From Escherichia coli (lineage in GTDB: Bacteria; Pseudomonadota; Gammaproteobacteria; Enterobacterales; Enterobacteriaceae): a DNA stretch of 64,000 bases. Below, piece after piece: positions 1 through 64,000 of this stretch. The position numbers and the translations under genes were made by a program. The notes under the pieces are model-generated. The model saw only the letters and a list, made by a program, of their open reading frames with translations. It was not told the origin of the DNA and made no database searches. Location: NCBI RefSeq assembly GCF_013315695.1, contig NZ_CP054353.1. The stretch is one strand, 5' to 3'. How positions within the stretch are numbered: the first letter of the stretch is position 1; each line of letters opens with the position of its first letter.

Positions 1-1
1 T

Positions 2-445
2 TTCATCGCTCCGGCTATCACCCATAACCCGCTCTCTGATCATCACCAGAAACTGCTGTCTAACTTCTTTGCTCAGACCGAAGCGCTGGCGTTTGGTAAA
101 TCCCGCGAAGTGGTTGAGCAGGAATATCGCGATCAGGGTAAAGATCCGGCAACGCTTGACTACGTGGTGCCGTTCAAAGTGTTCGAAGGTAACCGCCCGA
201 CCAACTCCATCCTGCTGCGTGAAATCACTCCGTTCAGCCTGGGTGCGTTGATTGCGCTGTATGAGCACAAAATCTTTACTCAGGGCGTGATCCTGAACAT
301 CTTCACCTTCGACCAGTGGGGCGTGGAACTGGGTAAACAGCTGGCGAACCGTATTCTGCCAGAGCTGAAAGATGACAAAGAAATCAGCAGCCACGATAGC
401 TCGACCAATGGTCTGATTAACCGCTATAAAGCGTGGCGCGGTTAA
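2..445 (+). CDS. pgi: glucose-6-phosphate isomerase, C-terminal part (5' end lies outside the window)
   Basis: In-frame translation ends ...[20 protein letters not shown], matching the Pgi C-terminus; codon-like composition from the window start; hairpin terminator follows. Confidence 0.9.
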
Positions 446-464
446 TTAAATAACCTTAATAAAA

Positions 465-490
465 ATGCCGACGTTATGTCGGCATTTTTT
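465..490 (+). terminator. rho-independent terminator of pgi
   Basis: Inverted repeat atgccgac-gtta-tgtcggcat followed directly by a T-run. Confidence 0.8.
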
Positions 491-797
491 ATCAGATAAA
501 TCCCCTTGTCTGTGATTTAACGGAAATCATACCGTGAGGTTAATCCTAAAATAGATTTTTAATCGTGATTGATTTCGGAAAATACGCAGAGTAATTACTT
601 TTATTTTTATTTTAAGCTTATGATTTTTAGTGCTATTTATATATAAGCTGAAGCTTATATTTGATATTCATTCCAATTATCCTAAAACCCCATCACTAAT
701 TCCCCGCGCCGTAATTCGCATGCTTTAGTTGTGTATACTCGATCCCGCCCGAAATGTTTTGGGTAAATCTCCATTCATTCAATGAAGGGAAATTGTT

Positions 798-1040
798 ATG
801 AAAAAAGTTCTGTATGGCATTTTTGCCATATCTGCGCTTGCGGCGACTTCTGCGTGGGCTGCACCTGTACAGGTGGGCGAAGCGGCAGGATCGGCAGCAA
901 CGTCGGTTTCGGCGGGTAGTTCCTCCGCGACCAGCGTCAGCACCGTAAGCTCGGCGGTGGGTGTCGCGCTCGCGGCAACCGGTGGCGGTGATGGTTCTAA
1001 TACCGGGACCACCACAACCACGACCACCAGTACCCAGTAA
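798..1040 (+). CDS. yjbE: small secreted Ser/Thr/Gly-rich protein, first gene of the yjbEFGH exopolysaccharide operon
   Basis: 80-aa ORF with signal peptide [21 protein letters not shown] and a low-complexity S/T/G/A body; position after pgi matches K-12. Confidence 0.85.
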
Positions 1041-1153
1041 TAAAGTATGTATCCCCAAAATAATTCGAGTCATCGCATCTGTGGCTTGAAGTATGAAGGG
1101 ATTTACCATAACCACACTCCGGTGTGGTTATTCTGCCCCTCTGGAGAAGAGTC

Positions 1154-1792
1154 GTGAAGCGACCTGCACTCATTCTTATCTGCCTGCTATTACAGGCCTG
1201 TTCAGCCACGACTAAAGAGCTGGGCAATTCACTGTGGGACAGTCTGTTCGGTACGCCAGGCGTACAGCTGACGGACGATGATATTCAAAATATGCCCTAC
1301 GCCAGCCAGTACATGCAGCTTAATGGCGGGCCGCAGTTATTTGTGGTGCTGGCCTTCGCTGAAGACGGACAACAAAAATGGGTCACTCAGGATCAGGCCA
1401 CCCTTGTCACACAACATGGTCGTCTGGTGAAGACTTTGCTTGGCGGCGACAACCTGATTGAAGTGAATAACCTTGCCGCCGACCCGCTGATTAAACCCGC
1501 ACAAATCATTGATGGTGCAACCTGGACGCGCACGATGGGCTGGACCGAGTACCAGCAGGTACGCTACGCCACCGCGCGCTCAGTCTTCAAATGGAATGGC
1601 ACCGATACCGTCAAAGTCGGCAGCGATGAAACCCCGGTTCGCGTGCTGGACGAAGAAGTCTTTACTGACCAGGCGCGCTGGCATAACCGCTATTGGATCG
1701 ACAGCGAAGGGCAAATTCGCCAGTCGGAACAGTATCTCGGCGCGGATTACTTCCCGGTGAAAACCACCCTCATCAAGGCGGCAAAACAATGA
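1154..1792 (+). CDS. yjbF: lipoprotein YjbF
   Basis: GTG start gives VKRPALILICLLLQAC with a lipobox (LQAC); 212 aa; start chosen from the signal peptide rather than the upstream ATG of the ORF track. Confidence 0.8.
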   Translation: MKRPALILICLLLQACSATTKELGNSLWDSLFGTPGVQLTDDDIQNMPYASQYMQLNGGPQLFVVLAFAEDGQQKWVTQDQATLVTQHGRLVKTLLGGDNLIEVNNLAADPLIKPAQIIDGATWTRTMGWTEYQQVRYATARSVFKWNGTDTVKVGSDETPVRVLDEEVFTDQARWHNRYWIDSEGQIRQSEQYLGADYFPVKTTLIKAAKQ

Positions 1793-2526
1793 TTAAACAA
1801 ACTATTGTCGCGTTGCTTTTGAGTGCGGGGGCGTCATCAGTCTTCGCGGCGGGAACCGTCAAGGTGTTCAGCAATGGCAGCAGTGAGGCTAAAACGCTGA
1901 CGGGCGCAGAGCATTTAATCGATCTGGTAGGCCAACCGCAGCTGGCAAACAGCTGGTGGCCTGGTGCGGTGATTAGCGAAGAGCTGGCCACGGCGGCAGC
2001 ATTGCGTCAGCAGCAGGCGTTGCTGACACGGCTGGCAGAACTGGCTGCAGATTCCAGCGCCGACGATGCCGCCGCAATTAACGCCTTACGCCAGCAAATT
2101 CAGGCGTTGAAAGTGACGGGCAGGCAAAAAATCAATCTTGATCCTGATATCGTCCGCGTTGCCGAACGCGGTAACCCGCCGTTGCAGGGCAACTACACGC
2201 TGTGGGTCGGACCGCCGCCGTCCACGGTCACGTTGTTCGGGCTTATCAGTCGTCCAGGCAAGCAGTCATTCACTCCAGGTCGCGACGTGGCGAGCTATCT
2301 CTCTGACCAGAGCCTGCTCAGCGGTGCGGATCGAAGCTACGCGTGGGTGGTTTACCCGGACGGACGCACGCAAAAAGCGCCGGTGGCTTACTGGAACAAG
2401 CGTCACGTAGAGCCGATGCCCGGCAGCATTATTTATGTTGGCCTCGCGGACTCCGTCTGGAGTGAGACGTCTGATGCCCTTAACGCCGACATTCTTCAGA
2501 CTCTGACGCAGCGGATACCCCAATAA
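1789..2526 (+). CDS. yjbG: periplasmic protein YjbG
   Basis: ATG at 1789 overlaps the yjbF stop; signal peptide [20 protein letters not shown]; 245 aa. Confidence 0.8.
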
Positions 2527-4622
2527 TGAAAAAAAGACATCTGCTTAGCTTACTGGCGCTGGGCATTAGCACAGCTTGCTACGGCGAAACATATCCTGCG
2601 CCCATTGGTCCGTCGCAATCGGATTTCGGTGGCGTAGGATTATTACAAACGCCCACCGCGCGCATGGCGCGGGAAGGGGAGCTGAGCCTGAACTATCGCG
2701 ATAACGATCAGTACCGTTATTACTCAGCTTCAGTGCAACTCTTCCCGTGGCTGGAAACAACGCTGCGCTACACCGACGTGCGCACCCGGCAGTACAGCAG
2801 CGTAGAAGCATTCTCTGGCGATCAGACGTATAAAGATAAAGCCTTCGATCTCAAACTGCGTTTGTGGGAAGAGAGTTATTGGCTGCCGCAAGTGGCGGTT
2901 GGTGCGCGGGATATCGGCGGTACGGGGCTGTTTGATGCGGAATATCTTGTTGCCAGCAAAGCCTGGGGGCCGTTCGATTTTACGCTCGGCCTGGGCTGGG
3001 GATATCTGGGCACCAGCGGTAATGTGAAAAATCCGCTCTGTTCAGCCAGTGATAAATATTGCTATCGCGATAACAGCTACAAACAGGCGGGATCTATCGA
3101 CGGTAGCCAGATGTTCCACGGCCCGGCCTCACTGTTTGGCGGCGTGGAATACCAGACGCCCTGGCAACCGCTGCGCCTGAAACTGGAGTATGAAGGCAAT
3201 AATTATCAGCAGGATTTTGCCGGGAAGCTGGAGCAAAAAAGTAAGTTTAACGTCGGGGCGATTTATCGCGTTACCGATTGGGCCGACGTTAACCTTAGCT
3301 ATGAACGTGGCAACACCTTTATGTTTGGCGTCACGCTGCGCACCAACTTTAACGATCTGCGTCCTTCGTATAACGATAACGCCCGCCCGCAATATCAACC
3401 GCAGCCACAGGATGCCATTTTGCAGCATTCGGTGGTGGCGAATCAGTTAACGTTGCTGAAATACAACGCCGGACTGGCCGATCCGCAGATCCAGGCGAAA
3501 GGCGATACGCTGTATGTCACGGGCGAGCAGGTGAAATATCGTGATTCGCGCGAAGGGATCATCCGTGCTAATCGGATCGTGATGAACGATCTGCCGGATG
3601 GGATCAAAACGATCCGCATTACGGAAAATCGCCTTAACATGCCGCAGGTGACGACGGAAACCGATGTCGCCAGCCTGAAAAATCATCTCGCCGGAGAGCC
3701 GTTGGGCCACGAAACGAAGCTGGCGCAAAAACGCGTCGAGCCAGTGGTTCCGAAGTCCACCGAGCAGGGCTGGTATATCGACAAATCACGCTTTGATTTC
3801 CATATCGATCCGGTGCTGAACCAGTCGGTCGGTGGCCCGGAAAACTTTTACATGTATCAGCTGGGCGTGATGGGAACGGCGGATTTGTGGCTGACGGACC
3901 ATCTGCTGACCACCGGCAGCCTGTTTGCTAACCTGGCTAACAACTACGACAAGTTTAACTACACCAATCCGCCGCAGGACTCGCACTTACCGCGCGTTCG
4001 TACCCATGTGCGCGAGTATGTGCAGAATGATGTCTATGTGAATAACCTGCAAGCCAACTACTTCCAGCATCTGGGCAACGGCTTCTACGGTCAGGTCTAC
4101 GGTGGTTATCTCGAAACCATGTTTGGCGGTGCGGGGGCAGAAGTGTTGTATCGCCCGCTGGACAGCAACTGGGCGTTTGGTCTGGATGCCAACTACGTTA
4201 AACAGCGCGACTGGCGTAGTGCAAAAGATATGATGAAATTCACCGACTACAGCGTGAAAACCGGACATCTGACCGCCTACTGGACGCCATCTTTCGCTCA
4301 GGATGTGTTAGTGAAAGCCAGCGTCGGGCAGTATCTGGCTGGGGATAAAGGCGGCACGCTGGAGATCGCCAAACGCTTTGATAGCGGCGTGGTAGTGGGG
4401 GGCTATGCCACCATCACGAATGTTTCGAAAGAGGAGTACGGCGAAGGGGACTTCACCAAAGGCGTATATGTCTCTGTACCGCTGGATCTCTTCTCGTCTG
4501 GCCCAACACGCAGTCGTGCGGCAATTGGCTGGACGCCGCTGACGCGTGACGGTGGTCAGCAACTTGGGCGTAAGTTCCAGTTGTATGACATGACCAGCGA
4601 CCGTAGCGTCAATTTCCGCTAA
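2526..4622 (+). CDS. yjbH: outer-membrane lipoprotein-like protein YjbH
   Basis: 698-aa ORF whose start overlaps the yjbG stop; signal peptide with LGISTAC lipobox; synteny. Confidence 0.85.
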
Positions 4623-4668
4623 GTCATGGGAAAGGTGCCAGTTTTCGCACTCACTGGCACCTTTATTC

Positions 4669-4947
4669 TTAATGGCCTGTCGAGCCATCAGGAACGCAGT
4701 TCACCCCCGGTTTGCGATCTGGTGTGTAAAGGCGAAAACATTCTGTCTTCCTGTCCGTCGATATTGGTTGCAGGTCTGGTTGCCTGAGCGACTGGGCCAT
4801 CATTGGGCTGGAGACATTGCTTTGCGGTAGGTCGGTTTTATCAGCAGTACCGAGCGGACCAGCATAAGCAGGAAGAACAGAGACTGATAACATCAAAGCA
4901 GCAAAATAAGGCTTCATTTTTACCACCTTTATCAGGTTACGTTTCAT
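4669..4947 (-). CDS. yjbT: small secreted protein (probable YjbT)
   Basis: 92-aa ORF between yjbH and psiE with an internal signal peptide (MKPYFAALMLSVSVLPAYA); true start may be the second Met. Confidence 0.45.
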   Translation of the reverse strand: MKRNLIKVVKMKPYFAALMLSVSVLPAYAGPLGTADKTDLPQSNVSSPMMAQSLRQPDLQPISTDRKTECFRLYTPDRKPGVNCVPDGSTGH

Positions 4948-5161
4948 TTGTTCCAGAGGAACATTGTCGATTTTTTGCGCATTGCTGGTGGCTGGGAATC
5001 ACCTGAATGGGTGATTTTTTTGGGCTGTGTGTTTTGCCAGATGCGACGTTGATGGGAGATGCCCACTTAATCTAGCTGAACAAAACATACACAAAAAATA
5101 TAGATCTCCGTCACATTTTTGCGTTATACAGGAAGCTCGCCACTGTGAAGGAGGTACTGCT

Positions 5162-5572
5162 ATGACGTCACTCTCTCGTCCGCGCGTGGAGTTTATCTCC
5201 ACCATTTTGCAGACCGTACTCAATCTTGGCCTGCTGTGCCTCGGCCTGATTTTGGTTGTCTTCCTCGGCAAAGAAACGGTGCATCTGGCTGATGTGCTGT
5301 TCGCGCCAGAACAAACCAGCAAATATGAGCTGGTAGAAGGGCTGGTGGTTTACTTTCTCTATTTCGAATTTATCGCGCTGATTGTGAAGTACTTTCAGTC
5401 CGGTTTTCACTTCCCGCTACGTTACTTTGTCTATATTGGGATCACCGCCATTGTGTGCTTGATCATCGTCGATCATAAATCACCACTGGATGTGTTGATC
5501 TACTCGGCAGCGATCCTGTTACTGGTGATCACCCTGTGGTTGTGTAATTCGAAACGGCTGAAGCGGGAGTAA
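5162..5572 (+). CDS. psiE: phosphate-starvation-inducible inner membrane protein PsiE
   Basis: 136-aa hydrophobic protein starting [19 protein letters not shown]; start taken at the internal ATG of the longer track ORF. Confidence 0.85.
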
Positions 5573-5595
5573 AAAAAGGCGCTCCGTGGAGCGCC
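5571..5595. terminator. bidirectional hairpin terminator shared by psiE and the malEFG operon
   Basis: A-run then ggcgctccgtggagcgcc stem-loop between convergent psiE and malG; read on the minus strand it is a hairpin followed by a T-run. Confidence 0.7.
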
Positions 5596-5665
5596 GAATA
5601 ACAGTCACAAGTTGGGATAACGTAAGTTGAGGGTGCAGCGGCATAACATTGGCAGAACAACATCT

Positions 5666-6556
5666 TTAACCTTTCACACCACCTGCCGTCAGGCCGTTGA
5701 CCAGCCAGCGTTGAGCCAGCAAGAAGACGATGGTGATCGGTAATGCAGACATCACGGCAGCGGCGGCAAAGTCACCCCACAGGTAGTTTTGCGGGTTGAG
5801 GTATTGCTGCATCCCCACAGCCAGGGTGTAGCTGTTTACGTCACGCAGTAATAGCGACGCGACCGGAACTTCAGTAATGGCAGCGATAAACGACAGGATG
5901 AACACCACCGCCAGAATCGGTACTGACAGCGGCAACAGGACAAGGCGGAAGGCCTGCCACGGTGTCGCACCATCCAGCGCCGCCGCTTCTTCCAGCGAAC
6001 TGTCGATGGTTTCGAAATAACCTTTGATGGTCCAGACATGCAGCGCAATCCCGCCCAGATACGCGAAAATTACGCCGCCGTGAGTATTCAGGCCAATGAA
6101 TGGAATGTACTCACCCAGACGATCAAACAACGCATACAACGCGACCAGTGAAAGTACTGCCGGGAACATCTGGAAAATCAGCATTCCTTTCAGCAGCGTC
6201 GCTTTGCCTGGAAAGCGCATACGGGCGAAAGCGTAGGCGCAGGTGGTGGAGAGCGCCACAATGCCAATCGCGGAAATCCCGGCGACCTTTACCGAGTTCC
6301 ACAGCCACAGCAGTACCGGGAATGGCGGTGGCGTAATGCGGCCATCAGCCTGTTCCACACTAAAACCTAACGCCAGTTTCCAGTGATCCCAGGAGATTTG
6401 CTCCGGGATCAGGCTGCCAGTCGCGAAGTTCCCCTGACGCAGCGAGATGGCGACGACCATCAGCAGCGGGAACATAATCGCCGCGATAAAAAGTAGCAGT
6501 AGCAGGTGAGTAATAAACAAACGTGCTTTTTGCGATTTCGGTTGGACCATTGCCAT
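5666..6556 (-). CDS. malG: maltose ABC transporter permease MalG
   Basis: 296-aa multi-pass membrane protein; synteny with malF and malE. Confidence 0.95.
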
Positions 6557-6570
6557 TTTTGTTATCTCCC

Positions 6571-8115
6571 TTAATCAAACTTCATTCGCGTGGCTTTCAG
6601 GTTCACTATCGCCAGCGCACCCACCAGCAGGAAGATCAGCGTGGCAATTGCTGCTGCCAGACCGAAGTCCTGACCCCCGCCGCCTTCAAAAGCGATGCGG
6701 TAGGTGTAGTTAACAAGCAGGTCGGTATAACCGGCTGGCGTGGTCGTGCCAAGACGATCCGGGCCGCCGTTGGTTAACAGTTGAATCAGCACGAAGTTGT
6801 TAAAGTTAAAGGCGAAGCTGGCGATCATCAGCGGCGTCAGCGGTTTAATCAGCAGCGGCAGCGTAATCTTAAAGAAGTTCTGGAACGGACCTGCGCCATC
6901 CATTGCTGAGGCTTCATACAAATCGTCCGGAATCGCTTTCAGCAAGCCCATGCAGAGGATCATCATGTACGGATAACCCAGCCAGGTATTGACGATAATC
7001 AGCATCGTTCGGGCGGTGGTCGGATCGCTGAACCAGGCGGGCTTCACGCCAAACAGCGCGCTCAACATCATGTTGATCTCACCGAAGCTCTGGTTAAACA
7101 ACCCTTTGAAAATCAAGATTGAAATGAACGATGGCACCGCGTAGGGCAGAATAAGCAGGACGCGATAGACCGCTTTGCCGCGCAACGCTTCCCACTGCAC
7201 CAGACACGCCAGAACCATGCCGACCGCCACCGTTAAAAAGACAGTGATCAGCGAGAACACCACGGTCCAGACGAAAATGGCGAGGAACGGTTTCTGAATG
7301 CCTTCGTCGGTAAAGACGCGGGTAAAGTTTTTCCAGCCGGTGGTCACGGTGTAACCGGGGCTTAGCTTTTCATCACCCCAGTTGCCGTCAGCAGTGATGG
7401 ACTGGTAAAAACCAATCTGGTCGTTTGGACGATATTTTACGCCACTCTGATTATTGGTCAGCGTGCCGTCACCGTCGAGTGTGTAGAGCGGCTGCGTGCC
7501 AGAAAACTGGCGCAGGGAGCTCATCATCACTTTGTTGCCATCCGGCAGAATGGCGGTAATGTCACTCAGTGCCTGACGATTCTGGGTAATCACGCGCAGA
7601 TTCGCGCGTTCGCCTTCGGGCTGGGCGGTCGTTTCTTTCAGTTGCAGTTTTTGCTCGCCGCCAAATTTAAACGCGTCGGAGAGGTAATTTTTGCCGGTTT
7701 CGCCGTCGCTGAGCGCCAGTTGCCACTCATCGCCCGCCGGGTAAAGACCAAAATTATAGGTTTTGCCTGCTTGCCAGGAGCGATCTAACAACACTTCCTG
7801 CGCACGTTCAAAAGTCAGCTGGTTAGTGCTGCTGTAGTTGGTAAAGGCAATGGCGATGGTGCAGACCAAAGGGAAGAGGACGAATAATCCCATTCCAGCC
7901 ATTCCCGGGTAAACATAGCGCCAGGCGTAGGCTTTACGATTGGCGAAAATATACAGCCCCGCTGAACTCAATATCAGCGTGGTAATGGCGAACAGGTATT
8001 CCCCTTGTGCGTACATTAAAACAACAAGGTAACCCACCAGCAGGCCGAGCAGACCTAACACTGACCATTTCAGCGCGTCGCTTTGCCACCAATGTTTCTT
8101 TTTAATGACATCCAT
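6571..8115 (-). CDS. malF: maltose ABC transporter permease MalF
   Basis: Start set at [17 protein letters not shown] (514 aa); contains the large periplasmic loop typical of MalF. Confidence 0.93.
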
Positions 8116-8136
8116 GGGGTTCTTCCTCATTCCAGG

Positions 8137-8260
8137 ACGGATAAGGCTTTCATACCTTATCCGACAACAACTGCCTGATGCGACGCTGACGCGTCTTATC
8201 AGGCCTACATACGTTTCAATTTCGTAGGCCGGATAAGGCGTTTACCGCATCCGGCATTTC
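8137..8260. repeat. REP (repetitive extragenic palindromic) cluster in the malE-malF intergenic region
   Basis: Palindromic units gcctgatgcgacgctgacgcgtcttatcaggcctac and gtaggccggataaggcgtttaccgcatccggca; this is the classical malE-malF REP location. Confidence 0.9.
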
Positions 8261-8266
8261 ACAGCA

Positions 8267-9821
<1,555 letters not shown>

Positions 9822-10937
9822 ATGGCGAGCGTACAGCTGCAAAATGTAACGAAAGCCTGGGGCGAGGTCGTGGTATCGAAAGATATCAATCTCGATATCC
9901 ATGAAGGTGAATTCGTGGTGTTTGTCGGACCGTCTGGCTGCGGTAAATCGACTTTACTGCGCATGATTGCCGGGCTTGAGACGATCACCAGCGGCGACCT
10001 GTTCATCGGTGAGAAACGGATGAATGACACTCCGCCAGCAGAACGCGGCGTTGGTATGGTGTTTCAGTCTTACGCGCTCTATCCCCACCTGTCAGTAGCA
10101 GAAAATATGTCATTTGGCCTGAAACTGGCAGGCGCAAAAAAAGAGGTGATTAACCAACGCGTTAACCAGGTGGCGGAAGTGCTGCAACTGGCGCATTTGC
10201 TGGATCGCAAACCGAAAGCGCTCTCCGGTGGTCAGCGTCAGCGTGTGGCGATTGGCCGTACGCTGGTGGCCGAGCCAAGCGTATTTTTGCTCGATGAACC
10301 GCTCTCCAACCTCGATGCTGCACTGCGTGTGCAAATGCGTATCGAAATCTCCCGTCTGCATAAACGCCTGGGCCGCACAATGATTTACGTCACCCACGAT
10401 CAGGTCGAAGCGATGACGCTGGCCGACAAAATCGTGGTGCTGGACGCCGGTCGCGTGGCGCAGGTTGGGAAACCGCTGGAGCTGTACCACTATCCGGCAG
10501 ACCGTTTTGTCGCCGGATTTATCGGTTCGCCAAAGATGAACTTCCTGCCAGTAAAAGTGACCGCCACCGCAATCGATCAAGTGCAGGTGGAGCTGCCGAT
10601 GCCAAATCGTCAGCAAGTCTGGCTGCCGGTTGAAAGCCGTGATGTCCAGGTTGGAGCCAATATGTCGCTGGGTATTCGCCCGGAACATCTACTGCCGAGT
10701 GATATCGCTGACGTCATCCTTGAGGGTGAAGTTCAGGTCGTCGAGCAACTCGGCAACGAAACCCAAATCCATATCCAGATCCCTTCCATTCGTCAAAACC
10801 TGGTGTACCGCCAGAACGACGTGGTGTTGGTAGAAGAAGGTGCCACATTCGCTATCGGCCTGCCGCCAGAGCGTTGCCATCTGTTCCGTGAGGATGGCAC
10901 TGCATGTCGTCGACTGCATAAGGAGCCGGGCGTTTAA
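9822..10937 (+). CDS. malK: maltose ABC transporter ATP-binding protein MalK
   Basis: Start [15 protein letters not shown]; Walker [10 protein letters not shown]; ABC signature LSGGQRQR; 371 aa. Confidence 0.95.
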
Positions 10938-10978
10938 GCACCCCACAAAACACACAAAGCCTGTCACAGGTGATGTGA

Positions 10979-12349
<1,371 letters not shown>

Positions 12350-12355
12350 TAGCAA

Positions 12356-12485
<130 letters not shown>

Positions 12486-12590
12486 AAAAACAGGTTGTCA
12501 TTATCTGAAAGGGGCGAAAGCCCCTCTGATTATCGGGTTTAGCGCGCTATTGCCTGGCTACCGCTGAGCTCCAGATTTTGAGGTGAAACA

Positions 12591-13511
12591 ATGAAAATGA
12601 ATAAAAGTCTCATCGCCCTCTGTTTATCAGCAGGGTTGCTGGCAAGCGCGCCTGGAATCGGCCTTGCCGATGTTAACTACGTACCGCAAAACACCAGCGA
12701 CACGCCAGCCATTCCATCTGCCGCGCTGCAACAACTCACCTGGACACCGGTCGATCAATCTAAAACCCAGACCACCCAACTGGCGACTGGCGGCCAACAA
12801 CTGAACGTTCCCGGCATCAGTGGTCCGGTTGCTGCGTACAGCGTCCCGGCAAACATTGGCGAACTGACCCTAACGCTGACCAGCGAAGTGAACAAGCAAA
12901 CTAGCGTATTTGCGCCGAACGTGCTGATTCTTGATCAGAACATGACCCCATCAGCCTTCTTCCCCAGCAGTTATTTCACCTACCAGGAACCAGGCGTGAT
13001 GAGTGCAGATCGGCTGGAAGGTGTTATGCGCCTGACACCGGCGTTGGGGCAGCAAAAACTTTATGTTCTGGTCTTTACCACGGAAAAAGACCTCCAGCAG
13101 ACGACCCAACTGCTCGACCCGGCTAAAGCCTATGCCAAAGGCGTCGGTAACTCGATCCCGGATATTCCTGACCCGGTTGCTCGTCATACCACCGATGGCT
13201 TACTGAAACTGAAAGTGAAAACGAACTCCAGTTCCAGCGTGTTGGTCGGGCCTCTATTTGGTTCTTCCGCTCCAGCTCCGGTTACGGTAGGCAACACGGC
13301 GGCACCAGCTGTGGCTGCACCCGCTCCGGCACCGGTGAAGAAAAGCGAGCCGATGCTCAACGACACGGAAAGTTATTTTAATACCGCGATCAAAAACGCT
13401 GTCGCGAAAGGTGATGTTGATAAGGCGTTAAAACTGCTTGATGAAGCTGAACGCCTGGGGTCGACATCTGCCCGTTCCACCTTTATCAGCAGTGTAAAAG
13501 GCAAGGGGTAA
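12591..13511 (+). CDS. malM: periplasmic protein MalM
   Basis: 306-aa ORF with signal peptide; last gene of the malK-lamB-malM operon. Confidence 0.9.
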   Translation: MKMNKSLIALCLSAGLLASAPGIGLADVNYVPQNTSDTPAIPSAALQQLTWTPVDQSKTQTTQLATGGQQLNVPGISGPVAAYSVPANIGELTLTLTSEVNKQTSVFAPNVLILDQNMTPSAFFPSSYFTYQEPGVMSADRLEGVMRLTPALGQQKLYVLVFTTEKDLQQTTQLLDPAKAYAKGVGNSIPDIPDPVARHTTDGLLKLKVKTNSSSSVLVGPLFGSSAPAPVTVGNTAAPAVAAPAPAPVKKSEPMLNDTESYFNTAIKNAVAKGDVDKALKLLDEAERLGSTSARSTFISSVKGKG

Positions 13512-13738
13512 TTACGCCCTACAGTGCTGATTTTGCAACAACTGGTGCGTCTCCTGGCGCACCTTTTTTTATGCTTCATTCCTGGGATATGAGCGATTTT
13601 TTATAGTACTTCGCTTCTTCTTCACTAAGAATATCCATTATCTCAATGCCTTATCAGAGATTCTTTTCCTTTCACCGGTAGTGTCTGGACGCTCAGGCTA
13701 CTTTTCCAGTAATTTCATTTCTGTAATACAGAGGTTTT

Positions 13739-25493: not shown

Positions 25494-26537
25494 TTGAAAA
25501 TGCACGGTAATTCTGAAATGCAAAAAATCAACCAAACCAGCGCAATGCCTGAAAAAACTGACGTTCACTGGAGTGGTCGGTTTAGCGTTGCACCAATGCT
25601 CGACTGGACGGACAGACATTGCCGCTATTTCTTGCGTCTGCTTTCCCGCAATACGTTGCTGTATACCGAAATGGTGACTACAGGGGCGATTATTCACGGT
25701 AAAGGTGATTACCTGGCGTACAGTGAAGAAGAACATCCGGTAGCATTGCAACTGGGCGGTAGCGATCCGGCGGCGCTGGCGCAGTGTGCAAAGCTGGCAG
25801 AAGCGCGCGGATATGATGAGATCAACCTGAATGTCGGCTGCCCGTCTGACCGGGTGCAGAACGGCATGTTTGGGGCGTGTCTGATGGGTAATGCGCAGCT
25901 GGTTGCCGACTGCGTGAAAGCGATGCGCGATGTGGTGTCGATTCCGGTGACGGTGAAAACGCGTATTGGCATCGACGACCAGGACAGCTATGAATTTCTC
26001 TGCGATTTCATCAACACCGTTTCCGGCAAAGGCGAGTGTGAGATGTTCATCATCCACGCACGTAAAGCCTGGCTTTCGGGGTTAAGCCCGAAAGAAAACC
26101 GTGAAATCCCGCCGCTCGATTATCCGCGTGTGTATCAACTGAAGCGTGACTTTCCGCATCTGACAATGTCGATTAACGGTGGTATCAAGTCGCTGGAAGA
26201 GGCTAAAGCGCATTTGCAACATATGGATGGCGTGATGGTCGGGCGCGAAGCGTATCAGAATCCGGGTATTCTGGCGGCGGTAGACCGAGAGATCTTTGGT
26301 TCCTCGGATACCGATGCCGATCCGGTGGCGGTAGTGCGCGCCATGTATCCGTACATTGAGCGTGAACTCAGCCAGGGGACGTATCTTGGCCATATTACCC
26401 GGCATATGTTGGGCTTGTTCCAGGGTATTCCTGGCGCGCGGCAGTGGCGGCGTTATTTAAGTGAAAATGCCCATAAAGCGGGTGCAGACATTAATGTGCT
26501 GGAACACGCGCTCAAACTGGTGGCGGATAAGCGTTAA
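25494..26537 (+). CDS. dusA: tRNA-dihydrouridine synthase A
   Basis: Dus-family TIM-barrel protein ([19 protein letters not shown]...); the exact start codon is uncertain and may be a downstream Met. Confidence 0.85.
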
Positions 26538-26620
26538 CTTTTCACCAAAAAGTAGTCAAATTCACCACGCCCTGCGCACCGTCGCGGGGCGTTTTGCTGT
26601 TAAATCAATAGATTATTTTT

Positions 26621-26636
26621 GGCATGATTCTTGTAA
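26621..26636 (+). promoter_or_regulatory. sigma54-type promoter (-24/-12) of pspG
   Basis: TGGCATGATTCTTGTA matches the TGGCAC-N5-TTGCA consensus, about 35 bp upstream of the pspG start. Confidence 0.55.
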
Positions 26637-26670
26637 TGCCTGCAAGAGATTTCATATTTGGGAGAGCATC

Positions 26671-26913
26671 ATGCTGGAACTACTTTTTGTGATTGGCTTT
26701 TTCGTCATGCTGATGGTCACCGGCGTTTCGTTGCTGGGCATTATCGCTGCGCTGGTTGTGGCGACGGCCATTATGTTCCTCGGCGGTATGCTGGCATTGA
26801 TGATTAAGTTGCTGCCGTGGTTACTACTGGCGGTTGCGATGGTGTGGGTTATTAAGGCGATTAAAGCACCAAAAGTGCCGAAATATCAGCGTTATGACCG
26901 CTGGCGTTACTAA
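26671..26913 (+). CDS. pspG: phage shock protein G
   Basis: 80-aa hydrophobic protein MLELLFVIGFFVMLMVTGV... Confidence 0.85.
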   Translation: MLELLFVIGFFVMLMVTGVSLLGIIAALVVATAIMFLGGMLALMIKLLPWLLLAVAMVWVIKAIKAPKVPKYQRYDRWRY

Positions 26914-27078
26914 GGGATTGTGCGGATGATCACAACCTAAGGTTTTATCCTTAGAACAAAATAGGAATTGATAATCAAATCTGTCACTATTGCGCCTCTA
27001 ACAGATTCATCGTGCTGTACCCTACATACAGCCGAACTATAAAAAGAAAGGGCTTCCCAGGTGGAAGCCCTATTTCTT

Positions 27079-28062
27079 TTATGGAATCAACAGGCTGGAA
27101 CCTTGCGTCGCCCGGCTTTCCAGAATCTCATGCGCACGCTGCGCATCCTTCAGCGGATATTTCTGCTGCTCGGCGACATCGACCTTAATCACACCGCTGG
27201 CAATCAAAGAGAACAGTTCATTACTGGCCTCGGTTAATTCCTCCCGCGTGGTGATATAGCCTTGCAGGGAAGGGCGTGTCACATACAACGAGCCTTTCTG
27301 ATTGAGAATGCCTAAGTTCACACCGGTAACCGCACCTGATGAGTTGCCAAAACTCACCATTAAGCCGCGGCGTTGCAGGCAATCCAGCGACCGTTCCCAG
27401 GTGTCTCTGCCCACGGAATCGTACACCACGCGCACTTTCTTACCAGCGGTGATCTCTTTCAATCGCTCGACCAGATTCTCTTCACGATAGTTAATAACCT
27501 GCCACGCGCCGGCTTTTAGCGCGCTCTGCGCTTTTTGCGCGGTTCCTACGGTGCCGATAAGTTTCGCGCCCAGGGCTTTTGCCCACTGGCAGGCAATTAA
27601 GCCAACGCCGCCAGCCGCTGCGTGGAACAGGAACTGCTCATCGGGTTTAATTTCATAGGTTTTGCGCAGCAGATAATAAACCGTTAAGCCTTTCAGGAAG
27701 GATGCCGCCGCTTGCTCAAAAGAAATTGCCGCAGGCAGAATCGCCGCTTTATCCGCATTAATGTTATGCACCGAGCTGTAAGCGCCTAACGCCGACTGCG
27801 CATAGACTACACGATCGCCTGCCTTAATATGCTTTACACCACTGCCGACTTTACTCACGATGCCTGCCGCTTCGGTACCTAATCCGCTGGGTAGCGATGG
27901 CGGCGGGTAAAGGCCGCTGCGGATATACGTGTCGATAAAATTGATGCCGATGGCTTTATTTTCGACCTGGATTTCATTCTCCGCCGGATCGGCAGGAGTG
28001 AACTCTACGGCTTGAAGTACTTCCGGGCCACCGTGCTTGTGAAATTCAATTCGTGTTGCCAT
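27079..28062 (-). CDS. qorA: NADPH:quinone oxidoreductase
   Basis: 327-aa protein starting MATRIEFHKHGGPEVLQAVEF; zeta-crystallin/MDR family. Confidence 0.92.
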   Translation of the reverse strand: MATRIEFHKHGGPEVLQAVEFTPADPAENEIQVENKAIGINFIDTYIRSGLYPPPSLPSGLGTEAAGIVSKVGSGVKHIKAGDRVVYAQSALGAYSSVHNINADKAAILPAAISFEQAAASFLKGLTVYYLLRKTYEIKPDEQFLFHAAAGGVGLIACQWAKALGAKLIGTVGTAQKAQSALKAGAWQVINYREENLVERLKEITAGKKVRVVYDSVGRDTWERSLDCLQRRGLMVSFGNSSGAVTGVNLGILNQKGSLYVTRPSLQGYITTREELTEASNELFSLIASGVIKVDVAEQQKYPLKDAQRAHEILESRATQGSSLLIP

Positions 28063-28144
28063 GTGTCCTCCAGAACGTATCGTCAGGGTCTGCTTCATAT
28101 GGTAAAGTTTCGACCCATTCTTTATCTCGGTAACTCCATTCACT

Positions 28145-29560
28145 ATGGCAGGAAATAAACCCTTCAACAAACAGCAGGCTGAACCCCGCGAACGCGATCC
28201 ACAAGTTGCCGGGCTGAAAGTGCCTCCGCACTCGATCGAAGCGGAGCAGTCGGTGTTGGGCGGTTTAATGCTGGATAACGAACGCTGGGATGATGTAGCC
28301 GAGCGGGTGGTGGCAGACGACTTTTACACCCGCCCACACCGTCATATCTTTACTGAAATGGCGCGTTTGCAGGAAAGCGGTAGTCCTATCGATCTGATTA
28401 CCCTTGCGGAATCGCTGGAACGCCAGGGGCAACTTGATAGCGTCGGTGGTTTCGCTTATCTGGCGGAGCTGTCAAAAAATACGCCAAGTGCGGCGAACAT
28501 CAGTGCTTATGCTGACATCGTGCGTGAACGTGCCGTTGTTCGCGAGATGATTTCGGTTGCGAATGAGATTGCCGAAGCCGGTTTTGATCCGCAGGGGCGT
28601 ACCAGCGAAGATCTGCTGGACCTGGCTGAATCCCGCGTCTTTAAAATTGCCGAAAGTCGTGCAAACAAAGACGAAGGGCCGAAGAACATCGCCGATGTGC
28701 TCGACGCCACGGTGGCGCGTATTGAGCAGTTGTTTCAGCAGCCACACGATGGCGTTACCGGGGTAAACACCGGTTATGACGATCTCAACAAAAAAACCGC
28801 TGGCTTGCAGCCGTCGGATTTGATCATCGTCGCCGCGCGTCCGTCGATGGGTAAAACAACATTTGCGATGAACCTCGTCGAAAACGCGGCGATGTTGCAG
28901 GATAAACCAGTACTTATCTTCTCGCTGGAGATGCCATCAGAACAGATTATGATGCGTTCTTTGGCGTCGCTGTCGCGCGTTGACCAGACTAAAATCCGTA
29001 CCGGGCAGCTCGATGATGAAGACTGGGCACGTATTTCCGGCACCATGGGTATTTTGCTCGAAAAACGCAATATCTATATCGATGACTCCTCCGGCCTGAC
29101 GCCAACGGAAGTGCGTTCCCGCGCACGCCGTATTGCCCGTGAACACGGCGGCATCGGGCTTATCATGATCGACTACCTGCAACTGATGCGCGTACCGGCG
29201 CTTTCCGATAACCGTACGCTGGAAATTGCAGAAATCTCCCGCTCGCTGAAAGCACTGGCGAAAGAACTGAACGTGCCGGTGGTGGCGCTGTCCCAGTTGA
29301 ACCGTTCTCTGGAACAACGTGCCGACAAACGCCCGGTCAACTCCGACCTGCGTGAATCTGGCTCTATCGAGCAGGATGCGGACTTGATCATGTTTATCTA
29401 TCGTGATGAGGTGTATCACGAAAACAGTGATTTAAAAGGCATCGCGGAAATTATTATCGGTAAACAACGTAACGGCCCAATCGGGACGGTACGCCTGACC
29501 TTTAACGGTCAATGGTCGCGCTTCGACAACTATGCGGGGCCGCAGTACGACGACGAATAA
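28145..29560 (+). CDS. dnaB: replicative DNA helicase DnaB
   Basis: 471-aa protein with Walker A ARPSMGKTTFAMN and helicase motifs. Confidence 0.97.
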   Translation: MAGNKPFNKQQAEPRERDPQVAGLKVPPHSIEAEQSVLGGLMLDNERWDDVAERVVADDFYTRPHRHIFTEMARLQESGSPIDLITLAESLERQGQLDSVGGFAYLAELSKNTPSAANISAYADIVRERAVVREMISVANEIAEAGFDPQGRTSEDLLDLAESRVFKIAESRANKDEGPKNIADVLDATVARIEQLFQQPHDGVTGVNTGYDDLNKKTAGLQPSDLIIVAARPSMGKTTFAMNLVENAAMLQDKPVLIFSLEMPSEQIMMRSLASLSRVDQTKIRTGQLDDEDWARISGTMGILLEKRNIYIDDSSGLTPTEVRSRARRIAREHGGIGLIMIDYLQLMRVPALSDNRTLEIAEISRSLKALAKELNVPVVALSQLNRSLEQRADKRPVNSDLRESGSIEQDADLIMFIYRDEVYHENSDLKGIAEIIIGKQRNGPIGTVRLTFNGQWSRFDNYAGPQYDDE

Positions 29561-29612
29561 TAATTATTTTATGAATTAGGTAATTAAAGCAAACACTTAT
29601 CAAGGAACACAA

Positions 29613-30692
29613 ATGCAAGCGGCAACTGTTGTGATTAACCGCCGCGCTCTGCGACACAACCTGCAACGTCTTCGTGAACTGGCACCTGCCAGTAAAATGG
29701 TTGCGGTGGTGAAAGCGAACGCTTATGGTCACGGTCTTCTTGAGACCGCGCGAACGCTCCCCGATGCTGACGCCTTTGGCGTAGCCCGTCTCGAAGAAGC
29801 TCTGCGACTGCGTGCGGGGGGAATCACCAAACCTGTACTGTTACTCGAAGGCTTTTTTGATGCCAGAGATCTGCCGACGATTTCTGCGCAACATTTTCAT
29901 ACCGCCGTGCATAACGAAGAACAGCTGGCTGCGCTGGAAGAGGCCAGCCTGGACGAGCCGGTTACCGTCTGGATGAAACTCGATACCGGTATGCACCGTC
30001 TGGGCGTAAGGCCGGAACAGGCTGAGGCGTTTTATCATCGCCTGACCCAGTGTAAAAACGTTCGTCAGCCGGTGAATATCGTCAGCCATTTTGCGCGCGC
30101 GGATGAACCAAAATGCGGCGCAACCGAGAAACAACTCGCTATCTTTAATACCTTTTGCGAAGGCAAACCAGGTCAACGTTCCATTGCCGCATCGGGTGGC
30201 ATTCTGCTGTGGCCACAGTCGCATTTTGACTGGGTGCGTCCGGGCATCATTCTTTACGGCGTCTCGCCGCTGGAAGATCGTTCCACCGGTGCCGATTTTG
30301 GCTGTCAGCCAGTGATGTCACTAACCTCCAGCCTGATTGCCGTGCGTGAGCACAAAGCCGGAGAGCCTGTCGGTTATGGTGGAACCTGGGTAAGCGAACG
30401 TGATACCCGCCTGGGCGTAGTCGCGATGGGTTATGGCGATGGTTATCCGCGCGCCGCGCCGTCCGGTACGCCAGTGCTGGTGAACGGTCGCGAAGTGCCG
30501 ATTGTCGGGCGAGTCGCGATGGATATGATCTGCGTAGACTTAGGTCCACAGGCGCAGGATAAAGCCGGGGACCCGGTCATTTTATGGGGCGAAGGTTTGC
30601 CCGTAGAACGTATCGCTGAAATGACGAAAGTAAGCGCTTACGAACTTATCACGCGCCTGACTTCAAGGGTCGCGATGAAATACGTGGATTAA
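29613..30692 (+). CDS. alr: alanine racemase (biosynthetic)
   Basis: 359-aa protein; PLP-lysine motif [10 protein letters not shown]. Confidence 0.95.
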
Positions 30693-30711
30693 TCGTTCTG
30701 TAATATTTGAT

Positions 30712-30760
30712 TGTCTGTGCCGGATGCGGCGTGAATGCCTTATCCGGCCAATAAAAGCCT
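30712..30760. repeat. REP element downstream of alr
   Basis: tgccggatgcggcgtgaatgccttatccggcc palindrome. Confidence 0.75.
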
Positions 30761-30944
30761 ACCAATTCAATAAGTTGATATTCTTTCATGCTCTTATGAA
30801 GGTCGTGCCTCTGGCGGATGTACGTTTGTCATGAGTCTCACTCTGTTGCTAATTGCCGTTCGCCCCTGAACATCCACTCGATCTTCGCCTTCTTCCGGTT
30901 TATTGTGTTTTAACCACCTGCCCGTAAACCTGGAGAACCATCGC

Positions 30945-32138
30945 GTGTTTCAAAAAGTTGACGCCTACGCTGGCGACCCGATTCTTACGCTTATGGAGCG
31001 TTTTAAAGAAGACCCTCGCAGCGACAAAGTGAATTTAAGTATCGGTCTGTACTACAACGAAGAGGGAATTATTCCACAACTGAAAGCCGTGGCGGATGCA
31101 GAAGCGCGCCTGAATGCGCAGCCTCATGGCGCTTCGCTTTATTTACCGATGGAAGGGCTTAACAGCTATCGCCATGCCATTGCGCCGCTGCTGTTTGGTG
31201 CCGACCATCCGGTACTGCAACAACAGCGCGTAGCAACCATTCAAACCCTTGGCGGCTCAGGGGCATTGAAAGTGGGCGCAGATTTCCTGAAACGCTACTT
31301 CCCGGAATCAGGCGTCTGGGTCAGCGATCCTACATGGGAAAACCACGTAGCAATATTCGCCGGGGCTGGATTCGAAGTAAGTACTTACCCCTGGTATGAC
31401 GAAGCGACTAACGGCGTGCGCTTTAATGACCTGTTGGCGACGCTGAAAACATTACCTGCCCGCAGTATTGTGTTGCTGCATCCATGTTGCCACAACCCAA
31501 CGGGTGCCGATCTCACTAATAACCAGTGGGATGCGGTGATTGAAATTCTCAAAGCCCGCGAGCTTATCCCATTTCTTGATATTGCCTATCAAGGATTTGG
31601 TGCCGGTATGGAAGAGGATGCCTACGCCATTCGCGCCATTGCCAGCGCTGGATTACCCGCTCTGGTGAGCAATTCGTTCTCGAAAATTTTCTCCCTTTAC
31701 GGCGAGCGCGTCGGCGGACTTTCTGTTCTGTGTGAAGATGCCGAAGCTGCAGACCGCGTACTGGGGCAATTGAAAGCAACAGTTCGCCGCAACTACTCCA
31801 GCCCGCCGAATTTTGGTGCGCAGGTGGTGGCAGCGGTGCTGAATGACGAGGCATTGAAAGCCAGCTGGCTGGCGGAAGTAGAAGAGATGCGTACTCGCAT
31901 TTTGGCAATGCGTCAGGAACTGGTGAAGGTATTAAGCACAGAGATGCCAGAACGCAATTTCGATTATCTGCTTAATCAGCGCGGCATGTTCAGTTATACC
32001 GGTTTAAGTGCCGCTCAGGTTGACCGACTACGTGAGGAGTTTGGTGTTTACCTGATTACCAGCGGGCGCATGTGTGTCGCCGGGTTAAATACGGCAAATG
32101 TACAACGTGTGGCAAAGGCGTTTGCTGCGGTGATGTAA
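30945..32138 (+). CDS. tyrB: aromatic-amino-acid aminotransferase
   Basis: GTG start [23 protein letters not shown]; 397 aa; aminotransferase class I. Confidence 0.93.
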
Positions 32139-32360
32139 TGCAGGAAAGCAGGCTGGAGCTACCCAGCCTGCAGTGAAATTAAACTGTCGTCGCTTTCACT
32201 CTTGCTTTATAGATGATTTTTTTGATGCCATCGTTTTACGTGAGGGATAATAAAAGGTTGTCAGTTCTTTTATTGTTAAGTTTATCCCAATTATCTGGAA
32301 TTCCTTTCCCTGTTTTTTCGTGTGGAGTAATAATTTTTGCACATCTAACCATTATTAAAT

Positions 32361-32903
32361 TTAATAATAAGTATCGGGTTTGTTACGATAGAATATTTCT
32401 ATATCCTCAAGAATATGCTTTGCCTTATTGCCTGTGACTTTCTGAGATTCAATTATAGTATCGTTAAATTCTAATGTTAAAGAGAACTCTTTTTTTCCGC
32501 TTTGTGTAAGTTTAACCTTATATTGATTACCAATATCAAATAAAAAGGTCCTGTAATGAGAATAATCACCTTTAACCTCCTCGGCAAAACAGCAAAGTGT
32601 GCAAATATACATACAATCTTTCTTGCCTCTGATTTTGTTAACTAAATCAATAAATGCATGAAAAACTGTACTTGCAATAGAACTTGATACTTCTTCTCCA
32701 GGTCTACAAAAATCTTTTGCAATTTTTAACTGTGTTTCTATATATAAAAAGAAATCTTTGGCATAAGAAAAATCTTTGGAATAAGAGATATCTTTATTAT
32801 TTAGTGCATCTAGCTCAACAGGTAAAGATGTCATTTTGTTGCTATTCACATATGATATATTCATATCATCATCTCCTTCGAGAGTAATAAAATTAGTCAC
32901 CAT
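32361..32903 (-). CDS. AT-rich hypothetical protein between tyrB and aphA
   Basis: 180-aa ORF, strongly AT-rich; no family recognised; sits where K-12 carries the short gene yjbS. Confidence 0.5.
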   Translation of the reverse strand: MVTNFITLEGDDDMNISYVNSNKMTSLPVELDALNNKDISYSKDFSYAKDFFLYIETQLKIAKDFCRPGEEVSSSIASTVFHAFIDLVNKIRGKKDCMYICTLCCFAEEVKGDYSHYRTFLFDIGNQYKVKLTQSGKKEFSLTLEFNDTIIESQKVTGNKAKHILEDIEIFYRNKPDTYY

Positions 32904-33075
32904 TGTAGGGTAGGGTTCTGGTCAACCAGAAATCATCTTTATAAACTTCGATTGTTTTTGTAATGCTGTATCATTAAGTTCATTAAATCGTACAGCAGAT
33001 AAATGTTCTATCAAATTTCGCTCATTTGCAGAGGATTCATCATAATAAACGTAAAATTAATGTATCCTTCATTGA

Positions 33076-33978
<903 letters not shown>

Positions 33979-33984
33979 CAGAGC

Positions 33985-34020
33985 GGGAGAGCGTGACACT
34001 CTCCCGAATGCTGTTTTTTT
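33985..34020 (+). terminator. probable terminator after aphA
   Basis: gggagagcgtgacactctccc hairpin followed by a T-run. Confidence 0.55.
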
Positions 34021-34088
34021 AATCACACCTTTATCCTTTCTCTGTCTTGCTGCAAACTGATTAAGAGAGTTTTATCAAGGAGCAGCAC

Positions 34089-34505
34089 ATGTGGTATCAA
34101 AAGACGCTCACGCTTAGCGCCAAATCTCGTGGGTTTCATCTGGTAACGGATGAAATTCTGAATCAGCTGGCTGATATGCCGCGCGTTAACATCGGTTTAC
34201 TGCATCTGTTGCTGCAACATACCTCCGCCTCTCTGACACTTAATGAGAACTGCGATCCCACCGTACGCCACGACATGGAGCGTTTTTTCCTCCGCACCGT
34301 TCCCGACAACGGAAATTATGAGCATGACTATGAGGGAGCAGACGATATGCCTTCTCATATCAAATCCTCAATGCTGGGAACATCGCTTGTATTGCCGGTG
34401 CATAAAGGGCGTATTCAGACCGGCACCTGGCAAGGCATCTGGCTGGGGGAACATCGCATCCACGGCGGATCGCGTCGCATTATCGCGACACTACAAGGGG
34501 AGTAA
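34089..34505 (+). CDS. yjbQ: YjbQ family protein
   Basis: 138-aa ORF in the expected position. Confidence 0.85.
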
Positions 34506-34508
34506 AAA

Positions 34509-34865
34509 ATGACCATTTCGGAGTTGCTACAATATTGCATGGCAAAACCAGGCGCAGAACAGAGCGTGCATAACGACTGGAAAGCGACGCAGATCAAAGT
34601 GGAAGATGTACTGTTTGCGATGGTGAAAGAAGTAGAAAATCGCCCGGCGGTTTCGCTGAAAACCAGCCCGGAGCTGGCGGAGCTGCTACGTCAGCAGCAC
34701 AGCGATGTGCGTCCAAGCCGCCATCTGAATAAAGCGCACTGGAGCACCGTGTATCTCGACGGTTCGCTGCCAGATTCGCAAATCTATTATCTGGTGGATG
34801 CGTCTTATCAGCAGGCGGTGAATTTGCTGCCGGAAGAAAAACGTAAATTGCTGGTGCAACTCTGA
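34509..34865 (+). CDS. yjbR: YjbR family protein
   Basis: 118-aa ORF immediately after yjbQ. Confidence 0.85.
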   Translation: MTISELLQYCMAKPGAEQSVHNDWKATQIKVEDVLFAMVKEVENRPAVSLKTSPELAELLRQQHSDVRPSRHLNKAHWSTVYLDGSLPDSQIYYLVDASYQQAVNLLPEEKRKLLVQL

Positions 34866-34871
34866 AAGGAA

Positions 34872-34894
34872 AAGGCCGCTCAGAAAGCGGCCTT
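34872..34894. terminator. hairpin between convergent yjbR and uvrA (T-run on the uvrA strand)
   Basis: aaggccgct-cagaa-agcggcctt stem-loop. Confidence 0.5.
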
Positions 34895-34899
34895 AACGA

Positions 34900-37722
34900 T
34901 TACAGCATCGGCTTGAGGAAGCGTGCCGTATGCGAAGCTTCGCACTCCGCGACGGTTTCTGGCGTACCGGAGACGAGGATCTCGCCGCCGCCACTGCCGC
35001 CTTCCGGTCCCAGGTCGACAATCCAGTCAGCGGTTTTGATCACGTCGAGATTGTGTTCAATCACCACAATGGTATTGCCCTGATCGCGCAGTTTATGCAG
35101 TACGTCGAGCAGTTGCTGAATATCGGCGAAGTGCAGACCGGTGGTCGGCTCGTCGAGAATATACAGTGTCTGCCCGGTGCCGCGTTTTGACAGCTCACGC
35201 GCCAGCTTCACGCGCTGGGCTTCACCGCCTGAAAGGGTGGTTGCGGACTGCCCCAGGCGAATGTACGTCAGGCCAACGTCCATCAACGTTTGCAGCTTAC
35301 GCGCCAGTGCAGGTACGGCATCAAAGAACTCACGCGCCTCTTCGATGGTCATATCCAGCACTTCGTGGATGGTTTTGCCTTTGTACTTAATTTCCAGCGT
35401 TTCACGGTTATAGCGTTTACCTTTACACTGGTCGCACGGTACGTAAATGTCCGGCAGGAAGTGCATCTCCACTTTGATCACGCCGTCGCCCTGACAGGCT
35501 TCGCAGCGTCCGCCACGGACGTTAAAGCTGAAACGTCCCGGCGTATAGCCGCGCGCACGGGATTCCGGTACGCCCGCAAACAGTTCGCGCACAGGCGTAA
35601 ACACGCCGGTATAGGTCGCTGGGTTAGAACGCGGAGTACGACCAATTGGGCTTTGGTCGATATCGATCACTTTATCGAAATGCTCCAGCCCCTGAATATC
35701 GCGATACGGTGCCGGTTCGGCGATGGTCGCACCATTCAACTGGCGTTGGGCAATCGGGAACAGTGTGTCGTTAATCAGTGTCGATTTACCGGAACCTGAA
35801 ACCCCTGTGATGCAGGTAAACAGACCGACTGGCAGCGTTAGCGTCACGTCTTTCAGGTTATTACCGCGTGCACCCGTCAGCTTCAGCACTTTTTCCGGAT
35901 TCGCCGGAACGCGTTTCTTCGGCACTTCAATCTTGCGTTTACCGCTCATGTACTGTCCGGTCAACGACTCCGGCACCGCCATAATCGCTTCCAGTGGACC
36001 TTCCGCGACCACTTCACCGCCGTGAACACCCGCACCAGGACCGATATCGATCACATGGTCAGCCGCGCGAATCGCGTCTTCGTCGTGCTCCACCACAATC
36101 ACGGTATTACCGAGATCGCGCAGATGGATAAGCGTACCCAACAGGCGCTCGTTATCGCGCTGGTGCAGGCCGATAGACGGCTCATCCAGCACGTACATAA
36201 CGCCAACCAGGCCCGCACCAATCTGGCTCGCCAGACGAATACGCTGGGCTTCACCGCCAGAAAGCGTTTCTGCCGAGCGGGAAAGCGTCAGGTAATTCAG
36301 GCCGACGTTAACGAGGAATTTCAAACGATCGCCGATCTCTTTAAGAATTTTTTCCGCAATCTTCGCCCGCTGACCTGCGAGTTTGAGATTGTTGAAGAAT
36401 TCCATCGCATGACCAATGCTCATGTCGGAAATGGCGGGCAGCGGCGTATTCTCGACATACACGTGGCGCGCTTCCCGACGCAGACGCGTCCCTTCGCAGC
36501 TGGCGCACGGGCGATTGCTGATGAACTTGGCTAATTCTTCGCGTACCGCGCTGGACTCCGTCTCTTTATAACGGCGCTCCATATTGTGCAGCACGCCTTC
36601 AAACGGATGACGACGAATGGAGGTATCGCCACGATCGTTCATGTATTTGAATTCAATGTTTTCTTTGCCAGAACCGTACAACACCACTTTATGCACGTTC
36701 GCGCTCAGGCTGCCCCACGGCGCTTCGACGTCGAACTTATAGTGATCTGCCAGCGATTTCAGCATCTGGAAATAATAGAAGTTGCGGCGATCCCAGCCAC
36801 GGATCGCACCGCCAGCCAGCGACAGTTCCGGATTCTGGATCACGCGGTCAGGATCGAAATATTGCTGTACGCCAAGGCCGTCGCAGGTCGGGCAGGCCCC
36901 CGCCGGGTTGTTAAACGAAAACAGTCGCGGCTCCAGCTCGCGCATACTGTAACCGCAAATTGGGCAGGCGAAGTTGGCGGAGAACAGCAGCTCTTCCGCT
37001 TTCGGGTCGTCCATATCCGCCACTACCGCGGTACCACCGGAAAGCTCTAGCGCGGTTTCAAACGACTCGGCCAGACGTTGGGTAAGATCGTCACGCACCT
37101 TGAAGCGATCAACCACCACTTCAATAGTGTGTTTCTTTTGCAGTTCCAGTTTCGGCGGATCGGAAAGATCGCAGACTTCGCCATCAATACGAGCACGGAT
37201 GTAACCCTGGCTTGCCAGGTTCTCCAGCGTTTTGGTGTGTTCGCCTTTGCGCTCTTTAATGATTGGCGCAAGCAGCATCAGACGCTTGCCTTCCGGCTGT
37301 GACAGCACGTTATCCACCATCTGGCTGACGGTTTGCGCCGCCAGCGGGACGTCGTGGTCCGGACAGCGCGGCTCGCCGACGCGGGCGAACAACAAACGCA
37401 AATAGTCGTGGATTTCGGTGATTGTCCCCACCGTAGAACGCGGGTTATGAGACGTTGATTTCTGCTCAATTGAGATGGCAGGAGAAAGCCCCTCAATATG
37501 ATCGACGTCCGGCTTTTCCATCAGTGACAGAAACTGCCGCGCGTAGGCGGAAAGGGATTCAACGTAACGGCGCTGCCCTTCGGCATATAAGGTGTCGAAA
37601 GCGAGCGAGGATTTGCCAGAACCCGAAAGCCCGGTCACGACAATGAGCTTGTCGCGGGGGATAACGAGGTTGATGTTTTTGAGATTATGGGTGCGGGCGC
37701 CCCGAACTTCGATCTTATCCAT
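34900..37722 (-). CDS. uvrA: excinuclease ABC subunit A
   Basis: 940-aa protein; two ABC ATPase modules ([10 protein letters not shown] and [10 protein letters not shown]) and zinc-finger Cys clusters. Confidence 0.98.
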
Positions 37723-37807
37723 TCACCTTTCCCGGATTAAACGCTTTTTTGCCCGGTGGCATGGTGCTACCGGCGATCACAAACGGTTAATTATGACACA
37801 AATTGAC

Positions 37808-37823
37808 CTGAATGAATATACAG
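37808..37823. promoter_or_regulatory. LexA (SOS) box shared by the divergent uvrA and ssb promoters
   Basis: CTGAATGAATATACAG (CTG-N10-CAG) in the uvrA-ssb intergenic region. Confidence 0.85.
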
Positions 37824-37976
37824 TATTGGAATGCATTACCCGGAGTGTTGTGTAACAATGTCTGGCCAGGTTTGTTTCCCGGAACCGAGGTCACAACATA
37901 GTAAAAGCGCTATTGGTAATGGTACAATCGCGCGTTTACACTTATTCAGAACGATTTTTTTTCAGGAGACACGAAC

Positions 37977-38513
37977 ATGGCCAGCAGAGGCGTAAACAAG
38001 GTTATTCTCGTTGGTAATCTGGGTCAGGACCCGGAAGTACGCTACATGCCAAATGGTGGCGCAGTTGCCAACATTACGCTGGCTACTTCCGAATCCTGGC
38101 GTGACAAAGCGACCGGCGAGATGAAAGAGCAGACTGAATGGCACCGCGTTGTGCTGTTCGGCAAACTGGCAGAAGTAGCCAGCGAATATCTGCGTAAAGG
38201 TTCTCAGGTTTATATCGAAGGTCAGCTGCGTACCCGCAAATGGACCGATCAATCCGGTCAGGATCGCTACACCACAGAAGTCGTGGTGAACGTTGGCGGC
38301 ACCATGCAGATGCTGGGTGGTCGTCAGGGTGGTGGCGCTCCGGCAGGTGGCAATATCGGTGGTGGTCAGCCGCAGGGTGGTTGGGGTCAGCCTCAGCAGC
38401 CGCAGGGTGGCAATCAGTTCAGCGGCGGCGCGCAGTCTCGCCCGCAGCAGTCCGCTCCGGCAGCGCCGTCTAACGAGCCGCCGATGGACTTTGATGACGA
38501 TATTCCGTTCTAG
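37977..38513 (+). CDS. ssb: single-stranded DNA-binding protein
   Basis: 178-aa protein [44 protein letters not shown] with Gly/Gln-rich tail and C-terminal DFDDDIPF. Confidence 0.98.
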
Positions 38514-38553
38514 AGTTAACTTGTGAGTTATTTGTAAAGAATCCATACGCAGG

Positions 38554-38580
38554 CCCCTGTTAATTCAGGGGTTTTTTGTT
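38554..38580 (+). terminator. rho-independent terminator of ssb
   Basis: cccctg-ttaattc-cagggg hairpin followed by a T-run. Confidence 0.8.
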
Positions 38581-38671
38581 TCTATCGTCGGAAAAAGTGT
38601 CTTGTATAAATTGGTGATTTTTCACATAAAGTGTACCTTGTAATTGTGTAATGTTTATGGGGTGTGAGTGC

Positions 38672-39919
38672 ATGGAAAAGAACTACAGAGTTACAACATT
38701 TGTCATGGATAGTGGCGAGCGCTATTGCATGGTAGTGGATCGTGCTTCTGGGCTTCCCATGTATTACCCCACTCTGTTTCTAACAACTCAAATCCGCAAT
38801 AGAGAGGATGCTTTTTCAACGATGTTGGCGGCGGCTAACAACCTGGTTATGTTGTTACGCTTTGTAGAGAGTCGCGACATTGACCTTGAGCAGCGGTTTT
38901 TGACCAAAGACTTCTTCAAGCCACATGAGCTGGATGATCTGCGAGATTTTGCTCAGTGCAAACAAAGAAAGGGGCCATTAACTGTGTCCTCTACCTCTTG
39001 GTTGGCCGATGCGATGACCGATATCGTTGATAACGGGACACAGCATTCCCGGCTAACAACGTTTGCCAACTATTTACACTGGTATGCGATGCATATCTTA
39101 AAGACGACAGAACTGGAAGTTGTCGAAAAGATCAATGCTATGGCGGCGCAGATAAAGACGCGCCGACCATCTAAAAAGCGCAGAAACCACGACTTACAAG
39201 ACAGGTCATTGAGTGATGTTCAATTGGACGCGCTATTTGAAGTCATCCAGCCTAGATCAGAGTTAAACCCTTTCTCAATAGATGTGCAGCGCCGCAATCG
39301 GCTGATGATCTTACTTCTGTTTTATCTTGGCATCCGAGGTGGTGAATTATTAAATATAAGAATACAGGACATAGATTTTAGCGCTAACAGGATCCGTATC
39401 GTTAGGAGAGCAGATGAACAAGCTGACTCTAGAACCAATGAGCCTAATGCTAAAACTAGAGAACGGCTCTTACCGTTGGCTGAATCCTTAGCTCAAGAAC
39501 TGCATAGTTATATCCTTCAAGATCGCCGGAAAGTCAGAAATGCGAAGAAAAATGACTATCTGTTTGTAACTTACAAGAGTGGACCAACTCTGGGAAATCC
39601 TATCTCCAAAGGGGGATATCATAAAATTTTTTCCGTAGTCAGGTCTATATCACCGCAATTGTATGCAGCGACAGGACATTCGCTCCGCCACACTTGGAAT
39701 CGCAAGTTTTCAGAAAGAATGGATGCCATGAATGAGCAAGTCAGCGAGGAACGCCAAGAGCAACTTCGTTCGTACTTAATGGGCTGGAGAGATGGCTCGG
39801 GAACCGCAGCGACTTACAACAAGCGTTTCATTCGGCAAAAAGGTTTTGAGGCCGCCTTGGCATTACAAGCAGGTAACGGCACTAGCTTGCCAGAGGACTT
39901 CAAGGATGACCATGAATAA
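38672..39919 (+). CDS. tyrosine recombinase 1 of 3 (phage-integrase family)
   Basis: Integrase motifs: box-I Arg region LLFYLGIRGGELLNIRIQDIDF, GHSLRHTW (H-x-x-R) and LMGW...TAATYNKRF (catalytic Tyr). Alternative ATG starts at 38651 and 38657. Confidence 0.8.
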   Translation: MEKNYRVTTFVMDSGERYCMVVDRASGLPMYYPTLFLTTQIRNREDAFSTMLAAANNLVMLLRFVESRDIDLEQRFLTKDFFKPHELDDLRDFAQCKQRKGPLTVSSTSWLADAMTDIVDNGTQHSRLTTFANYLHWYAMHILKTTELEVVEKINAMAAQIKTRRPSKKRRNHDLQDRSLSDVQLDALFEVIQPRSELNPFSIDVQRRNRLMILLLFYLGIRGGELLNIRIQDIDFSANRIRIVRRADEQADSRTNEPNAKTRERLLPLAESLAQELHSYILQDRRKVRNAKKNDYLFVTYKSGPTLGNPISKGGYHKIFSVVRSISPQLYAATGHSLRHTWNRKFSERMDAMNEQVSEERQEQLRSYLMGWRDGSGTAATYNKRFIRQKGFEAALALQAGNGTSLPEDFKDDHE

Positions 39920-41444
39920 CCTCTTACTTGGGTTAGTACCAGAACGAATCCGTGCCAGGGCCAATGGCTACTCTTTTCTGTTGTATGACACATCGTGGAC
40001 ATTGGATAGAAATATCACTATTAATCTTGCTGATATTCACCATTACTTGTCAGATGGGACGCTAGATGGCTGCCTGCGTACACTGGCGTTTTATGCATCC
40101 AATCGTTCTTCTTCTCATACAAAAAATATTCTTGAACGGTTTCAGCACATGCTGCGTGAGACTGACGCGAGAGAAATTACTGATACGGTATTGATTAATT
40201 ATCGGTCGATGCTGTCGCCTGCAACAGAATGGTATCTAGCAACCATCCGTGGCTTTCTTCGATCCTGGCACGAACTGGGCTATCCCGGCATCAGTAAGGA
40301 GGTGAACCGCTTGCTAGATGGCTGGACGCTAAAGGGTAATCGTAAGGGGGATGCGGTTAAGCGCATGGATCCTCAAGAGGGGCCACTGACGGATAATGAG
40401 CTGACAGCGTTTAACGAGGGGGCTGTTCGGGCTTATGAAAAGAGCTTAATTACTATAGCTGAGTTGGCTATAGCACTTGGCACCAGTCATACAGGACGTC
40501 GTCCCATTCAGATCTCGCTGCTTCGTGTGGTCGATGTCCTTTGTGGTAAAAATGGAAAGGGAGAGCCCTTCTATGTGTTGAATGTGCCGCGAGCCAAGCA
40601 GCGCAGCAGCTCTTTCCGAATAAACTTCAAACCATTTGCAATATCACTGGAACTATGGGCAATCCTGAGTGCTCAGGCAAGAAATGCGATTGCGCAGGTT
40701 GAAAATCGTTTGGGGTTTGAATTGCAGGAAGATGACCGGCAGCAAATCCCTCTTTTTCCTGATCTTGATGTGTTAGATGCCGTCCAATCTCCTTATGAAT
40801 TCCGCCAACTGCATGCTACCGACAAACTCCACATTCCCGCCGCAGAGATAACCGACACCCTCCAATACATCGTAGAAAAGTCCGACATCCGGTCGGAACG
40901 TACCGGTGAGCTATTACATATCAATGCTCGTCGTTTTCGTTATACCACAGGCACACGAGCTGCCCGGGAAGGCTTTGGCGAGCTGGTGATTGCGGAACTG
41001 CTTGACCACGCGGACACCCAAAACGCAGGCGTTTACATCAAGAATATCCCCGAGCATGTGAAAAAGCTTGATGAGGCGGTTGGCTTCCAATTAGCACCAT
41101 ACGCTCAGGCCTTTGTCGGGGCACTTGTCGATTCAGAGAGAGACGCGCATCGAGGTAACGACCCTACCAGTCGTATTCGGACCGAAATGGGTCAGGGTGT
41201 TGGTACTTGTGGAGAACATGGCTTTTGTGGTGCCAATGTTCCTATTCCTTGCTACACCTGCATGCATTTCCAGCCTTGGCTGGACGGCCCACATGAAGAT
41301 GTCTATCAAGGACTGCTCAACGAACGTGAACGGGTGAAAGAGATAACTGGCGACATCCAGATTGCTGCCGTACTTGATCGCAGTATTATCGCGCTGGCAG
41401 ATGTGATCATGCGTTGTGCAAAACGTCGTGAAGAGCTTAGTTAA
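39905..41444 (+). CDS. tyrosine recombinase 2 of 3, with C-terminal Cys-rich region
   Basis: Start ATG overlaps the stop of recombinase 1 (translational coupling); ARRFRYTTGTRAA ... LLDHADTQNAGVYIK resembles the R/H-x-x-R ... Y catalytic region; Cys cluster CGEHGFCGANVPIPCYTCMHF. Confidence 0.7.
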
Positions 41445-41460
41445 CAGGGAGCAATAACCA

Positions 41461-43494
41461 ATGGCTGAGATTTTCCTGTTTAAGCCAAAGGCTACGCTGA
41501 CAGCAGCAGAAAACCTTGAAGCATTCATATCCCAGTGCCGAGATCAATTGACTGTATTCGGCTCTGATCTCACTTGGGAAGATCCTGTTTGGCCAAACAT
41601 AACTGTATTTGCCAAGTTGGGCATTATTACGAGAAAACCCATACTGGAAGAGACGCAAGACCCTGCTTTCATTGATTTTGCCAAAGCCTATTTCCGTTAC
41701 CAGCAGGGGCATAGCCTCTCTAGGGCAAAGAATGAAAGTAAAGCCCTCCGTGCGGTTGAGGCGGCTTTGCTTCAAGTAAATGGAAACGCAAATATTGATG
41801 GCCTGTCGATTTCTGTGCTGGATGAAGCAGCTGAATTGGCAAAGCATTACTACTCCGATGGCTCCGCATATCATTGTGGCCGTGAGATTGAGCGGCTGGC
41901 TAAGTTTGTAGCTGAAAACCAGCTTGTATCAAGTGCTGTACAAAATTGGGTCAATCCAATTAAACGTGCAGAGGATAAGAACAAAACGAGCAGAAAGGCG
42001 AAGAAAAATAGGGAAGATAAACTTCCGAGTGATATTGCTCTTAATGCGTTGGCGGAAATTTTTGCCAACGACCCAATTCATGAGCGAGACATATTTACAA
42101 CATCGGTTTTTGCCATGTTGATGTCGGCACCTTCACGTATTACTGAGGTGTTAGCACTGCCTGTGGATTGCGAGGTTTTTGAAACGGATCGTGAAGGGAT
42201 AGAACGATATGGTTGGCGTTTTTTTGCGGGGAAAGGCTATGAGGGTGATATCAAATGGATACCCACCGTGATGGTCGGTATAGCTAAGACAGCCGTAGCT
42301 AGAGCTAGAGTGCTCTCTGAAAATGCACGACAACTGGCCAAGTGGATCGAGAAACACCCGAATAAGTTTTACCGCCATGCTAACTGTCCCAGTGTAGCCG
42401 ATGATGAGCCATTGACGATGAAGCAGGTTTGTATGGCGCTCGGTTTTGCACATTACTCTAAAAAGACGTGCAGGTCGTGTCTTGGTAATCGAGGTTTAGC
42501 TAAAGAGGATGGTGTACATACTCTAAATAGCCTGTGGCAGCACACAATGGCGCGTTTACCGGATGGCTTTCCGTGGTTTGATAAAGACAAGGGAATTAGG
42601 TACAGCAATGCCTTGTTTGTACTGAACGTAAATCAGTTCCACGGGAACAGAGGATGCATACCAGTTGAGTTACATAAGCCAACCAATAATTTCTTCAACA
42701 GTGATCTGACGCCTCGTCTGTCCTTGAAAGGAAAACATGCCAGTATCTTTGATCGCCATGGTTACCATGCTGTAAACGGAGAGCCGGTGAAATTAACCTC
42801 ACATCAGGCTCGACACCTGCTCAACACCATTATCCAGCGCGGTGGCCTGTCAAACTTGGAAATTGCCAAGTGGTCGGGGCGGGCAGATGTGAAACAGAAT
42901 CGAACTTACAACCACATGACTGAATACGAACTGGTTGGCATTGCTGAACGCCTTGATCCCACAACAGCGCTATTTGGGCCTGCTGGCGAGGTGGCAAAGC
43001 ATCTGCCCGTGACTATGCAGGAGTTCAATACCTTAGAGCATGCCGCAGTCCATGTGACGGAGTATGGCTACTGTGTGCATGATTACACCATGAGTCCTTG
43101 TGAGAAATTCCGAGATTGCGTCAATTGTACCGAACAGGTTTGCATCAAAGGCGATGATGCTGAAAAGTTGGATCGCATTAAGATACGTCTGGAGAAATTA
43201 GAGCGACTGTTTTTTCTTGCTGACGCAGCAGTGGAAAGTGGTGAGATAGGAACTGATCGCTGGTATCAGTACCACAAGAAAACTGTTACCCGGCTTCGTG
43301 AACTAGTGGCTATTTTAGAGAATCCAGACATTGAAAATGGTGTCCAGATTAAGCTCCGGGGCAATGATTTCAGCCAGCTTCGCCGTGTTGTCGCAAAGAC
43401 GTCTATTGTGGCCATCGAGCAAAAAGGCAAAGAAAGTGAAGAAGCTGTGATGTTAGATGATTTGACAACTTTGTTAGGAGGTGGCCTTGGCTAA
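41461..43494 (+). CDS. tyrosine recombinase 3 of 3 (677 aa), with C-terminal Cys-rich region
   Basis: LTSHQARHLLNTIIQRGG ... WSGRADVKQNRTYNHMTEYE (H-x-x-R-H ... Y); Cys cluster YGYCVHDYTMSPCEKFRDCVNCTEQVC; begins 16 bp after recombinase 2. Confidence 0.75.
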   Translation: MAEIFLFKPKATLTAAENLEAFISQCRDQLTVFGSDLTWEDPVWPNITVFAKLGIITRKPILEETQDPAFIDFAKAYFRYQQGHSLSRAKNESKALRAVEAALLQVNGNANIDGLSISVLDEAAELAKHYYSDGSAYHCGREIERLAKFVAENQLVSSAVQNWVNPIKRAEDKNKTSRKAKKNREDKLPSDIALNALAEIFANDPIHERDIFTTSVFAMLMSAPSRITEVLALPVDCEVFETDREGIERYGWRFFAGKGYEGDIKWIPTVMVGIAKTAVARARVLSENARQLAKWIEKHPNKFYRHANCPSVADDEPLTMKQVCMALGFAHYSKKTCRSCLGNRGLAKEDGVHTLNSLWQHTMARLPDGFPWFDKDKGIRYSNALFVLNVNQFHGNRGCIPVELHKPTNNFFNSDLTPRLSLKGKHASIFDRHGYHAVNGEPVKLTSHQARHLLNTIIQRGGLSNLEIAKWSGRADVKQNRTYNHMTEYELVGIAERLDPTTALFGPAGEVAKHLPVTMQEFNTLEHAAVHVTEYGYCVHDYTMSPCEKFRDCVNCTEQVCIKGDDAEKLDRIKIRLEKLERLFFLADAAVESGEIGTDRWYQYHKKTVTRLRELVAILENPDIENGVQIKLRGNDFSQLRRVVAKTSIVAIEQKGKESEEAVMLDDLTTLLGGGLG

Positions 43495-43906
43495 GCATCT
43501 GGACAATAGAGACATTAACGCCATCGTAAATCTAATTCGAGGATGGAAGGAACCAAAACTGTCCTGGTCAGCAATTTGTGAGGCGGCAGAACCATTGGTC
43601 GGAAAGTTGCCGTCAAGACAGTCCCTTAATGCACATGAGGCAATAGTGACTGCCTATCAAACAAAGAAAGAGGCGCTTAAAGGCCGTGGCCCCAAAAATC
43701 CGCGTCCAGCTAGTTTGAACATTGCAGCCGCGAGGATTGTGAATCTTGAAAGCGAAATCGAAGAGCTTAAGGAAGAGAACCGGAGGTACAAACAACAGTT
43801 TGTGATCTGGCAATACAATGCATACAAATATGGAATGACAGAACATCAACTTAATGCGCAGCTGACAAAGATTGACCGTGAGCGCTCTGATGGAGAAAGA
43901 AGATAG
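43481..43906 (+). CDS. small recombinase-associated protein (141 aa, predicted coiled coil)
   Basis: ORF start overlaps the recombinase-3 stop by 14 bp; charged, helix-prone sequence (LESEIEELKEENRRYKQQF); placement is like TnpC of Tn554-type elements. Confidence 0.6.
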   Translation: MALAKHLDNRDINAIVNLIRGWKEPKLSWSAICEAAEPLVGKLPSRQSLNAHEAIVTAYQTKKEALKGRGPKNPRPASLNIAAARIVNLESEIEELKEENRRYKQQFVIWQYNAYKYGMTEHQLNAQLTKIDRERSDGERR

Positions 43907-43981
43907 TTGCTGAGTACGATATCGAGGGTACATTTCTCTGTGTAGGGGTAGTTATTTACAAAAAAATAGGAGAATAATTAA

Positions 43982-46900
43982 ATGGTCAAACCAAACTGGG
44001 ATAACTTTAAAGCTAAATTTAGTGAGAATCCTCAAGGTAATTTTGAGTGGTTTTGCTACTTGTTGTTCTGTCAAGAATTCAAAATGCCCGCAGGTATATT
44101 TAGATATAAGAATCAATCTGGTATCGAAACTAATCCAATAACCAAAGATAATGAAATTATCGGTTGGCAATCTAAATTCTATGACACAAAATTGTCGGAT
44201 AACAAAGCTGATCTTATAGAAATGATTGAGAAAAGCAAAAAGGCTTATCCAGGATTAAGTAAAATCATTTTCTATACTAATCAAGAGTGGGGGCAGGGGA
44301 GAAAGTCCCATGAACCTGAAGGCGATAAGAACGCTGATAATTATTTGGAAACTGTCGGAAATAGTAACGATCCCAAAATAAAAATTGAAGTTGATCAGAA
44401 AGCATATGAGTCGGGTATCGAAATAGTATGGAGAGTTGCTAGTTTTTTTGAATCACCGTTTGTAATAGTTGAGAATGAAAAGATTGCTAAACATTTCTTC
44501 TCCCTTAATGAAAGCATCTTTGATTTATTAGAAGAAAAGCGCAAGCACACAGAAAATGTTTTATATGAAATTCAAACCAATATAGAGTTCAAAGACAGAA
44601 GTATTGAAATTGACAGACGACATTGTATAGAACTTCTACATGAGAATCTAGTTCAGAAAAAAATTGTCATCGTCAGCGGAGAAGGTGGGGTTGGAAAAAC
44701 AGCAGTTATCAAAAAAATTTATGAAGCAGAAAAACAATACACTCCTTTCTATGTCTTTAAGGCTAGCGAGTTTAAAAAGGACAGTATTAATGAGCTATTC
44801 GGTGCGCATGGCTTAGACGATTTCTCTAATGCTCATCAAGACGAATTACGTAAAGTCATAGTCGTAGATTCTGCTGAAAAGCTTTTAGAACTGACCAATA
44901 TCGATCCTTTTAAAGAATTCCTGACTGTTTTAATAAAGGATAAATGGCAGGTTGTTTTCACAACCCGTAACAACTACTTGGCAGATCTGAACTATGCTTT
45001 CATAGATATTTATAATATAACTCCTGGAAACTTAGTAATAAAGAACCTTGAACGCGGCGAGCTAATAGAGTTATCTGATAACAATGGATTTAGCCTTCCT
45101 CAAGATGTTCGATTATTAGAACTAATCAAAAATCCATTTTATCTAAGTGAATATTTGAGGTTCTATACCGGTGAAAGCATCGATTATGTGAGCTTCAAAG
45201 AAAAGCTTTGGAATAAGATTATTGTCAAAAATAAACCTTCTCGGGAGCAGTGTTTCTTAGCGACTGCTTTTCAGCGGGCTAGTGAGGGCCAATTTTTTGT
45301 CTCCCCGGCATGTGATACTGGAATTTTAGATGAGTTAGTTAAAGACGGAATTGTCGGCTATGAAGCTGCTGGTTACTTCATTACACATGATATATACGAG
45401 GAATGGGCATTAGAAAAGAAAATTTCTGTCGATTATATCCGTAAAGCGAACAATAACGAGTTCTTCGAAAAAATAGGAGAATCACTTCCTGTTCGCCGTA
45501 GTTTTCGGAATTGGATATCTGAACGATTGCTTTTAGATGACCAGTCCATAAAGCCTTTTATCGCAGAAATAGTCTGTGGAGAAGGAATATCAAATTTTTG
45601 GAAAGACGAGTTATGGGTAGCTGTCCTTCTTTCCGATAATTCAAGCATATTTTTTAATTACTTTAAAAGATATTTACTTAGTAGTGACCAGAATCTATTA
45701 AAAAGACTTACTTTCTTATTGAGGCTTGCTTGCAAGGACGTTGATTACGATCTGCTTAAACAGTTAGGTGTAAGTAATTCAGATCTGCTTTCCATTAAAT
45801 ATGTTCTTACTAAGCCTAAGGGAACTGGTTGGCAGAGTGTGATCCAATTTATCTATGAAAATTTAGATGAAATAGGGATCAGAAATATTAATTTTATACT
45901 TCCTGTGATTCAGGAGTGGAATCAAAGAAACAAAGTGGGTGAAACGACTCGATTATCTAGTTTGATAGCCCTAAAATATTATCAATGGACTGTAGATGAG
46001 GATGTCTATTTATCCGGAAGGGATAATGAGAAAAATATTCTGCATACGATTCTTCATGGGGCGGCCATGATTAAACCTGAAATGGAAGAGGTTTTAGTTA
46101 AGGTTCTTAAAAATAGGTGGAACGAGCACGGTACCCCATATTTCGACCTTATGACCTTAATCCTTACTGACTTAGATTCATATCCGGTTTGGGCATCTCT
46201 CCCGGAATATGTTCTACAATTGGCAGATCTGTTCTGGTATCGGCCACTTAAAGAAACAGGCGAACGTTATCACAGTATGGATATTGAAGATGAGTTCGGT
46301 CTATTTAGGTCTCATCACGACTATTATCCAGAAAGTCCATATCAGACTCCTATATATTGGTTACTACAATCACAGTTCAAAAAAACAATAGACTTTATTC
46401 TTGATTTTACGAACAAGACAACGATATGTTTTGCCCACTCCCATTTTGCTAAAAACGAAATTGAAGAAGTCGATGTCTTTATTGAAGAAGGAAAGTTTAT
46501 AAAGCAATATATATGCAATCGTCTGTGGTGCTCATATCGAGGAACACAGGTCTCTACCTACTTACTTTCATCAATTCATATGGCATTGGAAAAATTTTTT
46601 CTTGAGAATTTTAAAAATGCAGACTCGAAAGTGTTGGAAAGTTGGCTTCTTTTCTTGTTAAGAAATACCAAGTCAGCTTCTATTTCTGCAGTAGTTACGA
46701 GTATTGTACTTGCATTCCCTGAGAAGACATTCAATGTAGCTAAAGTACTATTCCAAACAAAGGATTTCTTCCGTTTTGATATGAATCGAATGGTTCTAGA
46801 CAGAACACATAAAAGTTCATTAATCTCCCTCAGGGATGGCTTTGGCGGTACAGATTACAGAAACTCTTTGCACGAAGAAGATAGAATTAAAGCTTGCGAT

Positions 46901-48745
46901 GATGTGCATAGAAATACTTATCTTGAAAATCTTGCCTTGCATTATCAAATTTTCAGGAGTGAAAATGTAACGGAGAAAGATGTCATTGAAAGGCAACAAG
47001 TGCTCTGGGGTATTTTCGATAAATACTATAATCAGCTTCCAGATGAAGCTCAAGAAACTGAAGCCGATAAGACGTGGAGGCTCTGCTTGGCAAGAATGGA
47101 TCGGCGAAAGATGAAAATAACTACCAAGGAGAAAGATGAAGGGATTGAGATATCATTCAATCCTGAGATTGACCCTAAACTAAAGCAATATAGTGAGGAA
47201 GCAATAAAGAAAAACTCCGAGCATATGAAGTATGTAACGCTGAAACTATGGGCAAGCTATAAAAGAGAAAAGGATGAACGTTATAAGAATTATGGAATGT
47301 ATGAGGACAATCCGCAAATTGCTTTACAAGAGACCAAAGAAATAATAAAAAAGCTTAATGAGGAAGGGGGTGAAGATTTCAGACTATTAAATGGTAATAT
47401 ACCAGCAGACGTTTGTTCTGTATTACTGTTAGATTACTTTAATCAGTTGAATAATGAAGAGAGAGAATATTGTAAAGATATTGTTCTAGCATATTCTCAA
47501 CTTCCGTTGAAGGAAGGCTATAATTATCAGGTACAAGATGGGACAACCTCGGCAATTTCAGCCTTACCCGTGATTTATCATAATTATCCAATGGAAAGGG
47601 AGACTATAAAAACAATATTACTTTTGACACTGTTTAATGACCACTCTATTGGAATGGCAGGTGGGCGCTACTCAGTATTTCCTAGTATGGTGATTCATAA
47701 ATTATGGCTAGACTATTTTGATGATATGCAGTCTCTATTGTTTGGTTTTTTGATTTTAAAGCCAAAGTATGTAATTCTTTCAAGAAAAATCATTCATGAA
47801 AGTTATCGTCAAGTAGACTATGACATTAAAAAAATAAATATTAATAAGGTGTTTTTAAATAACTATAAGCATTGCATATCAAATGTCATCGATAATAAAA
47901 TATCTATAGATGATTTGGGAAGTATAGATATAGTTGATCTACATATTTTGAACACAGCTTTCCAATTAATTCCAGTTGATACTGTTAATATTGAACATAA
48001 GCAATTGGTTTCCTTAATTGTTAAAAGATTTTCTACAAGCCTATTGTCAAGTGTTCGAGAAGATAGAGTTGATTACGCTCTTCGGCAGTCTTTCTTGGAA
48101 AGATTTGCCTACTTTACGCTTCATGCGCCCGTGAGCGATATTCCCGATTATATAAAACCTTTTCTTGATGGTTTCAACGGTTCAGAGCCTATTTCAGAGT
48201 TATTTAAAAAATTTATTCTCGTCGAAGATAGATTAAATACTTACGCCAAATTTTGGAAGGTTTGGGATTTGTTTTTTGATAAAGTGGTTACTTTGTGCAA
48301 GGATGGAGATAGGTATTGGTATGTAGATAAAATTATAAAAAGTTACCTTTTTGCTGAATCTCCATGGAAAGAAAACTCTAATGGTTGGCACACATTTAAA
48401 GATAGCAATAGTCAATTCTTTTGCGATGTATCTAGGACTATGGGCCATTGCCCTTCAACTTTATATTCTCTTGCCAAATCTTTGAATAACATTGCCAGTT
48501 GCTATCTTAATCAAGGTATAACCTGGCTTTCAGAAATGTTGTCGGTTAATAAAAAGCTATGGGAAAAGAAATTGGAAAATGATACTGTTTATTTTTTAGA
48601 ATGTTTGGTTAGGCGGTATATTAACACTGAGCGTGAGCGAATTAGACGAACCAAACAGTTGAAAGAAGAGGTCTTAGTAATATTGGATTTTTTGGTAGAG
48701 AAAGGATCTGTTGTTGGTTATATGTCACGGGAAAATATTCTGTGA
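43982..48745 (+). CDS. large STAND-type P-loop NTPase with N-terminal Mrr/PD-(D/E)xK-like domain; candidate Avs-like antiviral sensor
   Basis: 1587-aa ORF, about one third GC. Walker A IVIVSGEGGVGKTAV; Walker B VIVVDSAEKL; sensor-1-like VVFTTRN; N-terminus FEWFCYLLF...SGIETN...IIGWQSKFY...KIIFYTNQEW resembles Mrr catalytic-domain motifs; long C-terminal region of more than 1000 aa. RBS-like GGAG upstream. Confidence 0.75.
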   Translation: MVKPNWDNFKAKFSENPQGNFEWFCYLLFCQEFKMPAGIFRYKNQSGIETNPITKDNEIIGWQSKFYDTKLSDNKADLIEMIEKSKKAYPGLSKIIFYTNQEWGQGRKSHEPEGDKNADNYLETVGNSNDPKIKIEVDQKAYESGIEIVWRVASFFESPFVIVENEKIAKHFFSLNESIFDLLEEKRKHTENVLYEIQTNIEFKDRSIEIDRRHCIELLHENLVQKKIVIVSGEGGVGKTAVIKKIYEAEKQYTPFYVFKASEFKKDSINELFGAHGLDDFSNAHQDELRKVIVVDSAEKLLELTNIDPFKEFLTVLIKDKWQVVFTTRNNYLADLNYAFIDIYNITPGNLVIKNLERGELIELSDNNGFSLPQDVRLLELIKNPFYLSEYLRFYTGESIDYVSFKEKLWNKIIVKNKPSREQCFLATAFQRASEGQFFVSPACDTGILDELVKDGIVGYEAAGYFITHDIYEEWALEKKISVDYIRKANNNEFFEKIGESLPVRRSFRNWISERLLLDDQSIKPFIAEIVCGEGISNFWKDELWVAVLLSDNSSIFFNYFKRYLLSSDQNLLKRLTFLLRLACKDVDYDLLKQLGVSNSDLLSIKYVLTKPKGTGWQSVIQFIYENLDEIGIRNINFILPVIQEWNQRNKVGETTRLSSLIALKYYQWTVDEDVYLSGRDNEKNILHTILHGAAMIKPEMEEVLVKVLKNRWNEHGTPYFDLMTLILTDLDSYPVWASLPEYVLQLADLFWYRPLKETGERYHSMDIEDEFGLFRSHHDYYPESPYQTPIYWLLQSQFKKTIDFILDFTNKTTICFAHSHFAKNEIEEVDVFIEEGKFIKQYICNRLWCSYRGTQVSTYLLSSIHMALEKFFLENFKNADSKVLESWLLFLLRNTKSASISAVVTSIVLAFPEKTFNVAKVLFQTKDFFRFDMNRMVLDRTHKSSLISLRDGFGGTDYRNSLHEEDRIKACDDVHRNTYLENLALHYQIFRSENVTEKDVIERQQVLWGIFDKYYNQLPDEAQETEADKTWRLCLARMDRRKMKITTKEKDEGIEISFNPEIDPKLKQYSEEAIKKNSEHMKYVTLKLWASYKREKDERYKNYGMYEDNPQIALQETKEIIKKLNEEGGEDFRLLNGNIPADVCSVLLLDYFNQLNNEEREYCKDIVLAYSQLPLKEGYNYQVQDGTTSAISALPVIYHNYPMERETIKTILLLTLFNDHSIGMAGGRYSVFPSMVIHKLWLDYFDDMQSLLFGFLILKPKYVILSRKIIHESYRQVDYDIKKININKVFLNNYKHCISNVIDNKISIDDLGSIDIVDLHILNTAFQLIPVDTVNIEHKQLVSLIVKRFSTSLLSSVREDRVDYALRQSFLERFAYFTLHAPVSDIPDYIKPFLDGFNGSEPISELFKKFILVEDRLNTYAKFWKVWDLFFDKVVTLCKDGDRYWYVDKIIKSYLFAESPWKENSNGWHTFKDSNSQFFCDVSRTMGHCPSTLYSLAKSLNNIASCYLNQGITWLSEMLSVNKKLWEKKLENDTVYFLECLVRRYINTERERIRRTKQLKEEVLVILDFLVEKGSVVGYMSRENIL

Positions 48746-48840
48746 TGTAGTTGAAAATAATAATTTTAATGAGAGCTTTTCCAATTTAGGCTCCAGGGAT
48801 TGGAGCCTTTTTATTATCGAAAAGATTAATATCTTATAAG

Positions 48841-49059
48841 TCAATCAGTAAAACGCAGCAAAGCTCGTTGCTCTTGAATGTTCACTCCGTGATAAATTCT
48901 TTGATTACCACATAAATAACAAGAACAAGCACAAGGGGTGCAGTAAATTTTCCCTACAACTTTTTCAGTTTTAGCCAACGCAATTCGATATGTTTTTCTC
49001 TTAGATTTTAACCGAGATATATGATGACGACGCCATGCCCGATTTCTAACCATTTCCAT
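48841..49059 (-). CDS. small basic Cys-rich ORF (72 aa), possible zinc-ribbon protein or gene remnant
   Basis: ORF with RRHHISRLKSKRK and C-x-x-C-x-C...C; lies between the convergent NTPase gene and the 273-aa gene; coding status uncertain. Confidence 0.25.
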   Translation of the reverse strand: MEMVRNRAWRRHHISRLKSKRKTYRIALAKTEKVVGKIYCTPCACSCYLCGNQRIYHGVNIQEQRALLRFTD

Positions 49060-49283
49060 TCACTCCAATTTTCTACCGCGGTGTTATACCGCGCCCGTAT
49101 CAATCTTTGGAGTTCGATATCGATCTGACCTTTCATGAATACCTCGGAATTTATCAATAAAGTGAGTGCTATATCATAGCTTATGGGATGAAAGTTTGAT
49201 ATTTAGCACTTTTCAGCTTTAGGTAAAGCTGTCCTCAATAAAGCTAATTTCTTGTTTATTAATGGAATTTCTATGTGGAAGTG

Positions 49284-50105
49284 TTAGAAATCCTGTTTTA
49301 CTTTATCCATCGTTAAAACTTTACTTATTATATAAGGATCATAATTTCTTATACTCATAAGGCAATTTATCAAATTGGAAACGTGGCTATCATCAGGTAT
49401 AAGTATATATTTAATATCATCGAAAGAAAAACCAATGCCAAATTCAGAGAATTTTTTACTTAAGACGGCCTTCTGGTTAGGTTCCACCACTCGCTCTAAA
49501 TTTAGGCTAGGCCATAAATCGCCAACAAACGGATGCGGTACATATCTCCATTCTTTTTCGTCAGCGTAGATATAATTCTCAATGGTTTTTTCGTTCGTCC
49601 TTTCTAATTTCCCTTTATAATTTTTCATATAGCGTAATAAATTATAAAGGTCAGCGTACTCTTCTTTAAGGCTTTCAAAATACTTACGCTCTTTATTATC
49701 AAGGATATGCCTTTTCGACCATAGCGGAATTAACGCATCCTTTAGTTTTCTAATTCTTTTATTATACTTTGAAAATAATTCACTGCCTTGATTCATGTAT
49801 AGAACGGGATGGAGATCATTTTTCTCAGCCCATTCTTTTGTTAACCCAAATCCAAATTCACCATATTTTCCACTATGATCTTTAATCTGAGAAAGCTTGA
49901 TGTCACAGAATGAAACCATTGGTACTGCGAAATTTCTTCTTCCTTTTACTCCGACTATGCGTTCACGGGCAAGAAATGGTTTAAAATAGAGTTCTGTTAA
50001 AATGCTATAGAATGCCTCTTCATTTTTAGTAAAGTGAAACAACGTTGTTGGATGTAAACTATTAACTGCTTGTATAACTGTTTCTTGGTTTTCTATAGCA
50101 CTCAT
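49284..50105 (-). CDS. AT-rich hypothetical protein (273 aa), possible abortive-infection or defence-associated protein
   Basis: Clean ORF convergent with the NTPase gene; no family identified with certainty from sequence alone (LFHFTKNEEAFYSIL N-terminal motif). Confidence 0.6.
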   Translation of the reverse strand: MSAIENQETVIQAVNSLHPTTLFHFTKNEEAFYSILTELYFKPFLARERIVGVKGRRNFAVPMVSFCDIKLSQIKDHSGKYGEFGFGLTKEWAEKNDLHPVLYMNQGSELFSKYNKRIRKLKDALIPLWSKRHILDNKERKYFESLKEEYADLYNLLRYMKNYKGKLERTNEKTIENYIYADEKEWRYVPHPFVGDLWPSLNLERVVEPNQKAVLSKKFSEFGIGFSFDDIKYILIPDDSHVSNLINCLMSIRNYDPYIISKVLTMDKVKQDF

Positions 50106-50512
50106 ATATTAACTGTTCCATAGTGTAAAACCTGACTTAGCAAAGGTTATCATACTAGTCTTTGTACTGTAAGCACACTTGGTTTAATTCCACGCACTTT
50201 TTGAGATTTCCGGTTTTTTGATCTCTTACCAAAATCTATGCCAGATTGAATCAAAGGTCCGAGCTGGGTCACCAAAAAAAGTAAAATTATGCACTTTGAT
50301 AGATTATATTTTAACTAAATTCTTTACAGTTAAATCATTTCTTATGCCTTAGTTTCTGATAAAAAAGGTTTTTTTTCACGATTTATAAGTATCAGGTTAT
50401 GTGAACCGTTCTGATTTGTCGTTAAAACAATAGGTTATATTGTTTTAAGGTGGATGATTAAAGCATCTGCCAGCCATAAAAAAGAAGCCTCCGTTTTGGA
50501 GGCTTCTACATA

Positions 50513-50794
50513 TCAAGTCAAAATCATTGGCCATTGTGGCGGTGTCTGATTCATCTCTTCTATCATCACCGACTCGATGTTGTGCCAGATGGCGGTGATA
50601 TCCGCCATTGTGATGCCAAGCAACCCCATTGCGAACCAGCAGGCAGAAACCACGCCCAGACCGCTGCTGATCACTGCAAGCCCGACATAATCAGACCGAC
50701 GAAAACGGATGTTGAGTGTGCTGGCCAGAAACATCATTACGGCACTAAGAAGTTGCCAGCGAAGAAGAACCACGCCAGTGGTGAGGGTAGCCAT
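50513..50794 (-). CDS. yjcB: small inner membrane protein YjcB
   Basis: 93-aa hydrophobic protein starting MATLTTGVVLLRWQLLSAVMMFLA; hairpin terminator aagcctccgttttggaggctt downstream. Confidence 0.85.
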   Translation of the reverse strand: MATLTTGVVLLRWQLLSAVMMFLASTLNIRFRRSDYVGLAVISSGLGVVSACWFAMGLLGITMADITAIWHNIESVMIEEMNQTPPQWPMILT

Positions 50795-51223
50795 CAAACA
50801 ATTCCTCTGAAAAGAGCCGATGCCTCGGACAGCGCGGCGTTGTTCACGGGAGGCGTGATACAATCTGGCTATCGCGGGGCTTGCAGAACACAAAAAAGAA
50901 ACACTCTGTTTGTTTCATTAATTTTGTGAACTATATCACAATTGATTGTTTGTTAGCCAGATTAGGCCGTGACTTTTATTGCCGTACAGATTATGTGTTT
51001 TTTCAGCGGCATTAAGGGTATATCTTCCCACCGCCTCTGCATTCCTGTAGGAAATTAGTTTTGAATATCAATGAATTATTTTTATTCAGGTGACGATTAA
51101 AAAGGTATCAATTTCAAATCAGGCAAAAGTGCTATTTATACCGTAAGATTTATCTAAAGACGTCGATAACCAGGGTTCTCGCCTTGCAATGACCGGGTAT
51201 AAACAAGCAGGAAATTGATAGCA

Positions 51224-52810
51224 ATGAGTCATCGTGCACGACACCAATTACTGGCGTTGCCGGGCATTATCTTTTTAGTTCTCTTTCCCATCATTCTGTC
51301 GCTATGGATTGCCTTCTTTTGGGCAAAATCAGAAGTGAATAATCAGCTCCGAACCTTTGCTCAGCTGGCGTTGGATAAATCTGAGCTGGTCATTCGTCAG
51401 GCAGATTTAGTGAGCGATGCAGCTGAACGCTATCAGGGGCAAGTTTGCACCCCAGCCCATCAAAAGCGAATGTTGAATATTATTCGTGGCTATCTTTATA
51501 TTAATGAATTGATCTATGCCCGTGATAACCATTTTTTATGCTCATCGCTGATAGCGCCTGTAAACGGCTATACGATTGCACCGGCCGATTATAAGCGTGA
51601 ACCTAACGTTTCTATCTATTATTACCGCGATACGCCTTTTTTCTCTGGCTATAAAATGACCTATATGCAGCGGGGAAATTATGTGGCGGTCATCAACCCT
51701 CTCTTCTGGAGTGAAGTGATGTCTGATGATCCGACATTGCAATGGGGTGTATATGATACGGTAACGAAAACCTTTTTCTCGTTAAGCAACGAGGCCTCGG
51801 CAGCAACGTTTTCTCCACTGATTCATTTGAAGGATTTAACTGTACAAAGAAATGGCTATTTATATGCGACAGTTTATTCGACAAAACGCCCAATTGCGGC
51901 CATTGTTGCGACTTCATATCAACGTCTTATAGCGCATTTTTATAATCATCTTATTTTTGCGTTACCCGCCGGTATTTTGGGGAGTCTTGTTCTGCTATTA
52001 CTCTGGCTACGTATTCGACAAAACTATTTGTCTCCCAAACGCAAATTGCAACGCGCCCTCGAAAAACATCAACTTTGCCTTTATTACCAGCCAATAATCA
52101 ATATCAAAACAGAAAAATGTATCGGGGCTGAAGCATTGTTACGTTGGCCTGGTGAGCAGGGGCAAGTAATGAATCCGGCAGAGTTTATTCCGCTGGCAGA
52201 AAAGGAGGGGATGATCGGACAGGTAACTGATTATGTTATTGATAATGTCTTCCGCGATCTGGGCGCATACCTGGCAACACATGCCGATCGCTATGTTTCT
52301 ATTAACCTGTCGGCCTCCGATTTTCATACGTCACGGTTGATAGCGCGAACCAATCAGAAAACAGAGCAATACGCGGTGCGTCCACAGCAAATTAAATTTG
52401 AAGTGACTGAACATGCATTTCTTGATGTCGACAAAATGACACCAATTATTCTGGCTTTCCGCCAGGCTGGTTACGAAGTGGCAATTGATGATTTTGGTAT
52501 TGGCTACTCTAACTTGCATAACCTTAAATCATTGAATGTCGATATTTTGAAAATCGATAAATCGTTTGTTGAGACGCTGACCACCCATAAAACCAGTCAT
52601 TTGATTGCGGAACACATCATCGAGCTGGCGCACAGTCTGGGGTTAAAAACGATCGCTGAAGGCGTCGAAACTGAGGAACAGGTTAACTGGCTGCGCAAAC
52701 GCGGCGTGCGCTATTGCCAGGGATGGTTCTTTGCGAAGGCGATGCCGCCGCAGGTGTTTATGCAATGGATGGAGCAATTACCCGCGCGGGAGTTAACGCG
52801 CGGGCAATAA
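51224..52810 (+). CDS. pdeC: c-di-GMP phosphodiesterase (CSS sensor domain plus EAL)
   Basis: 528-aa protein starting [19 protein letters not shown]; EAL-domain motifs ([20 protein letters not shown]). Confidence 0.92.
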
Positions 52811-52812
52811 AA

Positions 52813-53136
52813 CTACAGGCGGTGGCGATAATCGCTTGGAGTGCGATCAAACTGCCGACGGAAAACGCGGGAGAAGGTCTGCTGCGAGACATAACCCAGG
52901 TCCATTGCGATATCAAAAATCGGACGCTCGGTGGTGCGCAACTCAACGGCGGCCAGTAACAGGCGGCGTTGGCGAATGTAATCACCAAGTGTCTGATGCG
53001 TCACCGTGCGGAACATCCGCTGTAAGTACCACTTTGAATAGCCTGATTTTTTTGCGACGACATCAATGTTAAGCGGCTGGTCAATATGCTCGTCAATCCA
53101 TGCGATAAGATCCTGAATAATTTTCTGATGGGACAT
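52813..53136 (-). CDS. soxS: superoxide-response AraC-family activator SoxS
   Basis: 107-aa protein MSHQKIIQDLIAWIDEHIDQPLNIDVVAKKSGYSKWYLQRMFR. Confidence 0.97.
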   Translation of the reverse strand: MSHQKIIQDLIAWIDEHIDQPLNIDVVAKKSGYSKWYLQRMFRTVTHQTLGDYIRQRRLLLAAVELRTTERPIFDIAMDLGYVSQQTFSRVFRRQFDRTPSDYRHRL

Positions 53137-53192
53137 AAATCTGCCTCTTTTCAGTGTTCAGTTCGTTAATTCATCTGTTGGGGAGTATAATT

Positions 53193-53210
53193 CCTCAAGT
53201 TAACTTGAGG
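53193..53210. promoter_or_regulatory. SoxR operator in the soxS promoter
   Basis: Perfect palindrome CCTCAAGTTAACTTGAGG between divergent soxS and soxR. Confidence 0.85.
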
Positions 53211-53221
53211 TAAAGCGATTT

Positions 53222-53686
53222 ATGGAAAAGAAATTACCCCGCATTAAAGCGCTGCTAACCCCCGGCGAAGTGGCGAAACGCAGCGGTGTGGCGGTATCGG
53301 CGCTGCATTTCTATGAAAGCAAAGGGTTGATTAGCAGTATCCGTAATAGTGGCAATCAGCGGCGATATAAACGTGATGTGTTGCGATATGTCGCAATCAT
53401 CAAAATTGCTCAGCGTATTGGCATTCCGCTGGCGACCATTCGTGAAGCATTTGGCGTGTTGCCCGAAGGGCATACATTAAGTGCGAAAGAGTGGAAACAG
53501 CTTTCGTCCCAATGGCGAGAAGAGTTGGATCGGCGCATTCATACCTTAGTGGCGCTGCGTGACGAACTGGACGGATGTATTGGTTGTGGCTGCCTTTCGC
53601 GCAGTGATTGCCCATTGCGTAACCCGGGCGACCGCTTAGGAGAAGAAGGCACAGGCGCACGCTTGCTGGAAGATGAACAAAACTAA
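53222..53686 (+). CDS. soxR: redox-sensing MerR-family regulator SoxR
   Basis: 154-aa protein with the C-terminal [2Fe-2S] motif [12 protein letters not shown]. Confidence 0.97.
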
Positions 53687-53820
53687 AGCGCCACAAGGGC
53701 GCTTTAGTTTGTTTTCCGGTCTTTGTCTTTCTCTCTATCCCGCTGGTACACAGGAGGGTTTCCCCCGACGTCAACACACCTCATTCGAGCACGTGGTGGA
53801 GGTTCCGGTTGGTGTTGATG
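53680..53820 (-). ncRNA. ryjA: possible small RNA RyjA, antisense at the soxR 3' end (placement approximate)
   Basis: From K-12 gene order only; a hairpin aaagcgcc-acaa-gggcgcttt at about 53686..53710 could act as a terminator in either direction. No direct sequence proof. Confidence 0.3.
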
Positions 53821-54231
53821 CTTTAATTGTATGTTACCGGCGTTTCTTCGCCAGTGTAAAAGTACACTTTTTAGCCGCAATATTTTTGTCATCTCAGACG
53901 ATTTTTTATCGCAATCCTGAACGGTATACGGTTCGATAACGCTGCAATCTTGCGCATCGACGATAACGTTTGCGCATCAATTGCCTGGTTTTTCATCGTC
54001 AAGACAATAAAAGAGAAAAAAGCAGCAAACTTCGGTTGAAAAAGCCGCTATGATCGCCGGATAATCGTTTGCTTTTTTTACCACCCGTTTTGTATGCGCG
54101 GAGCTAAACGTTTGCTTTTTTGCGACGCACCAATTTGTCGCAAACCTGGAGCAGGAAGATAACGTTTCGCTGGCAGGGGATTGTCCGCCACGCATCTTGA
54201 CGAAAATTAAACTCTCAGGGGATGTTTTCTT

Positions 54232-55581
54232 ATGTCTACGCCATCAGCGCGTACCGGCGGTTCACTCGACGCCTGGTTTAAAATTTCACAACGTGGAAGC
54301 ACTGTCCGTCAGGAAGTGGTTGCCGGGTTAACAACGTTTCTGGCGATGGTCTACTCGGTTATCGTCGTTCCAGGCATGTTGGGTAAAGCGGGCTTCCCGC
54401 CTGCGGCAGTTTTCGTTGCGACCTGTCTGGTTGCCGGACTCGGTTCTATCGTGATGGGTCTGTGGGCTAATCTGCCGTTGGCGATTGGTTGCGCCATCTC
54501 CCTGACGGCGTTTACCGCATTCAGTCTGGTGCTGGGGCAACATATTAGCGTACCTGTCGCGCTGGGTGCCGTGTTCCTGATGGGTGTGCTGTTTACGGTC
54601 ATTTCTGCCACGGGTATCCGTAGCTGGATTTTGCGCAACTTGCCGCACGGTGTGGCGCACGGCACGGGGATCGGTATCGGTCTGTTCCTGCTGCTGATTG
54701 CTGCGAATGGTGTCGGTCTGGTGATTAAAAACCCGCTTGATGGTCTGCCCGTTGCGCTGGGTGATTTCACGACCTTTCCGGTGATGATGTCACTGGTAGG
54801 TCTGGCGGTGATCATCGGCCTGGAAAAACTGAAAGTCCCTGGTGGCATTCTGCTGACCATTATCGGTATCTCAATTGTCGGTTTGATCTTCGATCCTAAC
54901 GTCCATTTCTCCGGCGTTTTCGCTATGCCTTCATTGAGCGATGAAAACGGCAATTCACTGATTGGCAGCCTGGATATTATGGGCGCGCTGAATCCTGTAG
55001 TCCTGCCAAGCGTTCTGGCGCTGGTGATGACGGCAGTATTTGATGCCACCGGAACTATCCGCGCCGTCGCCGGTCAGGCGAACCTGCTGGATAAAGACGG
55101 GCAGATCATCGACGGCGGGAAAGCACTGACCACTGACTCCATGAGTAGCGTTTTCTCTGGCCTGGTGGGTGCAGCTCCGGCAGCGGTATACATCGAGTCT
55201 GCGGCGGGTACGGCGGCGGGCGGTAAAACCGGGTTGACGGCTATCACCGTTGGCGTGCTGTTCCTGCTGATTCTGTTCCTCTCTCCGCTCTCTTACCTCG
55301 TTCCGGGGTACGCAACGGCTCCGGCGTTGATGTACGTTGGCCTGCTGATGCTGAGCAACGTGGCGAAAATCGACTTTGCTGATTTTGTTGATGCGATGGC
55401 GGGTCTGGTTACGGCGGTATTCATCGTGCTGACCTGTAACATCGTAACAGGCATCATGATCGGCTTCGCGACTCTGGTGATTGGTCGTCTGGTTTCCGGC
55501 GAATGGCGCAAGTTGAACATCGGTACGGTCGTTATTGCCGTGGCGCTGGTGACCTTCTATGCGGGTGGCTGGGCTATCTAA
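54232..55581 (+). CDS. ghxP: guanine/hypoxanthine permease (NCS2 family)
   Basis: 449-aa polytopic membrane protein; synteny (yjcD). Confidence 0.92.
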
Positions 55582-55618
55582 TCTTACATAGGATTCTGAA
55601 AACGGGTGGCAATGGCTG

Positions 55619-57044
55619 TAATGCCAGTCAGTTAAGCAACTGACTGGCTCTTTTTCGGGGCTGTGGGGTATTTCCAGGGCCTCTCCTTTACCACTCTCGG
55701 GAAGGCCCTTTCCCTTCTTGTCGGTAATTTCACAAGTTGTCCCATACTTGCAAGATCGCGCATCAGCTCCGGTATACGTCCCGGTGAAGCGCCCTGCAAT
55801 GTCATCAGCATTCTCATCACCATTCCGCATGATTCTGAGAAACTCAGTTGATTCGGCCAGTAACCTTTCAGATGTTCCGCCATTTTAATCATCTGATATC
55901 TCACCAGATTATAAGCCAGTAAGACACCCCACAGCTCTTGCTCCACAAGCTCCGGTTTTTTACTTCTCAGCGTCAGCCTGCTCAGTTGCATCGTCTGTTT
56001 TATCTCCCTGTATCCCAGTTCGATTTCCCAGCGATGACTGTACAGATCCGCCATTTCTCCTCCGGGGAAGCGCATGGCGTCCGTCATCGACGTCAGCAGA
56101 TGGCAGACTTTTCCTTTGCGCGTCACGGTCAGCAGGCGGGCTGTCACTTCATTTCCCAGTCCCGGCCACTTTTTTCGTGCCTGCGGGCTGGTTTTCAGCT
56201 TCACCAGATGATCGCCTTTACCCAGTTTTCTGATCTCTTCATATTGCGCTCCCTTTCTGAGAGGTATCATCCAGTGGCGGTGTTCTCCCGCCAGGCTCCA
56301 GGCATTTAACAGTCCCAGTGAGTAATAACCTTTATCCATTAACGTCAGAGTGTTATCGCCGGTTTGTTCTATAAGTTGCTCAGCAAGCTCATTTTCGCTG
56401 TTCTTCATCGTGCCGAAGGCTGCAGCCGTCAGCAGATGGCTGGTCAGTTCCATCTGGCAGACCATTTTGACCTGCGGGTAGAGCGCCGGGTTCCCGGCAT
56501 GTGTCTGGCGGGGGAAGGCTGCATCGTTCTCTGGTGTATCCGGTGTGCGCCAGAACACACCATCGATGGCCAGCAGGGTCAGGCCGCACCAGTGCGGATG
56601 CGGCGTGGCGTTATGCCAGAGCTGCGCTGTTTTCGTGAACACGCGGCGGACAGCCTCACTTCCCAGGCGCTGGCGGGCCTGAATAACGGCACTGGGGGCA
56701 ACGAAGGGGCGATTGCCCGGCAGCATGATGTCCAGGCGATTCACAATCTGGTGAAGAGGTTCTTTACGCTCAAGCGCCATGCCAACAATACACCAGACCA
56801 TCATTTCGAGGGGAAGACGGCGCTTGCGTAGCGTTACAGTACCTGATTCGGCAAGGCAACGAGAGATGAGTTCGGGGTCGAGGTAATCCCCCAGAGAAGT
56901 CAGTGGGTTACGCAGAGAATCGTAACGGGATACCAGATCAAGAGCCTGTCCAATGTGCATAAAAAAATCCGGAAACAAGTGAGCGTTTCCGGATTCTTAC
57001 ACAGCCACTGGATCGGTCAACTGATCCTTAACTGATCGGCATTA
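55619..57044 (-). mobile_element. IS4 insertion sequence (1426 bp) with 13-bp target duplication GTGGCAATGGCTG
   Basis: Imperfect terminal inverted repeats TAATGCCAGTCAGTTAAGCA / TAATGCCGATCAGTTAAGGA; direct repeat at 55606..55618 and 57045..57057; encodes a DDE transposase. Confidence 0.9.
55632..56960 (-). CDS. insG: IS4 transposase
   Basis: About 442-aa DDE transposase ([16 protein letters not shown]...); the track ORF extends 6 codons further upstream. Confidence 0.9.
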
Positions 57045-57170
57045 GTGGCAATGGCTGCCCGTTTTTATTTTCTCCGCACATTGTGTGAGCTTTTGCGATA
57101 TTCTGAAAAAATGAGAATTCAGGCATAACGCCTTTCTCAGATCATAAAAAACATCGCAAACAGGGAACGC

Positions 57171-58820
57171 ATGGAAATCTTCTTCACCATACTGATAATG
57201 ACCCTCGTGGTCTCGCTGTCCGGGGTGGTCACTCGTGTCATGCCCTTTCAGATCCCGCTTCCGCTTATGCAAATCGCCATCGGTGCGCTACTGGCGTGGC
57301 CGACGTTTGGTTTGCATGTGGAGTTTGATCCTGAACTCTTTTTAGTCTTGTTTATCCCGCCGTTGCTGTTCGCTGATGGCTGGAAAACGCCGACCCGTGA
57401 ATTTCTCGAACATGGGCGAGAGATTTTCGGCCTCGCGCTGGCGCTGGTGGTGGTCACCGTGGTCGGCATTGGCTTCCTTATTTACTGGGTGGTGCCGGGC
57501 ATTCCGCTGATCCCCGCCTTTGCGCTGGCGGCGGTGCTTTCTCCGACCGATGCTGTGGCGCTCTCCGGGATTGTTGGCGAAGGGCGCATCCCGAAAAAAA
57601 TCATGGGCATTTTGCAGGGCGAAGCGTTGATGAATGACGCCTCTGGCCTGGTGTCGTTGAAGTTTGCCGTAGCAGTGGCGATGGGGACGATGATCTTCAC
57701 CGTCGGTGGTGCGACGGTCGAATTTATGAAAGTGGCCATTGGCGGTATTCTCGCCGGTTTTGTGGTGAGCTGGCTGTACGGTCGCTCGCTGCGATTCCTC
57801 AGCCGCTGGGGCGGTGATGAACCCGCGACGCAGATCGTCCTGCTGTTCCTGCTGCCATTCGCTTCTTATCTGATTGCCGAACATATTGGCGTTTCCGGTA
57901 TCCTCGCTGCGGTTGCCGCCGGGATGACCATCACCCGCTCCGGTGTGATGCGCCGTGCGCCGCTGGCAATGCGCCTGCGCGCAAACAGTACCTGGGCGAT
58001 GCTGGAATTTGTCTTTAACGGCATGGTATTCCTGCTGTTAGGTCTGCAGCTGCCGGGTATTCTGGAGACATCGCTGATGGCGGCAGAAATCGACCCTAAC
58101 GTCGAAATCTGGATGCTGTTTACCGATATCATTCTGATTTATGCGGCGCTGATGCTGGTCCGTTTCGGCTGGCTGTGGACGATGAAAAAGTTCAGCAACC
58201 GCTTCCTGAAGAAGAAGCCGATGGAGTTTGGTTCGTGGACCACACGAGAAATCCTGATCGCGTCTTTCGCCGGGGTGCGTGGGGCGATCACTCTGGCTGG
58301 TGTGCTCTCTATCCCGCTGCTCTTGCCGGATGGTAACGTCTTCCCGGCGCGCTATGAGCTGGTATTCCTGGCGGCTGGTGTCATTCTCTTCTCGCTGTTT
58401 GTCGGCGTGGTGATGTTGCCTATTCTGCTACAACACATTGAAGTCGCGGACCATTCGCAACAATTGAAAGAGGAACGTATTGCGCGAGCGGCAACGGCAG
58501 AAGTGGCGATTGTGGCGATCCAGAAAATGGAGGAGCGTCTGGCGGCGGATACCGAAGAGAATATCGATAACCAGCTGCTCACAGAGGTTAGTTCTCGCGT
58601 CATTGGTAACCTGCGTCGTCGCGCCGATGGACGTAACGACGTTGAAAGTTCCGTGCAGGAAGAGAACCTTGAGCGTCGCTTCCGTCTGGCGGCATTGCGT
58701 TCTGAACGTGCTGAACTGTACCACCTGCGCGCCACGCGGGAGATCAGCAACGAAACGCTGCAAAAATTACTGCACGATCTCGATTTGCTTGAAGCGTTGT
58801 TGATTGAAGAGAACCAATAA
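57171..58820 (+). CDS. yjcE: Na+/H+ exchanger family protein (CPA1)
   Basis: 549-aa membrane protein with a charged C-terminal tail; synteny. Confidence 0.9.
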   Translation: MEIFFTILIMTLVVSLSGVVTRVMPFQIPLPLMQIAIGALLAWPTFGLHVEFDPELFLVLFIPPLLFADGWKTPTREFLEHGREIFGLALALVVVTVVGIGFLIYWVVPGIPLIPAFALAAVLSPTDAVALSGIVGEGRIPKKIMGILQGEALMNDASGLVSLKFAVAVAMGTMIFTVGGATVEFMKVAIGGILAGFVVSWLYGRSLRFLSRWGGDEPATQIVLLFLLPFASYLIAEHIGVSGILAAVAAGMTITRSGVMRRAPLAMRLRANSTWAMLEFVFNGMVFLLLGLQLPGILETSLMAAEIDPNVEIWMLFTDIILIYAALMLVRFGWLWTMKKFSNRFLKKKPMEFGSWTTREILIASFAGVRGAITLAGVLSIPLLLPDGNVFPARYELVFLAAGVILFSLFVGVVMLPILLQHIEVADHSQQLKEERIARAATAEVAIVAIQKMEERLAADTEENIDNQLLTEVSSRVIGNLRRRADGRNDVESSVQEENLERRFRLAALRSERAELYHLRATREISNETLQKLLHDLDLLEALLIEENQ

Positions 58821-58836
58821 CGCTTGGCGGTGTAAT

Positions 58837-58872
58837 CGGTAAAAAGGTGCAGTACATCGCACCTTTTTACCG
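58837..58872. terminator. bidirectional terminator between convergent yjcE and actP
   Basis: cggtaaaaaggtgc-agtacatc-gcacctttttaccg hairpin with A/T runs on both arms. Confidence 0.75.
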
Positions 58873-58901
58873 TTGGTCAGGTGACCAGAGGCTAGTGGAG
58901 A

Positions 58902-60862
<1,961 letters not shown>

Positions 60863-61035
60863 CACAGATTCTCCAGAGGTTCCCCGTCGTCTTTCACGCC
60901 GCAGGTTCGTCAGCCGCACTCGCCTCCCCCAGTCACATAGTTTTCTATGCTCCTGGGGAGATGCTCGCTTGCTTCCTTCCTGCAACGCGAAATACTTAGG
61001 GGAATTTTTATATTTGCCCTTTCCCACTATAAAGA

Positions 61036-61082
61036 AAGGGGCGTGTAGACCGGATAAGGCGTTATACGCCGCATCCGGCAAT
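61036..61082. repeat. REP element downstream of acs
   Basis: gtagaccggataaggcgttatacgccgcatccggca palindrome. Confidence 0.75.
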
Positions 61083-61088
61083 TGTGGG

Positions 61089-64000: not shown

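Follow-up and report, generated by a model that had tools for sequence, protein, structure and literature searches.

A palindrome confined to Escherichia coli lies in the AT-rich spacer of the yjbEFGH promoter and is probably incidental to a phased arrangement of candidate Rcs boxes and an IHF-like site

The DNA analyzed here, a stretch of 64,000 nucleotides from Escherichia coli (the window), opens with the last 445 bases of pgi and continues, as read from the sequence and its open reading frames, into the 352-bp intergenic region between pgi and yjbE (446-797). Open reading frames for pgi, yjbE, yjbF, yjbG, and yjbH are all present, with yjbF, yjbG, and yjbH following yjbE. The identity of the locus is given by a 100% DNA match to E. 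coli sequences annotated with pgi and yjb genes, and the intergenic DNA has matches in 5,422 of 5,426 complete E. coli genomes, with annotated pgi and yjbE on its flanks. The first-pass annotation, which described an inverted repeat upstream of the yjbEFGH operon, had therefore placed it at the right locus, as judged from the reading frames and from the matches to annotated E. coli DNA. Its description of the leader before yjbE as AT-rich is likewise borne out: positions 590-700 are 77% A+T, and the AT-rich stretch contains 18 TpA steps and several T-tracts. The features of the region are collected in the table below.

Features of the pgi–yjbE intergenic region and its borders (positions in the window; strand given where assigned)
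Feature	Positions	Strand	Sequence	Basis or remark
RF02053 match (STnc430, Salmonella sRNA candidate)	454-602	-		Rfam match over the full length of the model, 84.1 bits against a gathering score of 47
pgi terminator hairpin	461-489		AAAAATGCCGAC-GTTAT-GTCGGCATTTTT	inverted-repeat search
Candidate box Z	492-505	+	TCAGATAAATCCCC	RcsB/RcsAB-box-like; 1 mismatch to RcsB consensus; conserved block
Candidate box A	535-548	+	TGAGGTTAATCCTA, then AAAT	best RcsAB-box match in the region
Candidate box B	575-588	-	TGCGTATTTTCCGA	RcsAB-box-like, in the opposite orientation to box A; constant distance to the -10
Upstream repeat copy	612-621		TTAAGCTTAT	inverted- and direct-repeat search
IHF-consensus-like core	613-625	-	AATCATAAGCTTA	1 mismatch to WATCAANNNNTTR
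AT-rich spacer with palindrome	626-670			length and composition conserved, sequence free; low information content
Palindrome	641-660		ATATAAGCT-GA-AGCTTATAT	inverted-repeat search; 20 bp, perfect 9+9
Candidate box C	671-684	+	TTCCAATTATCCTA, then AAAC	conserved in right half-site only
Probable -10	734-739	+	TATACT	within invariant block TTGTGTATACTCGA
yjbE	798-1040	+		first gene of yjbEFGH; open reading frame and annotation of identical proteins

Much of the regulation of this operon has been described. RcsA-RcsB activates yjbEFGH (PMC5651002; PMC5461412), and the operon is osmotically induced (PMC5461412; also a preprint). Its promoter region has been reported to hold two promoters, two RcsAB sites, and one IHF site, given without coordinates, and shows a dip in ParB ChIP-seq that disappears when the region is deleted (PMC6238139). 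No yjbE promoter constructs were found by a literature phrase search.

Strains differ in what separates pgi from its terminator. In K-12, ST131, and O157, a REP/BIME-type insert of about 144 bp lies between the pgi stop codon and the terminator (457-600 of the K-12 locus sequence); it is absent at the 445/446 junction of the window, and missing from the window lineage, AF3, and 13E0767. In Escherichia whittamii, the equivalent of the insert matches Rfam naRNA4. What had seemed a coordinate oddity, in that pgi ends 144 bp ahead of the match in some strains, was traced to this real REP-type insertion. The annotation of the bovine strain E. coli E2863 lists yjbE as a pseudogene with a frameshift.

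The near-perfect inverted repeat that had been claimed is present, and takes the form of a perfect 9+9 palindrome together with a third, upstream copy of the same sequence. The arms of the palindrome (641-649 and 652-660) are 9 nt long, 100% complementary, and separated by a 2-nt spacer. The upstream copy pairs with 643-652 over 10 nt at 90% complementarity; 21 nt lie between the two, rather than the roughly 25 bp of A/T that had been noted. The window reads ATAAGCT at 643-649, with G at 650, and the 8-mer AAGCTTAT at 614-621, followed by GA at 622-623, recurs at 651-658 as a direct repeat 37 bp apart. At 613-620, TAAGCTTA is palindromic on its own.

The chance of such a structure was estimated with dinucleotide-preserving shuffles. 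A repeat with perfect arms of 9 nt or more and a loop no longer than 12 nt occurred in 5% of shuffles of 446-797, 3.4% for 500-797, and 2.1% for 590-700, giving P of about 0.02-0.05 according to the region shuffled. The palindrome is mildly unusual for one region and unremarkable across the thousands of intergenic regions in a genome. About 20 distinct inverted repeats of equal strength occur in the 64-kb window, most of which look like terminators, judging from their G+C-rich stems. At the palindrome, the stem is AT-rich and lacks a terminator-like tail, and a terminator scan made no call; Rfam returned zero matches over 603-700. As a single-stranded DNA hairpin, the palindrome folds at -4.4 kcal/mol in the window allele and -2.6 kcal/mol in the K-12 allele, better than its shuffles (z = -3.1).

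A multi-copy repeat of the REP/BIME or MITE type was also sought, and the sequence was found in exactly one place per genome across 5,418 E. coli genomes. A regulon-like recurrence of the pattern ATAAG-N6-CTTAT was considered and rejected, the palindrome having one copy per genome in E. coli. Within the window there are six matches to it at one mismatch or fewer, against about two expected; among the five other than the palindrome itself, those at 32413 and 32506 lie inside an open reading frame in locally AT-rich DNA. Further AT-rich perfect palindromes occur in the window at 32351-32368 (ATTATTAAATTTAATAAT, which adjoins an AT-rich open reading frame at 32361-32903 on the minus strand) and at 50422-50448 (TTAAAACAATA-GGTTA-TATTGTTTTAA). 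A plus-strand promoter with TTGATT (620-625) as its -35 and the TATAAG of the palindrome as its -10 was rejected for lack of conservation; -10-like hexamers 16-18 bp from TTGATT were not enriched in 77 species, and a consensus scan for such a promoter was also empty.

Conservation was assessed from 80 loci, one genome per species, which were retrieved by alignment of YjbF; yjbE was located in 78 of them, and 300 bases upstream of yjbE were aligned for 77 sequences. In this alignment, the information content of 641-660 is 0.24-0.55 bits per position, the lowest of the region, compared with 1.3-2.0 in the conserved blocks. The pattern TAAG-N6-CTTA was found in none of 78 other species, and among the 77 species compared the palindrome is confined to E. 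coli. A palindrome held in place while its sequence diverges was also considered and rejected: the best arms in the orthologous spacers of the 77 species average 4.84 nt against 4.56 nt when shuffled, a negligible excess, and their centers are scattered. Palindromes reaching p <= 0.05 occur in the spacers of eight of the 77 species, where about four are expected. Other palindromes, different in sequence and in center, are found in the spacer of some genera, such as TTTATTTAAT-TATTT-ATTAAATAAA in Salmonella arizonae and ATTATTAATTAATAAT in Citrobacter werkmanii. Palindromes thus seem to come and go in this low-complexity spacer, with none kept in place. What is kept is the spacer itself: 589-670 averages 79% A+T in the 77 species, and its length is preserved while its sequence drifts.

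Variation within E. coli was examined by aligning the window with 18 other E. coli (16 chosen at roughly even steps of similarity rank, plus the two best matches) and one Escherichia whittamii. The pgi–yjbE intergenic region is unusually diverse for E. coli, with most genomes 90-95% identical to the window; at least 99% identity over 446-797 was reached by only 7 genomes (of 5,422). Over 632-669, 175 of 5,418 E. coli genomes are identical to the window, and each has this allele in single copy. Variable sites cluster at 586-653, the most polymorphic part, which includes the upstream copy and the center of the palindrome; almost none fall between 654 and yjbE. The outer arms, ATATA(A/G)G...CTTATAT, are kept among the E. 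coli alleles, as is everything to their right. The center is GCT-GA-AGC in the window type, GTT-GA-AAC in the K-12 type, GTC-AA-AGC in ST131, and GTT-GT-AGC in two further types, among them the O157 type, which also carries AGG in the left arm. The K-12 allele, AAATATAAGTT-GA-AACTTATATTT, has 11-nt arms (P about 0.005), and the palindrome is imperfect in 7 of the 18 sampled E. coli genomes. The upstream copy differs in almost every E. coli haplotype (AAGTTTAT, AACTTCAT, AACACTAT, AACATTAT).

One base pair of the palindrome deserves separate mention. Positions 648/653 are C:G in the window and T:A in K-12, both of which complete a perfect palindrome, and T:G in three divergent haplotypes. The two perfect alleles beside T:G resemble compensatory change and could reflect selection for symmetry. 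The statistical weight of this pattern is small, because each perfect allele is a single transition away from T:G. Template switching at quasi-palindromes, a well-established source of mutations in bacteria, would by itself yield two perfect alleles in the absence of selection.

The conserved part of the region lies elsewhere. The RcsB box has the consensus TN(G/A)GAN4TC(T/C)NA, with (A/C)CTNA as a lower-affinity variant of its right half (PMC7913699); TCCTAAAAT is given as the canonical RcsB right half-site in a recent preprint, which lists yjbE among candidate osmotic-shock targets. In MG1655, the RcsAB boxes read TAAGGATTATCCGA-AAAA upstream of rcsA and TAAAGAAACTCCTA-AAAAC upstream of wza. 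Box A carries one mismatch to the RcsB consensus in the window and in 76 of 76 species, matches both the RcsAB box and the rcsA box at 10 of 14 positions, and has the right half TCCTAAAA in common with the rcsA and wza boxes. Box B has two mismatches to the RcsB consensus and matches the rcsA box at 10 of 14 positions; one or two mismatches are found at its position in 71 of 72 species. Box Z, which in Salmonella reads TAAGATAATTCCGC, lies 43-44 bp upstream of box A, at 44 bp in 52 of 57 species. Boxes Z, A, and B each combine a match to the consensus and conservation with a place upstream of an RcsAB-dependent promoter. By consensus match and conservation, Z, A, B, and C are candidate RcsB/RcsAB sites.

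Downstream of the boxes, positions 729-741 are invariant in 77 species. Their conservation and position suggest that the TATACT within them is the probable -10 element, with transcription starting near 746. A simple promoter scan of the region reported no promoter, TATACT included; a weak -35 is expected of an activator-dependent promoter. Directly after the putative start, a leader hairpin, GCCCGAAA..TTTTGGG, occupies 747-763 and shows apparent compensatory changes in other genera (CCCG/TGGG versus CCTG/CAGG). It is followed at 766-794 by a nearly invariant block, TCTCCATTCATTCAATGAAGGGAAATTG, which contains an inverted repeat of the Shine-Dalgarno sequence GAAGGGA against the upstream TCCATTCATT and may be a translational control element. 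Farther downstream, in the gap between yjbE and yjbF, a perfect hairpin with 10-nt arms (ATAACCACAC-TCCG-GTGTGGTTAT, 1108-1131) that no T-run follows may serve as an RNA stabilizer or processing site; a sub-threshold isrH-like match lies near it at 1054-1100.

The spacing of the boxes was measured by a search for half-site motifs that was carried out independently of the alignment, with distances taken from the block TTGTGTATACTCGA. Relative to the -10, TCYKWAA occurs in forward orientation at -54, TTWMRGA in reverse orientation at -161, and TCYKWAA again in forward orientation at -201, all nearly fixed. The half-site at -54 is that of box C, and it lies at -43 in the Citrobacter freundii group. 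This is one of three deletions of about 11 bp, which have occurred independently in three spacers and three clades: the A–B spacing is 29 rather than 40 in Escherichia, the B–C spacing is 96 rather than 107 in seven species, and the distance from box C to the -10 is 43 rather than 54 in the C. freundii group. All other distances are fixed within 1-2 bp. Where sites have to face the same side of the DNA, indels of whole helical turns are their hallmark, and the steps of about 11 bp observed here read as a clear helical-phasing signature for the boxes and the -10.

Between boxes B and C, a second kind of site can be recognized. The core listed in the table is the only match to the IHF consensus at one mismatch or fewer in 446-797. 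At the aligned position, the core is perfect in 18 of 77 species and has at most one mismatch in 50 (47 in the same orientation), counts that are inflated by the relatedness of the species; the corresponding figures are 0.4 and 7.4 for shuffles of the same 27-mers, and 0-1 and 5-6 for flanking AT-rich segments. The only semi-conserved bases in the repeat region are TAA (613-615) and TGAT (621-624), which are specified positions of the IHF consensus. The AAGC of the upstream repeat copy falls in the unspecified N4 positions of the core, where species vary. On the 5' side of the core, in the orientation of the site, 626-645 (TTTAGTGCTATTTATATATA) is A/T at 17 of 20 positions by direct count, such that both a core match and an A/T-rich 5' element are found at this place. 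The distance from the core to box C is 59-60 bp in 64 of 77 species. The consensus match and its conservation point to a putative IHF site at 613-625 on the minus strand.

Based on these data, a model of the promoter can be proposed in which four RcsB/RcsAB-type boxes (Z, A, B, and C), an IHF-like site, and the -10 TATACT would be held at fixed helical phase. Phosphorylated RcsB together with RcsA would bind the upstream boxes, and IHF at 613-625 would bend the intervening AT-rich DNA, thereby bringing the upstream Rcs complex to the promoter-proximal half-site (box C) and RNA polymerase. For 626-670, length, phase, and A+T content would matter rather than sequence, with 626-645 serving as the A/T-rich 5' element of the IHF site. 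In such an arrangement, the palindrome is probably an incidental, E. coli–specific passenger in the phased AT-rich spacer of an RcsAB/IHF-type yjbEFGH promoter. AT-rich DNA of low complexity would have given rise to it in passing, and ordinary transitions, or template switching at quasi-palindromes, could have improved its symmetry; the upstream copy would coincide with the IHF-like core in its flanking bases only.

The proposal that the repeat is a site for a dimeric regulator or for the nucleoid proteins H-NS or IHF is thus upheld in part. An IHF-like core does overlap the upstream copy, whereas the palindrome itself is the least conserved part of the region. RcsB and IHF are plausible regulators here, in that the region has been described as containing RcsAB and IHF sites (PMC6238139), yet the candidate Rcs boxes lie off the repeat, at 492-588 and 671-684. 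For H-NS, nucleation at the repeat is not borne out by its high-affinity motif, TCGATAAATT, which has no good match in 446-797 (best, 7 of 10 positions).

A role for H-NS can nonetheless be formulated at the level of the whole AT-rich segment, and it is a possibility that we would hold only tentatively: 590-670, including the repeat, would form an H-NS-bound or curved silencing region that is overcome by Rcs activation, as at rcsA. The base composition (77% A+T here, with a mean of 79% in 77 species), a conserved length with free sequence, the 18 TpA steps, and several T-tracts would all suit such a region, and a promoter with similar boxes, that of rcsA, is described as having H-NS bound to a curved region upstream (cited in PMC11879457). 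The poor match to TCGATAAATT, at best 7 of 10, argues against it, and a literature search found no H-NS binding data for yjbE. Moreover, it would make the composition functional, not the inverted repeat. A role for H-NS is compatible with the phased RcsAB/IHF-type promoter and does not exclude it; what speaks for it is base composition, and H-NS binding at the repeat would be a generic possibility for AT-rich DNA.

A different function for the same segment is suggested by the RF02053 match on the opposite strand, and we consider it unlikely. Here, about 603-640 would be the promoter of the STnc430 candidate RNA, running from 602 to 454, with the repeat within or just upstream of it. The match extends over the full length of the model, scores well over the gathering score, and has a syntenic counterpart in 12 of 20 other species scanned; a -10-like TAAAAT (614 to 609) lies 7 nt upstream of the first base of the model, and positions 614, 613, and 609 are among the better conserved of the spacer. 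No -35 is recognizable or conserved, however, and the promoter spacer, which is not expected to be conserved, would contain the conserved TTGAT (621-625). RNAalifold finds almost no conserved structure in the STnc430 region (-1.5 kcal/mol, 6 pairs), boxes Z, A, and B fully explain the conservation of the matched region, and no literature support for STnc430 expression was found. Since the blocks that are conserved are those of boxes Z, A, and B, and structure is close to nil, the STnc430 family may capture conserved promoter DNA and not an RNA.

Decidedly unlikely, in our assessment, is that the palindrome serves as a functional E. coli–specific operator for a dimeric regulator, be it an additional weak RcsB/RcsAB site or a site for another helix-turn-helix protein. 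Its arms are perfect in two alleles that carry changes on both sides, and its chance probability is 0.005-0.05. The 14-mer at 644-657 (TAAGCTGAAGCTTA) has two mismatches to the RcsB consensus (A5 to C and T10 to G; 8 of 14 identities), as many as the genuine wza box, and in our reading the right half ACTTA of the K-12 allele, TAAGTTGAAACTTA, fits the lower-affinity (A/C)CTNA (PMC7913699). Both mismatches, however, fall within the specified GA and TC triplets. Among 74 species, the equivalent 14-mer differs from the RcsB consensus at 4-7 positions in 67 and at three or fewer in six, so that no RcsB box is conserved at 644-657 across orthologous enterobacterial promoters. The palindrome is absent outside E. 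coli and imperfect in 7 of 18 sampled E. coli genomes, and it occurs in single copy per genome, and therefore lacks regulon-like recurrence. Finally, with box C about 27 bp and box B 69 bp from its center, the palindrome is out of helical phase with the conserved boxes.

It is very improbable that the palindrome represents a recent, E. coli–specific control element laid over an ancient RcsAB/IHF loop, whether as a weak RcsB site or as a supercoiling-sensitive structure. If it did, the two perfect alleles would have been derived by selection, not mutation bias, from an ancestor with the imperfect T:G, and exopolysaccharide induction would be tuned between lineages by their natural alleles. We find it scarcely credible that the palindrome acts by structure, whether as a cruciform under osmotic-stress supercoiling or, in a transcript begun farther upstream, as an RNA hairpin. 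In its favor are the osmotic induction of yjbEFGH (PMC5461412; preprint), the allelic changes in the E. coli arms, all of which leave pairing on the plus strand G-U compatible (T:G at 648/653 and G:T at 646/655), and the better folding of the hairpin than of its shuffles (z = -3.1). Against it, the stem is weak (-4.4 kcal/mol as DNA in the window, -2.6 in K-12), at 9-11 nt the arms are on the short side for a cruciform to extrude, there is neither a conserved plus-strand promoter upstream nor a terminator-like tail, and the feature is not conserved in other genera.

Taken by itself, the finding of the palindrome matters little: the regulatory system of yjbEFGH is already known, with the suggested regulators linked to the yjbE promoter in the literature, and the palindrome adds little to it. 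The useful outcome is a corrected map of the promoter, with candidate Rcs boxes at 492-505, 535-548, 575-588, and 671-684 and a putative IHF core at 613-625. Together with this map, the spacing pattern leads to a concrete model in which a looped complex, with its sites in phase, would activate an Rcs-dependent exopolysaccharide promoter.

STnc430 (RF02053) matches the adjacent 454-602 on the opposite strand, and the repeat lies outside the match. As in known IHF sites, the core at 613-625 is accompanied by an A/T-rich tract on the expected side; the upstream repeat copy would contribute only flanks to this core, and the palindrome at 641-660 would touch no more than the edge of the footprint expected for IHF. 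The rcsA promoter resembles that of yjbE in that multiple Rcs boxes adjoin an AT-rich stretch in an Rcs-activated gene. It has two RcsAB boxes and an H-NS-bound curved upstream region, whereas yjbE lacks the H-NS high-affinity motif. With the RcsAB/RcsB box (TaAGaatatTCctA) of wza/cps and rcsA, the yjbE boxes share the same TCC(T/G)AAAA right half and flank. The 14-mer of the palindrome has the same outer TAAG...CTTA symmetry as these boxes but is without the GA and TC bases of their core at positions 5 and 10; it matches at only 8 of 14 positions and is not conserved.

Follow-up and report, generated by a model that had tools for sequence, protein, structure and literature searches.

The window analysed here, a 64,000-nucleotide stretch of an Escherichia coli genome (GCF_013315695.1, NZ_CP054353.1), differs from K-12 at the ssb-yjcB junction, which, as revealed by alignment with the empty K-12 site, is broken by an insert of 11,901 bp (window 38512-50412), the two borders of which are marked by a 7-bp direct repeat, CCGTTCT (Table 1). 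The initial annotation had proposed an insertion of about 12 kb between these genes, to be delimited, together with any att duplication, by comparison with an insertion-free genome. The K-12 alignment bears out the insertion and yields the repeat; however, the borders differ from the positions proposed (38590-50470), and the insertion point falls within the last codons of ssb rather than between the genes. The insert leaves the SSB protein unaltered but replaces the TGA stop codon of ssb with a TAG derived from the element. The left-end hairpin is kept in two diverged elements (L004 and L005), and the right end is 93.5% identical in the copies carried by an ETEC plasmid and by Pantoea vagans.

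Six ORFs were evident in the insert, namely, four co-directional recombination genes, avs4 and a minus-strand gene for a 273-aa protein; the 72-aa orf72 had been overlooked in the initial annotation. GInts consist of ginABCD, cargo and an AT-rich 3' end with imperfect flanking repeats (Bardaji 2017, Sci Rep 7:46254), and the same tripartite layout of gin module, cargo and short AT-rich 3' end is present here. By the GInt definition, the cargo starts at the ginD stop codon, and the cargo of this island begins approx. 75 bp past ginD. The core genes that precede ssb (35.0-37.7 kb) have a G+C content of 0.53-0.57, and the recombinase genes one of 0.42-0.51; it drops from approx. 0.46 to approx. 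0.35 near 43.8 kb and remains at approx. 0.30-0.38 over 43.75-50.5 kb, in agreement with the AT-rich cargo noticed earlier.

Table 1. Features of the island and its flanks (window coordinates).
Feature	Position	Strand	Description and evidence
ssb (target)	37977..38513	+	NCBIfam SSB 360 bits; RefSeq ssb1; K-12 comparison; Pro-Phe codons and stop overlap attL
attL core (left CCGTTCT)	38505..38511	.	K-12 comparison; core shared with published ssb-targeting GInts
GInt left end	38512..38671	+	Motif ..TTACCT/TTAACT..TGTAAAG kept across variants
Terminator-like hairpin, then T run	38551-38574		Just past ssb, in GInt left end
ginA	38672..39919	+	Tyrosine recombinase; ORF from 38651 (422 aa), RefSeq start 38672 (415 aa)
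ginB	39906..41444	+	Divergent integrase; ORF from 39792 (550 aa), RefSeq start 39906 (512 aa)
ginC	41461..43494	+	677-aa recombinase-like protein, then Cys-rich module
ginD	43487..43906	+	Accessory protein, coiled-coil-like C-terminus; ORF from 43481 (141 aa), RefSeq start 43487 (139 aa)
avs4	43982..48745	+	1587-aa AVAST type 4 STAND NTPase, N-terminal nuclease, essentially EcAvs4
G+C-rich terminator-like hairpin	48788..48808	.	Between convergent avs4 and minus-strand genes
orf72	48841..49059	-	Unannotated basic Cys-rich 72-aa ORF (CTPCACSCYLC); ORF search
Orphan AbiGi-family gene	49284..50105	-	273 aa; Pfam PF10899 E 1.4e-24
GInt right (3') end, AT-rich	50106..50405	.	G+C approx. 0.32; ends ..ATCAGGTTATGTGAA right before core
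attR core (right CCGTTCT)	50406..50412	.	Followed by original ssb stop and K-12-like downstream sequence
yjcB (flanking core gene)	50513..50794	-	RefSeq annotation of record 100.0% identical over window 37900-51300

The four genes at the 5' end of the element encode proteins of 415, 512, 677 and 139 aa, in the arrangement of ginABCD, and this set of four is found in six elements, which represent five genera. The translational coupling assumed earlier fits genes 1 and 2 (14-nt overlap) and genes 3 and 4 (8-nt overlap), but not genes 2 and 3, between which there is a 16-nt gap. Among the three tyrosine recombinases that had been read from the sequence, the first is clear. GinA matches Pfam PF00589 (Phage_integrase, E 5.8e-15) and the phrog_1 integrase family, carries the box I Arg (GIRGGEL), a box II HxLRH and a C-terminal Tyr, and aligns at boxes I and II, in profile alignment, to the XerA / XerC-like structures 4A8E and 5HXY. 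The other two are only partly established as such. GinB scores 677 bits against the NCBIfam 'site-specific integrase' model NF041502 (cut-off 350) and gives a marginal PF00589 match over box II (i-E 0.015); the motifs TGRRP, RRFRYT and LLDH..VY were read by eye from its family alignment, and its AF2 model is poor. GinC is recognisable as recombinase-like only through a deep family profile, the best PDB match of which is the XerC-like recombinase 4A8E (E 0.015, motif-to-motif). Its residues R226, H448, R451, H452, W471, R474 and Y483 are conserved through a very large family, and its AF2 model is unusable. With shallow profiles, hhalign gave probabilities below 1% for GinB and GinC against the recombinase fold, and the comparison of GinC with GinA was not significant; a recombinase fold in these two proteins is thus putative, without a significant statistical tie. 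GinD is conserved in all six elements compared, and its family matches are confined to weak ones of the leucine-zipper/ZapB type.

The first cargo gene, described earlier as encoding a 1587-aa STAND NTPase, is indeed such an ORF, and its product is Avs4. It scores 2066 bits against the NCBIfam equivalog NF041815 (cut-off 1500, residues 5-1587) and 2361 bits against the PADLOC Avs4 model, and its sequence contains the Walker A motif GEGGVGKT expected of a central STAND P-loop NTPase; residues 212-361 also give nSTAND1, NB-ARC and AAA-type Pfam matches, each of them weak. The protein matches the EcAvs4 cryo-EM construct (PDB 8DGF_A) end to end (residues 1-1587, 3629 bits), with the same length of 1587 aa and no difference detected; identity is 100% over the displayed residues 1-306, and full-length identity is deduced from the bit score. 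As judged from its sequence, it is EcAvs4, a protein already characterised by experiment. Avs4 is a STAND NTPase that binds the phage portal protein, tetramerises, activates its N-terminal nuclease and aborts infection (PMC11897194), and by analogy the protein encoded here would sense portal proteins in the same manner.

The convergent 273-aa protein, initially regarded as unknown, proved to be a member of the AbiGi family. In the comparison of the cargo with defence-system models, in which PADLOC and NCBIfam recognised Avs4, PADLOC assigned it to AbiGi (1.6e-44), and it also matches phrog_13416 (3e-98); it remains below the NCBIfam AbiGI equivalog (45 bits vs a cut-off of 300). An AbiGii partner was not found, as the other island proteins match no PADLOC or NCBIfam Abi model, and the sole neighbour of the gene is orf72. 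Homologues (41-65% identity) are solitary and have no Avs4 neighbour; they occur in a lytic-phage-like locus, a Lamassu-like island and a P2-type prophage hotspot. The family conserves R47, S65 and E183-x-E185, which are ADP-ribosyltransferase-like residues. With respect to orf72, it matches phrog_4499 (E 5.7e-16), it is represented by twelve protein clusters in Enterobacterales, and its substitutions relative to the copy in strain Y5 are distributed 19/16/39 by codon position.

It might be supposed that Avs4, orf72 and the AbiGi-like protein belong to a single system of three genes, in which, e.g., the AbiGi-like protein or orf72 modulates Avs4, rather than being independent passengers. The block from ginD through avs4, orf72 and abiGi to the right end is preserved as a unit, with 93-98% identity, on gin backbones that have diverged, it is present in Pantoea vagans, in which the gin genes are deleted, and the counts in E. 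coli are nearly equal (avs4 in 358 genomes, the AbiGi tail in 359). However, this co-occurrence is accounted for by close linkage within a single young element, and the AbiGi-like homologues elsewhere are solitary. Moreover, orf72 accompanies DRT3+Hachiman cargo and AAA_13/FRG/PIN_8 cargo, neither of which includes Avs4 or AbiGi, and avs4 is convergent with the minus-strand genes, with a terminator-like hairpin between them. EcAvs4, of Avs/AVAST type 4, reportedly goes back to Gao et al. 2020 and 2022, in which Avs4 is said to be handled as a single-gene system. On balance, a three-gene system appears improbable.

Only the AbiGi-family protein and orf72 are really uncharacterised in this island. 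A tentative reading, more doubtful than otherwise, is that the AbiGi-family protein may be a stand-alone anti-phage or abortive-infection effector with an active site of the ADP-ribosyltransferase type, which travels in the defence hotspots of phages, prophages and GInts, and that orf72 may be an accessory factor of the enterobacterial GInt lineage, e.g., a regulator or directionality factor. As a separate part of the same tentative reading, targeting of the SSB tip would let the element hop onto conjugative plasmids; if true, this would account for the cell-to-cell movement of 'integrase-only' defence islands.

At least 80% of the island is present in 357 of 5,426 complete RefSeq E. coli genomes (approx. 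6.6%), and it is thus accessory rather than conserved core genome. Among the 394 matching records, 362 are more than 99% identical, and some copies are interrupted by IS insertions. These observations, together with the gin-deleted derivative in Pantoea vagans, could be taken to mean that the island is a fixed, immobile remnant, spread solely by vertical inheritance and by homologous recombination in the flanking DNA. This is unlikely, given that none of the four gin ORFs is disrupted in the present copy. Furthermore, the strain with the best chromosomal match encodes identical proteins on its F-type plasmid as well, and its chromosomal and plasmid ssb copies have the same element-side junctions and different flanks. 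An identical element at both ssb genes with differing flanks requires site-specific insertion and not flank recombination. The gin module was found on 38 PLSDB plasmids, 27 of which are predicted to be conjugative. All four plasmid copies inspected sit directly after the plasmid ssb, and plasmid copies also occur in Salmonella, Klebsiella and Citrobacter. The CCGTTCT core recurs at the four plasmid ssb sites, as well as in Pectobacterium, Psychrobacter and Pantoea. After ssb, the same gin lineage also carries other defence cargo, namely, DRT3+Hachiman (E. coli Y5), a SIR2-STAND protein (Pectobacterium), a Detocs-like trio (Psychrobacter) and a further cluster (Pantoea). The view of an integrative element delivering an anti-phage module is well founded in this respect, as the island shows an att duplication, is absent from K-12 and most E. 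coli, and carries Avs4.

For a mobile element of this kind, it is reasonable to assume that ginABCD would recombine two sites, one on the circular form of the element and the other in the DNA that codes for the conserved tip of the SSB C-terminus (..D-I-P-F-stop), strands being exchanged within or beside the 7-bp core. Circular excision and integration require all four gin genes, as demonstrated for Pseudomonas GInts only, and by analogy the same might apply here; the identical copies at the chromosomal and plasmid ssb genes of one strain lend this indirect support. SSB stays intact after integration, as the element contributes its own stop codon together with a terminator hairpin. The cargo follows in the order avs4, the small Cys-rich gene and the orphan AbiGi-family gene, with the AT-rich right end behind it and Avs4 presumably being the functional payload. 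Plasmid ssb genes share this terminal sequence, and the element therefore also inserts in the leading region of conjugative plasmids, which offers a plausible means of cell-to-cell movement. Plasmid ssb is a likely route of spread for the island.

Very probably, the island is a GInt-class integrative element carrying EcAvs4, of which the vehicle, the site and the main cargo have already been described. Another multi-recombinase class is a very remote alternative: strand-biased circularising elements (SEs), RIT elements, Tn554-like transposons and Gamma-Mobile-Trio islands all encode two or three tyrosine-recombinase-like proteins, some with a small accessory protein, and protein 1 weakly matches GmtY, but the large non-canonical protein is second in SEs (intA-tfp-intB-srap), whereas here, as in GInts, the third place is taken by the protein that is largest and most divergent; RIT elements have exactly three recombinases, long terminal inverted repeats and no fourth gene, whereas this island has a fourth, conserved gene and only short, imperfect, subterminal inverted repeats (19-23 nt) at its ends; Tn554 has only two recombinases; the GmtY match is 17 bits vs a cut-off of 340, with no GmtZ or GmtX match in NCBIfam; and the ssb-end target and CCGTTCT repeats fit published GInts. 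SEs were rejected on gene order, RIT elements on the fourth gene and the inverted repeats, and Gamma-Mobile-Trio islands on the GmtY/GmtZ/GmtX comparison.

Within the context of known systems, the 273-aa protein shares the AbiGi domain (PF10899) with lactococcal AbiG (AbiGi + AbiGii); however, it has no AbiGii gene and lies far below the AbiGI equivalog cut-off, and its homologues stand alone in phages, prophage hotspots and defence islands. The vehicle resembles the GInts of Bardaji 2017 in its four co-directional 5' genes (three integrase-like and a small one), with cargo right after ginD, and in its AT-rich 3' end, short direct repeats and variable, often defensive cargo. Six of those GInts lie at the ssb end, 'without altering the corresponding product', with repeats such as GTGCCGTTCT and CCGTTCTAAT (Bardaji 2017, Sci Rep 7:46254), and ssb-end integration with SSB unaltered is also found here. 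The core CCGTTCT is common to this island and the published ssb-targeting GInts of Opitutus and Ralstonia. In contrast, the exact repeat is 7 bp here vs imperfect repeats of 10-17 nt, and copies at plasmid ssb, found here, are absent from the main text of Bardaji 2017. The type GinC is described as missing the first Arg (Bardaji 2017) and as being without RHRY (Idola 2023), whereas the GinC family examined here appears to keep the box I Arg; either this lineage differs from the GInt type elements, or the motif assignment is off. Homology to the Pseudomonas type GInts is putative here and follows the BLAST-based classification of Hochhauser 2023, which asks for a match to a GInt integrase at E <1e-5 together with a shared organisation.

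In that survey of defence islands in E. coli, hotspot #39 is the yjcB-ssb interval and holds GInts, with other GInt cargos given in Fig 3D, and the supplementary table lists a 12,000-bp GInt with AVAST_IV at hotspot 39 (Hochhauser 2023, PLoS Genet 19:e1010694). Thus, the cargo that had been put forward as the most promising lead to a system not yet described, or characterised only poorly, consists chiefly of a known Avs4, in a known GInt, at a catalogued hotspot. It should be noted that Hochhauser 2023 calls only AVAST_IV in this island and not the AbiGi-like gene. Hotspot #39 was occupied in 38 of 1,292 genomes (2.9%) in that study, whereas the present island alone is found in approx. 6.6% of 5,426. 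The flanking genes and the type of island (GInt, 12,000-12,001 bp, seven genes, AVAST_IV) are the same in PPECC42 and SJ16.

The region after ssb had been read in the initial annotation as an integrative element carrying defence genes, and its junctions, terminal repeat, gin genes and Avs4 cargo indicate that this reading was correct. In K-12 MG1655, yjcB lies 98 bp after ssb, and base-by-base comparison of this uninserted genome (empty-site sequence ...GACATTCCGTTCTGATTTGTCA...) with the window yielded the exact left (...GATATTCCGTTCT|AGAGTTAAC...) and right (...GTGAACCGTTCT|GATTTGTCG...) junctions, together with a short att duplication; the insert is therefore 11,901 bp long. Thus, the insert that had been placed at 38590-50470 is real, but each of its ends was off by about 60-80 bp, and its site is not intergenic but falls within the final codons of ssb. 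The end of the SSB protein (...DDDIPF) is kept, whereas its stop codon changes from TGA to TAG, the TAG coming from the island; the terminator-like hairpin that follows the new stop is kept across E. coli variants. The island is indeed accessory rather than conserved core, as at least 80% of the query is found in only 357 of 5,426 complete E. coli genomes, and the flanks are matched in 5,425 of these. All six ORFs named previously were found where they had been placed, and the cargo is as AT-rich as described (GC approx. 0.30-0.38 over 43.75-50.5 kb); the GC content of the recombinase genes is 0.42-0.51, and that of the core genes upstream of ssb (35.0-37.7 kb) is 0.53-0.57.

Coordinates of the island, its components and other features in the window and in compared records
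Feature	Record	Position	Strand	Remarks
Island (GInt)	window	38512-50412		K-12 alignment
Direct repeat CCGTTCT, left copy (attL)	window	38505-38511		7 bp; K-12 comparison
Direct repeat CCGTTCT, right copy (attR)	window	50406-50412		7 bp; K-12 comparison
Terminator-like hairpin	window	38551-38574		after the new ssb stop
ginA	window	start 38672 (RefSeq)		415 aa; Pfam Phage_integrase, E 5.8e-15
avs4	window	43982-48745	+	1587 aa
orf72	window	48841-49059	-	72 aa, basic, Cys-rich (CTPCACSCYLC); between avs4 and AbiGi-like gene
AbiGi-like gene	window	49284-50105	-	273 aa
'SopA family protein' gene	window	~13739-15319		between malM and ubiC
Insertion encoding InsA and InsB	window	21696-22463		768 bp
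IS4-family transposase gene	window	~55632-56978		between ghxP and yjcE
GInt on plasmid (L003)	NZ_LR898876.1	2247-14724		after plasmid ssb
Sequence resembling a GInt left end (L014)	Pantoea ananatis	~19160-19240		directly after candidate attR core
Decayed island copy (L019)	Pantoea vagans JPKP01000005.1	8651-15823		next to ssb

Elsewhere in the window, the insertion that encodes InsA and InsB, found by comparison with the near-identical strain AF3 and accompanied by a 9-bp duplication, is an IS1 copy inside dinF. The SopA-family and IS4-family genes were located through the annotation of a near-identical record, which is colinear with the window around the latter, with 3 mismatches.

The element begins with ginABCD, of which the first three genes had been described as tyrosine recombinases. 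For GinA, this is clear from its sequence, since, in addition to the Pfam match, a six-orthologue profile aligns its GIRGGEL and GHxLRH motifs with boxes I and II of XerA/XerC-like structures. The description holds less firmly for the other two: GinB (512 aa) matches the NCBIfam 'site-specific integrase' NF041502 (677 bits, cut-off 350) with a marginal Pfam match over box II (0.015), and a single-sequence search with GinC (677 aa) gave no significant match. Neither GinB nor GinC gave a meaningful match to PDB sequences when searched singly or with shallow profiles, and hhalign comparisons of GinA with either protein, limited by the shallowness of the profiles, stayed below 1% probability. The AlphaFold2 models were too poor to use (mean pLDDT 53.6 for GinB and 55.5 for GinC, and below 50 in the putative catalytic regions).

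More information is provided by the GinC family, which is very large (1,760 clusters at 50% identity, E up to 0.001). In an alignment of 60 diverse members (28-55% identity), R451 and Y483 are invariant, and conservation reaches 90% or more at R226, E229, H448, H452, W471 and R474. Among PDB entries, the resulting profile matches the XerC-like recombinase 4A8E best (E 0.015), in which GLRVSEL, PHQLRHSFAT and ..TQIY are aligned with PsRisEv, sHQfRHyLnT and ..NraY of the profile, respectively; the positions correspond coherently, although the statistics are marginal. GinC has been described in the literature as lacking its first Arg or the entire RHRY set. Unlike the type GinC, whose catalytic set is incomplete as published, the GinC described here belongs to a family in which R226, H448, R451, H452, R474 and Y483 are conserved, and it appears that the full catalytic set has been retained in this lineage. 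A Cys/His cluster located after the Tyr is also conserved (H531, C538, H540, C547, C553 and C556), and a similar Cys-rich stretch is present in GinB. One family representative (P0253, 1194 aa), in which the GinC part occupies residues 521-1194, could be either a fusion of GinB and GinC or an artefact of gene calling. GinD (139 aa), whose sole family matches are weak and of the coiled-coil type, is kept in every related element compared.

The sequence comparisons establish the borders and the repeat and show that the gin genes are intact, that the element has inserted at two kinds of ssb and that cargo is exchanged. From published work on GInts, it might be expected that the element excises as a circle and that recombination between its attachment site and the SSB-tip sequence is carried out by GinABCD, presumably through staggered cuts within CCGTTCT or adjoining it. 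The circular junction, predicted to read ...ATCAGGTTATGTGAACCGTTCTAGAGTTAACTTGTG... in a carrier strain such as MSB1_4I, was reconstructed for four variants, and its arms are imperfectly inverted around the core, with AGGT(T/A)A at the right end and T(T/A)ACCT/TTAACT at the left end. Short subterminal inverted repeats, including the conserved left-end motif TGTAAAG, are putative binding sites.

Defence-system HMM searches of the cargo, as proposed in the initial annotation, called Avs4 (NCBIfam and PADLOC) and AbiGi (PADLOC and Pfam). The 1587-aa protein matches the NCBIfam equivalog NF041815 over residues 5-1587 (2066 bits, cut-off 1500), PADLOC Avs4 (2361 bits) and, over residues 1-1587, PDB 8DGF chain A ('ATP-binding protein Avs4', 1587 aa; 3629 bits); its residues 1-306 are 100% identical to 8DGF_A, and the bit density is the same over the full-length match. 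Judged by these matches, it is therefore essentially the structurally solved EcAvs4. According to later literature (PMC11897194), phage portal proteins trigger Avs4, which assembles into tetramers that activate the N-terminal nuclease.

The convergent 273-aa protein, previously regarded as unknown, contains an AbiGi domain (PF10899, E 1.4e-24; PADLOC AbiGi, 1.6e-44); its score against the curated lactococcal AbiGI is 45 (cut-off 300), and the island contains no AbiGii neighbour. Homologues with 41-65% identity are solitary in the three settings examined, i.e., a lytic-phage-like replication module, an Enterobacter locus beside a Lamassu-like cluster, and the tail-gene hotspot of a P2-like prophage. 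Neither Avs4 nor AbiGii neighbours were found at these three loci, and the possibility that AbiGi-like genes are general Avs4 companions was rejected because the homologue loci lack Avs4. According to a 2026 review, lactococcal AbiGi and AbiGii have no structural match. AbiGi (PF10899) also appears in a survey of ADP-ribosyltransferases, as an ART-like family that lies close to DarT and has received little study. Across 26 aligned sequences, S65, E183 and E185 do not vary, and conservation of R47 is at least 90%, which would fit a putative R-S-ExE type motif set. The orphan comes from a large, poorly studied family that has ADP-ribosyltransferase-like residues and is recurrent in defence hotspots. 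In another AbiGi-domain homologue (P0087), the domain is fused to HNH nuclease domains (PF01844 and PF14279).

Between the two cargo genes lies orf72, which is not annotated in RefSeq for the E. coli records inspected. Its product shares 64% amino-acid identity with that of a copy in the GInt of E. coli Y5, despite the entirely different cargo of the latter. With 19, 16 and 39 substitutions relative to the Y5 copy at codon positions 1, 2 and 3, respectively, and no indels, orf72 evolves like a coding sequence; approx. 70 nt upstream of it are likewise conserved. It matches phrog_4499 (E 5.7e-16), and its family comprises 12 clusters in Enterobacterales. It is found in GInts with DRT3+Hachiman cargo and in those with AAA_13/FRG/PIN_8 cargo; for example, in an Enterobacter ssb-hotspot island with the latter cargo, it is located at the yjcB-side end. 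The idea that orf72 is a core GInt gene was rejected, since it is missing from the distant Pectobacterium, Psychrobacter and Pantoea ananatis elements; it is therefore lineage-restricted or cargo-associated. An RNA partner was also sought in the 540 bp that follow the AbiGi-like gene. This stretch gave no Rfam match at E up to 0.1, has no real tandem repeats and contains a small protein gene instead. In sum, orf72 is a conserved gene that has been overlooked by the annotations inspected.

When E. coli genomes were searched with three island modules separately, the gin module was matched in 379, avs4 in 358 and the AbiGi tail in 359. In E. coli Y5, a gin module with 87% DNA identity to that of the window is joined to DRT3a/b and Hachiman. 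More distant elements carry a SIR2-STAND protein (Avs5-like) in Pectobacterium brasiliense (GinC protein identity 66%), a Y4jQ/response-regulator/PNP trio (Detocs-like) in Psychrobacter (66%), and a Lactamase_B/MComp1/AAA_23 cluster in Pantoea ananatis (75%). In all four diverged loci, uvrA-ssb is located directly left of the gin module, and attL is ..ATTCCGTTCT.. in Pectobacterium, Psychrobacter and Pantoea ananatis. The copy on the ETEC1702 plasmid (L004) is a mosaic with respect to the window: ginA-C are 85-88% identical, ginD, avs4, the small-ORF region and the AbiGi gene are approx. 97-98% identical, and the right end is 93.5% identical. This jump in identity places a recombination breakpoint near the ginC/ginD boundary. 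By such comparisons, the GInt backbone and its cargo have different histories, and cargo blocks appear to be exchanged between backbones. In the decayed Pantoea vagans copy (L019), ginA breaks off after 310 nt, and this stretch, together with the left end, is joined to the last 192 nt of ginD, i.e., the recombination module has been deleted. The sequence from avs4 through the small ORF and the AbiGi-like gene to the right end is 93-97% identical to the E. coli element (approx. 95-97% in the cargo block), which suggests that the element crossed between genera recently and lost its recombination genes afterwards. In the Pantoea ananatis locus, AGAGTTGATCTATGAATTATCTGTAGCG, which directly follows the candidate attR core (..GAACCGTTCT) and resembles a GInt left end, may represent what is left of a second element that had inserted there in tandem.

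The element is not confined to the chromosome. Of the chromosomes compared, that of strain MSB1_4I matches the window best (100% identity). The strain also has an 82-kb F-type plasmid with another copy, whose proteins have the same accessions; this copy sits immediately behind the plasmid ssb, within the leading region (ssb-[GInt]-DUF905-parB-psiB-psiA). The plasmid junctions are GACATTCCGTTCT|AGAGTTAAC and GTGAACCGTTCT|AACGAAAG; hence, the element-side sequences equal those of the chromosomal copy, whereas the flanks are unlike. As judged from the junctions, such a pattern is the signature of site-specific insertion at a second target, whose only sequence in common with the first is that encoding the SSB tip. 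In PLSDB, this gin module is carried by 38 plasmids (32 from Escherichia, 3 from Salmonella, 2 from Klebsiella and 1 from Citrobacter), 27 of which are predicted to be conjugative. In all four plasmids inspected, among them a multi-replicon plasmid of Salmonella Dublin and an IncC plasmid of Klebsiella oxytoca, the copy lies right after the plasmid ssb; the same or a diverged GInt follows plasmid ssb at loci L003, L004, L020 and L021. Plasmid ssb targets are not mentioned in the main text of the GInt paper (Bardaji et al. 2017), and the route of intercellular GInt transfer is stated as unknown both there and by Hochhauser et al. (2023). It is plausible that GInts spread by hitch-hiking on conjugative plasmids via the plasmid ssb. 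An SSB-tip target common to the ssb genes of conjugative plasmids thus offers a testable answer to how integrase-only defence islands spread.

With regard to known classes of elements, assignment to GMT, RIT or Tn554 was rejected because the island does not show the features tested. The SE class was rejected on the position of the largest and most divergent protein, which is second in SE elements but third in the island, as in GInts. GInts were defined by a ginABCD operon, all four genes of which are needed for excision and integration in Pseudomonas, by cargo that begins at the ginD stop codon, by a short AT-rich 3' end and by imperfect flanking direct repeats (Bardaji et al. 2017). The repeats listed in Table S3 of that study (GTGCCGTTCT in Opitutus, CCGTTCTAAT/CCGTTTTGAAT in Ralstonia and CCGTTTTTAATT in Shewanella) lie on the same SSB-tip coding sequence as CCGTTCT. 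Furthermore, yjcB-ssb is #39 of the 41 integration hotspots reported in E. coli by Hochhauser et al. (2023), whose supplementary table lists PPECC42 and SJ16 under 'hotspot 39, 12,000/12,001 bp, 7 genes, GInt, AVAST_IV', which is the same island. The suggestion that the cargo represents an undescribed or poorly characterised system is therefore not sustained, since the GInt, hotspot #39, EcAvs4 and their combination have already been published. The island is an already known one, with a described GInt vehicle, a catalogued site and a known main cargo. Rather than opening a new system, it confirms the known picture in which GInts land at the end of ssb and shuttle interchangeable defence cargo.

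Follow-up and report, generated by a model that had tools for sequence, protein, structure and literature searches.

A ginABCD mobility operon on an 11.9 kb island at the 3' end of ssb in Escherichia coli

The four genes at 38672-43906 of the window (the whole 64,000-nucleotide stretch of E. coli DNA analysed here) are, with high confidence, the ginABCD mobility operon of an 11.9 kb GInt inserted at the 3' end of ssb. [quoted passage not shown] Among 5426 complete E. coli genomes, 436 contain the element itself, and 361 records have copies with at least 99 % identity, many of these records being ST131 genomes. The host of the island is an ST131-like E. coli, and the site is the ssb/yjcB hotspot.

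Both the GInt type (2017) and the E. coli ssb locus (two surveys in 2023) are already on record, and the identification has little discovery value. Hotspot #39 (yjcB/ssb) of E. coli has been reported with a GInt occupant carrying defence cargo (Hochhauser, Millman & Sorek 2023 PLoS Genet, PMC10121019), and the ginC genes of the ST131 genomes NZ_CP021454, NZ_CP015138 and NZ_CP021179 are included in the ortholog list of Additional file 10 of Idola 2023; by accession and coordinates, the listed ST131 ginC is a near-identical gene at the same position as ginC of the window. The window's own RefSeq accessions are absent from that supplement, where a near-identical variant (WP_000807722.1) is present, and a shorter older annotation of ginD (WP_001552205.1) is in its ginD ortholog list. 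In the two surveys, site, element type and kind of cargo (anti-phage defence) all equal those of the window, with no substantive difference. The analysis is of use for annotation, as ginC and ginD are still labelled 'hypothetical protein' in RefSeq and the island is now delimited to the base. The island also provides an example of an anti-phage gene, Avs4, moving between IncF plasmids and the chromosome of an ST131-like pandemic clone.

Operon layout and the ends of the island

The features of the island, with positions in the window, are as follows.

38505-38511, +, attL core CCGTTCT: last ssb bases up to the first base of the stop codon; the switch from chromosome to element is immediately 3'
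38512-38671, +, left end: 'AG' of the ssb stop, inverted-repeat arms and hairpin, upstream of ginA
38672-39919, +, ginA: ATG start, 415 aa, ordinary-size tyrosine recombinase
39906-41444, +, ginB: ATG start, 512 aa, tyrosine recombinase with C-terminal Cys cluster
41461-43494, +, ginC: ATG start, 677 aa, large tyrosine-recombinase fold with Cys/His cluster and helical C-terminal extension
43487-43906, +, ginD: TTG start, 139 aa, small accessory protein
43982-48745, +, avs4 cargo: AVAST type 4 anti-phage nuclease (NCBIfam NF041815 2066 bits, cut-off 1500; PADLOC Avs4 2361 bits)
49284-50105, -, AbiGi-family cargo gene: RefSeq annotation; PADLOC AbiGi 1.6e-44
50106-50405, +, short AT-rich 3' end: inverted-repeat partners ATTCTTTACAGTTAAATCA (50319-50337) and CAGGTTA (50393-50399)
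50406-50412, +, attR core CCGTTCT: followed by the original chromosomal GATTTGTC, which includes the remaining bases of the former ssb stop

Gene coordinates were refined using start-codon context, family alignments and the annotation that RefSeq gives for an identical locus in E. coli. The operon lies just downstream of ssb and, as had been proposed from the spacing of the genes, consists of four co-oriented plus-strand ORFs that overlap or abut: ginB (AGAGGA 8 nt upstream of its start) overlaps ginA by 14 nt, ginC (AGGGAG upstream of its start) follows ginB after a gap of 16 nt, and ginD (TAGGAGG 5 nt upstream of its TTG) overlaps ginC by 8 nt. Of the sizes initially given for the three large proteins (422, 513 and 677 aa), the last stands, and the first two are revised to 415 and 512 aa; the longer GinA arose from a start at 38651, whereas alignments with homologues begin at residue 1 of the 415-aa protein. 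The small ORF is present as described, with its start moved from GTG 43481 to TTG 43487, which is favoured because the family consensus begins MAKHL.

A search built on a 16-sequence alignment yielded 79 related loci from Gamma-, Beta- and Deltaproteobacteria and Acidobacteria, and all four ORFs are complete and in the same order in 66 of them, with ginD after ginC in essentially every locus. Among the 57 loci having upstream sequence, 49 have an ssb gene whose end lies some 90-310 nt upstream of ginA, in most cases near 140 nt. GC content is 0.46-0.48 in the gin operon, about 0.34 in the cargo and 0.52-0.56 in the flanks. Avs4 was found at 0 of the 79 related loci, indicating that the cargo is variable.

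When the window is compared against the unoccupied K-12 site and a plasmid copy, the island spans about 38512-50412, a length of 11.9 kb, and has a 7-bp direct repeat, CCGTTCT, on both sides; the two repeats are 11,901 bp apart in the window and 11,900 bp apart in plasmid pEQ011. The stop codon of ssb is TGA in K-12 and TAA in pEQ011, and both occupied sites have an element-derived TAG, so that ssb ends in a stop codon brought by the island and the SSB protein is unchanged. At the left end, an imperfect terminal inverted-repeat arm, TAACTTG (38517-38523), is followed by a second arm, TGAGTTATTTGTAAAGAAT (38524-38542), and by a terminator-like hairpin between ssb and ginA (38551-38574; terminator scan); no strong sigma-70 consensus was found upstream of ginA. 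The inverted repeats may be the arms bound by the recombinases. The search for conserved ends in relatives, suggested initially, recovered a conserved TACCTNAG-type motif in 49 related loci, where it sits about 5 nt past the core and precedes TGTAA, and the att core is common to published ssb-inserted GInts, e.g. those of Opitutus (GTGCCGTTCT) and Ralstonia (CCGTTCTAAT). At the right end, a generic attR expression (AGGT..N(4-7)..CCNTTYT) gave 6 matches downstream of ginD in the 79 loci against 9 on the control strand, which leaves the 'TCAGGT-N6-core' right end shared by the window and three related loci (L020, L034 and L067) only suggestive; inverted-repeat scoring for attR across the 79 loci was noisy.

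Recombinases, cysteine clusters and GinD

Conservation was measured over about 72 homologous operons with 28-90 % identity. The H/R-x-x-R...Y motifs initially read in all three large proteins belong to full catalytic sets: R222, K261, H336-x-x-R339, W372 and Y382 in GinA (100 % conserved), R199, K231, (R/H)342-x-x-R345, H368 and Y377 in GinB (at least 99 %, except position 342, which is R or H) and R226, K258, H448-x-x-R451, W471 and Y483 in GinC (at least 99 %). Judged from these alignments, the catalytic motifs are real, far beyond chance, and none of the three genes is degenerate. Searches against family profiles and structures likewise agree with the first reading of all three as tyrosine recombinases. 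GinA matches Pfam PF00589 (5.8e-15) and a PHROG integrase (2.5e-22). GinB matches NCBIfam NF041502 'site-specific integrase' (1e-203); its Pfam match reaches only 0.015, over the catalytic C-terminus, and in a profile search against the PDB the top matches are all Xer recombinases (E 0.014), with Arg I, HxxR, His III and Tyr aligned. For GinC, the corresponding values are 0.55 (Pfam) and 0.41 (PDB profile, a weak match to Xer recombinases), the AlphaFold model has a pLDDT of 86, and its Foldseek matches are exclusively tyrosine recombinases (Cre, XerA, XerH, IntI and Tn1549 Int). Single-sequence searches of GinB and GinC against the PDB returned only noise, and PADLOC and PHROGs hold no family for GinC or GinD. 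By these Pfam and PDB-profile values, sequence-only support for GinB and GinC as recombinases is marginal.

GinC is said to lack the RHRY motif (Idola 2023, PMC10214605), and the type GinC is said to miss the first catalytic Arg (Bardaji 2017, PMC5385486). The conservation of the RHRY residues of GinC here means either that the ssb-targeting family differs or that the earlier alignments missed the Arg. Retention of R226 by GinC may thus be a small addition to known GInt biology. The C-terminal Cys clusters noticed initially in the second and third proteins are also borne out, as C435, C441, C449, C452, H463 and C504 of GinB and H531, C538, H540, C547, C553, C556 and C561 of GinC are 93-100 % conserved in the same operons. 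Both clusters may bind zinc, as had been suggested. No mention of them was found in the GInt literature searched, and the two 2023 surveys do not describe the catalytic or Cys residues; going by residue conservation, the clusters are a second possible small addition to published GInt descriptions. In a profile-profile comparison of GinB with GinC, the catalytic region and the first 'GFC' motif align, but weakly (E=0.0087, probability 4.6 %), and paralogy of the two Cys modules is not established by this alignment.

We tentatively propose, at somewhat less than even confidence, that in ssb-targeting GInts all three Gin recombinases, GinC included, are catalytically competent, and that GinB and GinC share an undescribed C-terminal Cys/His module, probably zinc-binding. 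All three recombinases would then be expected to cleave DNA, and the synapse would be hetero-oligomeric and built from three different active tyrosine recombinases, with an SSB-tail DNA target on chromosomes and conjugative plasmids explaining wide spread without transfer genes. The full catalytic set of GinC and the invariant Cys clusters of GinB and GinC offer concrete residues for mutagenesis in the study of a multi-recombinase mechanism that is still little understood. A protein of 1194 aa (P0121), considered as a GinB-GinC fusion and hence as an argument for a complex, was rejected, since it consists of two GinC-like halves in tandem.

The model of GinD has four short helices and one of 41 residues (residues 75-115). 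The long helix fits the initial description as partly coiled-coil, but a fold search gave no significant PDB match, so that neither this reading nor the published 'helix-loop-helix' is confirmed.

Movement between ssb genes

The view of the operon as the module that moves the island, put forward initially, is supported by the boundaries, the direct repeat and an independent insertion at a plasmid ssb. The conjugative IncF plasmid pEQ011 carries an 11.9 kb copy behind its own ssb gene, at 99.94 % identity, and attR there keeps the plasmid's TAA stop; PLSDB holds 36 plasmid records with at least 80 % of the query, and copies occur on Salmonella, Klebsiella and Citrobacter plasmids. No discussion of the plasmid-ssb copies was found in the available parts of Hochhauser 2023 and Idola 2023. 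Two ssb paralogues located on separate replicons hold near-identical copies joined at one and the same core, which requires recent site-specific movement.

In the mechanism that we propose, GinA, GinB and GinC (all with tyrosine-recombinase folds) and the small GinD would act together on both ends of the island, and recombination between attL and attR at or beside the 7-bp core would release a circular form, which could reintegrate wherever that core ends an ssb gene, the element-borne stop codon leaving SSB unaltered. The end of ssb is the landing pad for the Avs4-carrying island; it encodes the conserved C-terminal tip D-D-[D/E]-[I/V/L]-P-F of SSB and is therefore to be found across widely different bacteria as well as on conjugative plasmids. 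Lacking transfer genes, the element probably spreads between cells by hitch-hiking on ssb-carrying conjugative plasmids. For the type GInt of Pseudomonas, excision and integration depend on all four genes, a circular intermediate is formed, and transfer of full-length GInts could not be demonstrated (Bardaji 2017, PMC5385486). The copy in the window is presumably active too, probably with some division of labour among its Gin proteins.

It is improbable, though the least so of the alternatives, that the island is a GInt only by descent, now an immobile, fixed remnant inherited vertically in ST131. The abundance of at least 99 % identical records, many of them in that lineage, would fit such a remnant, as would the failure to demonstrate transfer of full-length GInts, the hairpin between ssb and ginA and the lack of a strong sigma-70 consensus noted above. 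A search of 5426 complete E. coli genomes and of metagenome contigs likewise found neither the predicted circular junction (attI) nor tandem copies of the element; absence of the junction is expected if circles are rare. Against a remnant stand four intact ORFs with their catalytic residues in place, the insertions into two ssb paralogues with the same core junctions, and the copies on plasmids of other genera.

Relationship to other multi-recombinase elements

The proteins of the window match the type Gin fragments of Pseudomonas stutzeri DSM 4166 printed in Fig. S1 of Bardaji 2017 (PMC5385486) directly and collinearly in BLASTP: GinA to residues 181-415 (30 % over 219 aa, E=7e-25), GinB to the GinB fragment (32 % over 92 aa, E=8e-5) and GinC to residues 483-538 (41 % over 63 aa, E=4e-11). 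BLASTP found no match to the second GinC fragment (residues 61-180), although the motif PF-x-x-FAKA is visibly common to both. [quoted passage not shown] With GInts described in the same work it shares insertion at the 3' end of ssb with SSB unchanged, imperfect direct repeats with CCGTTCT and the absence of conjugation genes. In contrast, the type element, known from P. stutzeri and P. syringae, is inserted in an ABC-transporter gene, and its GinC is the one said to miss the Arg retained here as R226; this other target, together with an identity of only about 30-40 %, places the window element in one of the separate ssb-targeting GInt families.

GInts, SEs, Tn554 and RIT elements have been compared together (Idola 2023, PMC10214605), and the parallels with Tn554 and RIT elements drawn in the initial annotation are the same as those made there and in Bardaji 2017 (PMC5385486), where the identity between GinD and TnpC was found to be low but significant. 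An SE (intA-tfp-intB-srap), a member of the sister class with four genes, copies out one strand and leaves no empty site, and resembles the island in its four conserved left-end genes (three with a recombinase fold and one small), its reliance on tyrosine-recombinase chemistry only, its target-site specificity, its short imperfect terminal inverted repeats, its gammaproteobacterial host and its non-mobilizable nature; some GInts, too, leave no detectable empty site, and the large third protein keeps RHRY, like IntB of SEs. That the island is an SE is nevertheless very improbable. The second SE protein, Tfp, is non-catalytic and lacks the RHRY residues, whereas no such member is apparent in the window, where GinB keeps R199, K231, R345, H368 and Y377 in 99-100 % of 72 homologues. 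The direct matches to type GInt fragments and the rarity of SEs in Escherichia, a difference in host preference, point the same way; SEs are set apart here by their published description. No BLAST-level similarity has been reported between the two groups, and PSI-BLAST with MCL clustering separates GinC and GinD from Tfp and Srap, the gene itself being in the published ginC list (Idola 2023, PMC10214605).

Even less credible is a module of the Tn554 (TnpA-TnpB-TnpC), recombinase-in-trio (RIT) or gamma-mobile-trio (GMT) type. Tn554 of Staphylococcus likewise combines an ordinary and a large tyrosine recombinase with a small protein and inserts site-specifically, but it has two recombinases (TnpA and TnpB) besides TnpC, where the window has three recombinase-fold genes, and it differs in its Firmicutes host and its target, att554. 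RIT elements do have three recombinases, but we know of no conserved small fourth gene in them. For GMT, the sole match is a weak NCBIfam match of GinA to GmtY, which scores 17 bits where the cut-off is 340. A tblastn search with GinC against 72,556 plasmids gave no Staphylococcus or Vibrio among the matches listed, which also speaks against these types.

The gin operon and its recombinases

The island belongs to the known GInt type and occupies a known E. coli hotspot: between them, the published GInt, Idola and Hochhauser (PMC10121019) records cover its element type, the locus it occupies and the part it plays in carrying defence genes. Within the chromosomal gene order uvrA-ssb … yjcB-pdeC-soxSR, four plus-strand ORFs downstream of ssb confirm the operon of three recombinases and a small protein recognized in the initial annotation, whose coordinates hold overall; only genes 1 and 4 begin elsewhere, and gene 2 is off by one base. 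The positions used here derive from the RefSeq annotation of an identical locus, codon context and family alignments, and many ST131-type genomes match the window at 100 % identity.

Features of the island and the adjoining ssb gene
37977-38513: ssb, with the four operon ORFs directly 3' of it
38551-38574: terminator-like hairpin (AGGCCCCTG…CAGGGGTTTTTTG) inside the left end, just 3' of the new ssb stop
38672-39919, plus strand: gene 1 (ginA), ATG start, 415 aa
39906-41444, plus strand: gene 2 (ginB), ATG start, 512 aa, 14-nt overlap with gene 1
41461-43494, plus strand: gene 3 (ginC), ATG start, 677 aa, 16-nt gap after gene 2
43487-43906, plus strand: gene 4 (ginD), TTG start, 139 aa, 8-nt overlap with gene 3
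Cargo: avs4, low GC (NCBIfam and PADLOC)
49284-50105, minus strand: cargo gene of the AbiGi family (PADLOC, 1.6e-44)
Right end of the island: 300 bp, AT-rich

All four gene starts are preceded by a Shine-Dalgarno-like sequence. In older RefSeq annotation ginD is an 86-aa protein (WP_001552205.1, 261 nt, 43646-43906), and in the current one a 139-aa protein (WP_001062122.1, 43487-43906); an alignment of 30 sequences favours the long form, which begins MAKHL at the TTG codon. A search for a fold relative of GinD detected none.

The proposed function as a recombinase operon is supported. Gene 1 clearly encodes a tyrosine recombinase (Pfam PF00589, 5.8e-15; PHROG integrase, 2.5e-22). For gene 2 the Pfam match is weak (0.015), but the NCBIfam ‘site-specific integrase’ NF041502 matches it end to end (1e-203); searched against the PDB, a 34-homologue profile recovers Xer recombinases exclusively, with R199 aligned to Arg I, R342-x-x-R345 to HxxR, H368 to His III and Y377 to the nucleophile. 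Gene 3, labelled hypothetical in RefSeq, goes undetected by sequence libraries (Pfam 0.55; no NCBIfam, PHROG or PADLOC family). Its AlphaFold model (53 homologues, pLDDT 86) has tyrosine recombinases as its sole PDB matches (Cre, XerA, XerH, IntI and Tn1549 Int; probability 1.00), and in the profile alignment R226 corresponds to Arg I and H448-x-x-R451 … Y483 to the catalytic C-terminus. When the four proteins were taken from 79 related genomic loci and scored (~72 sequences), a complete R-K-H/R-R-H/W-Y set was present in each of the three recombinases in 99-100 % of cases, and this conservation persists in GinA, GinB and GinC although identity drops to ~28-35 %.

Cysteine clusters and the catalytic residues of GinC

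The Cys clusters noticed earlier in the second and third proteins are real and, across the family, as conserved as the catalytic residues. They comprise C435-x5-C441-x7-C449-x2-C452 with H463 and C504 in GinB, and H531, C538, H540, C547, C553-x2-C556 and C561 in GinC; from these patterns we infer that they bind zinc. They go unmentioned in the GInt papers by Bardaji et al. 2017 (PMC5385486) and Idola et al. 2023 (PMC10214605). GinC is described as lacking the RHRY motif by Idola et al. (PMC10214605) and as missing the first Arg by Bardaji et al. 2017 (PMC5385486). In the ssb-targeting family, R226, K258, H448, R451, W471 and Y483 of GinC are kept in 99-100 % of sequences and lie where the fold predicts, so GinC of this family may be catalytically competent. 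The catalytic set and the Cys clusters may be slightly new, residue-level refinements that leave the GInt classification unchanged. A metagenomic 1194-aa protein (P0121) has two GinC-like halves, the first truncated and the second complete, and arose either by tandem duplication or through an assembly error; a GinB-GinC fusion is ruled out, both halves being GinC-like.

Island ends, contents and classification

The empty K-12 site reads …GACATTCCGTTC TGA TTTGTCATTAAAAC…, and the junctions in the window read …GATATTCCGTTCT / AGAGTTAACTTG… on the left and …CAGGTTATGTGAACCGTTCT / GATTTGTCGTTAAAAC… on the right; the island therefore extends from ~38512 to 50412, with a repeat-to-repeat length of 11,901 bp and the 7-bp direct repeat CCGTTCT on both flanks. 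The ssb stop changes from TGA to a TAG supplied by the island, and the SSB protein is unchanged. With the hairpin, the island seems to provide ssb with a terminator, insulating ginA from ssb transcription. Imperfect inverted repeats pair the two ends (TAACTTG with CAGGTTA, adjoining the core; 38524-38542 with 50319-50337). Right ends were also sought generically in other related loci, but the search proved non-specific. GC is 0.46-0.48 in the gin operon versus ~0.34 in the cargo. Low-GC patches (0.32-0.35) also occur at 14001-15000, 24001-25000 and 32001-33000, the rest of the window being at 0.50-0.57; the latter two lie in or near a DUF2713 gene and the tyrB-aphA intergenic region, which are core genome. 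No AbiGii partner is annotated alongside the AbiGi-family gene, and the plasmid copy has a 219-nt hypothetical ORF between this gene and avs4.

[quoted passage not shown] 2017, PMC5385486). Several distantly related GInt families sit at the end of ssb ‘without altering the product’, and the core CCGTTCT is contained in the tabulated ssb repeats of Opitutus (GTGCCGTTCT) and Ralstonia (CCGTTCTAAT) (PMC5385486). Against the type-protein fragments printed in Fig. S1 of that paper, gene 1 matches GinA (30 % identity, E=7e-25), gene 2 GinB (E=8e-5) and gene 3 GinC (41 % identity, E=4e-11), identities that fit the 24-40 % reported between GInt families (PMC5385486). Idola et al. 2023 (PMC10214605) list ginC/ginD orthologues of RefSeq genomes; Additional file 10 gives WP_000807722.1 at 4544661-4546694 of NZ_CP021454.1, and places this protein also in NZ_CP015138.1 and NZ_CP021179.1. 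Gene 3 maps exactly onto the NZ_CP021454.1 entry (megablast match H5), and the other two genomes are also among the megablast matches to the window (H6 and H7).

Other mobile elements with several recombinases were weighed against this assignment. A strand-biased circularizing integrative element (SE; intA-tfp-intB-srap) would have the same layout, but its second protein lacks the catalytic residues, whereas gene 2 has the full set, and SEs are reported to form a group distinct from GInts in sequence (PMC10214605). A Tn554-type transposon would carry two recombinases, according to the same source (PMC10214605). For a gamma-mobile-trio system, the family model scores 17 bits, where the cut-off is 340. 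Recombinase-in-trio elements are not known to have a fourth gene, unlike the operon in the window.

Movement and distribution

Plasmids carry the same island after their own ssb gene. In the conjugative IncF plasmid pEQ011 (L003, NC_023315.1) the copy at 9004-20910 is 99.94 % identical over 11.9 kb and lies after the leading-region ssb and before the psiB region; the attL sequences of the plasmid and chromosomal copies are identical, and after the attR core come the stop codon and downstream sequence native to the plasmid (…CCGTTCT / AACGAAAG…). That the island is joined to two different ssb paralogues, on two replicons, at the same 7 bases indicates recent site-specific insertion, not homologous exchange. 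The window copy may by now be transmitted only vertically, but the presence of plasmid and chromosomal copies argues for recent activity. An island without conjugation genes could plausibly be transferred by riding on conjugative plasmids. The predicted junction of the excised circle (attI) is …CAGGTTATGTGAA-CCGTTCT-AGAGTTAACTTG… and the predicted restored attB …GACATTCCGTTCTGATTTGTC…; a search of public assemblies for the circular junction found none.

Among complete E. coli genomes, 436 of 5426 match the island, at 376 chromosomal and 93 plasmid places; plasmid copies also occur in Salmonella, Klebsiella and Citrobacter. Gin operons interrupted by insertion sequences were seen among the E. 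coli matches, by an IS3-family element in strain N32 (H1, NZ_CM165895.1) and by IS1A on a plasmid (H25, CP088521.1).

A scan of one genome per species yielded the 79 related loci, from Gamma-, Beta- and Deltaproteobacteria and one Acidobacterium. Complete copies of all four gin ORFs, arranged in the same order, are present in 66, and in 49 of the 57 with >1 kb upstream the end of ssb lies ~90-310 nt (mostly ~140 nt) upstream of gene 1. The adjoining ssb ends in D-D-[D/E]-[I/V/L]-P-F, encoded by …CC[N]TT[Y]T. Avs4 is found in none of the 79 loci, so the cargo is variable. In Halomonas sp. (L056), CCGTTTT-AGAGGCCACCTT at ~14078, downstream of the GInt, resembles another GInt's left end (compare CCCTTCT-AGAGGCCACCTTAG at locus L052), which suggests that a single ssb site holds two tandem GInts. 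In Martelella alba (L005, NZ_SZPQ01000029.1), assigned as an alphaproteobacterium, the gin operon is 77-93 % identical to that of E. coli and adjoins an enterobacterial-type ssb (N-terminal 106 residues 91 % identical), reflecting either assembly contamination or very recent transfer.

Follow-up and report, generated by a model that had tools for sequence, protein, structure and literature searches.

The question raised by this locus was what kind of protein is encoded by a very long gene at 44-50 kb of the window (the whole stretch of 64,000 nucleotides of Escherichia coli DNA that was analysed), where the DNA has about 34% G+C, compared with about 53% G+C in the flanking core genome. From the DNA letters and a list of reading frames, the earlier note had described a 1587-aa STAND NTPase with N-terminal Mrr-like nuclease motifs and had proposed an Avs/AVAST-type phage sensor, leaving the subfamily and the trigger undecided. 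The reading reached here, with a probability of roughly 95%, is that the ORF encodes Avs4 (AVAST type 4), an allele of EcAvs4 and a single-protein STAND/NLR-type immune sensor with a published portal-triggered nuclease mechanism. Both the Avs4 protein and the GInt element which carries its gene have been described before, so the finding is already known.

The avs4 gene was a single unbroken ORF with an ATG start, both in the ORF listing and in the translation of the window, and its start and stop agreed with the PGAP calls in RefSeq records of identical DNA, which PGAP labels avs4; the frame read in the earlier note was thus borne out. A frame of 4.8 kb that stays open in DNA of 34% G+C cannot be a chance ORF. 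A ribosome-binding site was read directly in front of the start codon, and a terminator-like hairpin sits 3' of the stop codon, between avs4 and a convergent AbiGi-family gene (Table 1). The promoter scan gave fewer sigma-70-like sites than were found in shuffled controls, and none of them was convincingly positioned upstream of avs4. By analogy with what is reported for GInt cargo (PMC5385486), avs4 may be transcribed by read-through from ginD.

Table 1. Features of avs4, of the encoded protein and of the carrier island, in window coordinates
Feature	Position	Strand	Remarks
GInt-type mobile island, ~11.9 kb	38512..50412	+	Ends set by comparison with a plasmid copy and with K-12, where the site is empty; ginA-, ginB-, ginC- and ginD-like genes 5', cargo 3'
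Left direct repeat CCGTTCT (7-bp)	38505..38511	+	Last two ssb codons (Pro-Phe) and first base of the stop codon
Right direct repeat CCGTTCT (7-bp)	50406..50412	+	Right island junction
ginA-like tyrosine recombinase, 422 aa	38651..39919 (PGAP start 38672)	+	NCBIfam XerA/XerC/XerD-type and PHROG integrase matches; PGAP 'tyrosine-type recombinase/integrase'
ginB-like site-specific integrase, 550 aa	39792..41444 (PGAP start 39906)	+	NCBIfam NF041502, 677 bits vs cutoff 350; weak Pfam Phage_integrase
ginC-like degenerate tyrosine recombinase, 677 aa	41461..43494	+	Annotated hypothetical; only faint Pfam Phage_integrase, residues 441-487
ginD-like small protein, 141 aa	43481..43906 (PGAP start 43487)	+	Assigned by position and size only
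AGGAG ribosome-binding site (Shine-Dalgarno)	43968..43972	+	9 nt 5' of the avs4 ATG; direct sequence reading
avs4 CDS	43982..48745	+	1587 aa plus stop; allele of EcAvs4; from ORF listing and translation, profiles, PDB alignment and PGAP
Predicted effector domain, Mrr-like PD-(D/E)xK nuclease	43982..44548	+	Residues 1 to ~189; candidate catalytic E22, E49, Q63-x-K65
Walker A / P-loop GEGGVGKT	44678..44701	+	Residues 233-240, Lys239; weak Pfam nSTAND1, nSTAND3, NB-ARC and AAA matches centred here
Walker B strand VIVVDSAEKL	44855..44884	+	Residues 292-301, Asp296
VVFTTRN, STAND sensor-1-type TTR motif	44951..44971	+	Residues 324-330, Arg329
Predicted C-terminal sensor region	45659..48742	+	Roughly residues 560-1587, boundary inferred and approximate; from residue-by-residue identity to 8DGF
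Terminator-like hairpin and T-run	48788..48818	+	9 bp stem, hairpin at 48788-48808; consensus match only
Solitary AbiGi-family gene, 273 aa	49284..50105	-	Second cargo gene; PADLOC AbiGi 1.6e-44; convergent with avs4

The identity of the protein was given by matches over its whole length. The PADLOC model of Avs4 (PDLC02169) was matched with 2361.3 bits, residues 1-1587 falling on model positions 1-1570, and it was the sole PADLOC family match. The NCBIfam equivalog NF041815 ("AVAST type 4 anti-phage nuclease Avs4") scored 2065.9 bits, more than 500 bits above its trusted cutoff of 1500, with residues 5-1587 on model positions 1-1579. In the PDB, the sequence search found a single entry, 8DGF chain A ("ATP-binding protein Avs4"), which has 1587 residues, was aligned from 1 to 1587 and is 99.2% identical to the window protein. 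EcAvs4 is reportedly the protein described by Gao et al. 2022 (Science 377:eabm4096), and the structure 8DGF is that of Avs4 bound to the portal of phage PhiV-1. The full alignment to 8DGF, together with a second search with the C-terminal 647 residues, gave 13 substitutions (window residue first): N345K, V671I, N714K, V1001A, G1010D, Q1173K, I1315M, I1317K, Q1341K, M1519I, F1538Y, T1549N and E1562Q. Twelve of these fall within residues 671-1562, i.e. in the C-terminal two-thirds, and none of the 13 lies in a motif.

These comparisons support the proposal of an Avs/AVAST-type STAND NTPase. They determine the subfamily as type 4 (Avs4), and the trigger would be the portal monomer of a phage, as assigned from the published characterisation of Avs4 and the 99.2% identity to the solved complex. 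The gene could also be imagined to belong to another antiviral STAND family (the terminase sensors Avs1-3, Avs11 or another nSTAND clade) and to resemble Avs4 in architecture only, since the Pfam matches (nSTAND1, nSTAND3, NB-ARC, AAA_16) are weak and non-specific and fit any STAND protein. This was refuted by the PADLOC, NCBIfam and PDB comparisons, in which the full-length Avs4 family, the wide excess over the NF041815 cutoff and the near identity to 8DGF all agree, and its probability is negligible. Neither PADLOC nor NCBIfam matched the window protein to the Avs1-3 families, and Avs11, a second portal sensor, is reported to have no sequence or structural similarity to Avs4.

In complete E. 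coli genomes, avs4 was found by megablast at 95% identity or more in 358 of 5426, with 25 occurrences on plasmids. Among the records listed, 24 of 25 carried the PGAP name avs4, and in the remaining one the gene was split by an IS903B insertion. Over 24 kb, the window shared 100% identity with the E. coli MSB1_4I chromosome (NZ_LR898874.1).

The first domain of Avs4 is the predicted nuclease. Its motifs stand at residues 21-28 (FEWFCYLL), 46-51 (SGIETN), 59-67 (IIGWQSKFY) and 94-103 (KIIFYTNQEW). Residues 1-189 were aligned with 38 homologues, giving 39 sequences with the query, in which E49 and K65 were invariant and E22 and Q63 were conserved in at least 90%; with such conservation, the N-terminal motifs exceed a chance resemblance. 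The acidic ... Q-x-K pattern pointed out in the earlier note is, going by this alignment, the pattern that is conserved.

An AlphaFold2 model of the N-terminal domain, made from the homologue alignment, had a mean pLDDT of 87 and was of PD-(D/E)xK fold, with Mrr-family nucleases as its nearest non-self neighbours in the fold comparison. The matches after self were LlaBIII (8.8), AF1548 (7.8), AspBHI (7.7), FokI (7.1), N.BspD6I (7.1) and MspJI (6.7), which are Mrr-type and other PD-(D/E)xK restriction nucleases. The HMM search which had been proposed as a check did not give such a match: with residues 1-1200 of Avs4 against Pfam the N-terminus was without a match, and neither Mrr_cat (PF04471) nor Mrr_cat_2 (PF13156) was matched in Pfam even at E <= 10. 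When each homologue was scanned against Pfam, a limit of E <= 0.001 gave Mrr_cat_2 in one of the 39, and a limit of E <= 0.1 gave it in three. The Mrr-like nuclease is therefore retained on the fold comparison, the conserved residues and this transitive match in a few homologues, and not on a direct Pfam match. As modelled, the relationship holds at the fold level, with conserved catalytic candidates, instead of as membership in Pfam Mrr_cat, and the N-terminal effector has the PD-(D/E)xK (Mrr-like) fold in the model. About 19 residues, SHEPEGDKNADNYLETVGN, are inserted in the nuclease domain of E. coli Avs4 at residues ~109-127 (window 44306-44362); this insertion is absent from most aligned homologues and was modelled with low confidence (pLDDT 53-72).

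Every motif quoted in the earlier note could be located in the Avs4 translation, and among them were the Walker A, Walker B and TTR motifs of a STAND NTPase. One distance had to be corrected, as the TTR motif had been placed about 40 residues after Walker B, and the measured distance between the Walker B strand and the TTR motif, start to start, is 32 residues. VIDSAEKL was conserved in those homologues of the 1-189 alignment which are long enough to reach Walker B, and FTTR was also found in the longer ones. The STAND profile search that had been suggested gave matches at the expected place, centred on Walker A, but their scores were low: Pfam on residues 1-1200 yielded only sub-threshold P-loop/STAND matches (nSTAND1 0.0012, nSTAND3, NB-ARC 0.007) at residues 212-361. 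Walker A, Walker B and the sensor-1-type arginine of a central STAND P-loop NTPase are all present, in a region identical to the 8DGF chain.

By its identity to EcAvs4, the C-terminal region would be a TPR-type domain that binds the portal monomer. The mechanistic statements on EcAvs4 are drawn from papers that cite Gao et al. 2022 and from PDB entry 8DGF. Portal monomers are recognised by Avs4 (PMC12642450), and the TPR domain of EcAvs4 contacts the stem, clip and wing of PhiV-1 gp8 (PMC12847820); recognition is directed to the protein fold, through direct binding. EcAvs4 is described as portal-sensing, its nuclease domains being united by tetramerisation (bioRxiv 10.64898/2026.04.30.721860). 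Oligomerisation needs ATP but not ATP hydrolysis, and related PD-(D/E)xK effector domains, once activated, degrade phage and bacterial DNA (PMC12236752). For the Avs4 family, phage resistance has been reported, as well as portal-triggered toxicity which needs the nuclease and ATP binding (PMC12642450; PMC12236752; bioRxiv 10.64898/2026.04.30.721860).

In the window protein, the C-terminal TPR-type sensor would bind the portal protein monomer of an infecting tailed phage, and with ATP bound in the central NTPase, where Lys239 belongs to Walker A and Asp296 to Walker B, an Avs4 tetramer would then form. Four N-terminal Mrr-like PD-(D/E)xK nuclease domains would be brought together in this tetramer and so be activated, and the activated nuclease may, like the related effectors, degrade phage and bacterial DNA. 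The outcome would presumably be abortive infection. Sequence identity, domain order, motifs and nuclease fold were computed for the window Avs4 itself; portal binding, tetramerisation and nuclease activation are carried over from the literature by the 99.2% identity and would apply to this protein to that extent. Since the identity is so high and the motifs are unchanged, the EcAvs4 mechanism appears to be the best explanation for the window Avs4.

The avs4 gene is carried by an island inserted behind ssb, and the gene order is uvrA(-), ssb(+), island, yjcB, pdeC, soxS, soxR, ghxP. The insertion turns the ssb stop codon from TGA into TAG, and the SSB protein is unchanged, its translation ending in DDDIPF; the insertion site is empty in K-12. 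At the 5' end of the island, three integrase-type genes and a small fourth gene are co-oriented, overlapping or abutting, and the cargo begins 76 nt after the fourth. The low-G+C cargo consists of avs4 and the convergent AbiGi-family gene. No profile match was found for the ginD-like 141-aa protein in PADLOC, NCBIfam or PHROG. The insertion is site-specific with short direct repeats, and the island is present or absent at the same site. Besides the junction repeat, searches for inverted and direct repeats within the island turned up only short matches of the kind expected by chance.

According to the description of GInt elements, a ginABCD operon stands at the 5' end, the cargo follows directly after ginD and imperfect direct repeats flank the element; GinC lacks some motifs and is often annotated as hypothetical, and the end of ssb is a preferred site (PMC5385486). 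Hochhauser et al. listed this site as hotspot #39, which is occupied by defence-carrying GInts, and classed its islands as GInt by a BLAST criterion of homology to the Pseudomonas GinA-D proteins (PMC10121019; PMC11728103). The legend of the multi-panel hotspot figure names AVAST as one of several defence systems (PMC10121019). The window island fits a GInt-type element, to which it is likened by gene organisation, ends and site. A Gamma-Mobile-Trio (GMT) island was also considered and rejected, since NCBIfam GmtY reached 17 bits against a cutoff of 340 and neither of the other two proteins had a match among the GMT models, and since the third GMT protein (GmtX) is not a recombinase.

Some other features of the window could be recorded beside the island. 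An IS1A at 21712-22409 lies inside dinF, which PGAP gives in the identical record as two pseudogene fragments (~20833-21696 and 22456-22935), and an IS4-family transposase gene at 55632-56978 (-), between ghxP and yjcE, is a pseudogene with an internal stop according to PGAP. A 'SopA family protein' gene at 13740-15320, with ~32% G+C, stands between malM and ubiC and looks like a horizontally acquired insert in a core region. Low G+C (~34-35%) was also observed at 24135-25138, a frameshifted DUF2713-family pseudogene downstream of zur, and at ~32000-33000, the yjbS region that separates tyrB from aphA, where a small hypothetical gene is frameshifted.

Among PLSDB plasmids from E. coli and Salmonella, at least 30 have the same island behind their ssb gene, which explains the spread of the avs4 cargo. 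The right end of the island is identical in more than 25 plasmid copies, and the chromosomal and plasmid copies in strain MSB1_4I are identical to each other. A diverged variant was found in strain E8 (L004 12123-23554); compared with window positions 38651-50105, its ginA, ginB and ginC are 84.6-87.2% identical and its ginD, avs4 and AbiGi-family gene 97-98%. This mosaic suggests either that cargo was exchanged between diverged GInt backbones or that the recombinases evolved faster.

The number of substitutions and their position could be taken as a hint that the window copy is non-functional or functionally shifted, with Avs4 disabled or its target altered by the 13 differences from the characterised EcAvs4, 12 of which lie between residues 671 and 1562. 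However, the frame is intact, the catalytic and NTP-binding motifs are all unchanged and identical avs4 DNA is present in many independent complete genomes and plasmids. In addition, 8 of the 13 differences are common to the 8DGF protein and the third natural allele, that of strain E8, which gives them the look of ordinary standing polymorphism, and the synonymous and nonsynonymous changes between alleles are spread evenly across the domains. A disabled or shifted allele is thus very improbable, and the window copy is taken as an ordinary EcAvs4 allele.

The window and E8 alleles differ synonymously at 71 codons and nonsynonymously at 62, the latter with 3.5-4.1 changes per 100 residues in the nuclease, NTPase and sensor regions alike. 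No enrichment of amino-acid changes in the sensor was found between these two natural alleles, and at the depth of this comparison the sensor does not look like a focus of diversification. With 12 of 13 substitutions at residues 671-1562, the portal range of the window allele could differ from that of EcAvs4. A wider proposal starts from the differences of 13-62 residues, most of them in the sensor, between natural Avs4 alleles: the alleles might also differ in the phage portals that they recognise, and GInt moves them between plasmid and chromosomal ssb. It is speculative and rather unlikely. If it were true, E. coli populations could trade specificities for portals through the movement of GInts.

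For the second cargo gene, Pfam PF10899 was present in all homologues of the encoded AbiGi-family protein, and NCBIfam AbiGI was matched with 45 bits, far under its cutoff of 300, so the protein is not an equivalog. An AbiGii-sized ORF near the gene was not found in the ORF listing, and the two genes of an AbiG system are therefore not both there. It could be supposed that the convergent gene works together with Avs4 as a two-gene system, its AbiGi-family product being an antitoxin or regulator of Avs4: both genes occur together in every island copy examined, the E8-type variant keeps ginD-avs4-abiGi at 97% with ginABC only ~85% identical, and the PGAP family name is 'abortive infection system antitoxin AbiGi'. 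Yet the genes are convergent and 540 bp apart with the terminator-like hairpin between them, which means that they are not an operon. The AbiGii partner is absent, and strain N32 has an AbiGi-family pseudogene with an intact avs4, so Avs4 is tolerated without the AbiGi-family gene.

Homologues of the AbiGi-family protein (40-60% identity) are solitary in unrelated defence spots. Of the three contexts examined, one was beside a Cap4-nuclease/SMC-like ATPase locus, one lay within a P2-type prophage, in its variable region, and one had a prophage cI repressor as neighbour; no STAND gene was found near any of them. On these three contexts and the N32 pseudogene, the AbiGi-family gene was rejected as a conserved partner of Avs4; a two-gene system is thus highly unlikely, and the gene is treated as separate cargo and not as part of Avs4. 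In a weaker variant of the two-gene idea, the co-transferred solitary AbiGi-family gene would add a second defence layer.

Avs4 is a textbook case of bacterial pattern-recognition immunity, and the window copy is an ordinary allele. The use of the result is that an effector-NTPase-sensor protein could be recognised from raw sequence, and that the exact family, with the published trigger of the family, has now been supplied. The GInt that carries the gene, inserted at the 3' end of ssb in E. coli hotspot #39, is recorded as well and is already in the literature.

Compared with known systems, the closest is EcAvs4 (8DGF), with which the window protein shares the length of 1587 aa, colinearity, the nuclease-NTPase-sensor order and all motifs; the 13 substitutions are conservative or surface-type, with no known functional difference. 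The island resembles the GInt elements described in 2017 in its three integrase-type genes and small fourth gene at the 5' end, the cargo right after it, the short end repeats and the defence cargo at hotspot #39, whereas its exact repeat is 7 bp and imperfect repeats of 10-11 nt were reported in pseudomonads. Among Mrr-family proteins (the nuclease domain of LlaBIII/LlaGI, AF1548, AspBHI, MspJI), to which the predicted fold is related, identity to the Avs4 domain is only 10-12% and a direct Pfam Mrr_cat match is lacking; the Avs4 domain would be an effector activated by oligomerisation and not a modification-dependent restriction enzyme. Avs1-3 (e.g. SeAvs3) have the same layout of effector, STAND NTPase and repeat sensor, bind a conserved phage protein directly and activate an N-terminal nuclease by tetramerisation, but they sense the large terminase subunit instead of the portal and have other sensor domains. 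Eukaryotic NLRs and NB-ARC STAND receptors also have a P-loop STAND NTPase with Walker A, Walker B and a TTR-type motif, and ligand-induced oligomerisation of an N-terminal effector. Their sequence relation to Avs4 is very distant (NB-ARC i-Evalue 0.007), and Avs4 differs from them in having a TPR-like sensor instead of LRR and a nuclease as its effector.

Follow-up and report, generated by a model that had tools for sequence, protein, structure and literature searches.

A conserved small cysteine-rich gene between avs4 and an AbiGi-family gene in a GInt island of Escherichia coli

P2 Ogr, P4 Delta and Mu Com are proteins of about 60-75 aa, encoded on mobile elements, which hold zinc through Cys residues (four ligands in two separated pairs); Ogr binds RNA polymerase, and Com binds an mRNA stem-loop, thereby unmasking a ribosome-binding site. 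In the hok/mok system, control is exerted by an overlapping upstream frame together with a fold-back that hides the Shine-Dalgarno (SD) sequence. With regard to the carrier elements, GInts are defined by the presence of ginABCD, cargo and a short AT-rich 3' end (Bardaji et al. 2017, PMC5385486), the ginABCD genes being essential for excision and integration; no conserved cargo or 3'-end gene is part of the GInt description (PMC5385486). The present analysis deals with a small gene of the E. coli Avs4 island, a defence locus that ranks among the best studied; about 7% of complete E. coli genomes carry the gene there. The gene is missing from RefSeq annotation (PGAP leaves it unannotated in the complete E. 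coli genomes) and has therefore been overlooked by screens built on annotated proteins. Features of the window (the whole stretch of DNA analysed, 64,000 nucleotides) are given in Table 1.

Table 1. Positions of the small gene, its expression signals and its neighbours in the window
Feature	Position	Strand	Basis and remarks
Whole mobile island (GInt element)	38512..50405	.	comparison with the empty K-12 site; gene order
avs4 (AVAST type 4 STAND NTPase/nuclease, 1587 aa)	43982..48745	+	RefSeq annotation of identical DNA; weak STAND/NB-ARC Pfam matches
Hairpin terminator AGGCTCCAGGGATTGGAGCCT with T-run, after avs4	48788..48808	+	33 nt past the stop codon of the small gene
CDS of the small basic Cys-rich protein	48841..49053	-	70 aa from the second ATG; the listed ORF runs to 49059 (72 aa)
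TGT-GCT-TGT-TCT-TGT codon repeat (encodes C-A-C-S-C)	48919..48933	-	in-frame gains and losses of 6 bp recur here (hot spot)
Upstream overlapping frame, 42 codons	49008..49136	-	open in 6/6 aligned variants; ATG, GTG or TTG starts
SD region UUGGAGU, 3' arm of the predicted sequestering helix	49062..49068	-	sequence; centroid and consensus folds
Leader hairpin CGCGGU-AUAAC-ACCGCG plus 3 outer pairs	49074..49099	-	six-pair stem kept in 7/7
Anti-SD ACUCCAA, 5' arm of the helix predicted to pair with the SD	49107..49113	-	predicted folds, 7 leaders
Extended -10 promoter-like element TGATATAGC	49168..49176	-	six aligned island variants; start codon about 115 nt downstream
AbiGi-family gene (273 aa), upstream of the small gene, same strand	49284..50105	-	PF10899, E=1e-24; RefSeq annotation

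A conserved coding gene in the convergent gap

The convergent avs4 (+) and AbiGi-family (-) genes are separated by a gap of 538 bp (48746..49283), in which the minus-strand ORF of 72 aa described by the sequence-only reading (48841..49059, ATG start) was found as described. Translation is likely to begin at the second ATG (49053), giving a product of 70 aa; MVRNR is the start in most relatives, and the search for a ribosome-binding site yielded a GGAG 9 nt ahead of the second ATG and just 3 nt ahead of the first. The protein is strongly basic (pI 10.4; 16 K+R versus 3 D+E) and its five Cys residues fall in the run C-T-P-C-A-C-S-C-Y-L-C. As an ORF of at least 72 codons arises in 12% of 2000 dinucleotide-preserving shuffles of the gap (P about 0.12), the length by itself lies within chance, and the reality of the gene is shown by its conservation instead.

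Among 12 related clusters (64-99% identity), the products measure 68-72 aa, except for a 45-aa fragment and a 56-aa frameshifted copy; dN/dS between diverged pairs is 0.16-0.32 (at dS 0.6-1.3) and the indels among relatives are multiples of three. The in-frame behaviour is visible at the codon repeat, where strain XJ23PTE1 carries a 6-bp deletion in an otherwise identical gene, the same two-codon gap occurs in P0005 and P0008, and P0002 has a two-codon insertion. The exact protein is present on at least 1000 public contigs, and the gene sequence is at least 99% identical across 360 E. coli records. The ORF is a genuine coding gene, conserved and under purifying selection. Since it is retained in related islands even with other flanking cargo, the possible refutation offered with the sequence-only reading (no conservation across homologous islands) fails. 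A remnant of a longer gene, as had also been proposed, is contradicted by the relatives, which have identical start and stop, and by the wider family, whose members are typically 60-130 aa.

Some close copies nevertheless look decayed, judging from their substitutions and frames: the Pantoea copy has 8 nonsynonymous versus 1 synonymous change and has lost the invariant C45, one plasmid copy is shorter by the first 13 codons (4/4 substitutions nonsynonymous), and a frameshifted variant occurs on 8 contigs. Along with the shuffle result, the silence of PGAP and the missing usual partner gene (see below), such mostly nonsynonymous changes would suit an ORF that arose by chance in a non-coding spacer, or a pseudogene in decay that now has no function in the island. 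This explanation is highly unlikely in view of the full-length conservation (dN/dS about 0.2 at 64-99% identity), the near-identity among the E. coli records, and a family of about 1800 clusters, all of whose near-invariant residues are present in the window copy.

Island context and exchange of cargo neighbours

By its gene order and ends, the surrounding element is a GInt: ginA-D (about 38651-43906) are followed by cargo and then by an AT-rich 3' end (50106-50405; 300 bp, 31% G+C). It resembles the described elements in its three integrase-like genes and 139-aa ginD, its short direct repeats (CCGTTCT flanks the island) and its insertion at the last codons of ssb, which leaves SSB unchanged. 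In related GInts, the small gene is retained with its promoter and leader beside differing cargo, namely Avs4 and AbiGi (window), Avs4 and a DEAD helicase, DRT3 and Hachiman, DRT3 and an AbiEi_2-family (AbiE-like) gene, Detocs, or an AAA_13 ATPase. The module thus stands beside DRT3, Detocs and the AAA_13 ATPase with no avs4 present. As the cargo partners differ, the small protein is probably not an Avs4 or AbiGi subunit, and the gene is independent of any single neighbour. Likewise, its identification as AbiGii of the two-gene AbiG system was rejected, as no Pfam or NCBIfam model matches it at E<=1 and the module is found without any AbiGi gene.

Identity to the window ORF is 86-100% beside Avs4 and 64-74% beside other cargo, while ginD stays 94-98% identical across these GInts (98% for ginC of the L198 element); the sequence of the small gene tracks the cargo rather than the gin backbone. 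This clustering by 3'-side cargo, the constant position directly beside defence genes in this island family and the basic, possibly zinc-binding product would be expected of a protein that regulates Avs4 and/or AbiGi or joins them as an accessory subunit, such as a transcription factor or an inhibitor preventing auto-immunity. Such a role is improbable: the partners on one side change completely (from Avs4 to DRT3, Detocs or the AAA_13 ATPase), those on the other side may be AbiGi, Hachiman, a helicase, the AbiE-like gene of the AbiEi_2 family or nothing, homologues occur in lytic phages and plasmids without any defence gene nearby, and the ORF has no AbiGii-like feature. Furthermore, Avs4 is reportedly a single-protein sensor-effector, which was counted against an Avs4 subunit. 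The mention of EcAvs4 tetramers (PMC11897194) was listed on the same side.

The persistence of the gene in one GInt family while the cargo on both sides is exchanged could also point to a role in the element itself, as a small DNA-binding protein controlling the direction of excision and integration or marking the cargo boundary for cassette exchange. Recombination directionality factors are typically small and basic, the small gene is the last one before the 3' end in the simplest GInt versions, and the counts in E. coli are similar (module in 368 genomes, ginCD-like DNA in 422). Against this stand a same-family GInt with Detocs/dGTPase cargo from which the small gene is absent, a sequence that follows the cargo and not the gin backbone, relatives in non-integrating lytic phages, and the report of ginABCD as essential for excision and integration with no 3'-end gene described (PMC5385486); a GInt factor is accordingly given a low probability. 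As a GInt core gene the ORF was rejected, being missing from the Detocs/dGTPase element and having an identity of 64-100% where that of ginD is 94-98%.

Promoter, leader and terminator

The upstream edge of the conserved module is formed by the TGnTATAAT element, and homology between variants ends after the ORF or the terminator; a miniature mobile element was considered for this module, and no convincing inverted repeats were found to flank it. An extended -10 promoter-like element stands out in the six-variant alignment (in the TGnTATAAT form in 3/6); the copy in the window is degenerate (TATAGC), and a consensus scanner was silent on it. Of the convergent terminators suggested earlier for the gap, one hairpin was found, whose T-run lies on the plus strand, and which therefore serves avs4; none was found downstream of the AbiGi gene. 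This avs4-side terminator is kept in Enterobacter beside a different gene, where an A-T pair has become T-A by compensatory change, and the DRT3-linked variants lack it. Since no terminator lies between the AbiGi gene and the small gene and the -10 element is degenerate, read-through transcription is equally possible.

The conserved leader appears, on the basis of predicted folds, to sequester the ribosome-binding site of the small gene. The 7-bp anti-SD:SD helix forms in 7/7 aligned leaders (98% of cells paired) and also in the single-sequence centroid fold; being invariant, it yields no covariation proof. Taken with the inner hairpin, it has 95% of cells paired versus 33-43% when the partners are slid, and one outer pair of the hairpin varies as A-U, C-G and G-C. 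The stability of the leader fold is no better than that of shuffles (z=-0.73), and the covariation is thin, comprising 2 pairs among 7 sequences related to one another. Other pipelines annotate the upstream frame as a gene of 42 aa; as a real protein it is left unproven, because its pN/pS of 0.70 in its own frame does not beat another frame. It may be a leader peptide or a mere by-product of conservation at the RNA level.

An SD hidden by a predicted helix, along with an overlapping frame kept open from ATG, GTG or TTG starts, brings to mind a tightly repressed toxic peptide (an addiction or abortive module), whose leader and upstream frame would work like mok/hok. One distant member of the family overlaps a gene of the HicB antitoxin family directly downstream of it, and many relatives stand in a two-gene operon with a partner of about 96 aa. 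Yet the hydrophilic, basic product differs from the membrane toxins of type I systems, the pairing with HicB was seen once, the gene is solo in the window with no candidate antitoxin, and neither a plus-strand promoter in the leader nor an antisense promoter or RNA was found; a toxic peptide is thus very improbable. A type I toxin-antitoxin system in the strict sense (small hydrophobic membrane toxin with cis-antisense RNA) was rejected on the hydrophilic product, the lack of a plus-strand promoter and an Rfam scan of 48600-49400, which gave no match at E<=1.

Protein family and likeness to known regulators

Profile searches place the small protein in a large family of phages and mobile elements which includes T5.055 of phage T5 and PHROG 4499. 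The PHROG 4499 match (hmmscan E=5.7e-16) aligns residues 5-67 to profile positions 6-71 of 88, and a profile built from 128 members recovers the window protein at 1.6e-26 and T5.055 at 6.7e-29. Related clusters number 1804 at E<=1e-3 and 381 at E<=1e-10, with T5.055, jumbo-phage genes and plasmid genes among the profile matches, and tblastn gave matches in 461 phage and 153 plasmid records. The PHROG 4499 and T5.055 records hold no recorded function (T5.055 being a hypothetical protein), and literature searches on T5.055 and on Avs4 with AbiGi found nothing, while one on deletions in the tRNA region of T5 yielded no useful information. The small ORF has no match in Pfam or NCBIfam at E<=1, and scans of 128 relatives against Pfam, NCBIfam and PADLOC gave nothing meaningful; isolated weak matches to TT_ORF2, Csf1 and REase_II were set aside as noise. 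PADLOC-DB assigned 0 families to the window protein and two isolated weak matches among the 128 members, and no PDB sequence matched either of two profiles.

In 70-aa numbering, C43, C45, C48 and R52 are each conserved at 99% in the family, H10 and H11 at 84% and 82%, and R8, R9, R14, K16 and R19 at 90% or above; the window protein keeps R8, R9, R14, K16, R19, Y22, G34, P40, C43, S44, C45, C48, R52 and E61. With conservation at about 99% for three Cys and one Arg and at about 83% for the HH pair, a C3H zinc site comprising the three invariant Cys and one conserved His is plausible. A zinc ribbon, as suggested by the sequence-only reading, does not hold: there is one Cys cluster (C-x-C-x2-C) where a ribbon has two CxxC knuckles, the zinc-ribbon models of Pfam gave no match at E<=1, and the AlphaFold2 model is helical with no strands. 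This model, obtained with 128 sequences (pLDDT 79), comprises helices and a Cys loop; a first model with 14 sequences was poor (pLDDT 60).

The genomic neighbourhoods of relatives were collected with a 14-sequence alignment and are biased towards proteins having CSC[YWH][LMI]CG[NH]. The nearest outgroup of the window gene (47-57% identity, same length and motifs) is a two-gene operon of enterobacterial plasmids and islands, exemplified by the Cys-rich WP_023228541.1 of Salmonella plasmid pCFSAN044945, in which the Cys-rich gene is accompanied by the approximately 96-aa partner ending in YYY or YFY. The partner lies 28-67 nt downstream of the Cys-rich gene in 9/91 member groups, and Yokenella has a fused or deleted form of the operon. 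The window differs in that the small ORF is followed by the terminator and the end of avs4 instead of the partner, so that the solo copy may be functionally incomplete. The iterative search for the partner was contaminated by a fusion ORF, and the early rounds alone were used; homology of the partner, a 105-aa Rhodocyclaceae neighbour and T5.054 (DUF7295) was not supported (hhalign probabilities <10%, no match in Pfam).

Occurrence in the early/tRNA region of virulent T5-like phages, in jumbo Erwinia phages, in conjugative plasmids and in islands is typical of counter-defence genes, and some members adjoin an RNA ligase with RlaP, RtcB with an HD protein, or an RNA 2'-phosphotransferase, or lie within tRNA arrays in several phage lineages. 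The small gene could hence be an anti-defence or inter-element competition factor that hitch-hikes in the island, with tRNA- or RNA-directed defences as possible targets. This alternative is unlikely, albeit with some appreciable weight: no tRNA lies within 5 kb at 45/50 non-T5 viral loci, the RNA-repair neighbours occur in just a handful of the 91 groups, the neighbours are otherwise very heterogeneous (terminase, ClpP, DnaB, KilA-N, type I R-M), and the small protein itself has no PADLOC or other match. An association with tRNA arrays as a general rule was rejected, because tRNAs are nearby at just 5/50 of those non-T5 loci.

The explanation which we favour, at about even odds, is that of a self-contained gene for an autonomous, zinc-stabilised, nucleic-acid-binding accessory protein, gated by its leader and carried as GInt cargo. 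The unit would comprise an extended -10 promoter belonging to the gene itself, about 110 nt of leader and a CDS of 70 codons, ending, in most variants, in a hairpin terminator common to the convergent neighbour. A zinc ion would be held by C43, C45, C48 and one His of the conserved RRHH motif, tying the N-terminal basic helix to the central loop to give a compact module that may bind nucleic acid, with RNA as a slightly likelier ligand than DNA; the protein would act alone and not as a subunit of Avs4 or AbiGi. Pairing of the anti-SD with the SD would keep translation low, and ribosomes on the overlapping upstream frame may open the helix. The gene would then be an accessory cargo of the GInt family, placed on the 3' side of the defence system, of whatever kind, that comes after ginD. 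A broader proposal, which we regard as doubtful, is that the family forms a new class of zinc-knuckle RNA-binding proteins with which phages (T5.055), plasmids and islands might modulate translation or protect tRNA in conflicts between mobile elements and host immunity, the GInt copies being cassette companions; if true, a diverged copy would travel with each GInt defence cassette, tuning or counteracting abortive-infection systems.

The family has many members, in virulent phages as well as plasmids and islands, and is not covered by any Pfam model. As the small gene stays beside whichever defence system the GInt carries, it offers a cheap and specific target for asking whether small companion genes influence defence cassettes or the exchange of cassettes. 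Even a merely hitch-hiking hypothetical gene would allow the annotation to be corrected and the cargo boundary of these islands to be marked.

Among known proteins, the closest likeness is to T5.055 (YP_006883.1), with which the small protein has in common the N-terminal RRHH..R.K..R..Y motif and the TP..CSC..CGN.R core; T5.055 differs in its length (103 aa), its acidic C-terminal tail and its place in a virulent phage, in the early region that carries the tRNA genes. No similarity of the family, whether in sequence or in fold, was detected against Pfam and the PDB. With hok/mok, the locus compares in the upstream frame overlapping the start of the small gene and in the predicted conserved anti-SD:SD helix, and differs in that the searches revealed neither an antisense RNA nor a promoter for one, the product is no hydrophobic peptide of the membrane, and the structural support is weak (the shuffle z-score and two covarying pairs noted above). 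Ogr, Delta and Com may be taken as candidates for how the small protein works, membership of their families not being claimed; unlike them, the family combines one C-x-C-x2-C cluster with an HH pair far from it. Compared with the GInt description, the small gene is a module that recurs on the cargo side in this GInt family of enterobacteria without being universal.

Evidence for a gene between avs4 and the AbiGi-family gene

The window lies in the E. coli chromosome near uvrA-ssb and yjcB-pdeC-soxSR, and among 5,426 complete E. coli genomes 358 contain DNA identical to 48700-49330; there, the genes on either side bear the RefSeq names 'AVAST type 4 anti-phage nuclease Avs4' and 'abortive infection system antitoxin AbiGi family protein'. 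The coordinates of these genes reproduce the 538-bp gap (48746..49283) of the sequence-only reading, and the ORF list contains the 72-aa minus-strand ORF reported there, with a product that is indeed basic (16 K+R against 3 D+E; pI 10.4) and Cys-rich (run C-T-P-C-A-C-S-C-Y-L-C). The convergent terminators suggested for the gap hold on one side only: a hairpin with its T-run on the plus strand would terminate avs4, and none follows the AbiGi-family gene. An Rfam scan of the gap gave zero matches. The AbiGi-family gene stands alone, without an AbiGii-like partner, and the 300 bp upstream of it (50106-50405) also form the AT-rich 3' end of the island.

Features of the island and of the small gene (nucleotide positions in the window)
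Feature	Position	Strand	Basis or remark
GInt-type element with avs4	38512-50405		empty K-12 site; flanked by repeat CCGTTCT
ginA-D	~38651-43906		gin genes of the island
avs4	43982..48745	+	RefSeq annotation of identical DNA
Terminator-like hairpin	48788-48808	T-run on +	hairpin scan
Small ORF	48841..49059	-	ORF list
42-codon upstream frame, overlapping the small-gene start	49136-49008	-	six-variant alignment
UUGGAGU, Shine-Dalgarno region	49062-49068	-	consensus folding
Hairpin enclosed by the ACUCCAA:UUGGAGU helix	49074-49099	-	consensus folding
ACUCCAA	49107-49113	-	consensus folding; pairs with UUGGAGU
TGnTATAAT-type element, window form TGATATAGC	49168-49176	-	six-variant alignment
AbiGi-family gene	49284..50105	-	PF10899 E=1e-24; RefSeq annotation

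The length of the ORF alone is no proof, since, when the gap is shuffled with its dinucleotides preserved, 12% of the shuffles yield an open frame of 72 codons or more. Conservation in related islands is apparent: 12 clusters at 64-99% identity were recovered from 5.8 billion proteins, and diverged copies (dS 0.6-1.3, dN ~0.2) show dN/dS of 0.16-0.32. Apart from one fragment and one frameshifted copy, the clusters measure 68-72 aa, which disfavours the proposed remnant of a longer gene. A 70-aa product is most likely, because the relatives usually start at MVRNR, the second ATG (49053), and GGAG lies 9 nt before this ATG and only 3 nt before the first. Length differences between copies are always multiples of three, and indels cluster at 48919-48933 (minus-strand TGT-GCT-TGT-TCT-TGT repeat, inside the Cys cluster), where exactly two codons are gained or lost in clusters P0002, P0005 and P0008 and in strain XJ23PTE1, otherwise identical to the window, which lacks exactly 6 bp; these changes look like frame-preserving slippage. 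At least 1000 public contigs carry the identical protein as a 'hypothetical protein' (GenBank, UniRef), and other pipelines also call the gene; no PGAP feature covers it in any sampled RefSeq complete E. coli record.

We hold with high confidence that the ORF is a genuine gene. A non-functional ORF is very improbable: the window copy retains every nearly invariant family residue. Signs of decay are seen in some close copies, namely a frameshifted form on 8 contigs, a plasmid deletion (pCUPSTF6_1_02) fusing the first 57 AbiGi codons to ORF codon 13, and a Pantoea copy with 8 nonsynonymous changes and 1 synonymous change that has lost the invariant C45.

Protein family and predicted structure

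The ORF matches PHROG 4499 (labelled 'unknown function'; E=5.7e-16), and scans with Pfam, NCBIfam and PADLOC gave zero matches. A profile built from 14 diverse members recovered, from 1.84 billion cluster representatives, 1,804 proteins with an E-value of at most 1e-3, of which 381 reach E<=1e-10; most are of 60-130 aa. Relatives found by tblastn fall on 461 phage and 153 plasmid records; those in phages are mostly from T5-like Demerecviridae, with the gene within the tRNA-gene region (T5 has its own member, T5.055), the others being from Erwinia jumbo phages. By its sequence, the protein belongs to a large family carried by phages and mobile elements. An anti-defence factor is a real but lesser possibility.

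The family consensus reads RAxRRHHxxRLKxKRxxYW...G....TPxxCSCxMCGNPRKxxGxxTxQExR; among 128 members C43, C45, C48 and R52 are conserved at 99% and H10/H11 at 84%/82%, the remaining two cysteines of the window protein not being conserved. Since the three cysteines and H10/H11 are retained, a putative C3H zinc site that would tie the Cys loop to the basic helix at the N-terminus can reasonably be inferred. The AlphaFold2 model from a deep alignment (pLDDT 79) has four helices, the Cys loop and zero strands, and the solved or predicted structures resembling it are only uncharacterised family members. The protein is not the zinc ribbon proposed earlier, and what stands of that proposal is a real gene for a small, possibly zinc-binding protein.

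Island, changing cargo and leader

The insertion overlaps the last ssb codons and alters only the stop (TGA to TAG), leaving SSB unchanged. A trio of integrase-like genes and one gene of 139 aa are followed by the cargo, and a 3' end 300 bp long (31% G+C) comes last. The GInt definition fits this island, and several GInts likewise insert at the ssb end (PMC5385486); the site is the already known 'yjcB-ssb' defence-island hot spot (PMC11728103). Whole-element copies also occur in IncF plasmids, within the leading region. In two conjugative examples (L030, pEco_M23314_164; L002, pCUPSTF6_1_02) the element, spanning the gin genes through to its end past AbiGi, with ginA leaving both fetched stretches, lies beside DUF905, ParB, psiB and psiA; an IS3 interrupts the gin region of L002. 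In Pantoea vagans (L008), Avs4, the small gene and AbiGi adjoin ssb without ginABC, and the element looks immobilised, because all that is left is a 75-aa open frame and 79 residues that are 68% identical to ginD.

Cargo around the small gene (3' side, ginD-side cargo convergent with the small gene; beyond, cargo past it)
Locus	3' side	Beyond
Window, L021, L192, Pantoea	Avs4	AbiGi
L016	Avs4	824-aa DEAD helicase
JX4-T, Y5	DRT3	Hachiman
L198	DRT3	AbiE-like gene (AbiEi_2 family)
L196	Detocs	nothing further
Enterobacter	AAA_13 ATPase	IS debris
L195	contig ends	only yjcB

Identity of ginD across these GInts is 94-98%, and the small protein is 86-100% identical next to Avs4 against 64-74% next to other cargo; L198, whose ginC is the closest (98%), has an ORF of 67% identity. 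Since ORF identity follows the cargo while ginD and ginC stay close, the small gene tracks, and travels with, the cargo on its own 3' side. A GInt core gene was rejected on this ground and because one same-family Detocs/dGTPase GInt is without the small gene; a GInt factor, although encoded within such islands, is correspondingly unlikely. An Avs4 or AbiGi subunit was rejected as well, the gene being kept beside DRT3, Detocs and the AAA_13 ATPase, and little weight is given to a regulator of adjoining defence genes.

In DRT3-linked islands, drt3b is separated from the small gene by a long non-coding block that these islands share in conserved form (L029 ~11700-11940; L019 ~8760-9010; columns ~800-1000 of alignment A6) and that is absent in Avs4-linked islands. 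It could be the non-coding RNA of DRT3 systems.

In a six-variant alignment, similarity begins at the TGnTATAAT element, exact in three variants, and continues through a ~110-nt leader into the ORF; where the copy is linked to Avs4 or AAA_13, it stops just past the hairpin terminator. Between variants, one base pair of this hairpin is exchanged in a compensatory way, A-T for T-A. The leader is more conserved (pS 0.25) than synonymous sites of the ORF (dS 0.6-0.9). The leader pairing is kept in 95% of cells, against 33-43% with the partners slid, and one pair is found as A-U, C-G and G-C. Support for the fold is thin, with covariation at two pairs only among seven mutually related sequences and a single-sequence z-score of -0.73. 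Sequestration of the Shine-Dalgarno region may gate translation of the small gene, and ribosomes on the upstream frame could possibly relieve it; this frame is open in all six variants (starts ATG, GTG or TTG), in which no coding-like substitution pattern was found. A repressed toxin, for which such gating might also serve, is quite improbable. The preferred reading, in which a zinc-stabilised small protein would bind nucleic acid and act autonomously as a translationally restrained accessory riding with GInt defence cargo, is given an even chance as a whole chain.

Family neighbourhoods elsewhere

With 160 further loci from genomes and viral contigs, 186 were analysed, forming 91 member groups at 80% identity with very mixed neighbours, including P4-type integrases, type I R-M, Schlafen/AlbA_2, terminase, ClpP, DnaB and KilA-N. 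Just one immediate partner recurs: in 9 of the 91 groups, each a close outgroup of the window gene, a ~96-aa gene lies 28-67 nt downstream; it is absent in the window and without matches in Pfam and PHROG. This partner is basic and ends YYY/YFY (e.g. L011 7260-7565, L040 6275-6559, L160 5163-5453), and in Yokenella (L047 6001-6321) it is fused to the Cys-rich gene.

A few members adjoin RNA-repair genes (RNA ligase and RlaP; RtcB and an HD protein; RNA 2'-phosphotransferase); like the HicB and tRNA-array placements described below, these count as leads rather than statistics. A different order recurs on Rhodocyclaceae-type contigs (L079, L080, L075, L068, L092): RtcB RNA ligase, then an HD-domain or a 355-aa protein, then a 105-aa gene with a WSWW end, and last the Cys-rich gene. 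Convergent to these lie a large serine recombinase gene and two that are ParB/RepB-like. At L027 6001-6722, a distant member of 133 aa shares one base with the beginning of a HicB-family antitoxin gene, occupying the usual place of HicA.

A few members lie inside tRNA arrays, but 45 of 50 non-T5 viral loci are without a tRNA nearby. In two viral contigs of an unrelated phage lineage (L162 4749-4961, L165 5001-5213), a tRNA array surrounds the family gene, and tRNA-His begins 9 nt past its stop, a placement that resembles the arrangement in T5.

Follow-up and report, generated by a model that had tools for sequence, protein, structure and literature searches.

A solo AbiGi-family gene next to Avs4 on a GInt-type island of Escherichia coli is a candidate anti-phage gene

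Introduction

The closest described system to the locus studied here is lactococcal AbiG, which consists of AbiGi and AbiGii and is encoded on plasmid pCI750. A 2026 review of lactococcal systems lists AbiG with no recognisable domain and describes it as blocking phage transcription, with the major tail protein as the trigger (PMC13064643). This resistance phenotype is known only from Lactococcus. When AbiGi and AbiGii were tested in E. coli, both were non-toxic (Dy et al. 2014), which leaves the "antitoxin" label of AbiGi without an experimental basis; a family of thousands carries this label in databases without experimental support. Profile-profile comparison has placed AbiGi and DUF4433 in one ADP-ribosyltransferase (ART) family, and anti-phage ADP-ribosylation was predicted in the same work (Matteoli et al. 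2018, PMC6192313). Within the ART superfamily, the DUF2971 and Lsan_2474 ART-like families are described in the literature as the closest to AbiGi in sequence; they are separate Pfam families, and several of their members are suspected to be secreted effectors. Another enzyme of the superfamily, DarT of the DarTG system, is a thymidine ADP-ribosyltransferase acting on ssDNA. As for the carrier of the gene, GInt islands are defined by a ginABCD-like operon, cargo genes, an AT-rich 3' end and flanking imperfect direct repeats (PMC5385486).

Here, we analysed a 64,000-nucleotide stretch of an E. coli chromosome (the window), in which an AbiGi-family gene lies next to the gene for the defence sensor Avs4 on a mobile island. 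In the literature, we found no paper on solo AbiGi or on accession WP_001272932, and none that mentions both Avs4 and AbiG. The family annotation is already known, and the enzyme fold was predicted in print in 2018; modestly new are the partner-less variant beside EcAvs4 on a GInt island and the clade of relatives in prophage and defence hotspots. The gene does not represent a new kind of system but is a candidate anti-phage gene.

Results

Alignment with E. coli K-12, from which the island is absent, places the insertion between the end of ssb and yjcB, and the empty site of K-12 joins position 38511 of the window to position 50406. The insertion point of the island (Table 1) lies at the last codons of ssb, the 7-bp sequence CCGTTCT is present at both junctions, and the stop codon of ssb becomes TAG in place of TGA. 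It starts with two tyrosine recombinase genes, a 677-aa gene (called an integrase by RefSeq in another copy of the island) and a small ORF, all within 38672-43906; these are followed by low-GC cargo, comprising Avs4, a 72-aa ORF and the AbiGi gene, and then by an AT-rich end (GC 0.33 at 49500-50499). As known from this sequence layout, the carrier shares with GInt islands the three recombinase-like genes plus small ORF, the cargo, the AT-rich 3' end and the imperfect direct repeats, and it appears to be an island of this type; the likeness concerns the vehicle of AbiGi and not AbiGi itself. The whole island is also present on F-type plasmids. Elsewhere in the window (55632-56978, minus strand), a transposase gene of the IS4 family, which contains an internal stop and is annotated as a pseudogene by RefSeq, lies between ghxP and yjcE.

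Table 1. Features of the AbiGi locus and its carrier island (positions in the window)
Feature	Position	Strand	Description	Basis
GInt-type mobile island	38512..50405		11.9 kb; carries both genes as cargo	K-12 comparison, junctions, gene layout
Avs4 (EcAvs4) gene	43982..48745	+	1587 aa; convergent neighbour; context, outside the AbiGi module	PADLOC and NCBIfam Avs4
72-aa ORF	48841..49059	-	CxxC...CxxC motif; not annotated in RefSeq	phrog_4499, 5.7e-16
AbiGi-family gene	49284..50105	-	273 aa; ATG start	ORF list, clean translation
AbiGi 5' untranslated and probable promoter region	50106..50218	-		Conservation in L013, a diverged variant of the island

The original prediction of a clean, strongly AT-rich 273-aa ORF was confirmed at its exact coordinates: RefSeq annotates WP_001272932.1 ("abortive infection system antitoxin AbiGi family protein") at the identical position, the GC content of the ORF is 0.331 compared to 0.508 for the window outside the island, and 273 stop-free codons at this base composition have a chance of about 6e-11. 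The predicted tail-to-tail arrangement with a STAND NTPase in one island was borne out as well, the NTPase being Avs4 and the spacer between the two convergent genes measuring 538 bp. The AbiGi gene is under strong purifying selection (dN/dS 0.04-0.14), with a dN/dS of 0.136 against the relative on a variant of the island (89% protein identity) and of 0.044 against a plasmid relative at 80% identity, where dS is near saturation. It was found in 377 of 5,426 complete E. coli genomes (~7%), and a few truncated copies occur in the species (for example P0009, P0018 and P0039). Homology with the variant island begins about 113 nt upstream of the AbiGi ATG, at 82-88% identity. No convincing sigma-70 consensus was found in this upstream region, the sole match (9/12) being located further upstream at 50314-50286, and a promoter and terminator scan near AbiGi gave results no better than those from shuffled sequences. 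No Rfam family was found in 48600-50550, and no meaningful repeats were found around AbiGi.

The convergent neighbour scored 2361 bits with the PADLOC Avs4 model and 2066 bits with the NCBIfam model, whose cut-off is 1500. Since it also matches chain A of PDB entry 8DGF across all 1587 residues (3629 bits), the neighbour is identified by sequence as EcAvs4, for which a structure has been solved. The window thereby shows the native genomic setting of EcAvs4, namely the cargo of a GInt island. The spacer between Avs4 and AbiGi is not empty, which corrects the earlier picture of the locus; it holds a conserved 72-aa ORF that shares the strand of AbiGi and lies 224 nt downstream of it. A homologue of this ORF in the variant island (phrog_4499, 2.6e-16) is about 82% identical. 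The ORF had no Pfam match and no PADLOC hit, and it is missing downstream of AbiGi in the 15 other loci examined, where the small ORFs that follow AbiGi show no relation to it. Most likely it travels as separate cargo, and it is not a conserved partner.

The original prediction regarded the function of the 273-aa protein as unknown; as to family, this no longer holds, since Pfam, PADLOC and RefSeq all assign it to AbiGi. The PADLOC AbiGi model matched residues 19-273 on model positions 17-260 of 260 (1.6e-44), Pfam AbiGi (PF10899) matched residues 60-236 (i-E 1.4e-24), and phrog_13416 matched the protein at 3.1e-98, while the AbiGi profile was matched by all 40 aligned relatives. We consider it practically certain that the ORF product belongs to the AbiGi family. 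The NCBIfam AbiGI equivalog model NF042957 also matched nearly end to end (model positions 26-248 of 249, E 7.6e-12). Because the score of 45.2 bits falls below the equivalog cut-off of 300 bits, the product is classed by sequence as a homologue, and not an equivalog, of lactococcal AbiGI, with homology to AbiGi extending over nearly the full length. A profile search of 1.84 billion representatives, clustered at 50% identity, returned 3,798 clusters at E <= 0.001, of which 1,066 also passed E <= 1e-30. Almost every family member has a single domain and a length of about 250 aa; one homologue of 411 aa (P0087, 35% identity) has an N-terminal HNH endonuclease domain. A tblastn search of INPHARED phage genomes with AbiGi gave no match, whereas a PHROG family and 12 IMG/VR contigs among the viral data do match.

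The structural model of AbiGi has an ART-like fold, predicted to be of the DarT-like branch, and its lower-ranked structural matches include Scabin, mouse Tpt1 and TreTu. In AFDB50, full-length AbiGi-family models were matched, several of which are named DUF4433, DarT or DUF2971 by UniProt. A Foldseek search against the PDB returned nothing significant, with DarT ranked first at E 0.2; the profile of the 40-sequence alignment had no match to PDB chains even at E 10, and none of the 40 aligned members matched Pfam DarT (PF14487). The identity of DarT to the AbiGi protein is only about 10-14%, and AbiGi differs from it in having an extra helical hairpin and a C-terminal domain; judged from the model, the structural likeness to DarT is remote. 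A DarTG system was rejected, as there was neither a Pfam DarT match nor a macrodomain DarG gene in the island.

Residue conservation was scored in 137 relatives at 26-50% identity. Twelve positions are conserved at 95-100% (H24, T26, E48, F66, D68, Y81, Y103, K161, E183, E185, W186 and R187), and five of these (H24, Y81, Y103, E183 and E185) reach 99-100%. The conserved residues appear to fit an H-Y-E-like site as in DarT and not the R-S-E type given in PMC12522546, and the candidate active site comprises H24-x-T26, Y81/Y103 and E183-x-E185-W-R187. An R-S-E triad with R47 as the motif I arginine was dropped, R47 being only 26% conserved in the broader alignment. The earlier view that the protein holds no recognisable catalytic motif was revised on these grounds, since the H-x-T, tyrosine and E-x-E-W-R positions together with the fold fit a DarT-like ADP-ribosyltransferase. 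Catalytic ART activity is, in our estimate, slightly favoured.

The locus resembles lactococcal AbiG in its AT-rich composition and its carriage on mobile DNA, and it differs in the Gram-negative host, in the GInt carrier and in lacking AbiGii. With the PADLOC AbiGii model, which was run without a positive control, AbiGii was not found beside AbiGi, elsewhere in the island or in about ten contexts of relatives. Because no AbiGii was detected in any examined context, the solo state is the norm in this AbiGi clade and not a recent loss. The two-gene AbiG system was rejected for the locus itself: downstream of AbiGi lie the 72-aa ORF and then Avs4, and upstream lies the end of the island followed by yjcB, while the other ORFs of the island had no PADLOC hit. 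No candidate toxin gene of a type IV system adjoins AbiGi according to PADLOC and the RefSeq annotation, and the "antitoxin" label is probably wrong for the solo form.

About ten distinct contexts of AbiGi relatives were examined. In at least eight settings other than this island, accessory-gene sites of P2 and lambdoid prophages among them, the relatives are solo genes and Avs4 is absent. The relative at 89% identity lies on a variant of the same island (L013) that has the small ORF and extra cargo. In this copy of the variant (10377-15140), Avs4 is split into ORFs of 1072 and 510 aa and AbiGi is intact, and the extra cargo, located between AbiGi and yjcB, consists of an IS element, a caspase-like Peptidase_C14-WD40 protein and a putAbiC-like protein. 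A relative at 80% identity is carried on a plasmid fragment without Avs4. At 65-71% identity, relatives lie on SSU5-like phage-plasmids, where some stand alone ahead of a tRNA cluster and others have a 403-aa protein encoded behind them, and these AbiGi genes sit among replication genes and tRNAs. Relatives at 59-60% were found beside Lamassu in Enterobacter and near Hachiman in Serratia, those at 37-41% occupy the P2 tail-fibre/sheath hotspot and adjoin a TIR-like gene, one at 33% adjoins Upx, and relatives in Bacteroidota lie in other islands. In one prophage type, relatives at 35-59% share a single fixed site that follows the tail-fibre and lysis genes. In four of these (L022, L023, L027 and L028, 35-59%) and in L031 (38%), the slot directly follows genes of the tail-fibre, GIY-YIG, lysozyme and holin-like types; the shared slot suggests an accessory-gene position that is fixed while its cargo diverges rapidly. 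In an all-versus-all comparison of ORFs within 4 kb at 19 loci, no partner gene recurred across backbones, and only mobile-element backbone genes did. These results show that the neighbourhoods of AbiGi are typical of defence genes, and that the gene in the window is intact, under selection, mobile and solo.

The proposed check of co-occurrence with the NTPase gave a divided answer. Among the relatives at 33-80% identity the two genes are decoupled, Avs4 being absent in the prophages, phage-plasmids, plasmids and other defence islands, while within E. coli they are fully linked: Avs4 was found in 373 records and AbiGi at >=95% identity in 373, with the same identity bands. The island is nearly clonal in these data, with >=99% identity in 361 records. 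The linkage in E. coli is complete because both genes ride on this one nearly clonal island, and it need not imply a shared function.

Discussion

The best explanation that we can offer, and one in which we place as much belief as doubt, is that the gene encodes a stand-alone AbiGi, carried as GInt cargo and acting independently of EcAvs4 as an ADP-ribosylating anti-phage protein. We infer that the protein would be an NAD+-using ADP-ribosyltransferase of the DarT-like branch and would bind NAD+. It would be inactive in uninfected cells, perhaps through the helical insertion (residues 109-157) and the C-terminal domain (residues ~190-273). Once a phage infects the cell, the enzyme would either consume NAD+ or ADP-ribosylate a target, with nucleic acid and the transcription or replication machinery as the most plausible candidates; in both cases the expression of phage genes would be stalled, as in abortive infection. 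Among the possible targets we favour, with low confidence, nucleic acid or the transcription machinery, since DarT and Tpt1, the nearest structural relatives, act on ssDNA and RNA, respectively, since an HNH nuclease is fused to one relative, and since lactococcal AbiG hits transcription; nucleic acid as the specific target must be considered doubtful. The original prediction also offered a second defence or abortive-infection gene as one reading, and membership of the AbiGi abortive-infection family lends support to this reading. A role in defence is, overall, reasonably likely.

The original prediction weighed an independent gene against a partner or antagonist of the NTPase and preferred the former, a preference strengthened by the relatives without Avs4 and by the variant island in which Avs4 is split and AbiGi intact. 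AbiGi could in principle be a functional partner of Avs4 (a modulator, antagonist, safety catch or second effector) or form a pair with the 72-aa ORF. This would be in keeping with the 373/373 linkage and identical identity bands within E. coli, with the retention of the pair and the small ORF in the variant island with its 89% identical AbiGi, and with the one relative that adjoins another large sensor, Upx. However, a single, nearly clonal 12-kb island accounts for the linkage, relatives at <=80% identity never have Avs4 or the small ORF, AbiGi is intact where Avs4 is split into two ORFs, and the convergent genes form no operon. In the work of Gao et al. 2022, EcAvs4 itself reportedly gives defence as a single gene. 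We consider such a partnership very unlikely and the independence of AbiGi from Avs4 highly probable. To be an orphan type IV antitoxin that has lost its AbiGii toxin and has no activity of its own, a reading suggested by the names that RefSeq and Pfam give the family, by the two genes of the characterised AbiG system and by the truncated E. coli copies, the gene would have to reconcile this fate with strong purifying selection and with near-invariant candidate catalytic residues. It would also have to accommodate the roughly ten distinct contexts without AbiGii (as judged by the PADLOC model that lacks a positive control) and the result that neither lactococcal AbiG protein was toxic on testing, and we give this reading equally little credence.

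A more serious competitor, which we nevertheless regard as unlikely, is that AbiGi serves the mobile element as an ART or NADase for host takeover, for anti-defence (for example by modifying a host immune protein) or for maintenance of the element. The Alt and Mod enzymes of phage T4 provide a parallel, the ART fold suits such a role as well as it suits defence, most relatives reside on prophages, phage-plasmids, plasmids or a GInt, and the phage-plasmid copies are located among replication genes and tRNAs. Yet the gene occupies classic hotspots for accessory and defence genes (P2 tail-fibre/sheath, prophage ends), with repeated defence neighbours (Avs4, Lamassu, Hachiman, Upx and TIR-like), the only characterised member of the family is a defence system, and the INPHARED phage genomes are without a match. 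Among these readings, the analysis points to a separate candidate anti-phage gene as the most likely identity of AbiGi.

If the protein is an autonomous ADP-ribosylating defence enzyme, a widespread annotation would be corrected, a single-gene system would be added to defence catalogues, and the 30-year-old AbiG system would gain a biochemical mechanism; if it is inactive alone, it would be one more uncharacterised accessory gene. The gene has further interest in that it adjoins EcAvs4, which is among the best-studied bacterial pattern-recognition sensors. A broader proposal, which we advance tentatively and consider somewhat less than evenly supported, is that solo AbiGi proteins are widespread, unrecognised single-gene anti-phage effectors of a DarT-like kind, with their own sensor and no antidote, that modify phage or host nucleic acid. 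If this is true, the "antitoxin" label across databases would be wrong, and defence finders that demand AbiGii would miss the solo genes.

One further arrangement was observed among the relatives. In some SSU5-like phage-plasmids, a 403-aa protein (phrog_30092) is encoded 27 nt after the AbiGi homologue (L012, 5763-6974; L020, 5849-7060). It was ruled out as AbiGii, since PADLOC gave no hit for it and the only other match, to the nuclease-like HSDR_N, was weak, and it may be an alternative partner of AbiGi that is unrelated to AbiGii. Sister SSU5-like phage-plasmids have tRNA genes in place of the 403-aa gene.

Follow-up and report, generated by a model that had tools for sequence, protein, structure and literature searches.

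IS4 belongs to the DDE insertion sequences and moves by cut-and-paste transposition. The copy in Escherichia coli K-12 (insG, b4278), the type element of the IS4 family, is 1426 bp long, has imperfect 18-bp ends and carries a single open reading frame (ORF) for a 442-aa transposase. Klaer and Starlinger in 1981, and Mayaux and co-workers in 1984, are said to have described a recurrent insertion site in galT and a site in the pheST attenuator, with a target consensus of roughly AAA-N20-TTT. For the IS4 subgroup, De Palmenaer et al. (2008; PMC2266710) listed the end signature -AATR (their Table 1) and target duplications of 10–13 bp, defined the Y(2)R(3)E(6)K motif, and reported that both arms of the target are strongly conserved. 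Some insertion sequences target extragenic palindromes: IS1397 and ISKpn1 have been found in REP/BIME sequences, and ISRm22, of the IS4 family, in REPs (PMC1525189).

The window, that is, the whole 64,000-nt stretch of DNA that was analysed, contains a complete IS4 copy between ghxP and yjcE. In common with IS1397, ISKpn1 and ISRm22, this copy lies in a short intergenic palindrome after a gene and spares coding sequence; unlike theirs, its target is a unique, gene-specific terminator that belongs to no dispersed repeat family. Both the element and the way it behaves conform to known IS4 biology. What is added here to the preliminary description of the locus is the location of the insertion in the apex of a terminator that fits the target pattern of IS4, the probable substitution of one terminator-like structure for another, a second, apparently independent hit at the same site in an unrelated strain, and the expansion of IS4 in the clade.

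A complete IS4 copy between ghxP and yjcE

The element occupies positions 55619–57044 of the window (minus strand), is 1426 bp long and has 99.7–100% identity to annotated IS4 copies over its full length. Its terminal inverted repeats are TAATGCCAGTCAGTTAAG at the 3′ end of the transposase gene (55619–55636, plus strand) and TAATGCCGATCAGTTAAG at the 5′ end of the same gene, proximal to yjcE (57027–57044, minus strand). They are 18 bp long and imperfect, agreeing at 16 of 18 positions, and carry the -AATR signature; a search for the repeat across the 64-kb window returned two matches only, where 0.02 would be expected by chance. The element is flanked by a 13-bp direct repeat, GTGGCAATGGCTG, detected both with a repeat finder and by reading of the sequence from 55400 to 57300. 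The two copies (55606–55618 and 57045–57057) are 100% identical and are spaced 1439 bp from start to start. For two given positions, a 13-mer would agree by chance with a probability of approximately 4^-13, or 1.5 × 10^-8.

In the preliminary description, a 1426-bp IS4 with inverted repeats and a 13-bp duplication was placed between ghxP and yjcE, 37 bp from the stop of the former and about 125 bp from the start of the latter. Its size, repeats and coordinates were all correct, the direct repeat proved exact on re-inspection, and the measured distances are 37 nt from the end of the ghxP ORF at 55581 to the left edge of IS4 and 126 nt from the right edge to the yjcE ATG at 57171. When the left flank with one copy of the repeat was joined to the right flank, the resulting 587 bp were 100% identical to the uninterrupted ghxP–yjcE spacer of CP033635.1. 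Since the reconstructed empty site is thus identical to a natural sequence, the 13-bp repeat is a true target-site duplication. Its length falls inside the range of 10–13 bp for the IS4 subgroup, around one helical turn, and compares with 12 bp at the K-12 site.

The transposase gene (55632–56960, minus strand) has a stop-free translation of 442 aa of the InsG type. Both Pfam domains detected in it, Nterm_IS4 (3e-33, 114 bits) and DDE_Tnp_1 (8.7e-32, 111 bits), score far above their cut-offs, and the Y(2)R(3)E(6)K motif of the C1 region can be read in the translation. Compared with the MG1655 feature ‘insertion sequence:IS4’, the element differs by 4 SNPs in 1426 bp (99.7% identity), and its transposase differs from K-12 InsG by two amino acids; chromosomal position apart, these SNPs are all that distinguishes it from the K-12 copy. 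A copy 100% identical to that in the window is carried by strain 2452, and the copies at bamD|raiA and pdxK|crr in other strains are within 1 SNP of it. The near-identity to the MG1655 element and the full identity to the strain 2452 copy establish that this is IS4 itself and not a relative. All of the defining features of IS4 that can be examined in silico were found, namely length, inverted repeats, duplication, domains, YREK motif and near-identity. The copy is probably active: the intact ORF, the identical copies elsewhere and the presence of IS4 at 18 places in sister genomes suggest that it is capable of transposition.

The ghxP terminator as an IS4 target

Upstream of the insertion, ghxP (54232–55581, plus strand; guanine/hypoxanthine transporter, named after the RefSeq annotation of strain AF3) is intact as a 449-aa ORF. 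The reconstructed target, GAAAACGGGTGGCAATGGCTGCCCGTTTTTATTTT, forms a hairpin with a 14-bp stem and a 4-nt loop, followed by the U-tract UUUUUAUUUU. The empty site folds at −22.2 kcal/mol (z = −5.3), a stability that no sequence in 200 shuffles matched. As this hairpin begins approximately 18 nt after the ghxP stop, it was assigned as the intrinsic terminator of that gene, so the target of IS4 is the predicted rho-independent terminator of ghxP. The same terminator sequence is present in MG1655. The 13 bp that were duplicated are the apex of the hairpin, which is now split: its left half (AAAACGG plus the left copy of the apex) lies at 55599–55618 and its right half (the other copy of the apex plus CCCGTTTTTATTTT) at 57045–57071, both on the plus strand. 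The right junction has lost the stable hairpin and folds at −7.5 kcal/mol (z = +0.46), no better than shuffled sequence. The left junction runs directly into a perfect 11-bp hairpin at the end of IS4 (55623–55648), followed by TCTTTTT, and this hairpin is kept when the new junction is folded. A terminator scan, the inverted repeat and the junction fold all mark the hairpin with its T-run (55623–55658, plus strand) as terminator-like for transcripts arriving from ghxP, and it probably takes over the termination of ghxP.

In order to place this site among others used by IS4, targets were reconstructed for a comparison set of ten other IS4 insertions, which were picked by identity of the IS and not by similarity of the flanks. 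The duplications at these ten sites are 11–14 bp long. With the ghxP site included, the left arms have A at positions −7 to −4 in 8–10 of 11 sites and GG at −2/−1 in 8 of 11, while the right arms have CC at +1/+2 in 8–9 of 11 and T at +5 to +8 in 8–11 of 11. The resulting consensus, drawn from 11 sites only, is AAAA-N-GG-[11–14 bp]-CC-N-TTTT. At least 7 of 10 arm positions are complementary in 4 of the 11 sites, against 0.5% of control positions in the window. The ghxP site, AAAACGG-[13]-CCCGTTTT, is a textbook fit to this pattern, which agrees with the AAA-N20-TTT consensus ascribed to the early reports on IS4. Its A-tract and T-tract arms around a duplicated core of the 11–14-bp class show no difference in kind from the arm conservation described by De Palmenaer et al. 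(PMC2266710).

Several of the other sites (bamD|raiA, pdxK|crr and yddM|fdnI) lie just past the 3′ ends of genes, in sequences with terminator-like hairpin folds. At the sites within ygeA, bcsG and a phage terminase gene the arms are still present. Recognition appears to depend on the A-tract/GG…CC/T-tract arms and not on a repeat consensus. The bamD|raiA site has been entered in both orientations in different strains: strain 605 and NRZ105822 carry IS4 in the same terminator-like hairpin of bamD, oppositely oriented, with duplications of 14 bp, one more than the usually quoted 10–13 bp.

The ghxP site thus illustrates how the known pseudo-palindromic preference of IS4 steers it into intrinsic terminators with an A-tract and a T-tract, and this steering explains why insertions of this kind seldom harm the genes on either side. 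The papers searched do not list the ghxP terminator as an IS4 site, and a literature search for IS4 together with ghxP, yjcD or yjcE returned nothing relevant. The sole co-occurrence, in PMC12314485, concerns IS10A and a synonymous SNP in ghxP.

The account that we consider very probable is a recent jump of IS4 into the apex of the ghxP terminator, at a site determined by target preference and with small effects on the neighbouring genes. A complete IS4 copy would have transposed into the apex of the rho-independent terminator hairpin, and filling in of the staggered cut in the target would have produced the 13-bp duplication. The site would have been chosen for its fit to the pseudo-palindromic AAAA-N-GG-[11–14 bp]-CC-N-TTTT target, a pattern that terminators built of an A-tract, a GC stem and a T-tract offer naturally. 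The event is recent, and it is limited to a small sub-lineage within a clade rich in IS4, whose genomes have 18 IS4 places. As a result, ghxP is without its own terminator, but its transcripts would at once meet the hairpin and U-run of the IS4 end, and yjcE retains all 113 bp of native upstream sequence. We infer that the consequences for both neighbours are small.

Distribution and age of the insertion

The ghxP–yjcE site is uninterrupted in 5,418 of 5,426 complete E. coli genomes, MG1655 included, and is occupied by IS4 in three: AF3 (a UK blood culture isolate), MSB1_4I (from an Australian rectal swab) and PK6 (from a Cuban pig). Comparison with reference genomes, as the preliminary description had proposed, therefore shows a placement that is far from universal, and the suggestion that it marks a distinct lineage holds insofar as the insertion is lineage-specific. 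It was also right that K-12 MG1655 carries its IS4 elsewhere. That copy (4502090–4503515) lies between yjgZ and nanX, approximately 222 kb from ghxP and yjcE (4278479–4281629).

Over 8 kb, a single SNP separates AF3 from the window and another single SNP separates MSB1_4I from it; both fall within IS4. The private SNP of AF3 is at the window equivalent of 56711. That of MSB1_4I is at the equivalent of 56590, and the transposase of this strain is annotated in RefSeq as a pseudogene with an ‘internal stop’. These sequences show the ghxP|yjcE copy starting to diverge and decay among members of the lineage.

Some IS4 sequence is present in 2,686 of the 5,426 complete genomes (approximately half), with a median of one place among those genomes and a maximum of 32, and in 2,479 genomes a match extends over at least 80% of the length of IS4. 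AF3 and MSB1_4I have 18 IS4 places each. The site is empty in MS 21-1, OZ546925 and OZ546911, which have 13–16 IS4 places and flanks reported as 100.0% identical to those of the window over 4 kb; the next closest flanks, SMS-3-5 among them, are 99.3% identical. As these three genomes are empty despite their identical flanks, the insertion is recent and arose within an IS4-rich clade. Its junction cleanly marks a small sub-lineage associated with humans (the window strain, AF3 and MSB1_4I) within this IS4-expanded clade, and has little significance beyond strain typing.

The IS4 of PK6 has the identical nucleotide position and orientation, and an ungapped alignment with the window stays in register through both junctions. 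The flanks of PK6 differ from those of the window at approximately 1.5–2% of positions, including sites 16–20 bp left of the duplication and 74 bp right of it, and the IS4 copies themselves differ at nine positions. PK6 also has espX5/yjcF downstream of yjcE, a gene which is absent in the window lineage. Given the flank differences close to the duplication, the nine differences within the IS and the different downstream gene content, the most parsimonious reading is apparently that the PK6 insertion was independent. Repeated hits at one nucleotide position would follow from the pseudo-palindromic target preference of IS4. Two events share an orientation by chance half of the time, and the double hit in the same orientation could also reflect selection and not target preference alone.

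Two readings would do away with a recent insertion altogether. Repeats are a classic source of misassembly, and with 18 IS4 places in related genomes a multi-copy element could in principle have been misplaced at ghxP|yjcE by the assembler. There is next to no likelihood of this, and we rejected it: the 13-bp duplication is an exact copy of unique sequence, taking it out together with the element restores the natural site to the letter, both junctions recur in complete genomes from the UK, Australia and Cuba that were deposited as three separate assemblies, and in two of these three this particular IS4 copy has private SNPs. The presence of the insertion in two distant backgrounds, the window lineage and PK6, might instead point to an ancestral IS4 that has since excised precisely from nearly all other genomes. 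Excision of this precision, in which one copy of the duplication goes too, is rare, however, and such a loss would have to account for the 5,418 uninterrupted genomes, for the near-identical relatives that are empty, and for the nine SNPs that separate the IS4 variants of the two backgrounds. Ancestral presence is accordingly very improbable and was likewise rejected.

Possible effects on yjcE, and other features of the window

Downstream of the insertion, yjcE (57171–58820, plus strand) is an intact 549-aa ORF, annotated as a homologue of CPA1-type Na+/H+ antiporters. The 113 bp in front of it (57058–57170, plus strand) are native, contiguous with the gene, identical and in register with the empty site, and nearly identical to MG1655. 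The authors of PMC7876045 regard pauses of the kind they report as promoter-proximal (their Fig. 2a), which in our reading would fit a separate yjcE promoter within the spacer. Consensus scanning of the spacer for a native yjcE promoter gave weak candidates only (7–8/12).

Here the preliminary description found no support, having supposed that IS4 probably displaces or replaces the yjcE promoter and may supply outward-reading promoter activity. All 113 bp, and the duplicated 13 bp with them, stay contiguous with yjcE, so the promoter of the gene is most likely unaffected. The insertion point is at the ghxP-proximal end of the spacer, and displacement, which would affect only promoter or operator elements upstream of the terminator, is unlikely; an upstream activator site or UP element overlapping the terminator or lying beyond it is possible. 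Near the yjcE-proximal end of the IS, the one good promoter-like site, TTGACC-16-AAGAAT with a TG (56993–57020, minus strand; a consensus match only), serves the transposase and points away from yjcE. At that end, neither the standard nor the relaxed consensus scan (at least 7/12) predicted an outward or hybrid promoter. Promoter-like sites on the plus strand between 56950 and 57060 were limited to weak matches of 7–8/12 by the same kind of scan, and the best match in a relaxed plus-strand scan of 56950–57165 (8/12) lies wholly in native sequence and is also found in the empty site. Promoter activation of the type known for IS1, IS2, IS5 and IS10 needs an outward −35 element or promoter at the IS end, whereas none is predicted for the IS4 of the window.

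Loss of the ghxP terminator is the one plausible route to a modest effect on yjcE, as it would remove insulation from plus-strand transcription within IS4, antisense to the transposase gene. In a rival account, along the lines of the preliminary description, the insertion rewires yjcE, either by separating it from control elements or through outward, hybrid or read-through transcription, and has perhaps been retained as adaptive. In its favour, the insulating terminator has been destroyed and its right half left without a stable fold, unrelated strains have been hit twice at the same site in the same orientation, and all three members of the lineage that carry it (the window strain, AF3 and MSB1_4I) have retained the insertion. 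We nevertheless consider it unlikely. The native sequence before the yjcE ATG is kept in full, no outward or junction-spanning promoter exceeds 8/12 and the sole match at that level is native, the transposase promoter is directed away from the gene, and the occurrence of IS4 at bamD|raiA in both orientations means that target preference can explain repeated hits. Neither the low number of carriers (three of 5,426) nor the pseudogene copy in MSB1_4I suggests strong selection. A more elaborate version, which seems to us quite doubtful, is that IS4 specialises in terminators of the bidirectional type and brings a replacement terminator distal to the transposase start, so that the recurrent hits at ghxP|yjcE in one orientation represent a selectable change in yjcE expression and not target preference alone. 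Were this true, insulation upstream would be preserved and the downstream gene would lose its shield. A recent insertion guided by target preference remains the reading that we prefer. The antiporter homologue yjcE is poorly characterised, and a change in its expression would matter little if it were not both measured and tied to a phenotype.

Several other features of the window were recorded. An Rfam scan of 53000–59500 gave no match in the ghxP–yjcE spacer or in IS4. Its only match was the sRNA sraL/ryjA (RF01408, 153 bits) at 53679–53819 on the minus strand, between soxR and ghxP, which is the normal K-12 arrangement. Beyond yjcE, at approximately 58820–58900, the gene yjcF/espX5 (encoding a pentapeptide-repeat, T3SS effector-like protein) is missing between yjcE and actP, where both MG1655 and PK6 have it. 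A second mobile element, a 768-bp insertion with IS1-like ends (GGTAATGACTCCAACTTATTGAT … ATCAGTAAGTTGGCAGCATCACC), interrupts dinF at 21696–22463 and is flanked by a 9-bp duplication, GGTTTTGCC, at 21687–21695 and 22464–22472. It is absent from the otherwise near-identical AF3, and is therefore younger than the IS4 insertion. Finally, the region immediately downstream of ssb (approximately 38670–50100) has the look of a defence island that has integrated there: in AF3, where RefSeq annotates it, the island holds two tyrosine recombinase/integrase genes, two hypothetical genes, a 4.8-kb AVAST type 4 (Avs4) anti-phage gene and an AbiGi-family antitoxin gene.

Follow-up and report, generated by a model that had tools for sequence, protein, structure and literature searches.

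Genes and spacer at the yjcE-actP junction

The window, that is, the whole stretch of 64,000 nucleotides of Escherichia coli DNA that was analysed, contains the convergent genes yjcE and actP (Table 1). As stated in the preliminary description, they are separated solely by a terminator-like spacer. The gene identities follow the RefSeq annotation of strains MS 21-1 and MSB1_4I, both 100% identical to the window over the yjcE-actP junction. The genes acs, yjcH and actP are co-transcribed as an operon. By the annotation and the list of open reading frames, the stronger of the two hairpins in the spacer, hairpin 1, stands at the end of this gene series.

Table 1. Features of the yjcE-actP region, in coordinates of the window
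Feature	Position	Strand	Basis or remark
yjcE (Na+/H+ antiporter), 549 aa	57171..58820	+	ORF list; RefSeq annotation of identical records
Last 7 codons of yjcE, inner edge of the allele-specific segment	58800..58820	+	Pairwise alignment, allele table
yjcE stop codon, TAA	58818-58820	+	Left edge of the spacer
yjcE-actP spacer, 81 nt, read as the "empty" allele of a three-state site	58821..58901		Coordinates and comparison with K-12
Hairpin 1, 14-bp stem, 8-nt loop, GGTGC/GCACC core	58837..58872		Folds on both strands, pattern search
Hairpin 2, 6 bp, TTGGTC-AGGT-GACCAG	58873..58888		Folds
actP stop codon, TTA on the plus strand	58902-58904	-	Right edge of the spacer
actP (cation/acetate symporter), 549 aa	58902..60551	-	ORF list; RefSeq annotation
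yjcH and acs, upstream of actP	60548..63047	-	Annotation; ORF list

The spacer is short, as had been noted, but the earlier count of 82 bp between the stop codons is off by one. In K-12 (MG1655-pvir, locus L001), where the distance might likewise have been about 80 bp, these stop codons are 1623 bp apart, and the interval includes the gene yjcF, also named espX5, on the minus strand (4175..5467 of the locus). The absence of yjcF between yjcE and actP, claimed in the preliminary description, is thus confirmed. Searches of the window with the cassettes that occupy this site in other genomes (tblastn and blastn) gave no coding or nucleotide remnant of yjcF, lysR, lrgA or lrgB. Neither the 430-aa pentapeptide-repeat gene of the K-12 cassette nor a set of LysR, LrgA and LrgB genes lies between yjcE and actP. 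The strain therefore appears to lack both the LysR-regulated pair of LrgAB-family membrane proteins and the pentapeptide-repeat protein.

Hairpins of the spacer

The arms of hairpin 1 are CGGTAAAAAGGTGC and GCACCTTTTTACCG. The hairpin begins 16 nt past the yjcE stop and lies 29 nt from the actP stop. When folded, its stem is 14 bp long on the plus strand and 15 bp on the minus strand. The GGTGC/GCACC core is flanked by runs of five A (58841-58845) and five T (58864-58868). The pattern A5-stem-loop-stem-T5 occurs once in the window, with 0.00 occurrences expected by chance. The folding energy of the spacer is -34.4 kcal/mol on the plus strand and -30.6 kcal/mol on the minus strand, the respective z-scores are -4.1 and -6.0, and none of 200 shuffled sequences folded equally well.

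By its structure, hairpin 1 is a putative bidirectional intrinsic (Rho-independent) terminator, which would end transcription of both yjcE on the plus strand and acs-yjcH-actP on the minus strand. As in known terminators of this kind, its stem-loop has a G+C core bordered by an A tract and, on the opposite side, by a T tract, so that the hairpin is followed by a U run in either transcript. Unlike them, it is missed by a simple consensus scan. The scan of positions 58500..59200 for consensus terminators and promoters produced no sites. We judge this miss to be a limit of the scan and not evidence against hairpin 1, because, in our reading, the A and T tracts pair together and lengthen the stem past the T run that is sought.

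Two other identities were considered for the spacer. In Rfam, the best hits of the region 58600..59100 at a permissive E-value score 9-18 bits, compared to gathering scores of 40-270, and have E-values of 0.6-8.5, which is the chance level. A REP/BIME-like repeat was rejected, since the pattern search gives one match in the window and blastn finds one place per genome in 263 genomes.

The preliminary description mentioned a single strong hairpin. Only one is strong, but there is also a second one, hairpin 2. It probably represents a divergent copy of the hairpin adjacent to actP in the other alleles (CCCCGGTC-AGAC-GACCGGGG): when the flanks are set side by side and compared by eye, about 19 of 31 positions are identical, and homology is plausible.

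E. coli HS-02 (L096, 2501..2563) has a 63-nt variant of the window-type spacer, shortened by deletion of the 3' half of hairpin 1. Should this hairpin be the terminator, the strain is left without it.

Three states of the site in E. coli

The survey covered 5426 complete E. coli genomes. The K-12 type interval with yjcF is found in 4118 of them (approximately 76%), an interval containing lysR, lrgA and lrgB in 1038 (approximately 19%), and a contiguous empty junction in 263-268 (approximately 5%). Together, the three states account for about 5424 of the 5426 genomes. The window-type spacer is present as a single copy in every genome that carries it.

The lysR-lrgAB cassette was reached from the approximately 1040 genomes explained by neither the yjcF state nor the empty one, through an O25:H4 strain (L084). 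The 2154-bp gap between yjcE and actP of this strain contains genes for a LysR-family regulator, a CidA/LrgA-family protein and an LrgB-family protein. The Pfam domains of the cassette products are HTH_1 with LysR_substrate, LrgA, and LrgB; YjcF has pentapeptide repeats.

The yjcF carriers identified by name are K-12, O157:H7 and 042, which belong to phylogroups A, E and D, respectively, plus a divergent lineage (L094) with yjcE approximately 97% identical. The lrgAB cassette is carried by ST131, ATCC 25922 and the Nissle-derived SYNB1934, all of phylogroup B2. Empty junctions are found in CE10, which has the exact 81-nt spacer, and in O78:H4 ST117, which has an 82-nt variant; these are of phylogroups F and G. 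No arpA lies between iclR and aceK in the closest matches to the window, MS 21-1 and MSB1_4I; under the Clermont typing scheme, its absence marks B2, F and G. The phylogroups given here are those of a few named strains, complemented by the absence of arpA. Within this scope, the expectation that presence or absence of yjcF follows lineage is borne out.

Twenty genomes carry only a part of the yjcF interval. In the E. coli O9:H10 strain Res13-Lact-PEB21-38-A (L089, 3001..3997), IS1 replaces most of yjcF and the flanks of the K-12 type are kept. This is an independent, recent, IS1-mediated loss of yjcF.

The lysR-lrgAB genes in other Enterobacterales

An outgroup scan with YjcE as the query and one genome per species yielded 80 loci; E. 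fergusonii, E. marmotae, E. ruysiae and Salmonella are not among these. A homologue of LysR is encoded directly 3' of yjcE in 68 of the 76 loci from other Enterobacterales, ranging from Citrobacter and Enterobacter to Mixta and Erwinia. All three genes, lysR, lrgA and lrgB, are present in approximately 56 of the 76, and the usual distance between yjcE and actP in these loci is about 2.15-2.2 kb. In E. whittamii (L004) the interval is 2154 bp long and 93.7% identical to that of ST131, which is in line with the 91-95% identity of the flanking genes. In E. coli B2, E. whittamii and other Enterobacterales, the cassette takes up exactly the space from the yjcE stop to the actP stop that is occupied by the spacer in the window, and the hairpin adjacent to actP is apparently common to the lrgAB alleles and the window spacer.

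Since lysR-lrgAB is found in most of the Enterobacterales sampled and in E. whittamii, we infer that it is the ancestral occupant of the site. As this state is the older one, the main event in the lineage of the window would be the loss of lysR-lrgAB. The preliminary description had offered two possibilities, that the lineage never acquired yjcF or that the gene was cleanly deleted, and both overlook this third, older state. The K-12-centred view of the site is also corrected: its default occupant would be lysR-lrgAB, not yjcF, and the site exists in three mutually exclusive versions.

In Klebsiella indica (L029, 6645..6717) the yjcE-actP junction is empty as well. It is approximately 74 bp long and contains an unrelated G+C hairpin, CCCCGGCCTGCGGGCCGGGG. 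As this junction is independent, lysR-lrgAB would have been lost more than once in Enterobacterales.

Relationships between the alleles

The hairpin next to the actP stop appears to be common to all alleles. It has the form CCCCGRTCARRCGACCGGGG in the lrgAB and yjcF alleles and the diverged form TTGGTCAGGTGACCAG in the window type, and it is truncated in E. albertii.

A segment of approximately 60 nt centred on hairpin 1 (AAAAAGGTGC...GCACCTTT) is common to the empty alleles and those with yjcF. It was aligned by MAFFT in the window, ST117, E. albertii, K-12, L094, the Escherichia lineage labelled E. coli SCPM-O-B-8794 (L005) and Escherichia sp. MOD1-EC7003 (L006). The alleles of E. albertii, L005 and L006 are empty alleles with the hairpin 1 segment, and the yjcE genes of these lineages are, respectively, 90%, 93% and 97% identical to that of the window. 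The segment has no counterpart in 13 intervals of the lrgAB type, where the matches are 10-14 nt long, at the chance level. Because of this, hairpin 1 was rejected as a candidate leftover of the lrgAB cassette. As the segment is shared by the empty and yjcF classes and absent from the lrgAB class, the former two would descend from one allele without lrgAB.

The allele-specific differences extend into the end of yjcE. Its last 21 bp have six synonymous differences, with TTGTTGATTGAAGAGAACCAATAA in the window and TTGCTAATTGAGGAAAATCAGTAA in K-12; the whole gene has 30 differences from K-12, six of them in the last 50 bp. Compared to K-12, the left arm in the window lacks a block of approximately 15-16 bases and contains many substitutions. 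Thus the flanks in the window are not the K-12 flanks joined together, as they would be after a clean deletion from the K-12 allele.

Several positions of hairpin 1 vary between alleles, on both sides of the stem, yet the stem itself is retained, in keeping with the terminator reading. Next to the loop, L006 and E. albertii have a G:C pair and K-12 an A:T pair; in the window, A and C stand there unpaired. At its base, the stem reads CGG/CCG in the window but CTG/CAG in both K-12 and L006. The outer arms found in the latter two differ by paired changes, being GCCCGAG/CTCGGGC in K-12 and CCTGAC/GTCAGG in L006. Such changes, read by eye from six distinct sequences, suggest selection for the structure of hairpin 1; in the MAFFT alignment used, the alleles are shifted by one column relative to each other in the outer 3' arm.

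The outer arms extend the stem to 25-27 bp in K-12 and L006, and in this the hairpin differs from a typical terminator. In K-12, a 58-nt palindrome to the left of yjcF (L001, 4042..4099) is built around hairpin 1; its 27-nt arms are 85% complementary. L006 has a counterpart of this extended palindrome (6651..6747), and a simple terminator would not require a structure of such length.

Gain or loss of yjcF

As a whole, the observations are best explained, with reasonable though not high probability, by the spacer of the window being the empty allele of a three-state replacement site. The sequence of events would be as follows. Firstly, lysR-lrgAB, the ancestral state, would have been lost once, with the hairpin 1 segment left behind. 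Secondly, yjcF would have been inserted later, beside hairpin 1, in a related empty allele, and the allele bearing it would now mark the named genomes of phylogroups A, D and E, and probably B1. Finally, the lineage of the window, which lacks arpA and has a spacer as in the F strain CE10 and the G clone ST117, would have kept the empty allele. Of the two possibilities offered in the preliminary description, we somewhat favour the first, in the sense that the lineage carries an old empty allele, has lost lrgAB and never held yjcF; clean deletion from an allele of the K-12 type is not supported by the flanks.

The distribution and composition of yjcF bear on this order. In a collection of 5.8 billion proteins, YjcF falls into only eight protein clusters at E <= 1e-20. 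Their identity is 87% or more throughout, and each one with a source name is labelled E. coli. The G+C content of the yjcF cassette (approximately 1.5 kb) is about 0.30-0.33, compared to about 0.55 in the flanks. By these features yjcF, being A+T-rich and restricted to E. coli, looks late and foreign. Given the narrow distribution, the low G+C content and the older-looking empty alleles, insertion of yjcF into an empty allele is favoured. A search of phages and plasmids for a mobile donor of yjcF gave none, only distant pentapeptide proteins, mislabelled chromosomes and very large E. coli replicons. No convincing direct or inverted repeats bound the cassette; only the 58-nt palindrome that includes hairpin 1 stands out.

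Two observations weaken the order with the empty allele first. The yjcF allele keeps the actP-side hairpin of the lrgAB type almost unchanged, whereas in the empty alleles it is diverged or truncated, so this order fits less neatly. Besides, the spacer of E. albertii, being the left flank of K-12 followed by a truncated right hairpin of the K-12/lrgAB type, looks like the K-12 allele minus yjcF, and this fits either direction.

The same observations bear on an alternative that we consider possible but rather unlikely, namely, an ancient clean deletion. Here the yjcF allele would have replaced lysR-lrgAB first, and the empty alleles of E. albertii, L005, L006 and E. coli F and G would be old deletions of yjcF that spread or persisted by recombination or incomplete lineage sorting. 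The right flank of the yjcF allele is nearly identical to that of the lrgAB allele, as if derived from it directly. The hairpin 1 segment is common to the empty and yjcF alleles, and it may have arrived as part of a larger insert. Moreover, yjcF is old within E. coli, as its alleles in K-12, 042 and L094 have 94-96% nucleotide identity. On the other hand, an ancient deletion has to accommodate the absence of any relative of YjcF below 87% identity among the 5.8 billion proteins, and several Escherichia species would need to have lost the gene without trace. No remnant of yjcF is present in any empty allele examined. A proposed remnant of the 3' end of lrgB in the right flank of the yjcF allele, which would have fixed the sequence of events, is not significant (shuffle p 0.14-0.75).

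It is also conceivable, if doubtful, that the three classes form a long-lived polymorphism, common to several Escherichia species and older than the phylogroups of E. coli. It would be kept by selection on the LrgAB-type pair near the acetate uptake genes, and hairpin 1, a conserved long palindrome with compensatory changes between alleles, would be not just a terminator but a target of recombination or insertion that captured yjcF.

The loss may also have been specific to the ancestor of F and G, with lysR-lrgAB deleted from an allele like that of B2 independently of, and unrelated to, the other empty alleles of Escherichia. B2, which like its neighbours F and G is a deep lineage, retains the cassette, and the beginning of the spacer, CGCTTGGCGG, shares TTGGCGG with the yjcE-side hairpin of the lrgAB alleles. 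However, the approximately 50 nt of hairpin 1 have no counterpart in any lrgAB allele examined, and their homologues are found in the left flank of K-12 and in the spacers of E. albertii, L005 and L006; we regard this variant as quite improbable.

Recent clean deletion of yjcF from an allele of the K-12 type in the strain's own lineage is more improbable still. The gene is indeed lost occasionally, as in the O9:H10 strain with IS1 and the 20 genomes with partial intervals. However, that genuine recent case keeps its K-12-type flanks together with IS1, whereas in the window many positions of the spacer and of the final 21 bp of yjcE deviate from flanks of the K-12 type and the block of about 15-16 bases is missing; moreover, several clones, with 263 genomes in all, have this spacer as a fixed feature, and it occurs in another species-level lineage, L005. 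An artefact of the assembly or the window, with yjcF dropped by misassembly, is practically negligible, as 263-268 independent complete genomes have the same junction and the three states cover essentially all of the 5426 genomes.

Comparison with known systems

The yjcF/espX5 locus of K-12 and O157, annotated as a member of the EspX family of type III secretion effectors, occupies the same site between the same flanking genes and contains a segment homologous to that of hairpin 1. It differs from the window by the gene itself and the surrounding A+T-rich cassette of about 1.5 kb, which the window lacks. The espX5 gene is routinely scored as variable in whole-genome surveys (PMC8764355, PMC12744401). 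Strains of the window type have neither this gene, scored in virulence surveys, nor the putative LysR-regulated LrgAB pair near the acetate uptake genes.

The site resembles the hot spots of accessory genes in E. coli, where, likewise, alternative unrelated segments lie between the same core genes and sort by deep lineage, and where the divergence at the boundaries is raised, as it is here. However, the yjcE-actP site is very small, having one gene, three genes or none; it has no integrase, tRNA or flanking direct repeats; and one of its alleles would be the ancestral core state.

In the literature searched, no paper describing the three-state structure of the yjcE-actP site was found. The site is an ordinary, if tidy, example of a known phenomenon, as both bidirectional terminators and alternative cassettes are well known. 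It implies no new mechanism and matters little beyond bookkeeping. In practice, it could serve as a lineage marker, with lrgAB in B2, the empty junction in F and G, and yjcF in A, D and E among the strains checked.

Other features of the window

MSB1_4I is collinear with the window. This includes an IS4-family element and an island with avs4, both of which are missing from MS 21-1. The transposase ORF of the former (55632..56978, minus strand) is situated between ghxP (54232..55581) and yjcE, approximately 190 bp upstream of the yjcE start; in MSB1_4I it has an internal stop according to RefSeq. The spacer between ghxP and yjcE in MS 21-1, CE10 and K-12 is only about 150 bp long. The insertion could alter expression of yjcE.

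The island, at approximately 38670..50105 between ssb and yjcB, contains two tyrosine integrases, two hypothetical genes, avs4, which encodes an AVAST type 4 anti-phage nuclease, and an AbiGi-like gene. MS 21-1, lacking this island, is otherwise identical at the yjcE-actP junction. Further upstream, IS1 at approximately 21710..22410 splits dinF into two pseudogene fragments according to the matching record of MSB1_4I.

A gene encoding a 526-aa SopA family protein is located between ubiC and malM (13739..15319, plus strand). Upstream of approximately 15320..30000 the window and MSB1_4I are offset by one base, the ORF being at 13739..15319 where 13740..15320 was predicted; the match to that record may thus be near rather than exact. 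The protein has weak, repeat-level similarity to YjcF (35% over 49 aa, E-value 1e-5). Thus the strain, while having no yjcF, keeps another gene for a repeat protein.
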